Source of the DNA: Promethearchaeum syntrophicum
Lineage (GTDB): Archaea > Asgardarchaeota > Lokiarchaeia > Sigyniarchaeales > Promethearchaeaceae
NCBI RefSeq assembly: GCF_008000775.2
Contig: NZ_CP042905.2
Location: 690,001 to 722,000, forward strand
Length of the DNA stretch: 32,000 bases
Reading direction: 5' to 3'
How positions within the stretch are numbered: the first letter of the stretch is position 1; the number at the start of each line of letters is the position of its first letter. This document shows positions 1 through 32,000 of this stretch, one piece after another. The notes beneath the pieces were generated by a model that worked only from the letters and a program-made list of their open reading frames with translations, was not told the origin of the DNA and made no database searches. Position numbers and translations under genes: made by a program.

Positions 1-62
1 GGATTTCTCTTCCTTTTTTTAGTTCTGATTCTTAATAATCGCTTTTTTTCATGTAATTCCAT
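1..62 (-). CDS. rpl32e: ribosomal protein eL32, 5' fragment (runs off the window start)
   Basis: Not in the ORF track. The reverse strand has ATG at 62 and reads MELHEKKRLLRIRTKKRKRN..., a basic N-terminus like archaeal L32e. A GAGGT Shine-Dalgarno-like motif sits about 8 nt upstream. L32e normally follows L6 in archaeal spc clusters. Confidence 0.5.
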   Translation of the reverse strand, partial: MELHEKKRLLRIRTKKRKRN

Positions 63-84
63 TTTTTTTACCTCTTTATCTCCT

Positions 85-666
85 TTATTTAATTACCCAT
101 ATTTGTTTATTTCCGAGTAATTTCTCATATACATAAATTCCATCTTGGAAGACACGCTTATCTTTATTTTTAATTCTGCACCTTTTCTGAATATTCGCAC
201 AAGTTTGTCCAACTAATTCTTTATCGGTGCCAGAAACAATTACTTCTTCTTTATCTGCTTTAATTTTAACATCTCCAATAGAATGAGTGATTCGCGGTGC
301 TCTTTCTCCTAGAAAGTTCTTAATAAGTATAACATCACTCCCTTTTTTTGGAGGTTCCAAAGTAATTGGAAAATGACTGTAAACTATTTTCATTCGATAT
401 TCATATCCTTCTGCAACACCCAAAAACATATTATGCAGGATATTTTTTAGAGTAGTCGTTAGAGCAACTGTGTTTTTTCTGGGAAAATCTGCGTGCAAAA
501 ATACTTTATTACCATCAATTTTAATGTCAATTTTTTTTGCATGCCCAAAATCTTTTGTCATTGTTCCTAATTTTCCTTTTACAGATACAAGTTTTTGCTC
601 ATTTATCGTACAAACGATTCCCTTTGGAATTTCGAGTTCTTCATCAATACTAACATATTTGACCAT
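85..666 (-). CDS. rpl6: 50S ribosomal protein uL6
   Basis: 193-aa ORF with a two-domain L6-like sequence (..GVAEGYEYRMKIVYSHFPI.., ..LVGQTCANIQ..). Position after S8 matches the conserved cluster order. AGGAAGG SD-like motif upstream. Confidence 0.95.
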   Translation of the reverse strand: MVKYVSIDEELEIPKGIVCTINEQKLVSVKGKLGTMTKDFGHAKKIDIKIDGNKVFLHADFPRKNTVALTTTLKNILHNMFLGVAEGYEYRMKIVYSHFPITLEPPKKGSDVILIKNFLGERAPRITHSIGDVKIKADKEEVIVSGTDKELVGQTCANIQKRCRIKNKDKRVFQDGIYVYEKLLGNKQIWVIK

Positions 667-680
667 GATAATCCTTCCTT

Positions 681-1073
681 TTAATATACATATACAAGTA
701 ATCTTCCCCCAATATGCCGCTCTTTTGCTTCAACATGGGACATTACTCCTTGAGATGTGGAGAGAAGAATTAGTCCGAAATTAACTGCGGGTAAATAATT
801 CTTTTCTTCAATTTCGATTTTTTTAATCTTTACTGGTTTTCTCGGTTTAATTACACCAATTTTATTTATTCGTCCTAGAAGCTGAACTCTGAACTTCCCC
901 TGTCTTCCGTCATCAATACTTTCAAAGCTTCCAATATATCCATTTGCTTGAAGTATATGGAGAACAGTTCCTATAAGTTTTGAACGTGGGTTAATAATAA
1001 CTGAACTTTGGCAAACAATTTCTGCATTTTTAATACAGCTACATGCATCTGCTAATGGGTCTAATAGTGTCAT
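681..1073 (-). CDS. rps8: 30S ribosomal protein uS8
   Basis: 130 aa. Starts [17 protein letters not shown] and ends [27 protein letters not shown], typical of S8. Conserved position between S14 and L6. Confidence 0.95.
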
Positions 1074-1087
1074 TTTTTCGTTTTCTC

Positions 1088-1252
1088 CTAATATTTTTTA
1101 AATCCTAAATCATTCGCTACTTCTCTAAAGCAGCGTCGACACAAATTTAATCCGTACTGACGGATGAGACCTCTATGGGACCCACAACGTCGGCATACTC
1201 TTGATCCTTTACCTTTTAATGAAATGGATGTGTTCATTCGTTTTTCGTTCAT
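1088..1252 (-). CDS. rps14: 30S ribosomal protein uS14 (zinc-ribbon type)
   Basis: Below the ORF-track cutoff; translated by hand: [54 protein letters not shown] (54 aa). CxxC...CxxC motif. AGGTGA SD 7 nt upstream. Exact expected position between L5 and S8. Confidence 0.9.
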
Positions 1253-1262
1253 AATAATTCAC

Positions 1263-1835
1263 CTAGTAGTATCTTTCCTCCATTTTTTCTACAATTTCGA
1301 CTTTAAATACGTTTTCCATGAAATATATTGCTTCTTGACGGGAAAGATATTGGGAAGCTCCAACTTTTCGCCGGTTTTTTTTCCGAGTTTTAATTCTTAA
1401 TCCCGGACGGGTTAGTTTAACAGACACATTAAATCCAAAAATTCCCAGATCAGGATCATATTTCACTCCTGGAATTTTAATATGTTCATCTATACCAAAA
1501 CTAAAATTACCTTTATTATCAAAGGCTTTTTTCAAAATCCTGTTATCAAATGGATCTAATGCTTTTCTTAAGAAATTAGCACAATCTTCATTACGCAATG
1601 TAACTTTTGTAGCTACTGACATATTTTTACGTAATCCCCATTCTTTAACATTTTTCTTAGCCTTTACCACAACCGGTTTATGACCTGTTAATGATTCTAA
1701 TACTTTTTGTGCTTTTTGAATTTCTACTGCACCTAAGCTACCCATACCAATATTTATTACTACTTTATCAATTTTTGGTTGTAGCATTACGTTAGATTTC
1801 CACAATTGTTTATAATCAATGTTTTTTGCGCTCAT
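1263..1835 (-). CDS. rpl5: 50S ribosomal protein uL5
   Basis: 190 aa. L5-like blocks (KVVINIGMG.., ..NFSFGIDEHIKIPG..YDPDLGIFGFNV). Conserved cluster position. Confidence 0.95.
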   Translation of the reverse strand: MSAKNIDYKQLWKSNVMLQPKIDKVVINIGMGSLGAVEIQKAQKVLESLTGHKPVVVKAKKNVKEWGLRKNMSVATKVTLRNEDCANFLRKALDPFDNRILKKAFDNKGNFSFGIDEHIKIPGVKYDPDLGIFGFNVSVKLTRPGLRIKTRKKNRRKVGASQYLSRQEAIYFMENVFKVEIVEKMEERYY

Positions 1836-1838
1836 TTA

Positions 1839-2582
1839 TTATTTCTCCATAGGTAAATCTATTACAGTATCTTTACTTCCAATTACAAAAACATAATCAT
1901 AAGATGTATTTATTTCACCGCTAGATGTTGTTATTTGAGCGAGAGATGCATTTACTCCAAATCTTTTTGTCAATTTTGAGATTAACCCAGATACTCCAGT
2001 ATGAGTTCCTCTATAGATCATTCCTTGAACATTTTCTTTAAACTCAAAATATTCCATAATTTCTTGACTTGGAATTGAAATCTTCAAAGTTCCCCGGGTT
2101 TTGTATTTTTTCTCTCCTTTTTTAATTAAAATGTTTCTACCATCATGAAGATTTAATTGTTGGATACCACCTTTGACTGTTGTGATATTATTAATTCTAC
2201 AAAGTTTAAACTTTGATTCATCCTTAGTAATCTCAGAAACCATTAATCCATGATTTTTTGAGGCTAAAATTCTATAAGCTTTATTAATTTCTGGTAATTC
2301 AATTACATCCATTAATCCTATTGGGAAATTTAAATCTTTTCTAGGAATACCATCTATTACAACTCCCTTTTTATTCATAATGAATTTGGTTTCTTTTGAA
2401 TTATCTGTAATATTTAATAAATCTCTAAGCACATGACCAAGCGGTAGACAAAAATCCTTTGGATGAGGTCCACCTTTAATTTTGAAGAAGAATTTTCCAG
2501 CAGTTCTGTCCTTCCTCCTAATTTGTAGATGTCCTGGAGTTGCTAATCTTTTTTGGTGTCGTTTATTTCCTTTGGATCCCAT
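1839..2582 (-). CDS. rps4e: 30S ribosomal protein eS4
   Basis: 247 aa. N-terminus MGSKGNKRHQKRLATP..GPHPKD..LPLGHVLRD is typical of S4e, which is specific to archaea and eukaryotes. Sits between L24 and L5. Confidence 0.95.
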   Translation of the reverse strand: MGSKGNKRHQKRLATPGHLQIRRKDRTAGKFFFKIKGGPHPKDFCLPLGHVLRDLLNITDNSKETKFIMNKKGVVIDGIPRKDLNFPIGLMDVIELPEINKAYRILASKNHGLMVSEITKDESKFKLCRINNITTVKGGIQQLNLHDGRNILIKKGEKKYKTRGTLKISIPSQEIMEYFEFKENVQGMIYRGTHTGVSGLISKLTKRFGVNASLAQITTSSGEINTSYDYVFVIGSKDTVIDLPMEK

Positions 2583-3007
2583 TATTTCTTTCCTCCTGTC
2601 TTTTTCGGAGATACATTTTTAACTTCATCAAGTTTTACCATTCTGTCCATCATTTTCTCTCTCCAAGGATCGATTTTATTTCTTTTTGCAGCTAATTTAG
2701 TTAAAATTAATTTAGAAGGTGCTATTGGTGTAAAAAAACTAGATCCATCTTTCTTTTCTTGACTTGTTTCTTCAATAGTCACTTTTCGCGTTTTTTTATT
2801 TAGACTTAAAATTTTTCCTTCAATTCCTGCGAATTCACCCTTGGTTATTCTACATTGATCATCCACTCGTAAAGGAAGACGTTTAACTCCCCATTCTTCT
2901 TGTAAGGATTCATCTAGTGGAATTGTAAATAATTTGGAAACTTGATGATTTTTTACTTTTAGTAAAGCATTTCTTTGTTTAGTTGGTTTCTTTGATTTTA
3001 CTTTCAT
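2582..3007 (-). CDS. rpl24: 50S ribosomal protein uL24 (KOW domain)
   Basis: 141 aa. KOW-like segment RVDDQCRITKGEFAGIEGKI. Conserved position after L14. Its stop overlaps the S4e start by 1 nt. Confidence 0.9.
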   Translation of the reverse strand: MKVKSKKPTKQRNALLKVKNHQVSKLFTIPLDESLQEEWGVKRLPLRVDDQCRITKGEFAGIEGKILSLNKKTRKVTIEETSQEKKDGSSFFTPIAPSKLILTKLAAKRNKIDPWREKMMDRMVKLDEVKNVSPKKTGGKK

Positions 3008-3030
3008 TATCTTTTACCTTTTTAATTTTA

Positions 3031-3459
3031 TTAGATTATTAGTGAAGCTACGTTACTTATACGTGGAAACAATTCTGCTACTTCTCTAGCGATTGGTCCA
3101 TTGATTTGACTCGCTTTTGGATCTCCATCGTCAGTAACTAAAACTCCTGCATTATCTTCAAATTTGATTCTGGTTCCATCTATTCTTCGAATAGTCTGTT
3201 TTTGTCTTACTATAACTGCTTTCAAAATTTTTCTTCTCAGATCAGGATTCCCTTTTTTAATTGAAACGACAACCATATCTCCAACGCATGCGTTTGGGTA
3301 TCTGTTAAGTCTTGTAGTTCTCCCTAATACTGCAATAATTTTTGCTAATTTTGCTCCGCTATTGTCAGTGATTTTTATCACAGATTCCGTATTTAATCCT
3401 TTAGTTATTTTAATTCGAAAAACACTAGCACTTTTTCCGATACGACGCTTCCCACCCAT
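3031..3459 (-). CDS. rpl14: 50S ribosomal protein uL14
   Basis: The ORF track gives 3031..3534, but its first 25 codons overlap the S17 coding region. The internal ATG at 3459 (MGGKRRIGKSAS..ITDNSGAK..) gives a normal-length L14 that starts just after the S17 stop at 3464. Confidence 0.92.
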   Translation of the reverse strand: MGGKRRIGKSASVFRIKITKGLNTESVIKITDNSGAKLAKIIAVLGRTTRLNRYPNACVGDMVVVSIKKGNPDLRRKILKAVIVRQKQTIRRIDGTRIKFEDNAGVLVTDDGDPKASQINGPIAREVAELFPRISNVASLII

Positions 3460-3463
3460 TGCA

Positions 3464-3805
3464 TTATTCCTCCTTAATTGCCTTTTCAATAACCACGAAA
3501 GCGACAGTTTTTGAAATTTTACGACATTCTGCAACTCTTACTTGATCTCCCTCTTTTACCTCAATACAATCAGGAAGATGTGCAGTAATTTTTGATTTTC
3601 TTCTTTCATAACGTTGATATTTAGAAATGTAATAATTATAATCTCTTTGGATTACAACAGTTTTATGCATTTTAGTTGAAACAACATTTCCTTTTAGGAT
3701 TCGTCCCCTGAGCTTTAGATTTCCATGAAATGGACAATGTGGATCTTCGCAAACTTTTGCGGGAACTGCGATATTTGGTATTCCGATATTTTTTACTTGA
3801 TTCAA
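3464..3805 (-). CDS. rps17: 30S ribosomal protein uS17
   Basis: 113 aa. CEDPHCPFHGNLKLRGR..G.VVSTKM.KTVVI..., the archaeal S17 pattern. Conserved position. Confidence 0.93.
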   Translation of the reverse strand: MNQVKNIGIPNIAVPAKVCEDPHCPFHGNLKLRGRILKGNVVSTKMHKTVVIQRDYNYYISKYQRYERRKSKITAHLPDCIEVKEGDQVRVAECRKISKTVAFVVIEKAIKEE

Positions 3806-4113
3806 TGTAATTTCCTCCGATTTTTTTTTCTGATTAATTTTATTCGATTTTCTGGATTTCCTTTTATTTTTGTTCCATCAAATTCGATCATTTTTTTAAT
3901 TCCATTTGGTTGATCAATCCATGAACGGAACATATATTGGTCTTTAATATAAATTTTTGAATGGTCCTCATTTTTAACCCGTAACGTGTATTTTGTTTCA
4001 TCAATAACAGTTCCAATAAATTGAAACTCGGACCAGTTTGGGTTTTTTTTACTTTTTGCATACAATTCAATTCCTATAAAGTCTAAATATATAAATGTTT
4101 GAGCATCTCTCAT
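3802..4113 (-). CDS. rnp1: RNase P protein component 1 (Rpp29/Pop4 family)
   Basis: 103 aa. FIGTVIDETKYTLRV and DGTKIKGNPENRIK match my recollection of archaeal Rpp29 (G.VVDETRNTL.., DG..L.GRPEERLK). Canonical archaeal position between L29 and S17, with 4-nt ATGA-type overlaps on both sides. Confidence 0.85.
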   Translation of the reverse strand: MRDAQTFIYLDFIGIELYAKSKKNPNWSEFQFIGTVIDETKYTLRVKNEDHSKIYIKDQYMFRSWIDQPNGIKKMIEFDGTKIKGNPENRIKLIRKKNRRKLH

Positions 4114-4310
4114 ATTTCATTGATCTCGTGCATGTAGGTTAATATACGTGCAACACTCTTCTTTAATTGTTTTATTTTTGATGGGTCTGTCATCGTTCCA
4201 CCCATACTATTTGAAGCCCGAATTTTAAAGAGTTCATTTCTTAGATCAACTAATTTTTTTTCTCTTTCAATTGCACTCATATTTTCAATATCTTTCATTT
4301 TATTTTTCAT
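4110..4310 (-). CDS. rpl29: 50S ribosomal protein uL29
   Basis: 66 aa. ..EREKKLVDLRNELFKIRA.. is a typical L29 helix-turn. Position after S3. Confidence 0.9.
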   Translation of the reverse strand: MKNKMKDIENMSAIEREKKLVDLRNELFKIRASNSMGGTMTDPSKIKQLKKSVARILTYMHEINEI

Positions 4311-4323
4311 ATGAATTCACCAA

Positions 4324-5289
4324 TTATTTCTCTTCTTTCTTTATTTCTTTCTTTTCTATATCAGCTTTTTTTGAAGCTTTTTTAGAAGTCTTTTTTTTTG
4401 TTGATTTTTTCTTTGAAGCTTTTTTCTTTTTAGTTGTTTTTTTTTTCTTCTTTGGTTTTTCTTCTTTTTCTTCAGATTTATCTTCTGGAGCGGTCAATTC
4501 TTCAAAAACTTCATCTTTTTTCAAAGTATCCTCATCAGTTTCCAAAATGGTTTCTTTTGAATCTGAGATTTCATCAAATAAATCATCAACCAATGTAGCG
4601 TCTTCATCAATTTCTTTAATTGGTGGAAGATCTTCTTCTTTATAGAATTTATCTACAGGAGCAACTTCTTTTGGGGCAGCTTTCTCTTCAAAAATTCCTT
4701 TTCTAATTTCTACATAATCTGGTAATAAATAATCTTTAGACATAATTGAAACCCGGATTCCCAATACCCCTGATTTTAATGTTAAATGAGCAACTCCTTT
4801 ATCGACACCTTCATATGCCGGAGTACCACACTTATTAATAACTCCTGATCTGAACACTTGATTACGAGCACGTTGGGATGTAACTTTACCGCTAATATGA
4901 ACTTCCACTCCCCGTGCGCCTGATTTTATAATTCGACGAATAATACTATATGTTGCACGTCTATAATTTTGACCCTTGTTAATTGCATAAGCAATTCTTT
5001 CGGCTTGAATTTGTGCATTTAAATCGGGATTTTCTATAGTATCAACATCAATTGTTGGTACATTAATATTAAACTTCTCTTTAACGGCTTCGGTTAGTTC
5101 TTTGATTTTTTTACCTTTCTTTCCAATAACTAATCCGGGTCTAGAAGTTCGAATTGTAATTCTTGTACCCATAGGAGTTTTTTGTAGAGCGCAACCTGAA
5201 TATCCTGAGTTATCTAATTCCGTACGTAAAAATTCATCAACTAAACATTGTTGAATCCCTTTATTAATGAAATGTTTTTTAATTGGCAT
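4324..5289 (-). CDS. rps3: 30S ribosomal protein uS3 with a long acidic-then-lysine-rich C-terminal tail
   Basis: 321 aa. KH-domain core (GTRITIRTSRPGLVIGKKGKKIKELT) and the S3 C-terminal domain run to about residue 200. They are followed by a ~120-aa low-complexity tail (D/E-rich, then KKKKKTTKKKKASKKKSTKKKTSKKASKK). Confidence 0.95.
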   Translation of the reverse strand: MPIKKHFINKGIQQCLVDEFLRTELDNSGYSGCALQKTPMGTRITIRTSRPGLVIGKKGKKIKELTEAVKEKFNINVPTIDVDTIENPDLNAQIQAERIAYAINKGQNYRRATYSIIRRIIKSGARGVEVHISGKVTSQRARNQVFRSGVINKCGTPAYEGVDKGVAHLTLKSGVLGIRVSIMSKDYLLPDYVEIRKGIFEEKAAPKEVAPVDKFYKEEDLPPIKEIDEDATLVDDLFDEISDSKETILETDEDTLKKDEVFEELTAPEDKSEEKEEKPKKKKKTTKKKKASKKKSTKKKTSKKASKKADIEKKEIKKEEK

Positions 5290-5316
5290 AATTTTTTCAC
5301 ATTTTTATTTTTTAAT

Positions 5317-5784
5317 CTATTTTTCCTCTAATACAATTTCAACATGGCTTAATTGGGAAAAATATGGACTTGATCTTCCATGAGCTCTTTCAATATATCG
5401 TTTAAGTGTTCGACCTCTCATAACCGCTGTGTGGATTATATGCAATCGATCTGGGTCTAATCCTTTATATTCTGCGTTTGATTCTGCATTTGTCAAAACA
5501 TCATATACAAATTTAGCTGATTTTTCTGGATAACGCCCTGCCGGGAATTTATGAAGATGCATTCCATGTCTATGTCTGACTTTTTTATTTGCTCTACGAA
5601 ATGGAACCGGTGTTTTTATAAGTATAACTCCTTCTAAGAAGGTTTTTGCTTTTTCTAAAGACATTCCTTTGATGGTATTGCATACTTCACGAGTTTTTTT
5701 TGGAGATACTTTAAGATCTCGCCCACTCGCTATTGCAGTCTTGTCTTTATCAAGCCCTGAGAATGAATATTTCCAATTTGGCAT
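5317..5784 (-). CDS. rpl22: 50S ribosomal protein uL22
   Basis: 155 aa. ..ASGRDLKVSPKKTREVCNTIKGMSLEKAKTFLE.. and ..RAHGRSSPY....HVEIVL are typical of archaeal L22/L17e. Confidence 0.93.
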   Translation of the reverse strand: MPNWKYSFSGLDKDKTAIASGRDLKVSPKKTREVCNTIKGMSLEKAKTFLEGVILIKTPVPFRRANKKVRHRHGMHLHKFPAGRYPEKSAKFVYDVLTNAESNAEYKGLDPDRLHIIHTAVMRGRTLKRYIERAHGRSSPYFSQLSHVEIVLEEK

Positions 5785-5790
5785 TTTTAT

Positions 5791-5952
5791 TTACCTTATT
5801 TTTTTATTTATATGATTATTAATTGTTAATTTGATTCCAGCAGGCAGATTTGGAATTACTCTGCGCGGATAAGGTGCATACGGTGCCAATATTTCACGTT
5901 GAAGTGCATATCGGGCATATACACGCCCCAGTTTTTTCATAACTGGGCGCAT
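5791..5952 (-). CDS. small basic hypothetical protein (53 aa), unlisted ORF between S19 and L22
   Basis: Hand translation: MRPVMKKLGRVYARYALQREILAPYAPYPRRVIPNLPAGIKLTINNHINKKIR. The frame is open for 83 codons (5794..6042), which is unusual in such AT-rich DNA. GGTGA lies 5 nt upstream of the ATG, the same SD type as for S14. The stop is only 6 nt before the L22 start. Against: the codon choice is G+C-rich and atypical, and I recognise no homologue. Confidence 0.4.
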   Translation of the reverse strand: MRPVMKKLGRVYARYALQREILAPYAPYPRRVIPNLPAGIKLTINNHINKKIR

Positions 5953-6067
5953 TAAATTCACCAAATCTAAGATCTTTCGATCTTGTAGTGAGTTTTCTAA
6001 AGATTGATCATTAAAATGTTTTGCGATTTGAAATTGATTTCCTTAGCGTTGATTAGAAAATCGTGAA

Positions 6068-6077
6068 ATTTATAAAG
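6068..6077 (-). promoter_or_regulatory. TATA-box-like element (CTTTATAAAT on the minus strand), candidate internal promoter for the small ORF/L22...L6 block
   Basis: Consensus-like archaeal TATA (TTTATAAA) in the non-coding spacer. It lies downstream of oligo-T tracts that follow S19 and about 25 nt upstream of where the long open frame begins. Confidence 0.3.
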
Positions 6078-6122
6078 GAAGCAGTCGGCATTGAAACTAC
6101 TTTAATTTTGTCCAATATGAAT

Positions 6123-6195
6123 AAAAAAAGACATTTAATGATTGAGAATGAAGTAAAAATAAAAATAATTCTAAAAATTAAAGAAAAAGAGAAAT
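6123..6195 (-). terminator. oligo-T tracts downstream of S19 (candidate archaeal intrinsic terminator)
   Basis: On the minus strand there are several T5-T7 runs directly after the S19 stop codon (A-runs on the plus strand at about 6123-6129, 6155-6168, 6173-6190). Archaeal RNAP terminates at oligo-T. Confidence 0.3.
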
Positions 6196-6205
6196 AGAAT
6201 AAATT

Positions 6206-6622
6206 CTATTTCAGAGGAACAAATTGGGATGACCTAGTTGCTCCAACACCCGGATTTCCATGTTGTACCTTCTTGCATGTAGGGCTATATTCACCCAAAT
6301 ATTTACCAATATGATCCGGTGTGATTTTAACAGAAATAAATTCAAGTCCGTTATGAACTCCAATTTCCAAACCTATAAACTCTGGAAAAATTATCATATC
6401 CCTATTATGGGTTCTCACTACAACTTCACGACCATTTTTGAGGGCTTTTTTGGCTTTCTTCAACTTTTTTAGCAATTTTTTTTGCCTTTTCGGCATACCC
6501 CTAATTAAAGATCTCCTTTGTCGTGATGGAAGTAATTTGATAAATTCTTTCATAGACATTTTTCGTAGTTCTTCTAGGTCTTTACCTCGGTATAAAAATT
6601 TACGTCTTGACGATTCCGACAT
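6206..6622 (-). CDS. rps19: 30S ribosomal protein uS19
   Basis: 138 aa. ..VVRTHNRDMIIFPEFIGLEIGVHNGLEFISVKITPDHIGKYLGEYSPT.K.V.HG.PG is a clear S19/S15e match. Confidence 0.95.
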   Translation of the reverse strand: MSESSRRKFLYRGKDLEELRKMSMKEFIKLLPSRQRRSLIRGMPKRQKKLLKKLKKAKKALKNGREVVVRTHNRDMIIFPEFIGLEIGVHNGLEFISVKITPDHIGKYLGEYSPTCKKVQHGNPGVGATRSSQFVPLK

Positions 6623-6731
6623 TTTACAAAGGAGAAAAATTGATCATAAATTAATAATTTTTTGTTTTTCACCAAGTAGGTAATTTAGGAAATTTATTAA
6701 TTTCATTAATCCTTATTCCAATTATCATATC

Positions 6732-7442
6732 ATGCTGAAATTTACTCTTGAAACTGGTCGAGGAACAAAGTTATTACAAAATAGTGATAGTCCGATAGCA
6801 CTTCTCATTTCACCTTCTAATCCCACAGAGTCTCCACAATGGGATGAAATTTTGATGATTATGGGAACTCTCATTGTCCCGATTAATCATTTAGGAAGAA
6901 ATTCGAGCAACAACTTACAAATAATCATCCCTCCCTTCTCACAATATATGGTAATTAATTCGGGAAAAATTAATTTGATTCTTTCTTTTGAATCAGATCC
7001 AACAAATCATGAAATATTGTATGATCCGTATTTATTTGAAAAGGAAAATCATAAAAATTACGATCCTGAAGAATTTAAAGCTCAACATACCGTTCCCGAT
7101 GGTTATATTGATATTTTGCCGAAATGGTACTCGATTAAATTCACATATCCAGATTATAATTACATATTTATTAGCCCAGGGGTAGGAATAAGTTTACAGA
7201 TGCACGCAATGAGGGAAGAACACTGGGAAATTTTACAAGGTCAACCAATAATTATCGCTGGATCCAAAATTTCATACAATACAAAATTACACTCTCAATT
7301 TGATATTCCTTTAGGTGCTTTTCATACAGTTATTAATCCATCAAATTCAGAATGGGTTTTAATTAAAGAATCTTGTAGAGGAAAATTTGATGAAGAAGAC
7401 ATTGTGAGAATTTTTAATCCGAATCACTATTTTACTGAATAA
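6732..7442 (+). CDS. cupin-domain protein, type II phosphomannose-isomerase-like C-terminal cupin
   Basis: 236 aa. GISLQMHAMREEHWEILQGQPIII.G...FDIPLGAFHTVINPS...LIKESCRGKFDEEDIVRIFN resembles the S.Q.H.HR.EHW.V..G / IP.G..H...N / G.Y..EDDIVR.. pattern of PMI type II cupins, as I remember it. Confidence 0.55.
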   Translation: MLKFTLETGRGTKLLQNSDSPIALLISPSNPTESPQWDEILMIMGTLIVPINHLGRNSSNNLQIIIPPFSQYMVINSGKINLILSFESDPTNHEILYDPYLFEKENHKNYDPEEFKAQHTVPDGYIDILPKWYSIKFTYPDYNYIFISPGVGISLQMHAMREEHWEILQGQPIIIAGSKISYNTKLHSQFDIPLGAFHTVINPSNSEWVLIKESCRGKFDEEDIVRIFNPNHYFTE

Positions 7443-7466
7443 ATTATTCCTTTTATTTTTTTAACA

Positions 7467-8000
7467 CTATTTTTTCTTCTCGTTAGAGCTTTCCAATTCT
7501 TTTTTCATTAATTTCTCTCTAAATTCTTTGGCTTCAGCTTGAATTTGGGCTAAATATTTTTCTTTTGAAAATTCTTCGACAACTTGAAGTCTATTTTTCT
7601 CTGATTTCTGAGTAATTAATTTCTGATGAGTTATTGGATGCATTTGATGCCACCCAATCCAAATTAAAGCCATTCCGATAAGAATCATCCAAAATGTTGA
7701 AATTGTGACTATACCCCATTCAAAATTAAAAAAATCTACCTCGTATATCGTTTCTAACCATGACGGTGGGATATTATCCGATTGCATATAATAAAGATTT
7801 AGGGGAATTGTGATTATCATCCACGGTAATACGATTAACCAAAATAAAATTTGACCGAAGCCAATAAATCGTCCGTATTTTTGCTCTAACATTATAATCA
7901 CAATAAAAATCTTAATAAAGATAAATGTTGAAAATAAATAAGATTTTTGCGATAAGTGTTTGTAAATATTAGCTAAGATATTCAAAATAAGATTTTTCAA
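7467..8000 (-). CDS. hypothetical membrane protein with C-terminal coiled-coil tail
   Basis: 177-aa ORF that starts with TTG. An ATG at 7892 (MLEQKYGRF..) would give 141 aa. Two clear hydrophobic helices (ILFWLIVLPWMIITIPL; VTISTFWMILIGMALIWIGW), then a K/E-rich helical tail. Confidence 0.5.
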   Translation of the reverse strand: MKNLILNILANIYKHLSQKSYLFSTFIFIKIFIVIIMLEQKYGRFIGFGQILFWLIVLPWMIITIPLNLYYMQSDNIPPSWLETIYEVDFFNFEWGIVTISTFWMILIGMALIWIGWHQMHPITHQKLITQKSEKNRLQVVEEFSKEKYLAQIQAEAKEFREKLMKKELESSNEKKK

Positions 8001-8046
8001 ATTCCATCTTTTTTAGAAAAAAGGTAACATAGGTTTTTATTAAATC

Positions 8047-9810
8047 ATGTTGAATTGCCAATTAATTATAATACTATTGGTGAATGATATGTTATTACTA
8101 AATCCAAATAATCATAATCGAGAATATGTTGATGAAGACTCCAAAGAAATCATGGTTAAAACCATTAAATTCTTTGAAGAACGAGGGAAAACGCTTCTAT
8201 TAAAAGATGAATTTGATCGGGTGTGGTACCAAGATTTCCTTGATTTTATAAAAAAGGAGAAAATTTTTTACAAATTACTAACCCCCGAAAAATATGGGGA
8301 CGGAACCACGAGGTGGGATACATGGAGAAATTGCGAGTTTAATGAAATTTTAGGCTTCTATGGCCTTCAATATTGGTATACTTGGCAAGTATCAATATTG
8401 GGCTTGGGTCCTATCTGGATAAGTCAGAATGAAAAAGTGAAAAAGCAAACGGCCGAATATTTGAAAAATGGTGAAATTTTTGCTTTCGGTTTATCTGAAA
8501 AGGAGCATGGAGCGGATATTTATTCCTCCGAAATGAAATTAACTCAGATTTCTGAAGGGAATTATACGGCACGAGGCTCTAAATACTACATTGGAAATGG
8601 AAATCAAGCCGCATATGTGTCAATTTTTGGAAAATCCAATCCACCAACCAATCCAGAAGATAAGAAATATGGGGATTATGTTTTCTTTGTAGTAAATAGC
8701 CAACATGAAAAATATGAATGTGTCCAAAATCTAGTAGCCACCTCTTCCTATGTTGCAGAATATAATCTAAACGATTATCCTATCACCGAAGATGATATTT
8801 TAGCAAAGGGAAGAAATGCCTGGGATATGTCTTTAAATACAGTTAATATTGGAAAGTTCAACTTAGGATGGGGTTCCATTGGAATCTGTACACATGCATT
8901 CTATGAATCTATTAATCACGCATCACATCGCAATCTGTTTGATCATTATGTGACCGATTTTCCTCATATCAGGCAATTCTTTGTCGATGCATATTGTAGA
9001 TTAACAGCAATGAAATTATTTGCCCTTCGAGGATCGGATTATATGCGAACTGCATCACCAGAAGATCGGCGATATCTCTTATATGATCCTATGGTTAAAA
9101 TGAAAGTCACAACTCAAGGGGAGGAAGTAATAAATCTCTTATGGGAAATTATTGCTGCTAAAGGATTCGAAAAGAACACTTACTTTTCCTTAGCTGCTCG
9201 TGATATTCGAGCTTTACCTAAGTTAGAAGGGACTGTTCATGTCAATATGGCTCTTATTGTGAAATTCATGGCAAATTATTTCTTCAAACATGCAGAATAT
9301 CCATACGTGGAAAAACAAATGGATGCAAAAAATGATGATTTTCTCTTCAATCAAGGAGGCACCAGTGGTTTGAGCAAGATTCGATTCCATGATTATTCGA
9401 TAGTCTACAAAAGTAAAGATTTACCCAACATCAAAATATTTCGAAAACAAATAGCTATGTTTAAACTCATGTTAATGGGAGCCAGACCATCCAAAGAACA
9501 AGCGAAAGATTTTGATTTTCTCTTTATCATGGGTGAATTGTTTACATTAGTTGTATATGGCCAAATGATTATCGAAAATGCTGCTATTTACAAAATTGAA
9601 GATGATTTATTGGATCAGATTTTTGATTTCATGATTAGGGATTTTTCAAAATTTGCATTACAATTATATTCAAAGCCACAAGCAACAACATTGCAAAGAT
9701 GGTTTGCTAAACGGATGTTGAAAAAACCGAAAGTAAATGTAGCCCGTTTTAATAAAATCTGGAAAGAACACGTGTTTAAATTGAAAGATTTATACACCAT
9801 GAAAGAATAA
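8047..9810 (+). CDS. acyl-CoA dehydrogenase-fold family protein (long form)
   Basis: 587 aa (alternative ATG at 8089). Middle-domain pattern FAFGLSEKEHGADIYS....ARGSKYYIGNGNQAAYVSIF and C-terminal RDIRALPKLEGTVHVNMALI resemble ACAD signatures (G.TEp.aGSD / G.K.fI.ng / RD.r...i.EGT..i). Confidence 0.65.
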   Translation: MLNCQLIIILLVNDMLLLNPNNHNREYVDEDSKEIMVKTIKFFEERGKTLLLKDEFDRVWYQDFLDFIKKEKIFYKLLTPEKYGDGTTRWDTWRNCEFNEILGFYGLQYWYTWQVSILGLGPIWISQNEKVKKQTAEYLKNGEIFAFGLSEKEHGADIYSSEMKLTQISEGNYTARGSKYYIGNGNQAAYVSIFGKSNPPTNPEDKKYGDYVFFVVNSQHEKYECVQNLVATSSYVAEYNLNDYPITEDDILAKGRNAWDMSLNTVNIGKFNLGWGSIGICTHAFYESINHASHRNLFDHYVTDFPHIRQFFVDAYCRLTAMKLFALRGSDYMRTASPEDRRYLLYDPMVKMKVTTQGEEVINLLWEIIAAKGFEKNTYFSLAARDIRALPKLEGTVHVNMALIVKFMANYFFKHAEYPYVEKQMDAKNDDFLFNQGGTSGLSKIRFHDYSIVYKSKDLPNIKIFRKQIAMFKLMLMGARPSKEQAKDFDFLFIMGELFTLVVYGQMIIENAAIYKIEDDLLDQIFDFMIRDFSKFALQLYSKPQATTLQRWFAKRMLKKPKVNVARFNKIWKEHVFKLKDLYTMKE

Positions 9811-9972
9811 ACAGGTTTTCTAAAATTTTTTTTTTTAAGTTTTTTTCTGCTTTTGAAGAAATCTCACTGGGCTATATTTCTATTTTAATTTCATAAAAGG
9901 AACAAGAGGAGGTGAACTTAACATCTCAGTGAAAACATATAAATAAAAAAGTTCTAAAAAAAAAATAAAAAA

Positions 9973-10302
9973 TTACTCAGTTTTCTCTTCTGCTTTTGCA
10001 GCAGCTTCTTCAGCTTCTAACTCTTCTTCTAACTCTTCCAAAGGAACTGGAGGTGGCGTAGTTATCATACTATAGCCAATCCAAGCAGCTAACAAGCCGA
10101 TACAAATGATTCCGAGCGTCAAAGGTATCACAACTGCCCATTGCCAATTGAAACCCGCAATTGCATAAAGTCCAGAAAGACCTGTCATTGTGTCTGGGTG
10201 GTGCGAATATAATAAGGAAATTGGCCCCCAGAAGATATAGAAGACTATCAGAAGTAACCCGAAAAGGAAAATAACAAATCCAAATGCTTTATCTTTAGCC
10301 AT
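9973..10302 (-). CDS. small membrane protein with acidic C-terminal tail
   Basis: 109 aa. Hydrophobic helices FGFVIFLFGLLLIVFYIFWG and WAVVIPLTLGIICIGLLAAWIGYSMI, a proline hinge PPPVP, then EELEEELEAEEAAAKAEEKTE. Visibly more G+C-rich than its neighbours. TATA-like palindrome upstream. Confidence 0.6.
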   Translation of the reverse strand: MAKDKAFGFVIFLFGLLLIVFYIFWGPISLLYSHHPDTMTGLSGLYAIAGFNWQWAVVIPLTLGIICIGLLAAWIGYSMITTPPPVPLEELEEELEAEEAAAKAEEKTE

Positions 10303-10327
10303 ATTTTTTCATCTCAATTTTATTATG

Positions 10328-10347
10328 TTGAGGATTTAAATCCTTAA
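10328..10347. promoter_or_regulatory. 20-bp near-palindrome TTGAGGATTTAAATCCTTAA centred on a TTTAAA TATA-like core
   Basis: Perfect 14-bp palindrome AGGATTTAAATCCT (10331-10344), located 26-45 nt upstream of the start codon at 10302 (minus strand). The spacing fits a TATA box with a short leader. Confidence 0.35.
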
Positions 10348-10398
10348 TTTTTAACAAATTTTCTAGATAATAAAAACCAATCCTTTTTAACCAATTTG

Positions 10399-10737
10399 TT
10401 ATTCTGGAAAAGAGTAATCTTTGAAAAAGCTACTTTTTTGAATTTCTGTTCCACAATTTTCACAAACAATTGAATTTGAATCTTTAATAAGGGGTTTTAA
10501 TTCTTTTGGGATGGGAAATTCGCAGAATGGGCAAAACAACTCTAAATTTGGATCAAATGGTTTATTTTTTTTTATTCTTTTTGGTTGTTCTTCATTTAAT
10601 TGCTTTTTTATACCTTGATATGTTTCTTTTGCGATTTCTTTGGTTTTTGTGAATTCGTCCTTTATTTTTTTTTTTATATCTTCCCAAGATCGTTTATTAT
10701 TTCCTTTTTTTCTATCCGAGTATGCCAAGGTTTTCAC
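10399..10737 (-). CDS. zinc-ribbon protein with lysine-rich N-terminal half
   Basis: 112 aa. CPFCEFPIP...18 aa...CENCGTEI (CxxC-x-CxxC), preceded by a K/E-rich, probably helical region. Confidence 0.55.
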   Translation of the reverse strand: MKTLAYSDRKKGNNKRSWEDIKKKIKDEFTKTKEIAKETYQGIKKQLNEEQPKRIKKNKPFDPNLELFCPFCEFPIPKELKPLIKDSNSIVCENCGTEIQKSSFFKDYSFPE

Positions 10738-10803
10738 TTTTTTAAAGGGATTCTTATTTTCAAAGGGTTTAATTGTTTTAATTTGTGTTTAGCATGATCG
10801 ATA

Positions 10804-11571
10804 TTACTTTTCATTTAATTGGTAAAAAATAATTGATCGTTTTTCTAAAATTGACAATTCATTTAATAATTTTTTGCATACAAGTAATTTTTTTTTTTTT
10901 GTTGGGGTTAGAGCTTGATCCTGGGTATATTCATTTTTTGAAAAGACTCCGATTTTATTTTCAAACTCATAGCCAAACAGAATAAAATCTTGGTCATTAG
11001 GTGCTAAAATATGGCAAAAATAAATGCCACGATCTCCATCCGTAAAACCCCCTGGATTTATAATAGGATAACGACTTTTAACTTGCGTAGTGCAAATAAT
11101 ATTCTCACTAACTCTTGAAAGAATTGACTTAAAATTTTGTAATTTTTTGATATTGTCCCCGTGTCCATGGATAATAATCGTTGATTTTAGTTTTATGAAA
11201 TTTTCTATTTGGTTATAATTTAAACCATCTAAATCCGAAAAAATCAAATCGGGGATGATAGAAAAATTTTCTAAAGCTCTGGCTGAACCGTCTGCTGCCA
11301 CTATAAAATATTTGTTTCTGTTTGATTTTATTTTTTCTTCAATAAATCTTAAATGTTCAATTAAATTCGGGCCTGCTCCAAAGAAAAAAAGACTCTTATC
11401 AATCATTTTTTCTTCGATAGATTTTATTTTTTCTTCGGGATCGTAATTTTTTCTGAATTCATACAAAATATCGCGCGCTTTGACATCTTTCTCCTTATCA
11501 TATTTGAAGATTTGTAAAACCCGTTCATAAATTTCATTTGCTTTATGATAATTGATTAATTCTGAATTCAT
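10804..11571 (-). CDS. mptE: MptE-like 6-hydroxymethyl-7,8-dihydropterin pyrophosphokinase (DUF115 family)
   Basis: 255 aa. Ordered motifs FFFGAGPN, VAADGSARAL, IFSDLDG, IHGHGDN, CTTQ, NPGGFTDGDRG match the DUF115/MptE pattern as I remember it. Confidence 0.7.
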   Translation of the reverse strand: MNSELINYHKANEIYERVLQIFKYDKEKDVKARDILYEFRKNYDPEEKIKSIEEKMIDKSLFFFGAGPNLIEHLRFIEEKIKSNRNKYFIVAADGSARALENFSIIPDLIFSDLDGLNYNQIENFIKLKSTIIIHGHGDNIKKLQNFKSILSRVSENIICTTQVKSRYPIINPGGFTDGDRGIYFCHILAPNDQDFILFGYEFENKIGVFSKNEYTQDQALTPTKKKKLLVCKKLLNELSILEKRSIIFYQLNEK

Positions 11572-11594
11572 CGATCAAAAGAATCAAACAAAAA

Positions 11595-11622
11595 GTAAAA
11601 ATCTAAGTAAAAATCTAAGTAA
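11595..11622. repeat. short tandem repeat, GTAAAAATCTAA x2 plus a partial third copy
   Basis: Read directly: gtaaaaatctaa gtaaaaatctaa gtaa, in the divergent intergenic region between the MptE-like gene (-) and the NAD-kinase-family gene (+). Confidence 0.8.
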
Positions 11623-11678
11623 TATTCAATGCAAATTTTCAAATTTTATCAGCCATTGTTAATAGATGAATTGGAAAT

Positions 11679-12821
11679 ATGTTTAAAATTGGATTAATTG
11701 TCAATCCTATTGCAGGAATCGGGGGTACTGTCGGACTTAAAGGATCTGACGGATTAGAAATCTTAAATCAAGCAAGAGAAAGAGGTGGTTTAATACAAGC
11801 ACCTAAAAGAACAGAAGAATTTCTTATCGAACTCAAAGCAATTATCGATGATATCAAGATTTATACTTTAAAAGGTGTAATGGGGGGAGATATTGCTATA
11901 AAAGAGGGATTTAAAACAGAATTTCTTATGATTGAAGGAATTCCGACTTCAACTAATCTTTTTGAAACAAATCCTTCGTTTACCATAGAAACTGCAAAAA
12001 AAATGAAAGATCTCAAAATGGATTTGATAATTTTTGTAGGGGGTGATGGAACCGCAAGAGACATTTTTGAATCGGTTGGTTCCGAAATTCCTTGCCTTGG
12101 AATCCCTTCAGGGGTGAAAATAAACTCAAGTGTATTTGCCGTAAATCCTAAAGCAGCCGCAAAATTATTGATTGAATTTTATAATGGTCACGCCCACCTT
12201 AGAGAATCAGAAGTTTTAGATATTGATGAATCTGCTTTTCGTGATAATCGTGTTGTTTCAAAATTCTATGGATATCTTTCAACTCCATATTTACCCACAT
12301 TAAGTCAACCCTCAAAAATGGCGAGTCCACAAACATTGGAAGAAAAAAATAATCAATTGAGAATTGCAGATTGGATAGTGAAACAGATGGATAATTCAGG
12401 AATAGATTATTATTATTTATTAGGACCTGGTACTACTGTTAGGGCAATAGCTGAGGTTTTGGATCAAGATAAGACATTGTTAGGTGTTGATCTGTTTCAT
12501 AAGAAAAAGTGTATTGCTATGGATTTAAATGAACAACAGATAATAAAAAATATCGAAAATAGGAAGGTTAAACTTGTTGTAACTCCAATTGGGGCTCAAG
12601 GATTCGTATTCGGTAGAGGAAATCTTCAGTTGAGTCCAAAAATTCTCATGAAAATTGGGTTAGAAAATATTATCATCATAGCTACCAAATATAAAATTTC
12701 AAGTTTACCGAATGGAAAATTACGAATAGATTCACGAGATTCCACTTTTGATGAAAAATTTACAGGTTTACATAGAGTATTGGCTGATTTTGGAGAAATA
12801 AATATTATTGAAGTGAAATAA
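11679..12821 (+). CDS. ATP-NAD kinase family protein (COG3199-like)
   Basis: 380 aa. N-terminus KIGLIVNPIAGIGG, the diacylglycerol/NAD-kinase motif FVGGDGTARD, and IPCLGIPSGVKINS. Confidence 0.7.
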   Translation: MFKIGLIVNPIAGIGGTVGLKGSDGLEILNQARERGGLIQAPKRTEEFLIELKAIIDDIKIYTLKGVMGGDIAIKEGFKTEFLMIEGIPTSTNLFETNPSFTIETAKKMKDLKMDLIIFVGGDGTARDIFESVGSEIPCLGIPSGVKINSSVFAVNPKAAAKLLIEFYNGHAHLRESEVLDIDESAFRDNRVVSKFYGYLSTPYLPTLSQPSKMASPQTLEEKNNQLRIADWIVKQMDNSGIDYYYLLGPGTTVRAIAEVLDQDKTLLGVDLFHKKKCIAMDLNEQQIIKNIENRKVKLVVTPIGAQGFVFGRGNLQLSPKILMKIGLENIIIIATKYKISSLPNGKLRIDSRDSTFDEKFTGLHRVLADFGEINIIEVK

Positions 12822-12825
12822 ATGA

Positions 12826-12839
12826 TTCGGGAAACCGAA
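12826..12839. terminator. small hairpin TTCGG-GAAA-CCGAA between convergent genes
   Basis: 5-bp stem with a GAAA loop, read directly, 5 nt after the stop codon of the 11679..12821 gene. Function uncertain, since archaeal termination does not require hairpins. Confidence 0.15.
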
Positions 12840-12863
12840 ATAGAAGATTGAAAAAAAGTAAAT

Positions 12864-13334
12864 TCAAGTTTCAATTTTTCCTGATTTTACCCCAATCATA
12901 TATTGAAGTATTGAAAAACCAGCAAAGGCTAAAAATGCGCCAAGAATGTAGATCTTTATTGCATAACCATAATTAAAACTATGTTTTGTTGCATTATAAA
13001 GTAACAAAAATCCAAGCCCTGCAATGTATATAAGAAATCCAGCTACTAACGATTCGATAATAAATGCTTCATTAGTTGTGGGGTAAAGAAAAATTGCATT
13101 TCCTTGAGCATCTCCTCCAACAGTAACTGTATCACGAATCCCGATATAGATACCACCTAATACTAAATAAAACAAAAACACATAGGTTAGTATTAAAATT
13201 AAGCTTTTCCCTGGTGTTGGTAAACTTAAGCTACCCTCTCGAGCTTCTGGGAATTTTACTTTTGGGATACGGATAACTTCGCCCATAACCCAAGGTATTT
13301 TTTCACCAAATTTTAATTGCAGAGTTTCACTCAT
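12864..13334 (-). CDS. OSTC/DC2-like (OST3/OST6 family) membrane protein
   Basis: The ORF track gives 12864..13355. The ATG at 13334 (MSETLQLKFG..) lies about 27 nt downstream of a TTATAA box (13358-13363), which fits a leaderless mRNA. Three to four TM helices. FLFYLVLGGIYIGIR and FIIESLVAGFLIYIAGLGFLLLYN align by eye with human OSTC YFLITGGIIYDVI and [23 protein letters not shown] (recalled from memory). Confidence 0.55.
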   Translation of the reverse strand: MSETLQLKFGEKIPWVMGEVIRIPKVKFPEAREGSLSLPTPGKSLILILTYVFLFYLVLGGIYIGIRDTVTVGGDAQGNAIFLYPTTNEAFIIESLVAGFLIYIAGLGFLLLYNATKHSFNYGYAIKIYILGAFLAFAGFSILQYMIGVKSGKIET

Positions 13335-13360
13335 CAAATTTAAAAGCCAACACATTCTTA

Positions 13361-13392
13361 TAAGGATTTTTGATCAATTATTTTAATCCTTA
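13361..13392. promoter_or_regulatory. inverted repeat TAAGGATT-N16-AATCCTTA with an inner TTGATCAA palindrome
   Basis: Read directly. It lies between the RadA-paralogue stop (13419) and the OSTC-like start, and overlaps or abuts the TTATAA TATA-like box. Confidence 0.3.
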
Positions 13393-13418
13393 AATCAATC
13401 AAAATAATGGTCGTGAGA

Positions 13419-14396
13419 TTAATAAATATCAATTATCCCTTCAGTAGTAATTAAAAATTGGGATATCTCCTCGGAATTAGATTCACTATTTACAAGATGA
13501 GCAAATCTTCTTCCCGAATTTTCTGGCATAGATGTAAATTGAGGATTTTCTCCAAGAAGGATCCATTCTTTAATATACGTATTTAGTGTAGTCGATAAAA
13601 TTGGGACAATATCGAAGAAATTGAAATTGTTCAAAGTAGATGATACTTGGGATGTACATAGAATAGGTATATTGAATTTTATTGCTAAATTTGATAGTTT
13701 ACGAAGAATTTGAGAGAATTCGGTAATAATTAAATTCACTTCTTTTTCTTTTTTTGCAATTTCAAGTCGAACGAAATTTGTAAGTGAATCAATTGCTATG
13801 AATTTTATCTTATAATCTAAGAGAATTTCTTCTACTTTGGAAAACGCTAGTTTTAATTCTGAATTAGATTGAATTTGTATGATATAAATCCTCCTTAACA
13901 CGTCATCTACTGGTAAACCCTTAGCATTAGCCATCTGTTGAATTCTTTCAGGTCTGAAGGTTCCTTCAGTATCAATAAATAAAGATACATATTTAGGCAA
14001 TTTTTCTTGAAATTGATCATACGAATTTACACAACATTGATGCGCGATTTGACTTTTTCCCGAACGGAATTTACCATAGAGAAGTGTCATTTTTCTTGAC
14101 GGAACCCCTTTCGTTAATAGAAGTCTATCTAAATTGATTGAACCTGTTGTTAAATGCCATGATGATTTCGTTAAATTAAAATATTCCTTGGATACTAGCT
14201 GATTTTTTTTTTTATAATTATTCATAATTTCTTCCAAATCGGCCGAATTAACAGTTAAATCGGGTTTTAAATCTAGAACCTTCTTTATTTCGTTTCTATT
14301 AAGCAAACCTAAAAATGAAGGATTAATCCACCCTTTTTCCTTTAATTTATTAAATAGAACTTGATCAATTTCTTCTAAATTTTTTAGGGAATTCAT
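13419..14396 (-). CDS. RadA/Rad51-family recombinase paralogue (divergent)
   Basis: 325 aa. Walker A GKFRSGKSQ, the Rad51/RadA-specific block FIDTEGTFRPERI, Walker B KFIAIDSLT, and an N-terminal helical domain (LFNKLKEKGWINPSFLGLL). The C-terminal third is degenerate relative to canonical RadA. Confidence 0.8.
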   Translation of the reverse strand: MNSLKNLEEIDQVLFNKLKEKGWINPSFLGLLNRNEIKKVLDLKPDLTVNSADLEEIMNNYKKKNQLVSKEYFNLTKSSWHLTTGSINLDRLLLTKGVPSRKMTLLYGKFRSGKSQIAHQCCVNSYDQFQEKLPKYVSLFIDTEGTFRPERIQQMANAKGLPVDDVLRRIYIIQIQSNSELKLAFSKVEEILLDYKIKFIAIDSLTNFVRLEIAKKEKEVNLIITEFSQILRKLSNLAIKFNIPILCTSQVSSTLNNFNFFDIVPILSTTLNTYIKEWILLGENPQFTSMPENSGRRFAHLVNSESNSEEISQFLITTEGIIDIY

Positions 14397-14479
14397 AATA
14401 ATTGTTACCCCTACTTCTACAATAAAACTCTCGATTTTTTTAATTTTCCAATATTTCTATTTCATAAAATTTTTTTAAA

Positions 14480-15229
14480 ATGGTTCGTTTAAATAAACTA
14501 CAAATGGCTAAAAAGAAAACAGCGACAAAAAAGAAAATATCAAAGAAATCTACAAAAAAAAAGAGTTCTAAAAAAACAAGTTCCAAGAAAACTTCCAAGA
14601 AATCATCTTCACCCAAAGCTGTTTCAAAAAAAATAAAATCAAAAAAAACTTCTAAAACAACAACATCTAAATCAAATACTAAATCATCTGTTAAGAAGAT
14701 GAATTATTCAGAAATTGATAAATATATTATGGAAATGCTCGAATTTCATCCACAACTTTTTACTGATGAGATAAAAATCCAATTAGATCTTACTGATTCA
14801 GAATTAAATAAAGCAATAAAACGTCTTAAAAGTAAGAAGAAGATAATAAAAAAATCAATCATGGAAGGATCTAAGTGGAATACTGCTTTATTCAAAATAG
14901 ATAATTATGGATTAAGCCCAAAACCAAAAAAAAAGGCGGTTTTAGTTTGGGATACTGCTAATGATTGTCCTTGTTTTCTGTGTCCGGTAATTTATAAGTG
15001 TTCTTCAGGGCAAAACTATAATAATCCAAGAAGTTGTGATTACTTATCAAATTGGTTAGAAGCTTCAGTTAATGATATTCCTTATGTATCGCCATTTCAT
15101 CCAAATTTCGAGTTGAAAAAGAAGAAAAGTAAATCTAGCATTACCAAAGAAAAGGAAAAAGAATTGGAAAGGGAAAAGGAAAAAGAACTAAAGAAAGAAA
15201 AAGAAAAAGCATTAAAAGTTGTAAATTAA
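14480..15229 (+). CDS. TFE-beta / RNA polymerase III RPC34-like protein (winged helix + Cys cluster) with lysine-rich tails
   Basis: 249 aa. Residues ~74-140 look like a winged helix (..LNKAIKRLKSKKKIIKK.....KWNTALFKI). CPCFLCPVIYKCSSGQNYNNPRSCDYLSNWL matches my recollection of the RPC34/TFE-beta Fe-S motif C-G-x-C-P-V-x3-C-x2-G-G-x5-C-x-Y-x3-W-L. The N-terminal ~70 aa are almost pure K/S/T. The C-terminus is a KEKEKELE repeat. Confidence 0.6.
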   Translation: MVRLNKLQMAKKKTATKKKISKKSTKKKSSKKTSSKKTSKKSSSPKAVSKKIKSKKTSKTTTSKSNTKSSVKKMNYSEIDKYIMEMLEFHPQLFTDEIKIQLDLTDSELNKAIKRLKSKKKIIKKSIMEGSKWNTALFKIDNYGLSPKPKKKAVLVWDTANDCPCFLCPVIYKCSSGQNYNNPRSCDYLSNWLEASVNDIPYVSPFHPNFELKKKKSKSSITKEKEKELEREKEKELKKEKEKALKVVN

Positions 15230-15870
15230 ATAAAATTTAATCCCACAATATATAATTCTCTGCTTGATTCTCGTGAAGCTGGTGGTTTCATTCTCTTTAA
15301 AGTTCTAAAATAAGGATTCCATTTTTTCATAATTTCGTTTGTAAATTCAGATTGAAACATTTTCACCACAATATTACCATGTTTTTTGAGATATTTTGTG
15401 AATTCAAACACCTTCTCAACCATTGCTTCCTGTTTTGCTATATCTCTAAAATCTCCTGATGTTTTGGGGGCTAAATCAGATAATATAACATCAAATAATT
15501 TTTCTGGTTGAATAATTTCATTCTCACATTGTTCACTAAAAATATCTACTCGGTGAGTTTCAATAAACGGAGCATCCTCAAAAGGACGAATTGTAGTTAA
15601 ATCAATTCCAATTATTTTAAAATTACGGTATCGTTTAGCTAATGGGATATCAAGATATTTTCTTGCAATAACTTCAATCCATGCTCCGGGGGCAGCACCT
15701 AAATCCAAAATTTTCTTGGGAAATTTACCTTTTATTTTAAAAATATTATATTTTAAATCAATTTGGAGTAATTTATATGCTGCTCTTGATCTAAAGCCTT
15801 CTCTTTTGCTTTTTTTATAATATTTGTCGCTTAATTGTCCTTTGATCCAATTTTTTCCTTTTTTTGCCAA
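15226..15870 (-). CDS. rlmE: rRNA (uridine-2'-O)-methyltransferase RlmE/FtsJ family
   Basis: 214 aa. RSRAAYKLLQID, the SAM motif ILDLGAAPGAW, VILSDLAPKTSG and VVKMFQ. Its stop overlaps the convergent TFE-beta-like stop (TTAA). Confidence 0.9.
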   Translation of the reverse strand: MAKKGKNWIKGQLSDKYYKKSKREGFRSRAAYKLLQIDLKYNIFKIKGKFPKKILDLGAAPGAWIEVIARKYLDIPLAKRYRNFKIIGIDLTTIRPFEDAPFIETHRVDIFSEQCENEIIQPEKLFDVILSDLAPKTSGDFRDIAKQEAMVEKVFEFTKYLKKHGNIVVKMFQSEFTNEIMKKWNPYFRTLKRMKPPASRESSRELYIVGLNFI

Positions 15871-15927
15871 TATAATTCCCTATTTCTTAATAAAATTAAA
15901 TTACTTTTTTTATTTATCATATTTATA

Positions 15928-17184
15928 ATGGAAGATTTTGAAACCTATTTCCAGCAATTAATTATTAATGAAGAAGGTGGGATTAGGTTCTATTCTTTTG
16001 ATTCCAAAAAATTTAGTAATACGGGGGTTGCTCTCAAAAAATCTATGCCCGTATTTTATAACCCAATTCAAGAATTTAATCGATCAATAACATTGATCGC
16101 ATACAAAGCATTCCAACAGATTTCAGAATCCGATAAAAACTTTGAAATTCTTAAAATTTGCGATTCTATGGCTGCTTCTGGTATAAGATCAATCCGACTT
16201 TTTAAATTTCTTAATAAACATGTCCAGATTATTGCAAATGATTTAAATCCTCTGGCGTTGAAAATTATTCAGAAAAATTTAGCATTAAATAGTGATATAA
16301 TTACGAAGAGTGATATTGAATTATTAAATCAAGATGCACACTTTTTATTTGAAGATTTACAAAATAAAAGAAATTATCAAAGTATTATTGATATCGATCC
16401 GTTCGGAACACCTAATATTTTTATTGAAAGTGCTATTAAAGCCGTATTTTTAGAAGGGCTAATAGGTATTACAGCTACTGATACTGCTGTACTTTTTGGG
16501 GTACGACCTAGTGCTTGCTTAAGAAAATATAACATCAAAAGTCTACGATCTACCTTTTTAAAAGAAGTTGGTCTAAGAATTCTTCTTTATTATGCAGCAA
16601 GTCGCGCTCATCCACACATGAACTATATTGAACCTATGCTTTCTTTTAGTTCTGATCACTATATTCGAGTTTTTATTAGAATTCATAAGGGAAAAACAGG
16701 TATTAATAAAAATTATAAAAATTCGGGGTATATTTTTTGGTGTCGGAAGTGTGATTGGAGAATGAGCATTGGAATGGACTTACATGAAGCTTCGTTTTTT
16801 TGTCCTATTTGCCAATCAAAAGTAGATTATGGAGGTCCCTTATGGATAGGGTCTTTAAATAATCCCGAATTTGTTACAGAATGTATTAGAACTCTTGAAA
16901 ATTCAGAAATATCTGTTATTCCATCGAAGAAAAAAATCCTCAAGATTTTAAATATTATTTTATCAGAAGATAAATTTCCACCAGGATACTATGATCTTCA
17001 CAAAATTTGTGACATGTTAGGTATAAGTGTTGCAAAGAAAACCGAATTAATATTAGAATCAATTAGAAATCTTGGCTATAACGCTGCACGAACTCATATC
17101 GAACCCCGTGCAATTAAGAGTAATATTCCTATCGAGCAATTGAAAAAACTTTTAATTGATTTTCATAAAAAAATTGTTATTTGA
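15928..17184 (+). CDS. trm1: tRNA (guanine26-N2)-dimethyltransferase Trm1
   Basis: The ORF track starts at 15835, overlapping rlmE. The ATG at 15928 (MEDFETYF..) is the sensible start. FYNPIQEFNRSITL, DSMAASGIRSIR, IDIDPFGTP, and the C-terminal zinc motif CRKC...CPIC..GGPLWIG. Confidence 0.9.
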   Translation: MEDFETYFQQLIINEEGGIRFYSFDSKKFSNTGVALKKSMPVFYNPIQEFNRSITLIAYKAFQQISESDKNFEILKICDSMAASGIRSIRLFKFLNKHVQIIANDLNPLALKIIQKNLALNSDIITKSDIELLNQDAHFLFEDLQNKRNYQSIIDIDPFGTPNIFIESAIKAVFLEGLIGITATDTAVLFGVRPSACLRKYNIKSLRSTFLKEVGLRILLYYAASRAHPHMNYIEPMLSFSSDHYIRVFIRIHKGKTGINKNYKNSGYIFWCRKCDWRMSIGMDLHEASFFCPICQSKVDYGGPLWIGSLNNPEFVTECIRTLENSEISVIPSKKKILKILNIILSEDKFPPGYYDLHKICDMLGISVAKKTELILESIRNLGYNAARTHIEPRAIKSNIPIEQLKKLLIDFHKKIVI

Positions 17185-17929
17185 ATCCTTTATCAGTTAA
17201 CATCCATGACCAAACTTTGGGGATTGGGAGATTTGAGTCATTTTTAGTAACGAAAAATTTCATCCTTGAAATTTGTGGTGTTCTGTCTATTTTCACTTCA
17301 AAAGAAGTCCAATAATCAATAATTTTACCTCCATGAGGAATAACTTGAGAAATTTGTTTTTCATTTTGTTTTACTGAGAAAGTATTTAGTAAAACAACGG
17401 GAATATGATATTCCGTTTGAATTTTTTTTAGAGTTGCCAATATTAAAACTAAATCTTGATTCATTCGTGTATTTTTCAAATCTTTTCCTAATTCAAGCAA
17501 ATATAAGCTCGCAATTTCATCTACTATAATCAATCCTACTTTATTTTGCTTAAAAGATTCAAAAAGTTGTTGTATTTGTAAAGACCATTCTAGAACAATC
17601 TCTTTTTGTCTATAAAATGAGGGTGAATGCCATAATAGAAAGTTAGAGTCGGAAAAATCTAAATTATCTTCTAAAATTCTTCTCAATAATTGATCTATCG
17701 GGCTAAATTTTGTATATAGATAAAATATTTTTAAATCGGCTTTCTGTTTTAGGATTTCGTGGGATAATTGGGTGGCAAAAGTCGATTTTCCAACCCCGAC
17801 ATCTCCCCATATCATGGATATAGAGGGATTTTGGAAAAATTTTGGAACAAAATCACTCCAATTAAGAAACGAAATGATTTCTTTTGAATTTTTCTTAAAA
17901 TCATGGTAATCTCTAATTTCATCATTCAT
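17177..17929 (-). CDS. RecA-superfamily ATPase (RadB/KaiC/Rad51-paralogue-like)
   Basis: 250 aa. Walker A WGDVGVGKSTFATQL, Walker B GLIIVDEIASLYL, followed by IPVVLLNT, the RecA-core strand order. No N-terminal DNA-binding domain. Confidence 0.65.
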   Translation of the reverse strand: MNDEIRDYHDFKKNSKEIISFLNWSDFVPKFFQNPSISMIWGDVGVGKSTFATQLSHEILKQKADLKIFYLYTKFSPIDQLLRRILEDNLDFSDSNFLLWHSPSFYRQKEIVLEWSLQIQQLFESFKQNKVGLIIVDEIASLYLLELGKDLKNTRMNQDLVLILATLKKIQTEYHIPVVLLNTFSVKQNEKQISQVIPHGGKIIDYWTSFEVKIDRTPQISRMKFFVTKNDSNLPIPKVWSWMLTDKGFK

Positions 17930-18002
17930 ATTTTTTTTAAAACCCTCAAGCTATATCTATATCATTAATATTTAAATTATTAAAATTTATATCTTAAATT
18001 AG

Positions 18003-18656
18003 ATGTCAGAGTTTTGTATTTATACTAATAATGCACGCCTATTCTACAAAATAACTAAGAAATTTAAAGAGGAATCCATTAAATTTAGTGCAATTGATTC
18101 ATTTGAGCATCTTAATCCAAAATACCGTGTGTTACTGACTACCAAAGAAGATTTGGAAAAATATAATCCTACAATCCCAAGCTTTATAACTTTACTTAAA
18201 GTCAATTCTGACCAATCTCTTGATGAAATTGTACTTTTAACAAAACAAAAACTGAAATTTATTAATAAATTTAATGATCTCATCATTGCAATTGACCCTG
18301 GGTCAATGACTAGTGGAGTTGCTGTTTTTTTAGACGATATATTCATTTATAGTAGAGATTTTTATAATATCAGTCATCTTTTAAACTATATACAAATTGT
18401 ATTTTCCACTTTTCAAGATCATCAAAAAACTATAAAATTAGGAAATGGCAATTCAGAAATTACTGGCTATTTTTTAGATAAATTATACACAATTCAAATT
18501 CCAGAAAATAATATTCAATATCTATTAGTAGATGAATACGGTTCCTCGCACTATAAGGGGAATGGATCATCATCTTTACTTTCAAAGCATGAAAATGCTG
18601 CAATATTAATCGGAAGAAGAAAAGGTGTTCTTCTAACTTCTTCTCTATTAAAATGA
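18003..18656 (+). CDS. RNase H-fold protein, RuvX/YqgF-like C-terminal domain with an unknown N-terminal domain
   Basis: 217 aa. IIAIDPGSMTSGVAV (cf. E. coli YqgF AFDFGTKSIGVAV), LLVDEYGSS (cf. HDERLST) and HENAAILIG (cf. DSASAVIIL), in the same order and spacing as the RuvX family as I remember it. Confidence 0.45.
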   Translation: MSEFCIYTNNARLFYKITKKFKEESIKFSAIDSFEHLNPKYRVLLTTKEDLEKYNPTIPSFITLLKVNSDQSLDEIVLLTKQKLKFINKFNDLIIAIDPGSMTSGVAVFLDDIFIYSRDFYNISHLLNYIQIVFSTFQDHQKTIKLGNGNSEITGYFLDKLYTIQIPENNIQYLLVDEYGSSHYKGNGSSSLLSKHENAAILIGRRKGVLLTSSLLK

Positions 18657-18657
18657 T

Positions 18658-19851
18658 TTAATTCAAATCTTGTCTGATAGAATTCAATTTTTGATTTTTA
18701 GGAACCTCGGATGGATATTTACTAAATAATTTTCCCCATTCGGTTTTATTATATTCCCGAATTCGCTTTTTACCAACAGTATTAATCCAAAATAAGTCAT
18801 GGTAAATTGCACTTAGCATTACAGGGCCCATATTAAATAGAAATGTGTGCATTAAAGGTTCCAAGAATTTAAGTTTACCCTTCCTTACCATTTGATCTCC
18901 CCAAATAACTAAACTCCTGGATACTTCAAACTTCCAATTCTCATCTTTTGCATCTTCATCACCAATTATTTCAATTTGATCAGTATCTCCACAACCCAAA
19001 CCTGCATCGTGGCACATTTTAATATACGGCATCTTCCATGGATCAAAACCCATCATTTTGGCAGCAAACGCATCAACAGCAACTTGATCATAACCACACA
19101 TGATATAATTTTTAATTTTTGGAATCATACATCTCGGTCCAGGACCATCACCAGCAACTGTTCCATCAACAACCGCCATAATATTCGGATGAATTTGTTT
19201 TTGGATAGCTAAAAGATCATGGAGAACCTCGCTCATATATTGATGTGAAAAGTGTCGTCGTTTAGTTAATAACCCACCAAAAGAATTTTTAATAGAACAA
19301 GTTATTCCACCTTGACTTTCTTGATTATTTTTATTAAAATCTCCACCTTTTGCTCCTGTGTGGCCATGAGTTTTAAAAGTAGGGAGATGAATCATATTTT
19401 TCCCGATATATACTTGTGGAATAGAAAATCCTTCCGGAAAAATTTTTGAGTCTAAAGCTTTCAATGGGATTTTTGATTTGAAAGGAACAAATTTAACACG
19501 CGTTAATGGGACGAAATAATTATTATATTTTGTAATAATAGGTGTCCACTTATTTCCTTTTAATCCACGAGCAATATTGGTTACTACAGTTCGATTTTCG
19601 CAAGTAAAGACATTTTTACTGGGAAAACCATCCATTTTTAATTTTCTCAGAACACCTTCAACTTGCCAAGGAGGACTGGAACAAGCAGGATAATATTTAC
19701 TCCATGATAGATTCAATTTGACCATGGTTTTCTTTTCGGGTTTGAAGAAATTCTTGTATCCTGCCATGTCTAAAAGATCTGAATAATCTTGTAAAATTGT
19801 TTTCGAAGATACTTTTTTTATATATATTCTAGGTTTTTCGTTATTCGCCAT
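18658..19851 (-). CDS. DUF362 domain protein
   Basis: 397 aa. Ordered blocks KLNLSW, HLPTFKTHGHTG, SIKNSFGGLL, VVDGTVAGDGPGPRCMIP, GYDQVAVDAFAAKMMGFDP fit the DUF362 pattern (lKtH / lKN.fG / DG..g.eG.GP / D.va.D). Starts 18 nt after the UbiA stop. Confidence 0.7.
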   Translation of the reverse strand: MANNEKPRIYIKKVSSKTILQDYSDLLDMAGYKNFFKPEKKTMVKLNLSWSKYYPACSSPPWQVEGVLRKLKMDGFPSKNVFTCENRTVVTNIARGLKGNKWTPIITKYNNYFVPLTRVKFVPFKSKIPLKALDSKIFPEGFSIPQVYIGKNMIHLPTFKTHGHTGAKGGDFNKNNQESQGGITCSIKNSFGGLLTKRRHFSHQYMSEVLHDLLAIQKQIHPNIMAVVDGTVAGDGPGPRCMIPKIKNYIMCGYDQVAVDAFAAKMMGFDPWKMPYIKMCHDAGLGCGDTDQIEIIGDEDAKDENWKFEVSRSLVIWGDQMVRKGKLKFLEPLMHTFLFNMGPVMLSAIYHDLFWINTVGKKRIREYNKTEWGKLFSKYPSEVPKNQKLNSIRQDLN

Positions 19852-19869
19852 TAATTTATACTATCTCCT

Positions 19870-20814
19870 TTATGATTGAATAAAAAATGCCCAAGAACCG
19901 AGTTCCATATAGAGAGAAATTATCCCTATTATTCCTAATAAGATGCCTCCAAATATCATACCTTTATCTGTAATTAGTTTTTCTGCATTTCTTACAATTT
20001 TTGGGTTAGCTTTTACTAAATATATAAATCGATATATTAGGTATAATGCTACTGGGGTGCTATAAACTAACAAACCTTGGTTTTCCAGAGGAATTATTGA
20101 TCCTTCTTCAAGTGGACCTAATACACAGTAAAGGGTATACATAACAAATAATGCTGTTGCATTTAAAATTAAGAAATTATTTAATAAAGGTGTAGAATAT
20201 GAATCGTAAATTTTTTTATGGTTTTTTGCATTCTCAAGCCCAAGTAATACTAAATCAGCAATTCTTTTCCCAGTAGCTAAAAACAATGCGGTTAAAAATA
20301 CTGTTACAGTCAACCATGGGGAAATTCGTATATTAATTATTGCACAACCCGCAAGAGCTCTCCATATATAATTTGTGCTTAATCCGATTATATCAGCAAA
20401 TGCAATTTTTTTTAAAATGAAATTATATGCAAATCCATTTGCAATTAAAAACAGAAGTAAAACCAAAAATAGTAAATTTTTAAAATAAATCATCGAAACA
20501 ATAAATACAGCCACTATTAAAATTAAAAGAATAATGGCTACTATTATAGAAAGTTCTCCATTAGCCAATGGTCTTTTTTTAATTTTTTCGGAATGAAGTT
20601 TATCAGATTCAAGATCTTTAATATCATTAATGATATAAGATATGGAAGAAGAAAGACATGTTACAATAAATGCAAGAATTAAATCTGGATAAATACTAAA
20701 ATCAAACAATCTACCAGCGAAAAATATACCAATGAACATTATCAAATTCTTGTAGTATTGTCTAATTCGTAAGAGATTAAAAACCGCCAGGATTTTATTC
20801 ATGATTATCAACAT
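19870..20814 (-). CDS. UbiA-superfamily prenyltransferase (decaprenyl-phosphate phosphoribosyltransferase-like motif)
   Basis: 314 aa, about 8-9 TM helices. First Asp-rich motif NDIKDLESDKLHSEKIKKRPLANGELS (nt 20557-20628). The D..H..K..RP.A.G form resembles the Rv3806c-type subgroup more than the DGGGP synthase form, from memory. Confidence 0.8.
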   Translation of the reverse strand: MLIIMNKILAVFNLLRIRQYYKNLIMFIGIFFAGRLFDFSIYPDLILAFIVTCLSSSISYIINDIKDLESDKLHSEKIKKRPLANGELSIIVAIILLILIVAVFIVSMIYFKNLLFLVLLLFLIANGFAYNFILKKIAFADIIGLSTNYIWRALAGCAIINIRISPWLTVTVFLTALFLATGKRIADLVLLGLENAKNHKKIYDSYSTPLLNNFLILNATALFVMYTLYCVLGPLEEGSIIPLENQGLLVYSTPVALYLIYRFIYLVKANPKIVRNAEKLITDKGMIFGGILLGIIGIISLYMELGSWAFFIQS

Positions 20815-20825
20815 TTTCTGATTTA

Positions 20826-23402
20826 TTAATTAAAAAATTTTTCTGGGTGAATCTGACTTCCAATTTTATTCATAAGATTAGTGAAAACACTGATATCTTT
20901 TACATTCTGAATGACAATTTTTGGTTTTTGAATATAAACTACATCAATTTTATTTTTTTCAATAATAAATTCTTCGTTAAAATTATTCTTAATGGAAATT
21001 TTGGATATATTTCCTTCATTATATTCAAAATTTTCAATTTTTCCATCAATCTCGGCGTTTACTGCCTTTTTAAGAATAAAAACAACATCCAACTTATGTT
21101 TAGCATAATATTTTAAAAAATCATCCTCAAATTTTTGGGTAGCCTCATCGTTATGGAAATTAAAATAGAAATCCCCGTGTTTAATCACTAAATTATCCTT
21201 TGAGAATTCAAATTCGTTGGTTTCCACTTCATTAACTTTTTCTGTTTCATTTTTTTCGGTAGGGACTAATTTTAATGTATAATCCAAATAATTTTCTTTA
21301 AATATGACTTCATCCAATTTATACATTTGATAAGTACCTTGTTTTTTTAAAAATATGTGCTCTCCTTTAATTGATTCCAATTCCTCATATGATTTAGGCA
21401 TATTTCTCTTCTTAAAGATTGGTATTTTAACTTCATCAAGTGTGCTATCCTCATTATTATTGGAGATTTTCTCAAAAATTGCTACTCCTGTATATTTTTT
21501 TAGATATTGTGATGATTTTTTCTTATTTTTTCCATTTTTGAAATAAACAGCATCTAATTCAATATTTCTTAAACGTAAAATTCCTTCTTTCCTATATTTG
21601 TAGTGTTCTCCATAAGTAAGTGGCATTTCCTTATGAATAAATGGGTTAATTATTTTTATTTCATCAGGATTTTTCCCTAGAATTACCTTAATTTTATATC
21701 GTAATGGTTCACTAGCATTATCAACATAGAAAATATCTTCTAACTTGCCGAATAATCTTTCATTCGTTTTTAAGTTCAGAAATGCATATGTTTTACCTAT
21801 CTTATAACTTAATTTTTCTTTTAATTTTAGCTGTTCTGCTACATTTTTAATATTTTCAATTTTAAATTGCTTTTTTACTTTAGTTGTTGCCATATTCATA
21901 TATTTTTGCCGCGTTGCGTCAGTTTTTACAAAATACGCTTCTGCTTTTTTCTTTCTTAAGAAAATAATAGGCATTAATGCTTCATAGGTTGTTGAAATAT
22001 CATTTTCATCTAAGGATGCAATAATTCTATGATAACTTGGAGGGTGTGCGTTAATAAAATTTGACAGTAATCCACCCTTTGAAGGTTTTATAATCATTTT
22101 ATTAAGGTATTGTGCAGTTGACATGTAATTAATTAATCGGTTATTTTCAGATACTTTCTCATCACTAAGTAAAGTTGCATCTAATCCAATTTCATGAGAT
22201 GCAGCATAAAAACTCTCGAGATTGTACAAACCTCTTGCAAGTTCTTTTCCATATCCTGCTTTTTTTGTATTTTTATCTGCTGTTGCTTCAAACATTCTGA
22301 CAAATGTATAAAGAAATATACTTATACCTAAACTAATTAAAATAAATACAAATAATGGAAATGGTTGGTCATCTGGGTTAAATGTGTAATCATAATAGGT
22401 TACTGGCCACTTCAATAATTTAAATACTAATATTTCACCAATCGAAATTAATGTTAGACTTAATGTATGTTTTCCTTTTAAATGCGCCAATTCGTGTGCA
22501 ACAATACCTTTTAATTCATCTTCAGGTATATCTTTAAGATTAGGGGCAATTACAGCCATTCTCATGTCCCAGAATGCACCATACGCCATTGCATTTATAA
22601 TGGGATATTTTCCAAACCTTATTTTAATTTTTTTAGGATTCATACCCATCTTAACTGCAACTTCTTCAATAATGCGAGTTAATTCAGGATCATCCGATTT
22701 CTTATACCCCATTAATAAATCAATTAATGGTCCAGTGAAAATGTAAACTATTACATTTGTAATTATTATAACTTCATAAATATAATCATAGAGACTAATT
22801 TCTGTGAAGGGAATGGTTTTAATTGAACTGATTGCAAGCCAAGCTACGAGATAAAGTGCTAAAGTTAAATATTGCGGGGACATAAAACGAAAAACAACCA
22901 TATACTTCCTCCCAAAAAAAGCAAATCCCAGAATCAGCATTAGCCAAAATGACATTGAAAATGCTGTATCACGCCATAAACCATCCTTCGCTAGAATTGT
23001 ATCTAATATACCAGCGAAAAAAATGAAATTGTATGTAATTACTGTGATTAAAAGGATTTTGTTTAGAACCTCATATTCTTTCAATTCATATATTCCAAAA
23101 ATTAGATATAGTGAAAAAGATCCAATAAATGAGTTCATGATATCTTTAGTGAATAGATAAACTGTAATAAAGAGAAAGATAATTACAACTAAATCACTCC
23201 AATCACTTCTTTTACTATTTTTCACCCATGAGATTCCTTCGTTTATTAAAAATATGAATGTAATTCCAAAAGCTATCCATAAACCAATGTCTAAAGGGGT
23301 GGTGGGTAATGAAATATCGGTAAAAATAAATAATGAACTTATAATTCCGATTGTTGCTACTATAAATGAAATTAATAAAACTATTTGTGTATTTTTTTTC
23401 AT
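20826..23402 (-). CDS. polytopic membrane M48-family (HtpX/Ste24-type) zinc metalloprotease with a ~390-aa C-terminal extension
   Basis: 858 aa. About 7 N-terminal TM helices. The M48 core has INAMAYG, HELAH (nt 22482-22496), two further TM helices, EATADK and NAHPPSYHRI. After that comes a K/E/N-rich soluble region with an internal repeat. Confidence 0.8.
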   Translation of the reverse strand: MKKNTQIVLLISFIVATIGIISSLFIFTDISLPTTPLDIGLWIAFGITFIFLINEGISWVKNSKRSDWSDLVVIIFLFITVYLFTKDIMNSFIGSFSLYLIFGIYELKEYEVLNKILLITVITYNFIFFAGILDTILAKDGLWRDTAFSMSFWLMLILGFAFFGRKYMVVFRFMSPQYLTLALYLVAWLAISSIKTIPFTEISLYDYIYEVIIITNVIVYIFTGPLIDLLMGYKKSDDPELTRIIEEVAVKMGMNPKKIKIRFGKYPIINAMAYGAFWDMRMAVIAPNLKDIPEDELKGIVAHELAHLKGKHTLSLTLISIGEILVFKLLKWPVTYYDYTFNPDDQPFPLFVFILISLGISIFLYTFVRMFEATADKNTKKAGYGKELARGLYNLESFYAASHEIGLDATLLSDEKVSENNRLINYMSTAQYLNKMIIKPSKGGLLSNFINAHPPSYHRIIASLDENDISTTYEALMPIIFLRKKKAEAYFVKTDATRQKYMNMATTKVKKQFKIENIKNVAEQLKLKEKLSYKIGKTYAFLNLKTNERLFGKLEDIFYVDNASEPLRYKIKVILGKNPDEIKIINPFIHKEMPLTYGEHYKYRKEGILRLRNIELDAVYFKNGKNKKKSSQYLKKYTGVAIFEKISNNNEDSTLDEVKIPIFKKRNMPKSYEELESIKGEHIFLKKQGTYQMYKLDEVIFKENYLDYTLKLVPTEKNETEKVNEVETNEFEFSKDNLVIKHGDFYFNFHNDEATQKFEDDFLKYYAKHKLDVVFILKKAVNAEIDGKIENFEYNEGNISKISIKNNFNEEFIIEKNKIDVVYIQKPKIVIQNVKDISVFTNLMNKIGSQIHPEKFFN

Positions 23403-23482
23403 GAATTGGTTTAGCTAAAGATTGAATTTCAAATTAATTTTTATATTTCATTTGTTTAAAGCTATTATCGAAGGTATAGATA

Positions 23483-24238
23483 ATGCTTCCTATAGAAAAA
23501 ATCAATTCAATCGATCAACTCAAAGAAGAATATGGTGACAAATTACCAGTACACTTAGGAATTATTTTAGATGGCAATCGTCGTTGGATAAAAAGACAAG
23601 GTATCAGAGACACATTTAAAGGTCATTTAGTTGGTTATAATACCCTTAAAAAAATGATCTACTCTTCATACGATTGTGGAATTAAATACTTGAGTGTATA
23701 CGCATTATCGACTGATAACGTAGCTAAACGTTCAGAAAAAGAAATTAATTATTTATTTCAGCTTCTTCTGAAAGGAATAGAAGAAGTTTTTGAAGAACCT
23801 CTAACTTTTGAGAAAGAAGTTAAAATTCAAGTGTTTGGTAGAATTGAAGATTTATCTCAAGAATTTCAAGAAAAAATTAAAAAAATCCAAGATTCAACAA
23901 AAAAACATAATAAATATTATCTAAATATGTGCATTATTTATGATGGACAAGAGGAAATTGTTGATGCAGTTAAGAAAATCATACGAAAAGGTATACCACC
24001 TGAAAAAATATCAAAAGAAATTATAAAACAAAACCTTTATACTCACAATATTCCTGAGGCAGATTACATTATTAGAACCGGAATGGAAGATGGTGCACGT
24101 ATTTCAGGTTTCCTATTATGGGATTCTTCTTATGCAGAATTCCGTTTTCGAAATGAATTATGGCCAGATTATAATGAAAAAATGTTAATTGAAGATTTAA
24201 AAGAATATATTAGAAGAAACAGAAGAAAAGGAAAGTGA
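23483..24238 (+). CDS. uppS: cis-prenyltransferase (undecaprenyl/dolichyl-type diphosphate synthase)
   Basis: 251 aa. PVHLGIILDGNRRW, SVYALSTDN, IRTGMEDGARISGFLLWDSSYAEF are hallmark UPPS motifs. Confidence 0.92.
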   Translation: MLPIEKINSIDQLKEEYGDKLPVHLGIILDGNRRWIKRQGIRDTFKGHLVGYNTLKKMIYSSYDCGIKYLSVYALSTDNVAKRSEKEINYLFQLLLKGIEEVFEEPLTFEKEVKIQVFGRIEDLSQEFQEKIKKIQDSTKKHNKYYLNMCIIYDGQEEIVDAVKKIIRKGIPPEKISKEIIKQNLYTHNIPEADYIIRTGMEDGARISGFLLWDSSYAEFRFRNELWPDYNEKMLIEDLKEYIRRNRRKGK

Positions 24239-25345
24239 TCATAATAAATTTCTAAGAATAATTTCAGAACTTCTATGATTTTCCCATAATTCTAAGAAGG
24301 ATTTTAGCCTTTCATCATTTTGAAAGATTTTTTCTCTTAAATTGCGTTTTTGCTTCAAAATCGATAGAAATGAACGATCTAACCTTTTAATATAAGTTTC
24401 ACCCATTTTCTCTTCCCTATCTCTTTTCTCACAATAATTTATTGTTTTAATTGCAATCTCTGCAGACATCATTGCATATGGAATACCTTTTCCACTTATA
24501 GGGTCAACCATTCCTCCTGCGTCTCCTACAGCAAAGACAAAATCTTTGTAGAGTATAGGACGCACCCCTACCGGAATAAGATGTGGCGTATATCTGATTA
24601 AATTCGCATCTTTAATAGTGTGATTTACAAGGGGAATATTAAGGAATTTATTAAATTCACTTTTTGTATGTTTAATTTTGCCAATTTGATTACCCCATCC
24701 TACAGTTAATGCATCTTTTTTTGGAAATAACCATGCGTAACCTAAAGGAATAAAATCTTTAATCCCAAAAAATAAGTGAATTTCATCATTTCCTAATCTT
24801 TCATCAATTTTTTTTTTATTTAATTCCATCTCTTGGGTGAGTGTTAAAATTAAATCCTTTTTATCGAATTTCTCCCAGTATAATTTACTTAATGTAGGAG
24901 AATTTACTCCATCGGCGGCTATTATATATTTTGCGGAATATTTTGAATTTGAAGTTCTGATTAGATATCTAGAATTTATTTTTTTTATTTCAAGTAATCC
25001 TTCATTTTGCTTTAATTCCGCCCCACTGGTAATAGCCATATCAGTGAGGAATTTATCAAATTTATTCCTCCAAATAACTGCTCCTTTACCCTTTTTTGAA
25101 TAAATATTTCCGTCAACATGATGAAGAATGAGTTTTTCTACCATTCTATCGATTTTTTCCTCAGGAAATTTTATTTTATCTATTAATTCCCAAGCCATGG
25201 CACCTCCACATGCTTTATATCTTCCATTTTTCCCTAAATCTTCTTTTTCTAATAAACAAATGGAATACCCTTTATCAGCAGCGATTTTTGCAGCAATTGA
25301 TCCTCCCGGTCCTGCTCCAACTACGATAATATCGAATTTTTCCAT
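24239..25345 (-). CDS. geranylgeranyl reductase family flavoprotein (digeranylgeranylglycerophospholipid reductase-like)
   Basis: 368 aa. FAD Rossmann FDIIVVGAGPGGSIAAKIAADKGYSICLLEK, YIIAADGVNS, FAVGDAGGMVDPISGKGI. Last gene of the mevalonate/GGPP operon. Confidence 0.88.
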   Translation of the reverse strand: MEKFDIIVVGAGPGGSIAAKIAADKGYSICLLEKEDLGKNGRYKACGGAMAWELIDKIKFPEEKIDRMVEKLILHHVDGNIYSKKGKGAVIWRNKFDKFLTDMAITSGAELKQNEGLLEIKKINSRYLIRTSNSKYSAKYIIAADGVNSPTLSKLYWEKFDKKDLILTLTQEMELNKKKIDERLGNDEIHLFFGIKDFIPLGYAWLFPKKDALTVGWGNQIGKIKHTKSEFNKFLNIPLVNHTIKDANLIRYTPHLIPVGVRPILYKDFVFAVGDAGGMVDPISGKGIPYAMMSAEIAIKTINYCEKRDREEKMGETYIKRLDRSFLSILKQKRNLREKIFQNDERLKSFLELWENHRSSEIILRNLL

Positions 25346-25361
25346 ATTAATCCCATTATCA

Positions 25362-26363
25362 TTAGTATGTTCTTTGAATAGAGAATAATGCTAATTTTTG
25401 AAGTTCTTTTTTAGATTCTGAATCAGGGAAAATTTCCAGTTTAGCTATTGCTTCATCTAGTTTATTTTTTACAATTTTTTTTGCAATTTCAATAGCCCCG
25501 CTATTCTTTATTAATTCAATTCCTTTACTGATATCTTCATTAGTCTTTTCTTTTTTACTCAAAATTGTAATTAATTCTCTTTTTTCTTGATTTTTAAGGT
25601 GTTCTAATGCATATATTAGTAAGAAGGTTTTTTTTCCTTCTCGAAGATCGCTTCCTATTGGTTTGCCAAATTTTTTTTCATCTCCGATCAAGCCCAAAAT
25701 ATCATCAATAATTTGAAAACTGATTCCAAATTTATTACCGAATTCCTCTAGTGATTTTAACTGAATTTTACTTGCTTTGGCGCATAATCCACCAATAAAT
25801 GTACTTACTTCAAAAAGAGCTCCAGTTTTTAATTCAACCATTCTCATATATTCTTCAATCGAAACATCAATTCTCTCTTCAAATTCAATATCCATTGTTT
25901 GACCTTCACATAATTTTGAAGAAACTCGTCCTAATTCTAGTAAAACTCTATATTTAATATCTTGGGGTATTTTAGCGTGATGTACAAAAACAAAAGCTTG
26001 GGAGAGAAGAAAATCACCCGCTAAAATTGCGAGAGATTCATCCCATTTAGTATGAACAGTGGGAACATTTCTTCTTATCGGATCTTGATCCATAATATCA
26101 TCATGGATTAAACTAAATGTGTGTAGAATTTCTACTGCAGCTGCAATTGGAATAATATTTTCATAATTTTCCGCCAATAAACTATATGCCTTTATTATAA
26201 AGAAAGGTCTAAGCCGTTTTCCGCCTGCAGTAATATAATGTTGCGAGGCTTTCCAAAGAGTTAGAACTTTATTTGATAAATTATTTAGAATAAAATCGTC
26301 AATTTTTTCCGCAATTTCTTGAAATTTTTTTTTTGTTAATTCAGAATTATCCAATTTTATCAC
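25362..26363 (-). CDS. idsA: short-chain trans-prenyl diphosphate synthase, probably GGPP synthase
   Basis: 333 aa. GGKRLRP, first Asp-rich motif LIHDDIMD with Phe at position -5 (HTFSLIHDD), second motif QIIDDILG..GK..GSDLREGKKT. A bulky -5 residue is the known short-chain (C20) determinant. Confidence 0.88.
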   Translation of the reverse strand: MIKLDNSELTKKKFQEIAEKIDDFILNNLSNKVLTLWKASQHYITAGGKRLRPFFIIKAYSLLAENYENIIPIAAAVEILHTFSLIHDDIMDQDPIRRNVPTVHTKWDESLAILAGDFLLSQAFVFVHHAKIPQDIKYRVLLELGRVSSKLCEGQTMDIEFEERIDVSIEEYMRMVELKTGALFEVSTFIGGLCAKASKIQLKSLEEFGNKFGISFQIIDDILGLIGDEKKFGKPIGSDLREGKKTFLLIYALEHLKNQEKRELITILSKKEKTNEDISKGIELIKNSGAIEIAKKIVKNKLDEAIAKLEIFPDSESKKELQKLALFSIQRTY

Positions 26364-26372
26364 CTTTTATTA

Positions 26373-27443
26373 CTATAATCGCTTTTCTAACCAGTTACTT
26401 AAAGGAGGAAGTATTACATATTCTGCTTTCTTTAAATCTCTGACTGATTTACTCCCAGTTAGGAACATTGCACTCTTTAATTCTGAAATTAAAGTATTGA
26501 TATAAGATTCTATTTCAATAGGATTATCAAAAGCACTTTTCAAAAACGGTTGAGCAATTGCTGATATATTAGCACCAATTGCAATACATTTAGCGATTTC
26601 CAATCCATTACGTATTCCTCCACTTCCAATTATTACTGTAGAATTCTGTGCAATTTTTTTGGTTTCAATAATACTTGCTGCAGATGGAATTCCCCAATTT
26701 AAAAATGTATCTCCTATAGCTGTTTTTAATTGATTTGTTTGCTTTTTTGCTCTAGAATATTCAATGGCTGCAAAAGATGTTCCTCCTAAACCAGAAACAT
26801 CTAAATATTTAATACCTATGTTAATTAAGTCATTTGAAACATTTTTAGAGAATCCTGCTCCTGTTTCTTTTATAATAACTGGAATTTTAAGAGTATTATT
26901 CAATTCGGTGATTTTTTTTTTAGCATTAGTAAAATTAGTGTCTCCTTCTGGTTGAATAATTTCTTGCAAAGGGTTCAAATGAATTGCAATTGCATCAGCT
27001 TCAATGGAACGAATAATTAGTTCAACTGAATCAAAGTCATCCATTTGAATTAATTGTGAAATCCCCAAATTTGCAATTATTGGTATGGTAGGAGCAATTT
27101 CTCTTATAGAAGCAAAATTTTTTGATGTATCTGGGTATTCTAGTTGAATTCTTTGACTTCCAACCATTAGTGGGATTTGATGTTTTTCCGCTGCTTGTGC
27201 TAGTCTTCTATTAATCTCTAATCCTAAATTAGTGCCACCAGTTAATGATCCTATTATAATGGGAGCATTTATTGGTTTTCCTAAAAATTTCATAGTTATA
27301 TCAATATCTTTGAAATTAATTTCGGGGAGAGATTTATGGACAAATCTAACACATTCTAGCCAAGTAGTATTTTTGGAATTGACGTTTTCGTTTAACGAAA
27401 TTTTAATGTGGTCGTCCTTTCTTTGAAAGATATCCTTTTCCAT
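26373..27443 (-). CDS. fni: isopentenyl-diphosphate delta-isomerase, type 2 (FMN-dependent)
   Basis: 356 aa. RKDDHIKI, MVGSQR, IIKETGAG, SGLGGTSFAAIE, IGSGGIRNGLE, the TIM-barrel IDI-2 pattern. Confidence 0.92.
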   Translation of the reverse strand: MEKDIFQRKDDHIKISLNENVNSKNTTWLECVRFVHKSLPEINFKDIDITMKFLGKPINAPIIIGSLTGGTNLGLEINRRLAQAAEKHQIPLMVGSQRIQLEYPDTSKNFASIREIAPTIPIIANLGISQLIQMDDFDSVELIIRSIEADAIAIHLNPLQEIIQPEGDTNFTNAKKKITELNNTLKIPVIIKETGAGFSKNVSNDLINIGIKYLDVSGLGGTSFAAIEYSRAKKQTNQLKTAIGDTFLNWGIPSAASIIETKKIAQNSTVIIGSGGIRNGLEIAKCIAIGANISAIAQPFLKSAFDNPIEIESYINTLISELKSAMFLTGSKSVRDLKKAEYVILPPLSNWLEKRL

Positions 27444-27453
27444 ATTTTCACCT

Positions 27454-28284
27454 TCATTTAATTAGGGTTGATAAAATTTTTTCATTTTTCAATGCTTTAA
27501 TAAGTAGATTTGGTTTTTGTCCGTTTATCAATTGAACTGGAATTCCTAATTTACAGATTTTTTTTATTTCGTGTAATTTTCCTCTGATATTACCAGTAAC
27601 ATCGATAGAATCTTCAAATGTTTTTAATTGTAGTAGATCTATATCCTTTAATTTAATAATTGGAATTACACTTGAATCTTCTTCGCCATTAGAAATGATT
27701 AAACCATCTTTATCGAAGCAAAAAATAATCTTATCTATTCTATATTTTGTATTATTTGAAGAAGAAAATGAATTACAGATTTCGTAAATAACTCTATCTC
27801 CTGATAAAATCGAGAAATTATTTGAATCGTGAATTAAGATATCCCCAAAAAGAATAGGTATTATCCCAATATCTAAAAGAGATTCAATATGATTAAATCC
27901 GGTAAATTTTAAATTAGTTCCTTCTTGATAAAAAATACTTGATGTGGTTAAACTCAAAACTGGAATATTCTTGCCTAAGAAACTATTTATAATCTTATTA
28001 TTTAATTTCCTAACACTTTGATGAGTTTTGGCTAGGCCTAATATCTGATTGGGAATGTTTTGATTTAACCCATTCTGGATTGAAAAGGAATTTGCTAAAG
28101 GATGACCAAAAGATCCTGCGCCATGAATTATAATGATCTTGGGTTGGGTCGAAATATGATAATTATCAGATATCTGAGAAATTAAGCTCTTTATCTCTTT
28201 TTCTTTGATGGAATTTGGAATATTTTTATCTGTTAAGATACTACCTCCTAATTTAACTATGATTACAGGGTTTTTATTTACCAT
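27454..28284 (-). CDS. ipk: isopentenyl phosphate kinase (amino-acid-kinase fold)
   Basis: The ORF track starts at a GTG (28293). ATG at 28284 with an AGGTG SD-like motif gives MVNKNPVIIVKLGGSILTDK. IIIHGAGSFGH and ILSGD fit IPK. The start lies inside the 3' end of mvk. Confidence 0.85.
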   Translation of the reverse strand: MVNKNPVIIVKLGGSILTDKNIPNSIKEKEIKSLISQISDNYHISTQPKIIIIHGAGSFGHPLANSFSIQNGLNQNIPNQILGLAKTHQSVRKLNNKIINSFLGKNIPVLSLTTSSIFYQEGTNLKFTGFNHIESLLDIGIIPILFGDILIHDSNNFSILSGDRVIYEICNSFSSSNNTKYRIDKIIFCFDKDGLIISNGEEDSSVIPIIKLKDIDLLQLKTFEDSIDVTGNIRGKLHEIKKICKLGIPVQLINGQKPNLLIKALKNEKILSTLIK

Positions 28285-29251
28285 ACTTAACACCTTGATT
28301 ATTAATTGAAGTAATTATTGAAGAGTATCCTAGCTTCTTCAATTTTTCTTTAATATTTTTTAAATCTTTTAATTTTCCTATGGAGATCACGCATCCACCT
28401 TTACCTGCACCAGTTAATTTAGAACCGTATGCATTATTAGATATCGAAATTCTAGTTATTTCTTCGATATCTGTTGTTGAGAGACCAATTTCCATTAATA
28501 TTTGATGATTCAAATTCATTAAATGGCCGAATTCAACCAAATTTCCATTTTTTAATTCCTTTAAACCCTTTTCAGTTATTTTACCTATATTATTAAATAA
28601 TTCAGTTGAGATTTTCGGCTCTTTATCACAAAATTCTTTGACATTCTTAATTGCTTCTTTAGTATTATGAGTTTTTCCAGTGTATGTTATTAGGATTTGA
28701 AATTGTTTTAAAAAATTAAACCTTTGAAAATTTTGATTTTTAAAGAATATAAGACCTCCTTGGGAACATGCAGTATTATCAATTCCAGATGGTTTCCCAT
28801 GAACTTCTTTCTCCATTTCGTATGAAAGGGTTGATAAATTTCTACTATTTAATTCTAAATTATAAAATTCATTAAGTGCGCCTAGTAAAGATATTGAAGA
28901 TGAAGCAGAAGATCCAAGACCTGATTCTGGCCATAAATCAGATTGAATTTCGATCTCTATTTTTTCCATCAATATTTTATATTTCTTTGAAAATAATTTT
29001 AAACCTATGGCAATCTGACTAAATTTTGATGGAATTTTATTAAAAAGATCTTTCATATTCAAGAAACTAAAGGTTTGCTCGTAATTTTTTAAAATTAATG
29101 AAATTCCATTTTGATCGCTTTCTGAGATCTGACAAGATGAAGAAACATCAATTGCAATCGCTAAGGCAGGATATCCATAAACAACAGCATGTTCTCCAAA
29201 TAAAATACACTTACCAGGGGCTGATGCAATAGAAGGTCGCATTTTTTTCAA
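28274..29251 (-). CDS. mvk: mevalonate kinase (GHMP family)
   Basis: 325 aa. SAPGKCILFGEHAVVYGYPALA, GHMP motif ESGLGSSASSSISL, KLTGAGKGGCVI. Confidence 0.92.
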   Translation of the reverse strand: MKKMRPSIASAPGKCILFGEHAVVYGYPALAIAIDVSSSCQISESDQNGISLILKNYEQTFSFLNMKDLFNKIPSKFSQIAIGLKLFSKKYKILMEKIEIEIQSDLWPESGLGSSASSSISLLGALNEFYNLELNSRNLSTLSYEMEKEVHGKPSGIDNTACSQGGLIFFKNQNFQRFNFLKQFQILITYTGKTHNTKEAIKNVKEFCDKEPKISTELFNNIGKITEKGLKELKNGNLVEFGHLMNLNHQILMEIGLSTTDIEEITRISISNNAYGSKLTGAGKGGCVISIGKLKDLKNIKEKLKKLGYSSIITSINNQGVKYGK

Positions 29252-29263
29252 TCGTCCAAATGT

Positions 29264-30421
29264 TTATTTTCGTGAATGAAGTTTCATATGGCCCGATTGA
29301 ATTCCTTCATCAGCTAGAGCCCGTAAAGCTGCAAAATTTTGTGCCAAACCTAAAGCAGCAGCTATTTGAGAGAGTTCATCTGCATTTTTTACATCTAATA
29401 TTTTCAAAGCTATTTTTGACATCGGATGTTTATTAATAATGCCTCCAAAAGTTGCCATGGGCATGGGGATTTCAATCGTTCCAACTAAATTATCATCATT
29501 ATCAACATAATAATCTGTTAATGGCCCATAATTACCATTCAATGAAGCAAATGCATGTGCTCCGGCTTCTATAGCTCTTACATCATTCCCCGTGGCTATA
29601 GCTAATGCATCAATTCCATTCATTATTCCCTTGTTTGCTGTTGCTGCTCTGAAAGGGTCCGCTTTGGCAAATGCTTGAGCGTCAAGAATTCTCTCTATTA
29701 TTCTTTTTCCTCCAATCAAATCTTTATTAAATACCGCAGAACTAATTGCAACTCGATAAATTGCTAGATTCGAAATTATTTTCAAATTAATTTGAGCCTT
29801 TACTATTTCTTTTTCGATTATTACATGAGCAATTTTCTCTACCATAGTATTTACCGTATTTGCGCCCATAGCATCAAGAACATTTACAAATAGATGTAGT
29901 ATTATCATCTGCCCTCGTTCCGTAGATATTTCACGAACTTCTAAACTTTGTGCTCCTCCACCCATTTGAACAAGAGTTTTATCGCATAAATTTGCAATTT
30001 TTATTAAATAATCTGTATTTTCCATTAAAATTTTTTTCACATAATCTGAATTCGTAAAATTAGTTAATTGGATTTGTCCTATCATTATAGAATTTACAGG
30101 TTCCGATCGAAATCCTCCAGATTTTCTAGCAATTCTTGCTCCATTACTTGCTGCTGCAACTACAGAAGCTTCTTCAGTAACCATTGGTATTAGATAATCT
30201 ACGTCATTAATTTTAAAATTAGTTGCAATGCTAAAGGGTAAAGAATAACATCCTATTACATTTTCACTCATCATATCTAATTGTTCATCATTGAAATATC
30301 CATAATTTTCTAATATCTGCCTTTCATCTTTCTCTAAATTAACCAATTTTGAGATACACGCTTGTCTTTCAAAGAAAGAAAGTTTATGAAAACCTGAAAT
30401 TTTCGAATGATCCTTTTTCAT
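29264..30421 (-). CDS. hmgA: HMG-CoA reductase, class II (bacterial type)
   Basis: 385 aa. ENVIGCYSLPFSIATNFKINDVDYLIPMVTEEASVVAAAS, DAMGANTVNTM, ATANKGIMNGIDALAIATGNDVRAIEAGAHAF, GIQSGHMKLHSR align almost block-for-block with my recollection of the Pseudomonas mevalonii class II enzyme. Confidence 0.93.
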   Translation of the reverse strand: MKKDHSKISGFHKLSFFERQACISKLVNLEKDERQILENYGYFNDEQLDMMSENVIGCYSLPFSIATNFKINDVDYLIPMVTEEASVVAAASNGARIARKSGGFRSEPVNSIMIGQIQLTNFTNSDYVKKILMENTDYLIKIANLCDKTLVQMGGGAQSLEVREISTERGQMIILHLFVNVLDAMGANTVNTMVEKIAHVIIEKEIVKAQINLKIISNLAIYRVAISSAVFNKDLIGGKRIIERILDAQAFAKADPFRAATANKGIMNGIDALAIATGNDVRAIEAGAHAFASLNGNYGPLTDYYVDNDDNLVGTIEIPMPMATFGGIINKHPMSKIALKILDVKNADELSQIAAALGLAQNFAALRALADEGIQSGHMKLHSRK

Positions 30422-31614
30422 TTTACGTTCAAATTCAAATTAATAAGATCATCCATTAAAAATTTCGCTTCTGGAGATGTTTTTTCTAATAATTTGCTTG
30501 GACCACCAATTTTCCCGATATTTATATCAAATTTATCATTTAAATTGACTAAATCTTCTAAAATTCTTTTAGTAAATTTGGTTCTGGTTAATAAAACCAC
30601 CGAAGGTCCTGTATCTATAGAAAAAAACACAGAAATTCCTTGTTTCCTTAATTTTCGTGTTAAATGCATTATAGAGATGGTTTCTGGAGTCCACAAAATA
30701 AGATTTTTGTCAGGGGATCCTGTCATAGTAATTGCATGTAATTTTAATGTATCGAATTCTGACATTTCACCTAGCTTTTCAAAATTTTCATTGATTAAAT
30801 CATTATAGAAGTCTAAAATGTCTTTTTTTCTGGATTTCATCCAAGAATTATAAAACGGACTGAGGGGTGCAATTTCATGGGCTTTATCAGTTTGTATCTT
30901 TGATTGAATTGAGATTGTGATTAAATCGATATCATTAATAAAAGTTTGAATTTCTTTCGTATCAAGGCGTATCCCAAAACTTACTTTTGGATCCATATTT
31001 GGATGACTCATCCACAGTCCAATTCCTCCAACACAACTACGGATGGCAGACCCGGCTAAGTAACGTGAAAAAAGACACCTTAAACTTAGATTATTTGTAA
31101 ATTTAACTTCATTATCATATAAAATAGAAATTGCCGCATGAGCTATAGATGCACCTGCTGAAGCAGAAGTTCCTATTCCTTTCCCTAATACGGTTTTACT
31201 ATTCCTTTTAATTATGTTTCGTGAAATTATTATGGCTTTGGTATTAATTTTAGAATATTTCCGAATATAGTTTAATTGATGAGATACTCGAATAAATTTT
31301 TGATCTTTAGACTCAATTTCAATTCCATTTAACATAAAACGATCCTTTTGATACTTTTTAGAGAATTTTAAATAGGTAATTGTGAAAAAAGCATCGTTAT
31401 TTAGAGAAATACTTGGAAAATTTGCTGTTCGATGATCTTTATTTGCTAATCCGTGATATTTTAGCATTCCTTGTATTGGATATGCAAGAGTAAAAGCTTC
31501 TCCTTCATTTTTTATTGCGTTTAAATTATTAGGTAAACTAGGTAATGAAATTTTGTTCTTATTAAGATATAATGCTATTTCTTCAACATCTTTTTTTAAT
31601 AACTCATTTAGCAT
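30418..31614 (-). CDS. diphosphomevalonate-decarboxylase-family GHMP protein, predicted phosphomevalonate decarboxylase
   Basis: 398 aa. LKYHG (cf. IKYWGK), FPSISL, GIGTSASAGAS, AGSAIRSCVGG (cf. GSGSASRSIFGG), FFSIDTGPSVVLL (cf. FTMDAGPNVKVL). ATGA overlap with the hmgA start. The specific substrate is inferred from context (IPK present, no PMK in the operon). Confidence 0.7.
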   Translation of the reverse strand: MLNELLKKDVEEIALYLNKNKISLPSLPNNLNAIKNEGEAFTLAYPIQGMLKYHGLANKDHRTANFPSISLNNDAFFTITYLKFSKKYQKDRFMLNGIEIESKDQKFIRVSHQLNYIRKYSKINTKAIIISRNIIKRNSKTVLGKGIGTSASAGASIAHAAISILYDNEVKFTNNLSLRCLFSRYLAGSAIRSCVGGIGLWMSHPNMDPKVSFGIRLDTKEIQTFINDIDLITISIQSKIQTDKAHEIAPLSPFYNSWMKSRKKDILDFYNDLINENFEKLGEMSEFDTLKLHAITMTGSPDKNLILWTPETISIMHLTRKLRKQGISVFFSIDTGPSVVLLTRTKFTKRILEDLVNLNDKFDINIGKIGGPSKLLEKTSPEAKFLMDDLINLNLNVK

Positions 31615-31630
31615 ATCAATCAGCTAAAAA

Positions 31631-32000
31631 TCATAAGTCAATTTGAGAAATTGATGCCATTTCTTCTATTTCAGAAGAAATCTTATTATCTACTAATTCA
31701 AGATATGGAGATGATGAAACAGAACGATAAATAGGCATCCAATTAAGCAATCCTTTTGGTGAATTTGGAGGATCTAATTTATGAGTTTTCCATCGTCTCA
31801 ATTCAAATTCCATGGTAGAACCAATAATAGGTTTGTTCTTTATCAAAATAAATCCATCCATTAAAGGAGATAGATCATTGCTATACGGTTTTATTTCTGT
31901 CAATGTCCCTGTTAAAGGGAATTCGATTAAATTAGAGCCAGAGTGTCCTTTCGGGCAATAATTCAAGCCATTATATTGGGATAGAATGCATCCTTCATTA
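31631..32000 (-). CDS. possible DUF35 (OB-fold/zinc-ribbon) protein of the thiolase/HMG-CoA synthase complex, 5'-truncated by the window end
   Basis: The frame stays open to position 32000; the track's start at 31966 is a TTG. Cys/His-containing N-terminal part (..EGCILSQYNGLNYCPKGH..), then an OB-like ..LTGTLTEIKPY...GFILIKNKPIIGSTMEFELRRW. The position at the head of the mevalonate operon fits DUF35, but the sequence match is weak. Confidence 0.35.
   Translation of the reverse strand, partial: NEGCILSQYNGLNYCPKGHSGSNLIEFPLTGTLTEIKPYSNDLSPLMDGFILIKNKPIIGSTMEFELRRWKTHKLDPPNSPKGLLNWMPIYRSVSSSPYLELVDNKISSEIEEMASISQIDL

Follow-up and report, generated by a model that had tools for sequence, protein, structure and literature searches.

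Cis-regulatory RNAs known or predicted in archaea are very few, and the predicted ribosomal leaders among them number four, namely L4-Archaeoglobi, S15-Halobacteria, S15-Methanomicrobia and eL15, none of which concerns L22 or S3 (Eckert and Weinberg 2020, doi 10.1101/2020.01.29.924993). In the literature searched, we found no cis-regulatory RNA described for Asgard archaea. Here we describe a new candidate ribosomal leader, with good comparative support for its structure, in the spacer between the uS19 and uL22 genes of Promethearchaeum syntrophicum, whose genome consists of one 4.32-Mb contig; all positions refer to the window, the whole 32,000-nucleotide stretch of DNA that was analysed. Like the leaders of ribosomal operons described so far (the L4 leader of the bacterial S10 operon and the archaeal predictions), the element is a covarying, single-copy structure that lies on the same strand as the ribosomal operon that follows it and is confined to one lineage. 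It differs from them in matching no Rfam family, in standing before L22 and S3 and in belonging to an Asgard lineage, and its regulatory role is a prediction. A search of the window against Rfam 15 gave no match at the gathering threshold, and the best sub-threshold match was to snR52 (22.8 bits vs 45, E = 1.8). A second parallel is the L7Ae/kink-turn autoregulation in archaeal 5′ UTRs (PMC5539422), in which a structure in an archaeal 5′ UTR is likewise proposed to bind a ribosomal protein. However, none of the hairpins described below (P0, P1 and P2) contains tandem G-A pairs after a 3-nt bulge, and the downstream gene is not that of L7Ae. We also rejected P1 as a kink-turn or K-loop, since its loop in P. 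syntrophicum (genome G000) is a plain heptaloop.

The ORF list and Pfam searches gave the minus-strand order uS19, spacer, uL22, uS3, uL29, Rpp29, uS17 and uL14, with all genes here on that strand. The uS19 gene (6206..6622, minus; Pfam PF00203, E = 2.5e-29) is a separate unit upstream of the spacer and stands alone, since the cupin gene on its upstream side is divergent, and the uL22 gene (5317..5784, minus; PF00237, E = 3.1e-29) heads the operon L22-S3-L29-Rpp29-S17-L14 and onwards. The spacer between the two, at 5785-6205, measures 421 bp, in agreement with the original prediction of an insertion of about 420 bp between genes that are usually neighbours. Indeed, in the sister families of the order S19 and L22 are adjacent, about 25-70 nt apart, with the leader element absent and no room for it. 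In family f1 the S19-L22 linkage is broken, so that the spacers are 400-1100 nt long, or S19 lies more than 1.5 kb off, or S19 is inverted. The leader element is present only where this linkage is broken, and its distribution thus associates its presence with L22 being now the first gene of its own unit. Within f1, the S10-type cluster is broken at the S19-L22 point in several different ways. In the closed genome G013 (genus g5), S19 is found 1.2 kb upstream of L22 and on the opposite strand (L029, 3173-3457 vs 1501-1962), and in five other f1 genomes there is no S19 within the upstream sequence examined (1.5 kb; only 594 nt in G011). In two congeners of P. syntrophicum, G003 (L003:1921-2310) and G001 (L004:1900-2217), a gene for a multi-helix membrane protein of 105-129 aa is inserted between S19 and the leader.

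The G+C content of the spacer reaches a maximum of 0.47 at 5850-5949, the highest value between 4000 and 8000, vs 0.17-0.30 in the flanking spacer; the G+C-rich patch of the original prediction was therefore recovered, together with the two hairpins that it had named, at 5950-5925 (loop AUGAAAA) and 5984-5969 (loop GAAA). The sense strand of 5868-5990 folds at -41.2 kcal/mol (z = -4.97), a stability reached by 0 of 200 shuffles, with the minimum-energy structure accounting for 31% of the ensemble, and the antisense fold is weaker (-34 kcal/mol, z = -3.6). The minimum-energy fold includes hairpin P0 (5961..5990, minus), with the core AAGAUC-GAAA-GAUCUU at 5984-5969, which is the probable 5′ end of the leader; in single-sequence folds, a GAUC...GAUC hairpin occupies the same place in most other genera. 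Hairpin P1 (5925..5950, minus) has 9 base pairs, a bulged G at 5948 and the heptaloop AUGAAAA at 5940-5934. The longer hairpin P2 (5874..5924, minus) consists of a 9-bp base, the bulge ACC at 5884-5882, an upper stem GCCC/GGGC and a variable tip, while P3 (5834..5856, minus; AUUCCA...UGGAAU) is genus-specific and was predicted from single-sequence folds only. The P2 tip of the three congeners (L002, L003 and L004) carries a 9-nt insertion near 5903 with a purine-rich loop, GAAAAAGUGAAU, and in G003 this insertion repeats the P1 loop motif AUGAAAAA. Readings of P2 as an H/ACA or bulge-helix-bulge element were rejected, there being one bulge only, no pocket and no conserved ACA (an ACA follows P2 in only 3 genera). 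A box C/D reading of AAUGAUCA was likewise rejected, as the box is not conserved and no D box accompanies it; G011 and G012 do not retain AUGAUC(A/G/C), and G000 is without CUGA.

The same RNA is conserved on the L22 strand in related genomes as P0, P1 with its bulged G and the loop AUGNAAAA, and the long P2 with a (C)ACC bulge. Its core runs GCGCC-stem-AUGNAAAA-stem-GGCGUG, followed by (A/G/U)(U/A/G)UAUGCCC, a variable hairpin, GG(C/U)ACC and a closing strand. Within the genus, which is represented besides P. syntrophicum by the congeners G001, G002 and G003 (Promethearchaeum sp.), identity is 84-100% over the roughly 330 nt between 6130 and the L22 ATG, compared with 72-74% at the third codon positions of L22; the part closest to L22 (5870-5785) is 91-98% identical, and the 75 nt nearest S19 are 28-69% identical. 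Ten genomes from 4 genera of one family, among them Ca. Lokiarchaeum ossiferum B35, have the core upstream of L22. RNAalifold predicts both P1 and P2. In a model-based alignment of these 10 sequences, from a family that has about 30 more L22 variants, 95.5% of the 220 pair cells are standard-paired, compared with 84.6% in shuffles and 26-55% when the partners were slid. Compensatory changes on both sides were found in 9 of the 22 pairs (3 of the 7 modelled pairs of P1, where 97% of cells are paired, and 6 of the 15 of P2), with about 5 independent lineages contributing, and none of 500 shuffles reached the observed value on any of five measures. For example, one P1 pair occurs as C-G, G-C or A-U, and in G009 the outermost pair of P1 changes from G-C to C-G. 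The AUG and the A-run of the P1 loop are invariant in all ten sequences. The many G-U pairs assign the RNA to the L22 strand, as does the better fold of the sense strand. When each sequence was folded singly, P1 and P2 appeared in nine of the ten genomes, and G008 gave only P2.

In order to define the distribution of the element, we used the covariance model R1, which gave exactly one match per genome, always upstream of L22 and in sense orientation, in 10 of the 14 genomes of family f1. There was no match in 47 genomes from three other families of the order, nor in the 148 genomes outside f1 in the phylum sample (27 other families), and the leader is thus specific to one family of Promethearchaeia. 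Within that family, genus g3 has weak R1 matches at the homologous place (13.9 and 11.7 bits) and a P2-like hairpin with the same bulge, and in genus g4 folding gave a hairpin that resembles P2 and likewise has the AC(C) bulge; it therefore seems that the core shared by the whole family is the helix-bulge-helix of P2. A metagenome scan with a loose 14-base pattern returned at least 80 chance loci, none of those listed matching the model. Overall, the covariation, the fixed position upstream of L22 and the strand-specific G-U pairs support a structured RNA leader, which the original prediction had offered as its alternative reading.

The signals around this structure fit a terminator followed by a promoter, as judged from the spacer sequence. 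Five oligo-T runs of T5-T7 were located after the S19 stop (6123..6188, minus), at 6188-6184, 6177-6173, 6165-6161, 6159-6155 and 6129-6123, where such tracts had been expected directly after S19. The stretch is poorly kept within the genus (28-69% identity), and the runs likely represent the archaeal termination zone of the S19 unit. Downstream of them, a TATA box that had also been anticipated on the minus strand was confirmed as TTTATAAA at 6076-6069 (6069..6076, minus). Its flanks are conserved: the three congeners have TATATAAA as the box, all four genomes of the genus share an identical 3′ flank, AATTTCACGATTTTC, and 17 of 20 nt in the block around it are identical in Lokiarchaeum ossiferum. 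In G003, the segment corresponding to 6129-6021 (about 110 nt, including this distal box) is present twice, before the inserted gene and before the leader. Closer to the structure lies a proximal BRE/TATA-like element, CGCAAAA-CATTTTAA (6011..6025, minus), a putative promoter with CGAAAA-TTTATTTAA versions at the same relative spot in all genera with the element. Either of these two conserved TATA-like elements may serve the leader. By analogy with S19, we infer that a transcript from the proximal element would start at about 5986, at the foot of P0. The upstream regions of S19 and L22 have a 13-mer in common, ATGATCAATYTTT, just after an A-T-rich TATA-like stretch (6630-6660 and 6002-6014, minus); it lies about 16 nt before the S19 ATG, and its 12-nt core ATGATCAATYTT occurs only 10 times genome-wide. 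As a general promoter motif, the shorter TTAATGATC was rejected, since its 99 occurrences vs 121 expected show no enrichment.

At the other end of the leader, a Shine-Dalgarno-like AAGGU (5793..5797, minus) is followed by an 8-nt spacer to the L22 ATG. Most genera with the element have AAGG(A/U) or AGGA about 8-14 nt before this ATG, with AAAGAGAG instead in G011; the 3′ end of the 16S rRNA is GAUCACCUCCA. No T5 run is present between P2 and the L22 ATG, which, together with the retention of the Shine-Dalgarno-like motif in most genera, favours read-through into L22, and we infer that the leader is cotranscribed with the operon as the 5′ UTR of its mRNA.

We propose, as a moderately probable explanation, that the element is the structured 5′ leader of the L22-S3-L29 operon and serves as an operator for ribosomal-protein feedback. 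The spacer would then be the boundary of two transcription units, at which the S19 unit would end in the oligo-T tracts and a promoter would start a new transcript, whose first 200 nt or so (about 5986 to 5785, minus) would form the structured 5′ leader. The leader core, P1 and P2, would be the putative binding site for a ribosomal protein encoded in the operon, and this protein, when in excess over rRNA, would bind the leader and lower the expression of the operon, as in bacterial and a few archaeal leaders. The position of the element, its single copy and its invariant loop and bulge nucleotides make feedback by a ribosomal protein of the operon the most likely role. In the single-sequence folds, the L22 ribosome-binding site was not consistently masked; in each genus the sequence that follows P2 contains short stretches complementary to this site (7 bp in G000, ACCUUAU/AUAAGGU), but the folds do not show their pairing. 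A loop-loop contact between P1 and the tip of P2 is possible in G013 only.

A more specific form of the operator proposal concerns 16S helix 34, whose irregular part is included in the uS3 site (PMC5499641). UAUGCCC(C) is common to the 5′ strand of P2 and the 3′ strand of helix 34, and both have a small CA-containing bulge on the opposite strand, although the bulge is offset by 2 nt. In genus g5, the P2 5′ strand GUGAGUAUGCCCCAAAUC agrees with the rRNA sequence GUCAGUAUGCCCCUAAUC at 16 of 18 positions, a value found in about 1 of 300 shuffles, whereas the genome studied here shares only 7-8 nt, which is at chance level. A search for a structural mimic in its own 16S and 23S rRNA, by pattern scan and by covariance model, gave nothing credible. 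The resemblance is a weak lead towards uS3, which is encoded by the second gene of the operon. That the leader serves uS3 or another head protein of the operon (e.g., uS14) as an operator, mimics the irregular part of helix 34 and arose as the ancestral S10-type operon was split in a single family of Promethearchaeia is, in our view, unlikely. On this reading, the AUG that is invariant in the P1 loop may also link the fold to the access of ribosomes. The uS3 protein of this genome and of its congeners has a C-terminal extension of about 120 aa, acidic and then lysine-rich (4324-4689, minus), which could matter if uS3 is the ligand of the leader.

The structural and positional evidence that carries the operator proposal applies equally to a cis-acting structured leader with another role, such as protection of the long operon mRNA from 5′ exonucleases, a processing site or a riboswitch-like sensor of a small molecule or ion by which ribosome synthesis would be set. 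The place of P0 at the predicted 5′ end would suit such a leader; a tertiary contact might be made by the loop AUGNAAAA, the bulged G and the GCCC/GGG helix, of which the loop and the helix are invariant, and the lack of a convincing rRNA mimic also speaks for it. However, hairpins that merely stabilise a transcript need no invariant loop and bulge nucleotides, and the gene context suggests no ligand for a sensor. We know of no riboswitch for ribosomal operons in archaea. We regard these other roles of a leader as possible but rather unlikely.

The element could also be a gene for a separate small non-coding RNA, driven by a promoter of its own, in which case L22 would be transcribed from a closer one. 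The two conserved TATA-like elements upstream of the structure and its character as a G+C-rich island, like that of archaeal RNA genes, agree with this, and in several genera the L22 ATG is preceded, at 20-35 nt, by A-T-rich TATA-like stretches, which may leave room for a second, closer promoter. Against this, the element always lies directly before L22 and on its strand, despite the rearrangements further upstream; moreover, an oligo-T terminator is missing between P2 and L22, the Shine-Dalgarno-like motif implies a 5′ UTR, and the RNA has neither an Rfam match nor C/D or H/ACA boxes. For these reasons, we consider a separate RNA gene improbable, and retain the operator leader as the preferred reading.

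Lastly, the structure overlaps an open frame of 53 codons, counted from its ATG, which runs over P1-P3 (5791..5952, minus) and is part of a stretch of 83 open codons, as the original prediction had stated. The headline of that prediction, a hidden basic protein of 53 aa, is not supported, as the frame is unconserved and lacks codon periodicity, so that its overall interpretation is supported for the RNA leader but not for the protein. All three congeners (G001, G002 and G003) have in-frame TAG or TGA stops, which arrive with the 9-nt insertion near 5903 in DNA that is about 90% identical. Within the genus, the variable columns are distributed 8:5:6 over codon positions 1, 2 and 3, with no excess at the third position. 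In other genera, when read from the AUG of the P1 loop, the frame comprises 1 codon in G008 (AUG-UAA), 13-15 codons in G007, G011 and G012, 42 in G013 and more than 80 in G009. Codon 7 encodes V, E, G or D, and yet its nucleotides covary with those they pair with in P2. The peptide had been described as unmatched, and no Pfam family was found for it. Its database relatives are seven ORFs of 49-93 aa, 79-96% identical and all from close kin, of which three carry the insertion without a stop; since a protein database can only contain open-frame variants, this count of open frames is biased, and the substitutions observed, A/V and A/T, are the very C/U and G/A exchanges by which P2 stays paired. 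Two metagenomic ORF variants, P0123 and P0128, run past the stop, and one reaches the L22 start region, which suggests either indels in the A-rich sequence that precedes the L22 ATG or faulty assembly. That this frame, or a short uORF from the loop AUG, is translated and is functional as a peptide or through translation across P1-P2 would agree with the invariance of that AUG in all ten sequences, with the GGUGA 6 nt before the AUG at 5952 in this genus and with the seven database proteins that keep the frame open, but we judge it very improbable given the stops, the variable lengths, the covarying codon 7, the even spread of variable sites, the compensating changes of P1 that fall outside the loop-AUG frame, the lack in most genera of a Shine-Dalgarno motif ahead of the loop AUG and the database bias. 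The 53-codon frame is probably incidental, an accidental by-product of an RNA that is richer in G+C and evolves slowly.

The finding removes a spurious "hypothetical protein" that gene callers have annotated over this RNA in several assemblies. Both cultured Asgard species lines, Promethearchaeum and Lokiarchaeum ossiferum, carry the candidate leader, which can therefore be tested at the bench. If the reading as a uS3 operator is true, Asgard archaea would gain their first described ribosomal-protein feedback loop and prokaryotes, to our knowledge, their first leader with uS3 as its ligand. For the family that carries it, the element shows a new control element arising when an ancient ribosomal operon splits.

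Follow-up and report, generated by a model that had tools for sequence, protein, structure and literature searches.

Introduction

Three-component pentofuranose glycosylation has been described in bacteria only, where a PPPRS works with a phosphatase, a flippase, a GT-C and optionally an epimerase (PMC11127046). In Citrobacter youngae the system comprises the ORF15 PPPRS-PRP, a MATE flippase, the GT136 GT-C and an optional SDR epimerase (PMC11127046). The mycobacterial DPA pathway is built from the UbiA-fold enzyme Rv3806c, the phosphatase Rv3807c and the DprE1/DprE2 epimerase. Here we analyzed a 32,000-nt stretch of the genome of the Asgard archaeon Promethearchaeum syntrophicum (the window), in which a UbiA-superfamily gene resembling Rv3806c lies between genes for a giant M48 zinc metalloprotease and a DUF362 protein. 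With slightly better than even confidence, we read this triad as the compacted form, typical of Lokiarchaeales-type loci, of a gene string for membrane glycosylation that is spread across Asgard archaea, in which the four steps set out below would work together.

Gene layout of the triad

The three genes are all encoded on the minus strand: M48 (20826-23402; 858 aa; PF01435 at 1e-16, residues 237-461), UbiA (19870-20814; 314 aa; PF01040 at 5e-18) and DUF362 (18658-19851; 397 aa; PF04015 at 1.1e-17). They are separated by 11 nt (UbiA/M48, 20815-20825) and 18 nt (DUF362/UbiA, 19852-19869). As read from the sequence, an 80-bp intergenic region (23403-23482) divides M48 from the divergent uppS gene on the plus strand (23483-24238), which encodes a UppS/DHDDS-type cis-prenyltransferase (PF01255 at 5.3e-61; TIGR00055 at 2.3e-57). 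This arrangement is exactly the one given in the initial annotation, and its four domain assignments hold in Pfam. In the NCBI annotation UbiA starts at the second ATG, giving 310 aa and a spacer of 23 nt. A GGAG lies 13 nt 5' of the DUF362 ATG. The 80-bp region, a putative promoter, is A/T-rich and has TATA-like runs, but these runs are uninformative as promoter evidence because the genome has 30% GC. No RNA genes were found within the window.

The gene string recurs across Asgard archaea

Gene neighbourhoods were compared at 80 Asgard loci from species-level genomes. M48 lay directly 5' of UbiA in 61 of the 67 loci with enough upstream DNA (gaps of 4-49 nt, median 29 nt) and was missing from the string in six. 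Of the 44 loci in which DUF362 could be placed, 42 had it downstream of UbiA and on the UbiA strand; it stood directly next to UbiA in 8, behind a PHP phosphoesterase gene in 10 and behind an inserted ABC operon of the Opp/Nik type in 24. This order is kept despite differing flanks and UbiA identities down to 38% among the 80 genomes. The recurrence of the triad exceeds chance, and the triad is not a chance adjacency. The genes first noticed in one genome are thus syntenic in relatives, and they were not found to have well-supported unrelated functions.

The proposal of a three-gene operon beside uppS stands as regards the conserved same-strand string, but not in its details. DUF362 lies 0.7-9 kb from UbiA in most Asgard lineages, and the tight operon is therefore lineage-specific. 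Likewise, a uppS gene divergent from M48 is confined to loci of the Lokiarchaeales type, where it was present in every locus whose DNA extended far enough (L001, L003, L004, L006-L008).

The string could also be a set of conserved neighbours without shared function, in which a quality-control protease, a lipid-carrier enzyme and a soluble enzyme persist within a slowly rearranging Asgard block. The same block holds clearly unrelated genes (Trm112-like, hyp217, KaiC/RadA-like ATPase, Trm1, RlmE and RadB) in conserved order on both strands, so that part of the synteny may be inertia. Moreover, a conserved BRE/TATA-like spacer of 29 nt precedes UbiA in 35 loci, so that M48 and UbiA could be transcribed separately. 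The loci that lack M48, the 7-9 kb ABC operon that separates DUF362 from UbiA in at least 24 loci, and the much slower evolution of DUF362 than of its neighbours point the same way. Against this, the short M48-UbiA gap is retained in 68 loci even where UbiA has diverged, and DUF362 closes up to UbiA without drift where the ABC operon or PHP gene is absent. In addition, the Lokiarchaeales upstream flank has been wholly swapped, from OST1/GT4 to uppS and mevalonate genes, with the triad kept and the new flank again dolichol-related. We regard neighbourhood without shared function as a somewhat unlikely account.

UbiA as a candidate phosphoribosyltransferase

Judged by its sequence, UbiA belongs to the clade of the decaprenyl-phosphate phosphoribosyltransferase Rv3806c. 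It matched the NCBIfam DPPRS model NF008977 at 6.8e-52 with 176.7 bits, which is below the equivalog cutoff of 234, and the Rv3806c structure (PDB 8j8j) at 4.4e-23. The motif NDIKDLESD is encoded at 20602-20628 (minus strand). UbiA keeps 12 of the 13 Rv3806c ligands checked for PRPP, Mg and polyprenyl-phosphate. Specifically, R22, K28, Y70, N73, D77, K87, K/R90, Y138, K143 and Y157 are kept in 81/81 Asgard sequences and K208 in 68/81, K191 aligns with the invariant K183 of the window protein, and the ribose-O3 ligand Q135 is replaced by G127/F128. According to the Rv3806c structure paper, K28, Y70 and Y157 are not conserved in other UbiA enzymes. Since the PRPP and polyprenyl-phosphate ligands are kept, UbiA should use a lipid phosphate as acceptor and transfer phosphoribose to it, and should not prenylate a protein. 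Most likely it attaches ribose-5-phosphate to a lipid carrier of the dolichol type that serves cell-surface glycosylation, with dolichyl-phosphate-ribose-5-phosphate as the likely product. The retained polyprenyl-phosphate ligands agree with the earlier suggestion of a membrane-embedded, lipid-linked modification.

A different assignment would make UbiA a membrane-lipid or quinone prenyltransferase (DGGGP synthase or MenA/UbiA-like), placed here by the mevalonate, GGPP synthase and GG reductase genes. UbiA does belong to PF01040, JGI automatic annotation names its homologs 4-hydroxybenzoate polyprenyltransferase, and within the window GGR and GGPPS are 3.4 kb and 4.5 kb away, with uppS nearby. 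Nevertheless, aromatic and lipid prenyltransferase models, including the UbiA and DGGGPS-type models, scored only 28-34 bits, far below the DPPRS model, and UbiA does not look like the canonical DGGGP synthase named as an alternative in the initial annotation. The ligands for phosphoribose-5-phosphate that set Rv3806c apart are invariant, and the mevalonate neighbourhood is confined to Lokiarchaeales-type loci; elsewhere OST1, GT4 and ABC genes are found. A prenyltransferase of this kind is therefore highly improbable.

The M48 protein defines an Asgard-specific protease family

Full-length M48 homologs (35-85% identity) were found only in Asgard archaea, and only 71 representatives at E<1e-30 were present among 1.84e9 clusters, so that by sequence this appears to be an Asgard-specific family. 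The AF2 model (pLDDT 87.4, pTM 0.86) has three parts. The N-terminal membrane domain (aa 1-231; 22710-23402) has eight predicted TM helices (3-26, 36-62, 69-85, 88-106, 111-136, 142-163, 176-195 and 204-231), in agreement with hydropathy, and carries the invariant charged residues E55, D70, E106, R165 and R172. It had no match in Pfam, PDB or out-of-family sequences, and the positive-inside rule suggests an N-in, C-in topology. The catalytic core (aa 232-470; 21993-22709) contributes two further TM helices and the confirmed HELAH motif (22482-22496); its zinc site (H303, E304 and H307, with E372 as third ligand) is invariant in 62 sequences. Sequence and model together indicate a catalytically intact protease with 10 TM helices. 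The cytoplasmic C-terminal extension (aa 471-858; 20829-21992) is modelled as several small beta-barrel modules that are joined to the core by a helical linker, with strands within 538-833. It is conserved family-wide, including an LKKPVNN motif at about aa 777-783, and in Foldseek it matched Tudor, Hfq/Sm and chromo-barrel folds only weakly and locally (every E>0.1).

It had been speculated that a Ste24-type protease processes prenylated proteins while UbiA supplies or attaches the isoprenoid, which would be an archaeal forerunner of eukaryotic CAAX processing. The host is indeed an Asgard archaeon, and the family profile matched Ste24p at 7e-9, including RxxExxAD and the helix that precedes the catalytic domain. 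In the PDB the best-matching folds were ZMPSTE24 and yeast Ste24p (~465 columns, E 7e-7, probability 1.0, target-normalised TM 0.45), but this comparison is uneven, as the PDB has no full-length HtpX, and the rmsd to Ste24 is 13-15 Å. In hhalign the Ste24-like P0469 aligned over the core only (225-394), whereas the HtpX-like P0450 aligned over a longer stretch with a better score (214-461, 5e-16), and the nearest sequences outside the family are mostly HtpX-like. The Ste24 N-terminal domain PF16491 was not found by Pfam or hhalign, and the partner UbiA has ligands for PRPP and polyprenyl-phosphate, as a phosphoribosyltransferase would. We know of no UbiA-superfamily enzyme that prenylates proteins. 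Cleavage of prenylated CAAX proteins by M48 is thus unlikely, and the full CAAX-processing scheme quite improbable. A generic HtpX does not fit either (at most 43 bits against equivalog cutoffs of at least 245). Ste24 is the best structural match, yet M48 is not demonstrably a member of the Ste24 or HtpX subfamily.

DUF362 has a LarA-like fold

DUF362 is in Pfam clan CL0471 alongside LarA DUF2088, and LarA studies treat it as an outgroup and not as part of the superfamily (PMC11770544). Elsewhere DUF362-CBM9-dockerin fusions exist (PMC5742341), which speak for the pathway proposed below. The window protein appears soluble, with no TM segments by hydropathy. When its AF2 model (pLDDT 84.9, pTM 0.88) was compared with PDB folds, LarA-family enzymes matched best and nothing else matched significantly; the probability was 1.0 but the TM-scores were only 0.32-0.36, and no LarA_N match was obtained in Pfam. 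Across Asgard its identity is 62-97%, and at 62-80% it is far more conserved than UbiA or M48. Such conservation is unusual for a glycan-tailoring enzyme and counts against a tailoring role, although we infer that DUF362 is a candidate for a later enzyme of the pathway, with the lipid-linked pentose as its substrate.

DUF362 might instead be a functional partner of the Opp/Dpp/Nik-type ABC transporter encoded before it in most Asgard lineages, perhaps an enzyme that depends on nickel or peptides, with its adjacency to UbiA in P. syntrophicum a by-product of operon loss. In 24 loci the same-strand string ends with DUF362 after OppF, and the best NCBIfam match of the permease is the nickel ABC permease Opp2B (6.8e-83, below cutoff). 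Furthermore, LarA-fold enzymes use a nickel-pincer cofactor (PMC11770544). On the other hand, DUF362 still follows UbiA, directly or past PHP, in the 18 loci without the ABC operon, the substrate-binding protein best matched DppA with a weak score, and no sign of nickel-pincer cofactor binding was found in DUF362. Partnership with the transporter is accordingly improbable.

A proposed glycosylation pathway

Elsewhere in Asgard archaea the string is embedded in a glycosylation island, and its neighbours include ribophorin I/OST1 (best Pfam match 6.6e-23; PDB 8whn at 2e-44), an Alg7/AglH-like GT4 (PF00953), GT1, DUF354, an LbH acetyltransferase and HGSNAT/AT3 acyltransferases, and in L. ossiferum an inorganic pyrophosphatase follows DUF362. 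In the pathway that we favour, UbiA would first use PRPP to convert polyprenyl or dolichyl phosphate into lipid-P-ribofuranose-5-phosphate at the cytoplasmic face, a step supported by its sequence; the backbone would come from the neighbouring UppS and isoprenoid genes, with uppS as its likely source. Second, the 5-phosphate would be removed; in some lineages this could be done by the PHP phosphoesterase whose gene lies between those of UbiA and DUF362. Third, and most tentatively, soluble DUF362 might modify the lipid-linked pentose, e.g. by epimerisation or isomerisation, to give a lipid-linked pentofuranose donor for surface glycans. Fourth, M48 would be an active zinc protease that has 10 TM helices and acts on the cytoplasmic side. 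Most likely it would process membrane or secretory proteins that belong to the glycosylation/translocon machinery or monitor their quality, or else control the pathway by proteolysis. M48 and the transferase are inherited together, and in other Asgard archaea the protease gene lies among OST1/GT4 glycosylation genes.

To our knowledge, neither a giant M48 protease nor a LarA-fold enzyme has a known role in any such glycosylation pathway, and the pairing of a protease with a phosphoribosyltransferase, being without mechanistic explanation, counts against the pathway. A further point against it is that neither the window nor the annotated locus genes yielded a phosphatase, flippase or GT-C. P. 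syntrophicum N-glycans do contain pentose (304.13-Pen-Hex-...; PMC11284389); it is the second sugar of a linear chain, however, a position more in keeping with assembly in the cytoplasm than with late addition outside it from a lipid-P-pentose donor.

Comparison with known systems

The LarA superfamily (DUF2088, nickel-pincer nucleotide enzymes) is in the same clan as DUF362 and provides its fold matches, but the cofactor ligands could not be aligned, and DUF362 carries ~90 additional residues at its C-terminus that form a helical region with abundant Trp, Arg and Lys. With Ste24/ZMPSTE24 (M48A) and HtpX (M48B), whose cores both align with it, the Asgard M48 shares a HEXXH plus distal Glu zinc site between and within TM helices and a cytoplasm-facing active site. 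It differs from them in its size, its 8+2 TM helices (7 in Ste24, 4 in HtpX), its confinement to Asgard archaea and its beta-barrel extension of ~390 aa, which neither possesses.

As in the Citrobacter youngae system, a PRPP-dependent UbiA-type synthase would form a lipid-P-ribofuranose donor, and the genes lie among glycan-assembly genes; the optional epimerase that diversifies the pentose has a possible parallel in the third step. The bacterial partners are unrelated to M48 and DUF362, and neither a MATE/SMR flippase or GT-C nor a HAD-type phosphatase fusion was found near the Asgard genes.

The mycobacterial DPA pathway differs in that the Asgard host is archaeal with a carrier presumably of the dolichol type, the phosphatase candidate is PHP-type and not PAP2, a LarA-fold DUF362 takes the modifying enzyme's place without DprE1/E2 homologs, and the tightest partner of UbiA is a giant M48 that has no mycobacterial counterpart. 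Common to both are the UbiA fold with its NDxxDxxxD motif, the Mg, pyrophosphate, 5-phosphate and polyprenyl-phosphate ligands, a phosphoesterase gene that adjoins UbiA in some Asgard lineages, and a further soluble enzyme downstream.

Organisation and conservation of the M48-UbiA-DUF362 string

The genes for the M48 protease (20826-23402; an ORF of 858 aa), the UbiA enzyme (19870-20814; 314 aa, or 310 aa from the second ATG in the NCBI annotation) and the DUF362 protein (18658-19851; 397 aa, with GGAG upstream of its start codon) follow each other on the minus strand of the window, which has a GC content of 30% and in which Rfam and tRNA scans detected no RNA genes. The initial annotation had described three minus-strand genes with spacers of 18 nt and 11 nt, and an 80-bp region (23403-23482) between M48 and the divergent uppS. 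The ORF coordinates bear this out, and all four family assignments, including that of uppS, are backed by Pfam.

Several other genes of the window deserve mention. A convergent 217-aa gene without a Pfam match (18003-18656, plus strand) has its stop codon 1 nt from that of DUF362, and forms a divergent pair with the gene for a 250-aa KaiC/RadA-like ATPase (17177-17929, minus strand); this pair is conserved and adjoins DUF362 in many Asgard loci. Ribosomal protein S3 (4324-5289, minus strand) has a long C-terminal tail rich in Lys and Glu, while a 249-aa protein (14480-15229, plus strand) starts with a Lys/Ser-rich region of ~70 aa that is histone-tail- or linker-like.

Via alignment of UbiA homologs, 80 loci were retrieved from species-representative Asgard genomes, and their ORFs were searched with the proteins of the window. 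Pairwise UbiA identity across these loci goes down to 38%, with the median at 66%. Enough upstream DNA was available in 67 loci. In 61 of these, the gene immediately 5' of UbiA, in the same orientation, is a full-length M48 gene, counted as such when its N-terminal, core and C-terminal parts were each matched; the remaining 6 lack M48 at this position. The gap between the two genes was 4-49 nt (median 29). Of the 44 loci whose sequence shows where DUF362 lies, 42 have it downstream of UbiA in the same orientation. The other two are L037, in which its orientation is reversed, and L044, which holds the second UbiA copy of one MAG. These counts dispose of the possibility, raised in the initial annotation, that the three genes are syntenic in no relative. 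The distance between UbiA and DUF362 differed between loci: they adjoin in 8 Lokiarchaeales-type loci (Lokiarchaeum ossiferum among these), are ~700 nt apart with a 228-aa PHP phosphoesterase in between in 10 loci, and in another 24 loci an Opp/Dpp/Nik-type ABC operon sets them 7.4-9.4 kb apart. This operon is also present in 33 further loci whose sequence stops before the DUF362 position and which lie outside the 44. The conserved core is the M48-UbiA pair, the compact set of three genes being a lineage-specific arrangement. Unrelated genes (Trm112-like, Trm1, RlmE and RadB) are also kept in order in the same block, and uppS and mevalonate genes lie beside the triad in Lokiarchaeales-type loci only. 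Our literature search found no publication on this gene cluster in Asgard archaea.

Two duplications of UbiA were observed. The L044 copy, which comes from the same MAG as L079, has no M48, ABC operon or DUF362 nearby, and in another locus (L045:10001-11331) a short duplicated UbiA fragment immediately follows the 3' end of the full gene.

In 35 loci (among L009-L079, e.g. L043:9969-9997), the M48 stop codon and the UbiA start codon are separated by a spacer of 29 nt with the consensus tAAAaTTTAATATaAATGtgtCTTTCAAa, which looks like an archaeal BRE/TATA element. Mean pairwise identity of this spacer was 0.79, versus 0.56 at nearby third codon positions. Since this BRE/TATA-like spacer is conserved, UbiA may have its own promoter right behind the M48 stop codon in these 35 loci. 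The conserved spacer is absent from the M48-UbiA interval of the window (20815-20825).

UbiA is a predicted polyprenyl-phosphate phosphoribosyltransferase

The UbiA protein matches PF01040 (5e-18), and among NCBIfam models it scored highest against those for decaprenyl-phosphate phosphoribosyltransferase (DPPRS), with 176.7 bits for NF008977 (6.8e-52) and 137 bits for NF008978, versus 28-34 bits for prenyltransferase, UbiA and DGGGPS-type models. Because its score is under the NF008977 equivalog cutoff of 234, the protein is best classified by sequence as a divergent member of the DPPRS clade and not as an equivalog. Its sole PDB relatives are structures of Rv3806c, the mycobacterial DPPRS (8j8j at 4.4e-23).

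The ligand residues of Rv3806c (PMC10994848) were therefore mapped with MAFFT onto 81 Asgard UbiA sequences. R22, K28, Y70, N73, D74, D77, D81, K87, Y138, K143, Y157 and R192 are kept in all 81. The Mg/pyrophosphate ligands N73, D77, R22, K87, R90, Y138 and K143 correspond to N63, D67, R16, K77, R81, Y130 and K135 of the window protein, the R90 position being K or R across the 81 sequences. The 5-phosphate/polyprenyl-phosphate ligands K28, Y70, Y157 and K191 correspond to K22, Y60, Y149 and K183, the last of which is invariant in a 14-sequence alignment (A1). K208 is K in 68 of the 81 sequences. The ribose O3 ligand Q135 is not conserved: its aligned residue is Gly in 81/81, and a Gln stands one residue further in 71 of these, where the window protein has Phe. 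In Rv3806c the ribose 5-phosphate is bound by K28, Y70 and Y157, two of which (K28 and Y157) are decaprenyl-phosphate ligands as well (PMC10994848); ordinary UbiA enzymes do not conserve these phosphoribose sites (PMC10994848). On this sequence evidence we conclude that UbiA is probably a PRPP-dependent polyprenyl(dolichyl)-phosphate phosphoribosyltransferase. A role as aromatic prenyltransferase or as canonical DGGGP synthase, the latter considered in the initial annotation, was rejected on the family scores together with the ligand conservation.

The M48 protease belongs to a distinct Asgard-restricted subfamily

Across 62 homologs the zinc ligands of the M48 protein (H303, E304, H307 and E372) do not vary, and they align with the HExxH and RxxExxAD motifs of Ste24p. 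An AF2 model of the protein (pLDDT 87.4, pTM 0.86) starts with eight TM helices, continues with a catalytic core that contributes two more, and closes with a C-terminal region of ~390 aa, in which several small beta-barrels come last. By the positive-inside rule, this region and the active site would be cytoplasmic. Foldseek searches with this model gave ZMPSTE24 and Ste24p as the top PDB matches (~465 columns, E 7e-7; TM 0.45 by target, rmsd 13-15 Å), with BlaR1 as a far weaker match, and gave weak Tudor, Hfq and chromo-barrel matches for the C-terminal barrels.

Both Ste24 and HtpX were considered as possible identities of this protease. The family profile matches Ste24p at 7e-9, while PF16491, the N-terminal five-helix domain of Ste24, had no Pfam match in the M48 protein. 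In hhalign, only residues 225-394 aligned with the Ste24-like, PF16491-bearing comparison protein P0469 (1e-12), and residues 214-461 aligned with the HtpX-like comparison protein P0450 (5e-16); the nearest sequences outside the family are mostly HtpX-like. With PF16491 absent, only the core aligning with P0469 and outside neighbours that are mostly HtpX-like, these comparisons do not single out a Ste24 ancestry. Nothing supports the suggested link of the protease to prenylated proteins. A generic HtpX, which had also been considered, was rejected on both score and architecture: the best HtpX equivalog model scored 42.8 bits (cutoff 275), and the protein has 858 aa with 10 predicted TM helices, whereas HtpX has about 290 aa and four TM helices. 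An exhaustive HMM search of 1.84 billion cluster representatives returned only 71 family members at E<1e-30, and in this search the N- and C-terminal parts were never found outside the family. Based on the Ste24 and HtpX comparisons and on these family-restricted termini, the M48 protein represents a distinct Asgard-restricted subfamily, which is not an HtpX and not demonstrably a Ste24.

The predicted fold of the DUF362 protein is possibly LarA-like

DUF362 is a large family for which we know of no function. The protein of the window, which is predicted to be soluble, scored 65.2 bits against PF04015 (cutoff 24), and 56 of 56 Asgard homologs match this domain. Identity across Asgard archaea is unusually high (62-80%). 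With the AF2 model (pLDDT 84.9, pTM 0.88), the sole significant PDB fold matches in Foldseek were the LarA-family nickel-pincer enzymes 9eia, 4nar and 9q3j, with probabilities of 0.99-1.0 and E 6e-4 to 1e-3, but TM-scores of just 0.32-0.36. In Pfam, DUF362 shares a clan with DUF2088 of LarA, and it serves LarA researchers as an outgroup (PMC11770544). No LarA_N match at E up to 10 was found among the 56 homologs, and the protein has no sequence match in the PDB even at E=10. A tblastn search against plasmids gave one weak, unannotated match. DUF362-CBM9-dockerin fusions in gut metagenomes (PMC5742341) hint at carbohydrate substrates.

The C-terminal ~90 aa of the protein (aa ~300-397; window 18658-18960) extend past the Pfam domain, are helical, and contain the invariant residues W306, W317, W355, W372, R312, R323 and K324. 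This part may be a membrane-interface element suiting a lipid-linked substrate. From gene position and fold, we infer that DUF362 could be a pentose-modifying enzyme, a role to be viewed with caution because of the high conservation and the intervening ABC operon.

Glycosylation and dolichol genes flank the string

Outside the Lokiarchaeales, the gene for a 611-aa type-I membrane protein that is a ribophorin I/OST1 homolog (PF04597 in 17 of 25 members, best 6.6e-23; PDB 8whn at 2e-44; human RPN1 at 4.6e-8) stands ahead of the string. This gene lies two to three genes upstream of M48 (L075:3207-5042, L043:1854-3710 and 50 other loci) and is followed by the Trm112-like gene and then by that for a GT4 polyprenyl-phosphate sugar-1-phosphate transferase of the Alg7/AglH/WecA family (PF00953 at about 1e-30). 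In most Asgard lineages OST1, GT4 and M48 lie near one another; P. syntrophicum departs from this arrangement. Upstream of OST1, genes for a GT1 glycosyltransferase, a DUF354 protein and a hexapeptide acetyltransferase are found, and directly downstream of DUF362, on the opposite strand, many loci carry one to three tandem genes for HGSNAT/AT3-type transmembrane acyltransferases (L058:14261-15427, L075:14230-16525, L024:6561-10107 and L070:6535-10253). Together, these acyltransferase, GT1, DUF354 and hexapeptide acetyltransferase genes constitute an extended glycosylation island. In the L. ossiferum genome only, an inorganic pyrophosphatase gene lies directly 3' of DUF362 on the same strand (L004:12186-12752), which fits a PRPP reaction that releases PPi.

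In the window, the string is flanked instead by uppS and a contiguous isoprenoid cluster (24239-31614, minus strand) with genes for GG reductase, GGPP synthase, IDI2, IPK, MVK, HMGR and an MVD-like decarboxylase. Lokiarchaeales-type loci share this cluster, in which the combination of IPK with the MVD-like protein suggests a phosphomevalonate-decarboxylase route. Dolichyl phosphate is the feature common to both types of flank.

The N-glycans of P. syntrophicum were found by glycoproteomics to be linear and to read 304.13-Pen-Hex-... (PMC11284389), which shows that a pentose is in use in this organism. As the second sugar of the N-glycan, this pentose is not readily reconciled with a late addition outside the cytoplasm.

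The substrate-binding protein (SBP) of the ABC operon that follows UbiA (L043:11240-12970 and ~55 other loci) has a near-invariant N-terminal anchor, MEMEKKNLAIIILAVVLAASGVGN, while its remainder diverges. The main N-glycoprotein of P. syntrophicum, DSAG12_03090, is likewise an oligopeptide-type SBP. A reading of the inserted operon as a nickel transporter was also considered; NCBIfam matches split between Dpp, Opp and Nik, all under cutoff, and do not discriminate.

A possible lipid-linked pentose pathway in Asgard archaea

It is well supported that Asgard archaea share a conserved gene string centred on a predicted dolichyl-phosphate phosphoribosyltransferase amid glycosylation or dolichol genes. 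The three genes had been picked out as an uncharacterised operon; the observation holds, and the string is of more note than a generic unknown operon, for reasons that differ in part from those proposed at the time.

A far more specific possibility is that the string encodes an undescribed three-part pathway for lipid-linked pentose. The first part would be the dolichyl-phosphate phosphoribosyltransferase, the second the LarA-fold DUF362 protein as a new lipid-sugar epimerase or isomerase, perhaps with a nickel-pincer-type cofactor, and the third a Ste24-like chamber protease, restricted to Asgard archaea and bearing Tudor/Sm-like barrels on its cytoplasmic side, which would act beside OST1 and Alg7-like enzymes at a translocon/glycosylation site. 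That all three parts hold jointly we regard as improbable. If they did, this would provide the first function for DUF362 and, in the M48 protease, a prokaryotic equivalent of the Ste24-OST neighbourhood of the eukaryotic ER. The predicted phosphoribosyltransferase string in general would equip Asgard archaea, the closest prokaryotic relatives of eukaryotes, with a defined way of making a lipid-linked pentose donor. It would also be a candidate origin for the unexplained pentose in the N-glycans of P. syntrophicum, a species that is in culture. An Asgard-specific M48 protease with intact catalytic residues sits in a conserved island with ribophorin I/OST1 and an Alg7-like transferase, which bears on the origin of ER-type glycosylation and quality-control machinery, and DUF362 gains its first concrete, testable genomic association.

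The bacterial precedent for lipid-linked pentofuranose systems has five parts: a UbiA-type polyprenyl-phosphate phosphoribosyltransferase, a phosphatase, an optional epimerase, a flippase and a GT-C enzyme (PMC11127046). The window contains no dedicated 5-phosphatase, flippase or GT-C, 10 of the 80 loci encode a PHP phosphoesterase, and no MATE, SMR, GtrA or GT-C Pfam domains were detected among the neighbours scanned, which comprised part of the locus ORFs. The position of the modifying enzyme, taken by an SDR epimerase or DprE1/E2 in bacterial and mycobacterial systems, is occupied by DUF362 in the Asgard string. We rate this string as a putative lipid-linked pentofuranose donor pathway that is known in kind, with unprecedented partners.

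Follow-up and report, generated by a model that had tools for sequence, protein, structure and literature searches.

The closest systems described so far come from comparative genomics and from a bacterial enzyme. Lokiarchaeial members of the family have been assigned as phosphomevalonate decarboxylases (PMD) by bioinformatics alone (Zhu et al. 2024, PMC11052028), and the sole mevalonate (MVA) pathway of Prometheoarchaeum MK-D1 has been described as the haloarchaea-type route (PMC11052028). For the PMD of R. castenholzii, six active-site positions are given: Tyr74, Leu77, Arg83, Ala201, Ser203, and Thr255 (PMC3857490 Table 4). [quoted passage not shown] GGPP activates this enzyme, and its residues R128 and E138 line a lipid cavity (PMC5177888, PMC9254496).

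We analyzed a stretch of 32,000 nucleotides of Promethearchaeum syntrophicum (contig NZ_CP042905.2, positions 690,001 to 722,000; the window). An open reading frame at window positions 30418-31614, minus strand, encodes a 398-amino-acid GHMP/MVD-family protein (P0001). The plus strand over the same interval has stop codons throughout; the preliminary description of this DNA had not stated the strand. Its family, the pattern of its residues, its place in the tree, its fold, and what else the genome encodes are observations; from them we infer the reaction that P0001 probably catalyzes: with a probability of roughly 85%, it is an ATP-dependent PMD (EC 4.1.1.99) of the N-extended "KYHG" clade that includes the R. 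castenholzii enzyme, a reading supported by residue signatures, phylogeny, a characterized relative, and genome content. The PMD assignment is already known for Lokiarchaeia and MK-D1 from comparative genomics (PMC11052028); hence, the gene is an ordinary one, and an enzyme assay would be expected to confirm rather than to surprise.

Gene neighborhood and genome content

The predicted PMD gene is the second of a run of genes, all on the minus strand:

31631-32000, minus strand: 3' part of the HMG-CoA synthase gene (573 aa), upstream and first in the operon, extending to window position 33352
30418-31614, minus strand: predicted phosphomevalonate decarboxylase gene (P0001), from the N-extended "KYHG" clade within the MVD/GHMP family
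29264-30421, minus strand: class II HMG-CoA reductase, from profile matches
28274-29251, minus strand: mevalonate (5-)kinase (MVK; TIGR00549, 250 bits, cut-off 163)
27454-28293, minus strand: isopentenyl phosphate kinase (IPK; NF040647, 196 bits, cut-off 120)
26373-27443, minus strand: type 2 IPP isomerase
25362-26363, minus strand: short-chain (GGPP-type) prenyl diphosphate synthase
24239-25345, minus strand: geranylgeranyl reductase family protein, which closes the run

The stop codon of the PMD candidate overlaps the start codon of the HMG-CoA reductase gene (ATGA, 30418-30421). A search of the window against Rfam gave no matches. That the operon also holds MVK and IPK bears out the preliminary description, which had taken the operon context as an argument for PMD. 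Among the 22 Asgard-type loci that span 12 kb or more, nearly all have both genes no farther than 8 kb from the homologue.

The genome searched is one contig of 4.32 Mb with a marker completeness of 92.65%. GHMP-family matches in it are only the P0001 gene, MVK, a pantoate kinase, and a galactokinase. Phosphomevalonate kinase (PMK) of either type was not found in this single contig, nor were a UbiD decarboxylase or an AcnX phosphomevalonate dehydratase found in the genome, and the mevalonate 3-kinase (M3K) model NF040848 had no match anywhere in it at E ≤ 0.001, the P0001 gene included. A weak AcnX match (24.8 bits), considered as a phosphomevalonate dehydratase, was rejected because PF00330 (379 bits) marks the protein as a canonical aconitase.

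Family membership and phylogeny

P0001 matches Pfam MVD-like_N (72.7 bits, E = 3.5e-20) and the NCBIfam models for MBD, PMD, and diphosphomevalonate decarboxylase (DMD), the last three with E values of 1e-45 to 1e-35 but each under its equivalog cut-off: 153.3 bits against 560 for NF040847 (MBD), marginally the top-scoring of the three, 146.8 against 475 for NF040704 (haloarchaeal PMD MvaD), and 120 against 171 for TIGR01240 (DMD). PtoMBD, used as a control, reached 566 bits with NF040847. The protein with the R. castenholzii PMD numbering (402 aa, Roseiflexaceae family, matched by residue numbering at all six positions and not by name) scored 175.9 bits with NF040704, likewise under the cut-off, so this model does not span the N-extended clade. 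We found 133 homologues of P0001, the majority full-length; the closest relatives that carry a name come from Promethearchaeum sp. MAGs (78-84% identity). Considering these numbers and the Pfam and NCBIfam E values, the family match is not due to chance, and the catalytic Asp334, the carboxylate-binding Arg192, and the P-loop Ser150 are conserved. Since the NCBIfam equivalog models miss the N-extended clade, its members are vaguely or wrongly named diphosphomevalonate decarboxylases; a better annotation of these proteins is the sole practical gain of the assignment.

In a careful maximum-likelihood tree, P0001 falls inside an Asgard clade (support 100/99) that adjoins a Chloroflexi/DPANN clade containing the R. 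castenholzii enzyme. The path from P0001 is shortest to the R. castenholzii-type PMD (2.05), the nearest characterized enzyme, followed by haloarchaeal PMD (3.0-3.3), Anaerolinea-type PMD (3.85), DMD (3.95-4.4), and PtoMBD (4.55). DMD is set apart from P0001 with 100% support. The strongest split does not separate MBD from the clade of P0001. The phylogeny with characterized sequences that the preliminary description had proposed thus puts P0001 outside the classical MVDs and nearest to the R. castenholzii PMD. The combination held there to count against PMD, clustering with classical MVDs and a PMK elsewhere in the genome, is not what we observed: P0001 is separate in the tree, and PMK was not found in the genome. 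P0001 thus shares its clade with the first PMD to have been characterized and does not represent an orphan lineage.

N-terminal extension and fold

The N-terminal extension, previously put at ~40 aa, is genuine and measures about 43 aa: homologues align from residues 1-6, and the conserved core begins at approximately residues 36-44. The AlphaFold2 model of P0001 (mean pLDDT, 96.7) has a helix at residues 2-19, encoded as follows:

31558-31611, minus strand: codons for the N-terminal helix (residues 2-19) of the ~43-aa extension, from AlphaFold2 and structure comparison (PMC9254496)

This helix superposes solely on helix alpha1 of PtoMBD (7T71), the only structure covering model residues 3-35 and the top structural match (Z 42.6, rmsd 2.2 over 345 residues, model 3-378). 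PMD and DMD structures gave a Z of about 41 and the M3K structure 4RKP a Z of 35.2. All of the N-extended clade, with R. castenholzii PMD among its members, has this extra helix.

Active site and predicted reaction

The residues on which the substrate assignment depends are encoded at the following positions:

31447-31461, minus strand: KYHGL (residues 52-56); Tyr53 kept, His54 as in the clade and haloarchaeal PMDs, Leu56 replacing the DMD Lys (PMC3857490 Table 4; PMC11052028)
31216-31224, minus strand: Ser131-Arg-Asn133, the S-x-N motif ahead of the P-loop, interpreted as the adenine-binding pair (PMC5177888)
31162-31182, minus strand: GHMP phosphate-binding loop KGIGTSA (residues 145-151)
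31036-31056, minus strand: AGSAIRS (residues 187-193); Ala187 and Ser189 shared with R. castenholzii PMD, Arg192 for binding the carboxylate (PMC3857490)
30877-30891, minus strand: Thr242 to His246; the Thr matches Thr255 of R. castenholzii PMD (PMC11052028)
30604-30615, minus strand: DTGP (residues 334-337) with the catalytic Asp334 (Asp309 in PtoMBD, Asp281 in SsoDMD) (PMC9254496)

All of the motifs quoted in the preliminary description are present (LKYHG at 51-55, GIGTSASAGAS at 146-156, AGSAIRS at 187-193, and SIDTGPS at 332-338), and the retained Asp, from which a true decarboxylase had been deduced, is Asp334, invariant within the clade together with Arg192. LKYHG does stand in place of IKYWGK, but it is not an idiosyncratic departure, as KYHG is invariant in the clade and in haloarchaeal-type PMDs.

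The six active-site residues of R. castenholzii PMD are all identical in P0001 (Y53, L56, R62, A187, S189, and T242). In the alignment, His246 is present across all monophosphate-substrate groups, while DMD carries Met there; Leu56 instead of the DMD Lys and His246 instead of Met indicate a 5-monophosphate substrate. The positions equivalent to these two are the ones swapped in the engineered 6N0Z N20K/H194M (PMC11052028). Trp258 of P0001 counts against a PMD, since both haloarchaeal- and Anaerolinea-type PMDs carry Arg there.

On the ATP side, Ser131, Asn133, Thr149, and Ser150 are retained in 21 to 23 of the 23 clade representatives (position 131 is Ser in 21 and Thr in 2; Asn133 and Thr149 are found in all 23). 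The S-x-N and P-loop hydroxyls are retained in all ATP-dependent groups; at the positions of S131/N133 and Thr149, the MBD representatives (9/9) have Arg/Arg(Lys) and Glu. In E. faecalis MDD, the residue aligned to Ser150 is S106, the Mg-ATP serine. We take Ser131/Asn133 to be the equivalent of Ser94/Asn96 of S. epidermidis. This presumed equivalence, the alignment, and the statement that MBD is without two adenine-binding residues (PMC5177888) lead us to regard them as the probable adenine pair. Also against a PMD, the clade does not strictly keep the basic beta-alpha loop residue with which DMD contacts the gamma-phosphate of ATP; this loop aligns poorly, so the placement of the conserved DMD Lys is uncertain. 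With the ATP and beta-phosphate pockets judged from aligned residues only, the earlier view that the substrate cannot be read from sequence appears too cautious: it is largely readable from Leu56 (not Lys), His246 (not Met), and the kept Ser131/Asn133 and Thr149.

In the predicted route, the mevalonate kinase encoded two genes downstream would make mevalonate 5-phosphate, to be bound by Tyr53, Arg62, Ser189, Arg192, Thr242, and His246. The decarboxylase would phosphorylate the 3-OH with MgATP, Ser131/Asn133 holding the adenine and Thr149/Ser150 acting in the P-loop, and Asp334 would then help phosphate and CO2 to leave, yielding isopentenyl phosphate, which the adjacent IPK would convert into IPP. 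The lower mevalonate route for isoprenoid lipids in this Lokiarchaeial (Promethearchaeum-type) Asgard archaeon would thus run from MVK through PMD to IPK, at a cost of one ATP more than the usual archaeal route.

Alternative functions

The resemblance to PtoMBD can be read in two ways. P0001 might be a functional PMD/MBD intermediate, an ATP-dependent PMD to which the MBD-type N-terminal helix and a partly MBD-like nucleotide cleft give an extra property; this could be, for example, regulation by prenyl diphosphates or the ability to turn over mevalonate 3,5-bisphosphate without a nucleotide. We consider this unlikely, but such an enzyme would be a living model for the origin of the Thermoplasma-type pathway.

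That P0001 is itself an MBD is very unlikely. The nominally best model score (153 bits) is the one for MBD, 7T71 is the best structural match and alone in covering the N-terminal helix, both proteins have the motifs ANFPSIS, WxSxP, FYNxW, and DTGP, and the strongest split in the tree leaves them together. However, this score is much under the cut-off of 560, the branch leading to MBD is long and derived (path 4.55), and the changes specific to it are missing in P0001, which has S131/N133 and not R/R, T149 and not E, KYHG and not KFLG, and V110/Q113 in place of the two cavity alanines. Its partner M3K has no match anywhere in the genome, a bona fide MVK is in the operon, and M3K and M3P5K are reported absent from Lokiarchaeia (PMC11052028), which also counts against MBD.

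A classical DMD, or a dual PMD/DMD, would yield IPP directly and leave IPK only for salvage. The fold, the catalytic Asp/Arg/Ser, and Trp258 are common to DMD and P0001, and many homologues are annotated "diphosphomevalonate decarboxylase" in source databases. We find this function highly improbable, given the missing diphosphate-binding Lys (Leu56), His246 in place of Met, a TIGR01240 score of 120 bits against a cut-off of 171, the fully supported separation in the tree, and the failure to find a PMK of either type in the single-contig 4.32-Mb genome. Least credible of all is a non-decarboxylating kinase (M3K-like) or an enzyme with a different substrate: the fold is the same (4RKP, Z 35.2) and "X" relatives show that catalytic residues can be lost in the clade, but the clade shows no variation at Asp334 or Arg192, while an M3K is expected to have the catalytic Asp replaced, the M3K model matches nothing in the genome, P0001 included, and nothing in the operon would then lead from mevalonate 5-phosphate to isopentenyl phosphate.

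Comparison with described decarboxylases

PtoMBD resembles P0001 in overall fold and in having the extra N-terminal helix, His246, Trp258, the Asp of DTGP, and the motifs ANFPSIS and WxSxP, but it has R/R where the adenine-binding S/N pair was lost, a P-loop Glu, and KFLG for KYHG, does not need ATP, has a lipid cavity widened by alanines, and works with M3K and M3P5K. The Haloferax-type PMD MvaD (NF040704) and the Anaerolinea thermophila PMD (6N0X) share with P0001 the predicted reaction, the pathway logic, and His246. KYHG is common to P0001 and the haloarchaeal type, whereas the Anaerolinea type has KYWGN and DAGPN. Unlike P0001, both are without the N-terminal extension, have Arg258 for Trp, and lie across a split with 100% support.

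The R. castenholzii PMD (Dellas et al. 2013, PMC3857490; Vinokur et al. 2016, PMC5177888) belongs to the same N-extended KYHG clade as P0001 (36% identity, BLASTP E = 6e-70). Like P0001, it keeps the S-x-N and P-loop hydroxyls and is accompanied by MVK and IPK without PMK. It differs in being bacterial (Chloroflexota), in lying apart from other MVA genes in the loci seen, in its longer N-terminal extension (about 65 aa), and in a P-loop Ser for Thr149. Finally, the protein named "Phosphomevalonate decarboxylase" in Ca. Lokiarchaeum ossiferum (P0016) is an orthologue of P0001 (55% identity) and its sister in the tree (98/94), with the same operon partners and no difference of substance.

A divergent, predicted decarboxylase gene in a mevalonate operon

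The plus strand across window positions 30418-31614 is blocked by many stops, and the reverse strand is a single ORF of 398 aa (P0001, whose residue numbers are used throughout) that contains, letter for letter, the motifs quoted in the preliminary description (LKYHG, GIGTSASAGAS, AGSAIRS, and SIDTGPS). [quoted passage not shown] Its nearest named relatives come from Promethearchaeum sp. MAGs, at 78-84% identity, and from Ca. Lokiarchaeum ossiferum, at 55%. The gene is the second in a minus-strand run of mevalonate/isoprenoid genes.

Genes of the run and the adjoining divergent gene
31631-33352, past the window end (L113:132-1853), minus strand: HMG-CoA synthase (HMGS), 573 aa, heading the operon
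30418-31614, minus strand: P0001
Third, minus strand: class II HMGR, its start overlapping the stop of the P0001 gene
Fourth, minus strand: mevalonate kinase (MVK; TIGR00549, 250 bits versus cut-off 163)
Fifth, minus strand: isopentenyl phosphate kinase (IPK; 196 bits versus cut-off 120)
Sixth, minus strand: type 2 IDI
Seventh, minus strand: GGPP-type synthase
Eighth, minus strand: geranylgeranyl reductase
23483-24238, plus strand: cis-prenyltransferase (UppS family), divergent, immediately beyond the reductase end

Since the UppS-family gene lies next to the operon end, GGPP supply adjoins dolichol-type carrier synthesis. About 130-150 residues of the HMG-CoA synthase fall outside the Pfam HMGS domains, and a Pfam search of its tail gave no match. 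Genes for aRF1 and archaeal PyrH are also near the locus, and the GC content of the window is 30%. Among 51 homologue loci of at least 12 kb, MVK lies within 8 kb in 22 and IPK in 22, which are nearly all the Asgard-type loci and mostly carry HMGR, HMGS, and IDI2 as well; none of these five genes was found nearby in the Chloroflexota loci of the same set.

Residue signatures

An exhaustive HMMER search (1280 matches) provided 129 representatives of 290-460 aa, whose alignment is the source of all residue counts and, as subsets, of the trees. Motifs sorted 125 of them into six classes, with one unclassed and four too partial. The query clade is the N-extended KYHG clade containing P0001.

Diagnostic positions in the 129-representative alignment
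N-terminal extension: query clade (23 representatives), 38-71 aa; MBD (9), present; haloarchaeal PMD, Anaerolinea-type PMD, and DMD, absent
Residues 52-55: query clade and haloarchaeal PMD, KYHG; MBD, KFLG; Anaerolinea-type PMD and DMD, KYWG
Residue 56: query clade, Leu/Met; MBD, Tyr; DMD, Lys (54/55)
Residues 131/133: query clade, Ser (21; Thr in 2)/Asn (23); MBD, Arg/Arg or Lys; all ATP-dependent groups, Ser/Asn
Residue 149: query clade, Thr (23); MBD, Glu (9/9); DMD and Anaerolinea-type PMD, Ser
Residue 246: query clade and MBD, His; DMD, Met (54/55)
Residue 258 (window 30841-30843): query clade, MBD, and DMD, Trp; haloarchaeal and Anaerolinea-type PMD, Arg

The equivalents of positions 56 and 246 were the two exchanged in order to shift the Anaerolinea PMD towards DMD (6N0Z N20K/H194M; Thomas et al.), and the same two positions serve as markers in Zhu et al. 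(PMC11052028). Since neither is of the DMD kind in P0001, its substrate would be a 5-monophosphate. The preliminary description was thus too pessimistic in holding that sequence does not reveal the substrate.

As for MBD, this enzyme lacks two nearly invariant adenine-binding residues (Vinokur et al., PMC5177888), for which Ser131/Asn133 is the only pair in the alignment that would fit. In Picrophilus MBD (PtoMBD), Arg128 and Glu138 lie at the mouth of a lipid cavity found in place of the ATP site (Aoki et al., PMC9254496); they align with Asn133 and Thr149 of P0001, and the cavity alanines A103 and A106 with Val110 and Gln113. The Mg-ATP serine of Enterococcus faecalis MDD (S106) aligns with Ser150. 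Judged from these residues, the nucleotide site of P0001 looks intact.

The N-terminal extension

The proposed N-terminal extension of ~40 aa was borne out at about 43 aa, since homologue alignments begin at residue 1-6 and an AlphaFold2 model (148-sequence alignment; mean pLDDT, 96.7) has a helix at residues 2-19, before the conserved core. The best structural match (Foldseek and VIA-align) was PtoMBD 7T71 (Z 42.6; rmsd 2.2; 345 residues; model 3-378), with PMD and DMD structures practically equal at Z 40-41. Every one of the latter begins at model residue 36-37 and 7T71 at 3, so the extension would correspond to helix alpha1 of MBD, a helix missing from known DMD and PMD structures (Aoki et al., PMC9254496). 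It is a trait of the entire N-extended clade and no indicator of MBD function.

Phylogeny, an assayed relative, and distribution

Two trees with the root not fixed were built. In the quick tree (78 rows), a split with 100% SH-aLRT set the N-extended sequences (MBD, the query clade, and the X group) apart from haloarchaeal PMD, Anaerolinea-type PMD, and DMD. In the careful tree (66 rows) the short-N-terminus groups again formed one clade, joining within the query-type grade next to proteins P0117 and P0127 (95/93). There, P0001 and the L. ossiferum protein were sisters (98/94) inside an Asgard clade (100/99), and the R. castenholzii-numbered PMD fell in the adjacent Chloroflexi/DPANN clade (95/96). 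MBD was a 100/100 clade with a stem of 1.36, reached via the X group. Path lengths from P0001 were 2.05 to R. castenholzii-type PMD, 3.0-3.3 to haloarchaeal PMD, 3.85 to Anaerolinea-type PMD, 3.95-4.4 to DMD, and 4.55 to PtoMBD. The X group comprises metagenomic N-extended representatives (P0132, P0133, P0142, and P0158) between the query clade and MBD, with EKYLG replacing KYHG, Leu in the P-loop, and a degenerating S-x-N motif; they lack the near-universal carboxylate Arg192 and retain the catalytic Asp.

The active site of the assayed R. castenholzii PMD comprises Tyr74, Leu77, Arg83, Ala201, Ser203, and Thr255 (Dellas et al., PMC3857490, Table 4). Our comparator, a 402-aa ORF (P0263) from a Roseiflexaceae-family genome of 5.7 Mb in one contig, was picked by the fit of these six residue numbers, not by name. 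Overall identity with P0001 is 36% (E 6e-70), and the two proteins share the same residue at all six positions (Y53, L56, R62, A187, S189, and T242 in P0001). P0263 is likewise below every NCBIfam equivalog cut-off; with both proteins far under the PMD, MBD, and DMD thresholds, no such model covers the R. castenholzii/Lokiarchaeial PMD clade, which is why homologues are named "GHMP kinase," "hypothetical protein," or [quoted passage not shown]

According to a pattern search of species-representative genomes, the clade is common in several groups, namely Asgard MAGs (with the labels Promethearchaeota, Helarchaeota, Hodarchaeota, and Odinarchaeota), some DPANN MAGs, and many Chloroflexota, including Oscillochloris and Roseiflexaceae. 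Aenigmatarchaeota and Micrarchaeota MAGs, together with one Cytophagia-labelled MAG (loci L042, L044, L051, L054, and L046), hold close relatives of the clade's Chloroflexi branch, which suggests horizontal transfer or binning errors. Of 31 genomes sampled from the family of a Roseiflexaceae MAG (G001-G032), 16 encode a PMD of the N-extended type (E 1e-58 to 1e-69), 14 have nothing closer than a distant MVD homologue of the classical type (E 1e-9 to 1e-20), and the remaining one had no match; thus, the two decarboxylase types alternate within one bacterial family.

The lower mevalonate pathway

Across the genome (archaeal, a single 4.32-Mb contig), the MVD-like profile matched only the P0001 gene, MVK, pantoate kinase, and galactokinase. 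Archaeal-, Gram-positive-, and animal-type phosphomevalonate kinase (PMK) models found nothing but MVK itself, although the animal-type model was silent in all control genomes too, so that its negative counts for little. Searches of the genome for mevalonate 3-kinase (M3K) and UbiD gave no match. The sole match for AcnX (phosphomevalonate dehydratase) was a canonical aconitase. Therefore, apart from P0001, no route linking mevalonate 5-phosphate with isopentenyl phosphate is visible. The PMD route would be the sole one in this genome.

Comparison with published assignments

Residue signatures, the R. castenholzii relative, the tree, and genome content all favor the PMD function that the preliminary description had proposed, and we predict that P0001 is a PMD, with a probability of roughly 0.85. 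The L. ossiferum orthologue bears the database name "Phosphomevalonate decarboxylase." Zhu et al. (2024; PMC11052028) described Lokiarchaeial decarboxylases as similar to both PMD and MBD, and placed the MBD of Thermoplasmatales as the sister of Lokiarchaeial PMD; with M3K and M3P5K missing from Lokiarchaeia, they "should function as PMD," and for Ca. Prometheoarchaeum syntrophicum MK-D1 the haloarchaea-type route was given as the only MVA pathway. A PMD role for the Lokiarchaeial enzyme had thus been inferred before. Our analysis adds residue-level grounds for regarding the ATP site as intact, the structural equivalence that the model predicts between the N-terminal helix and that of MBD, and the explicit link of P0001 to the assayed R. 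castenholzii enzyme.
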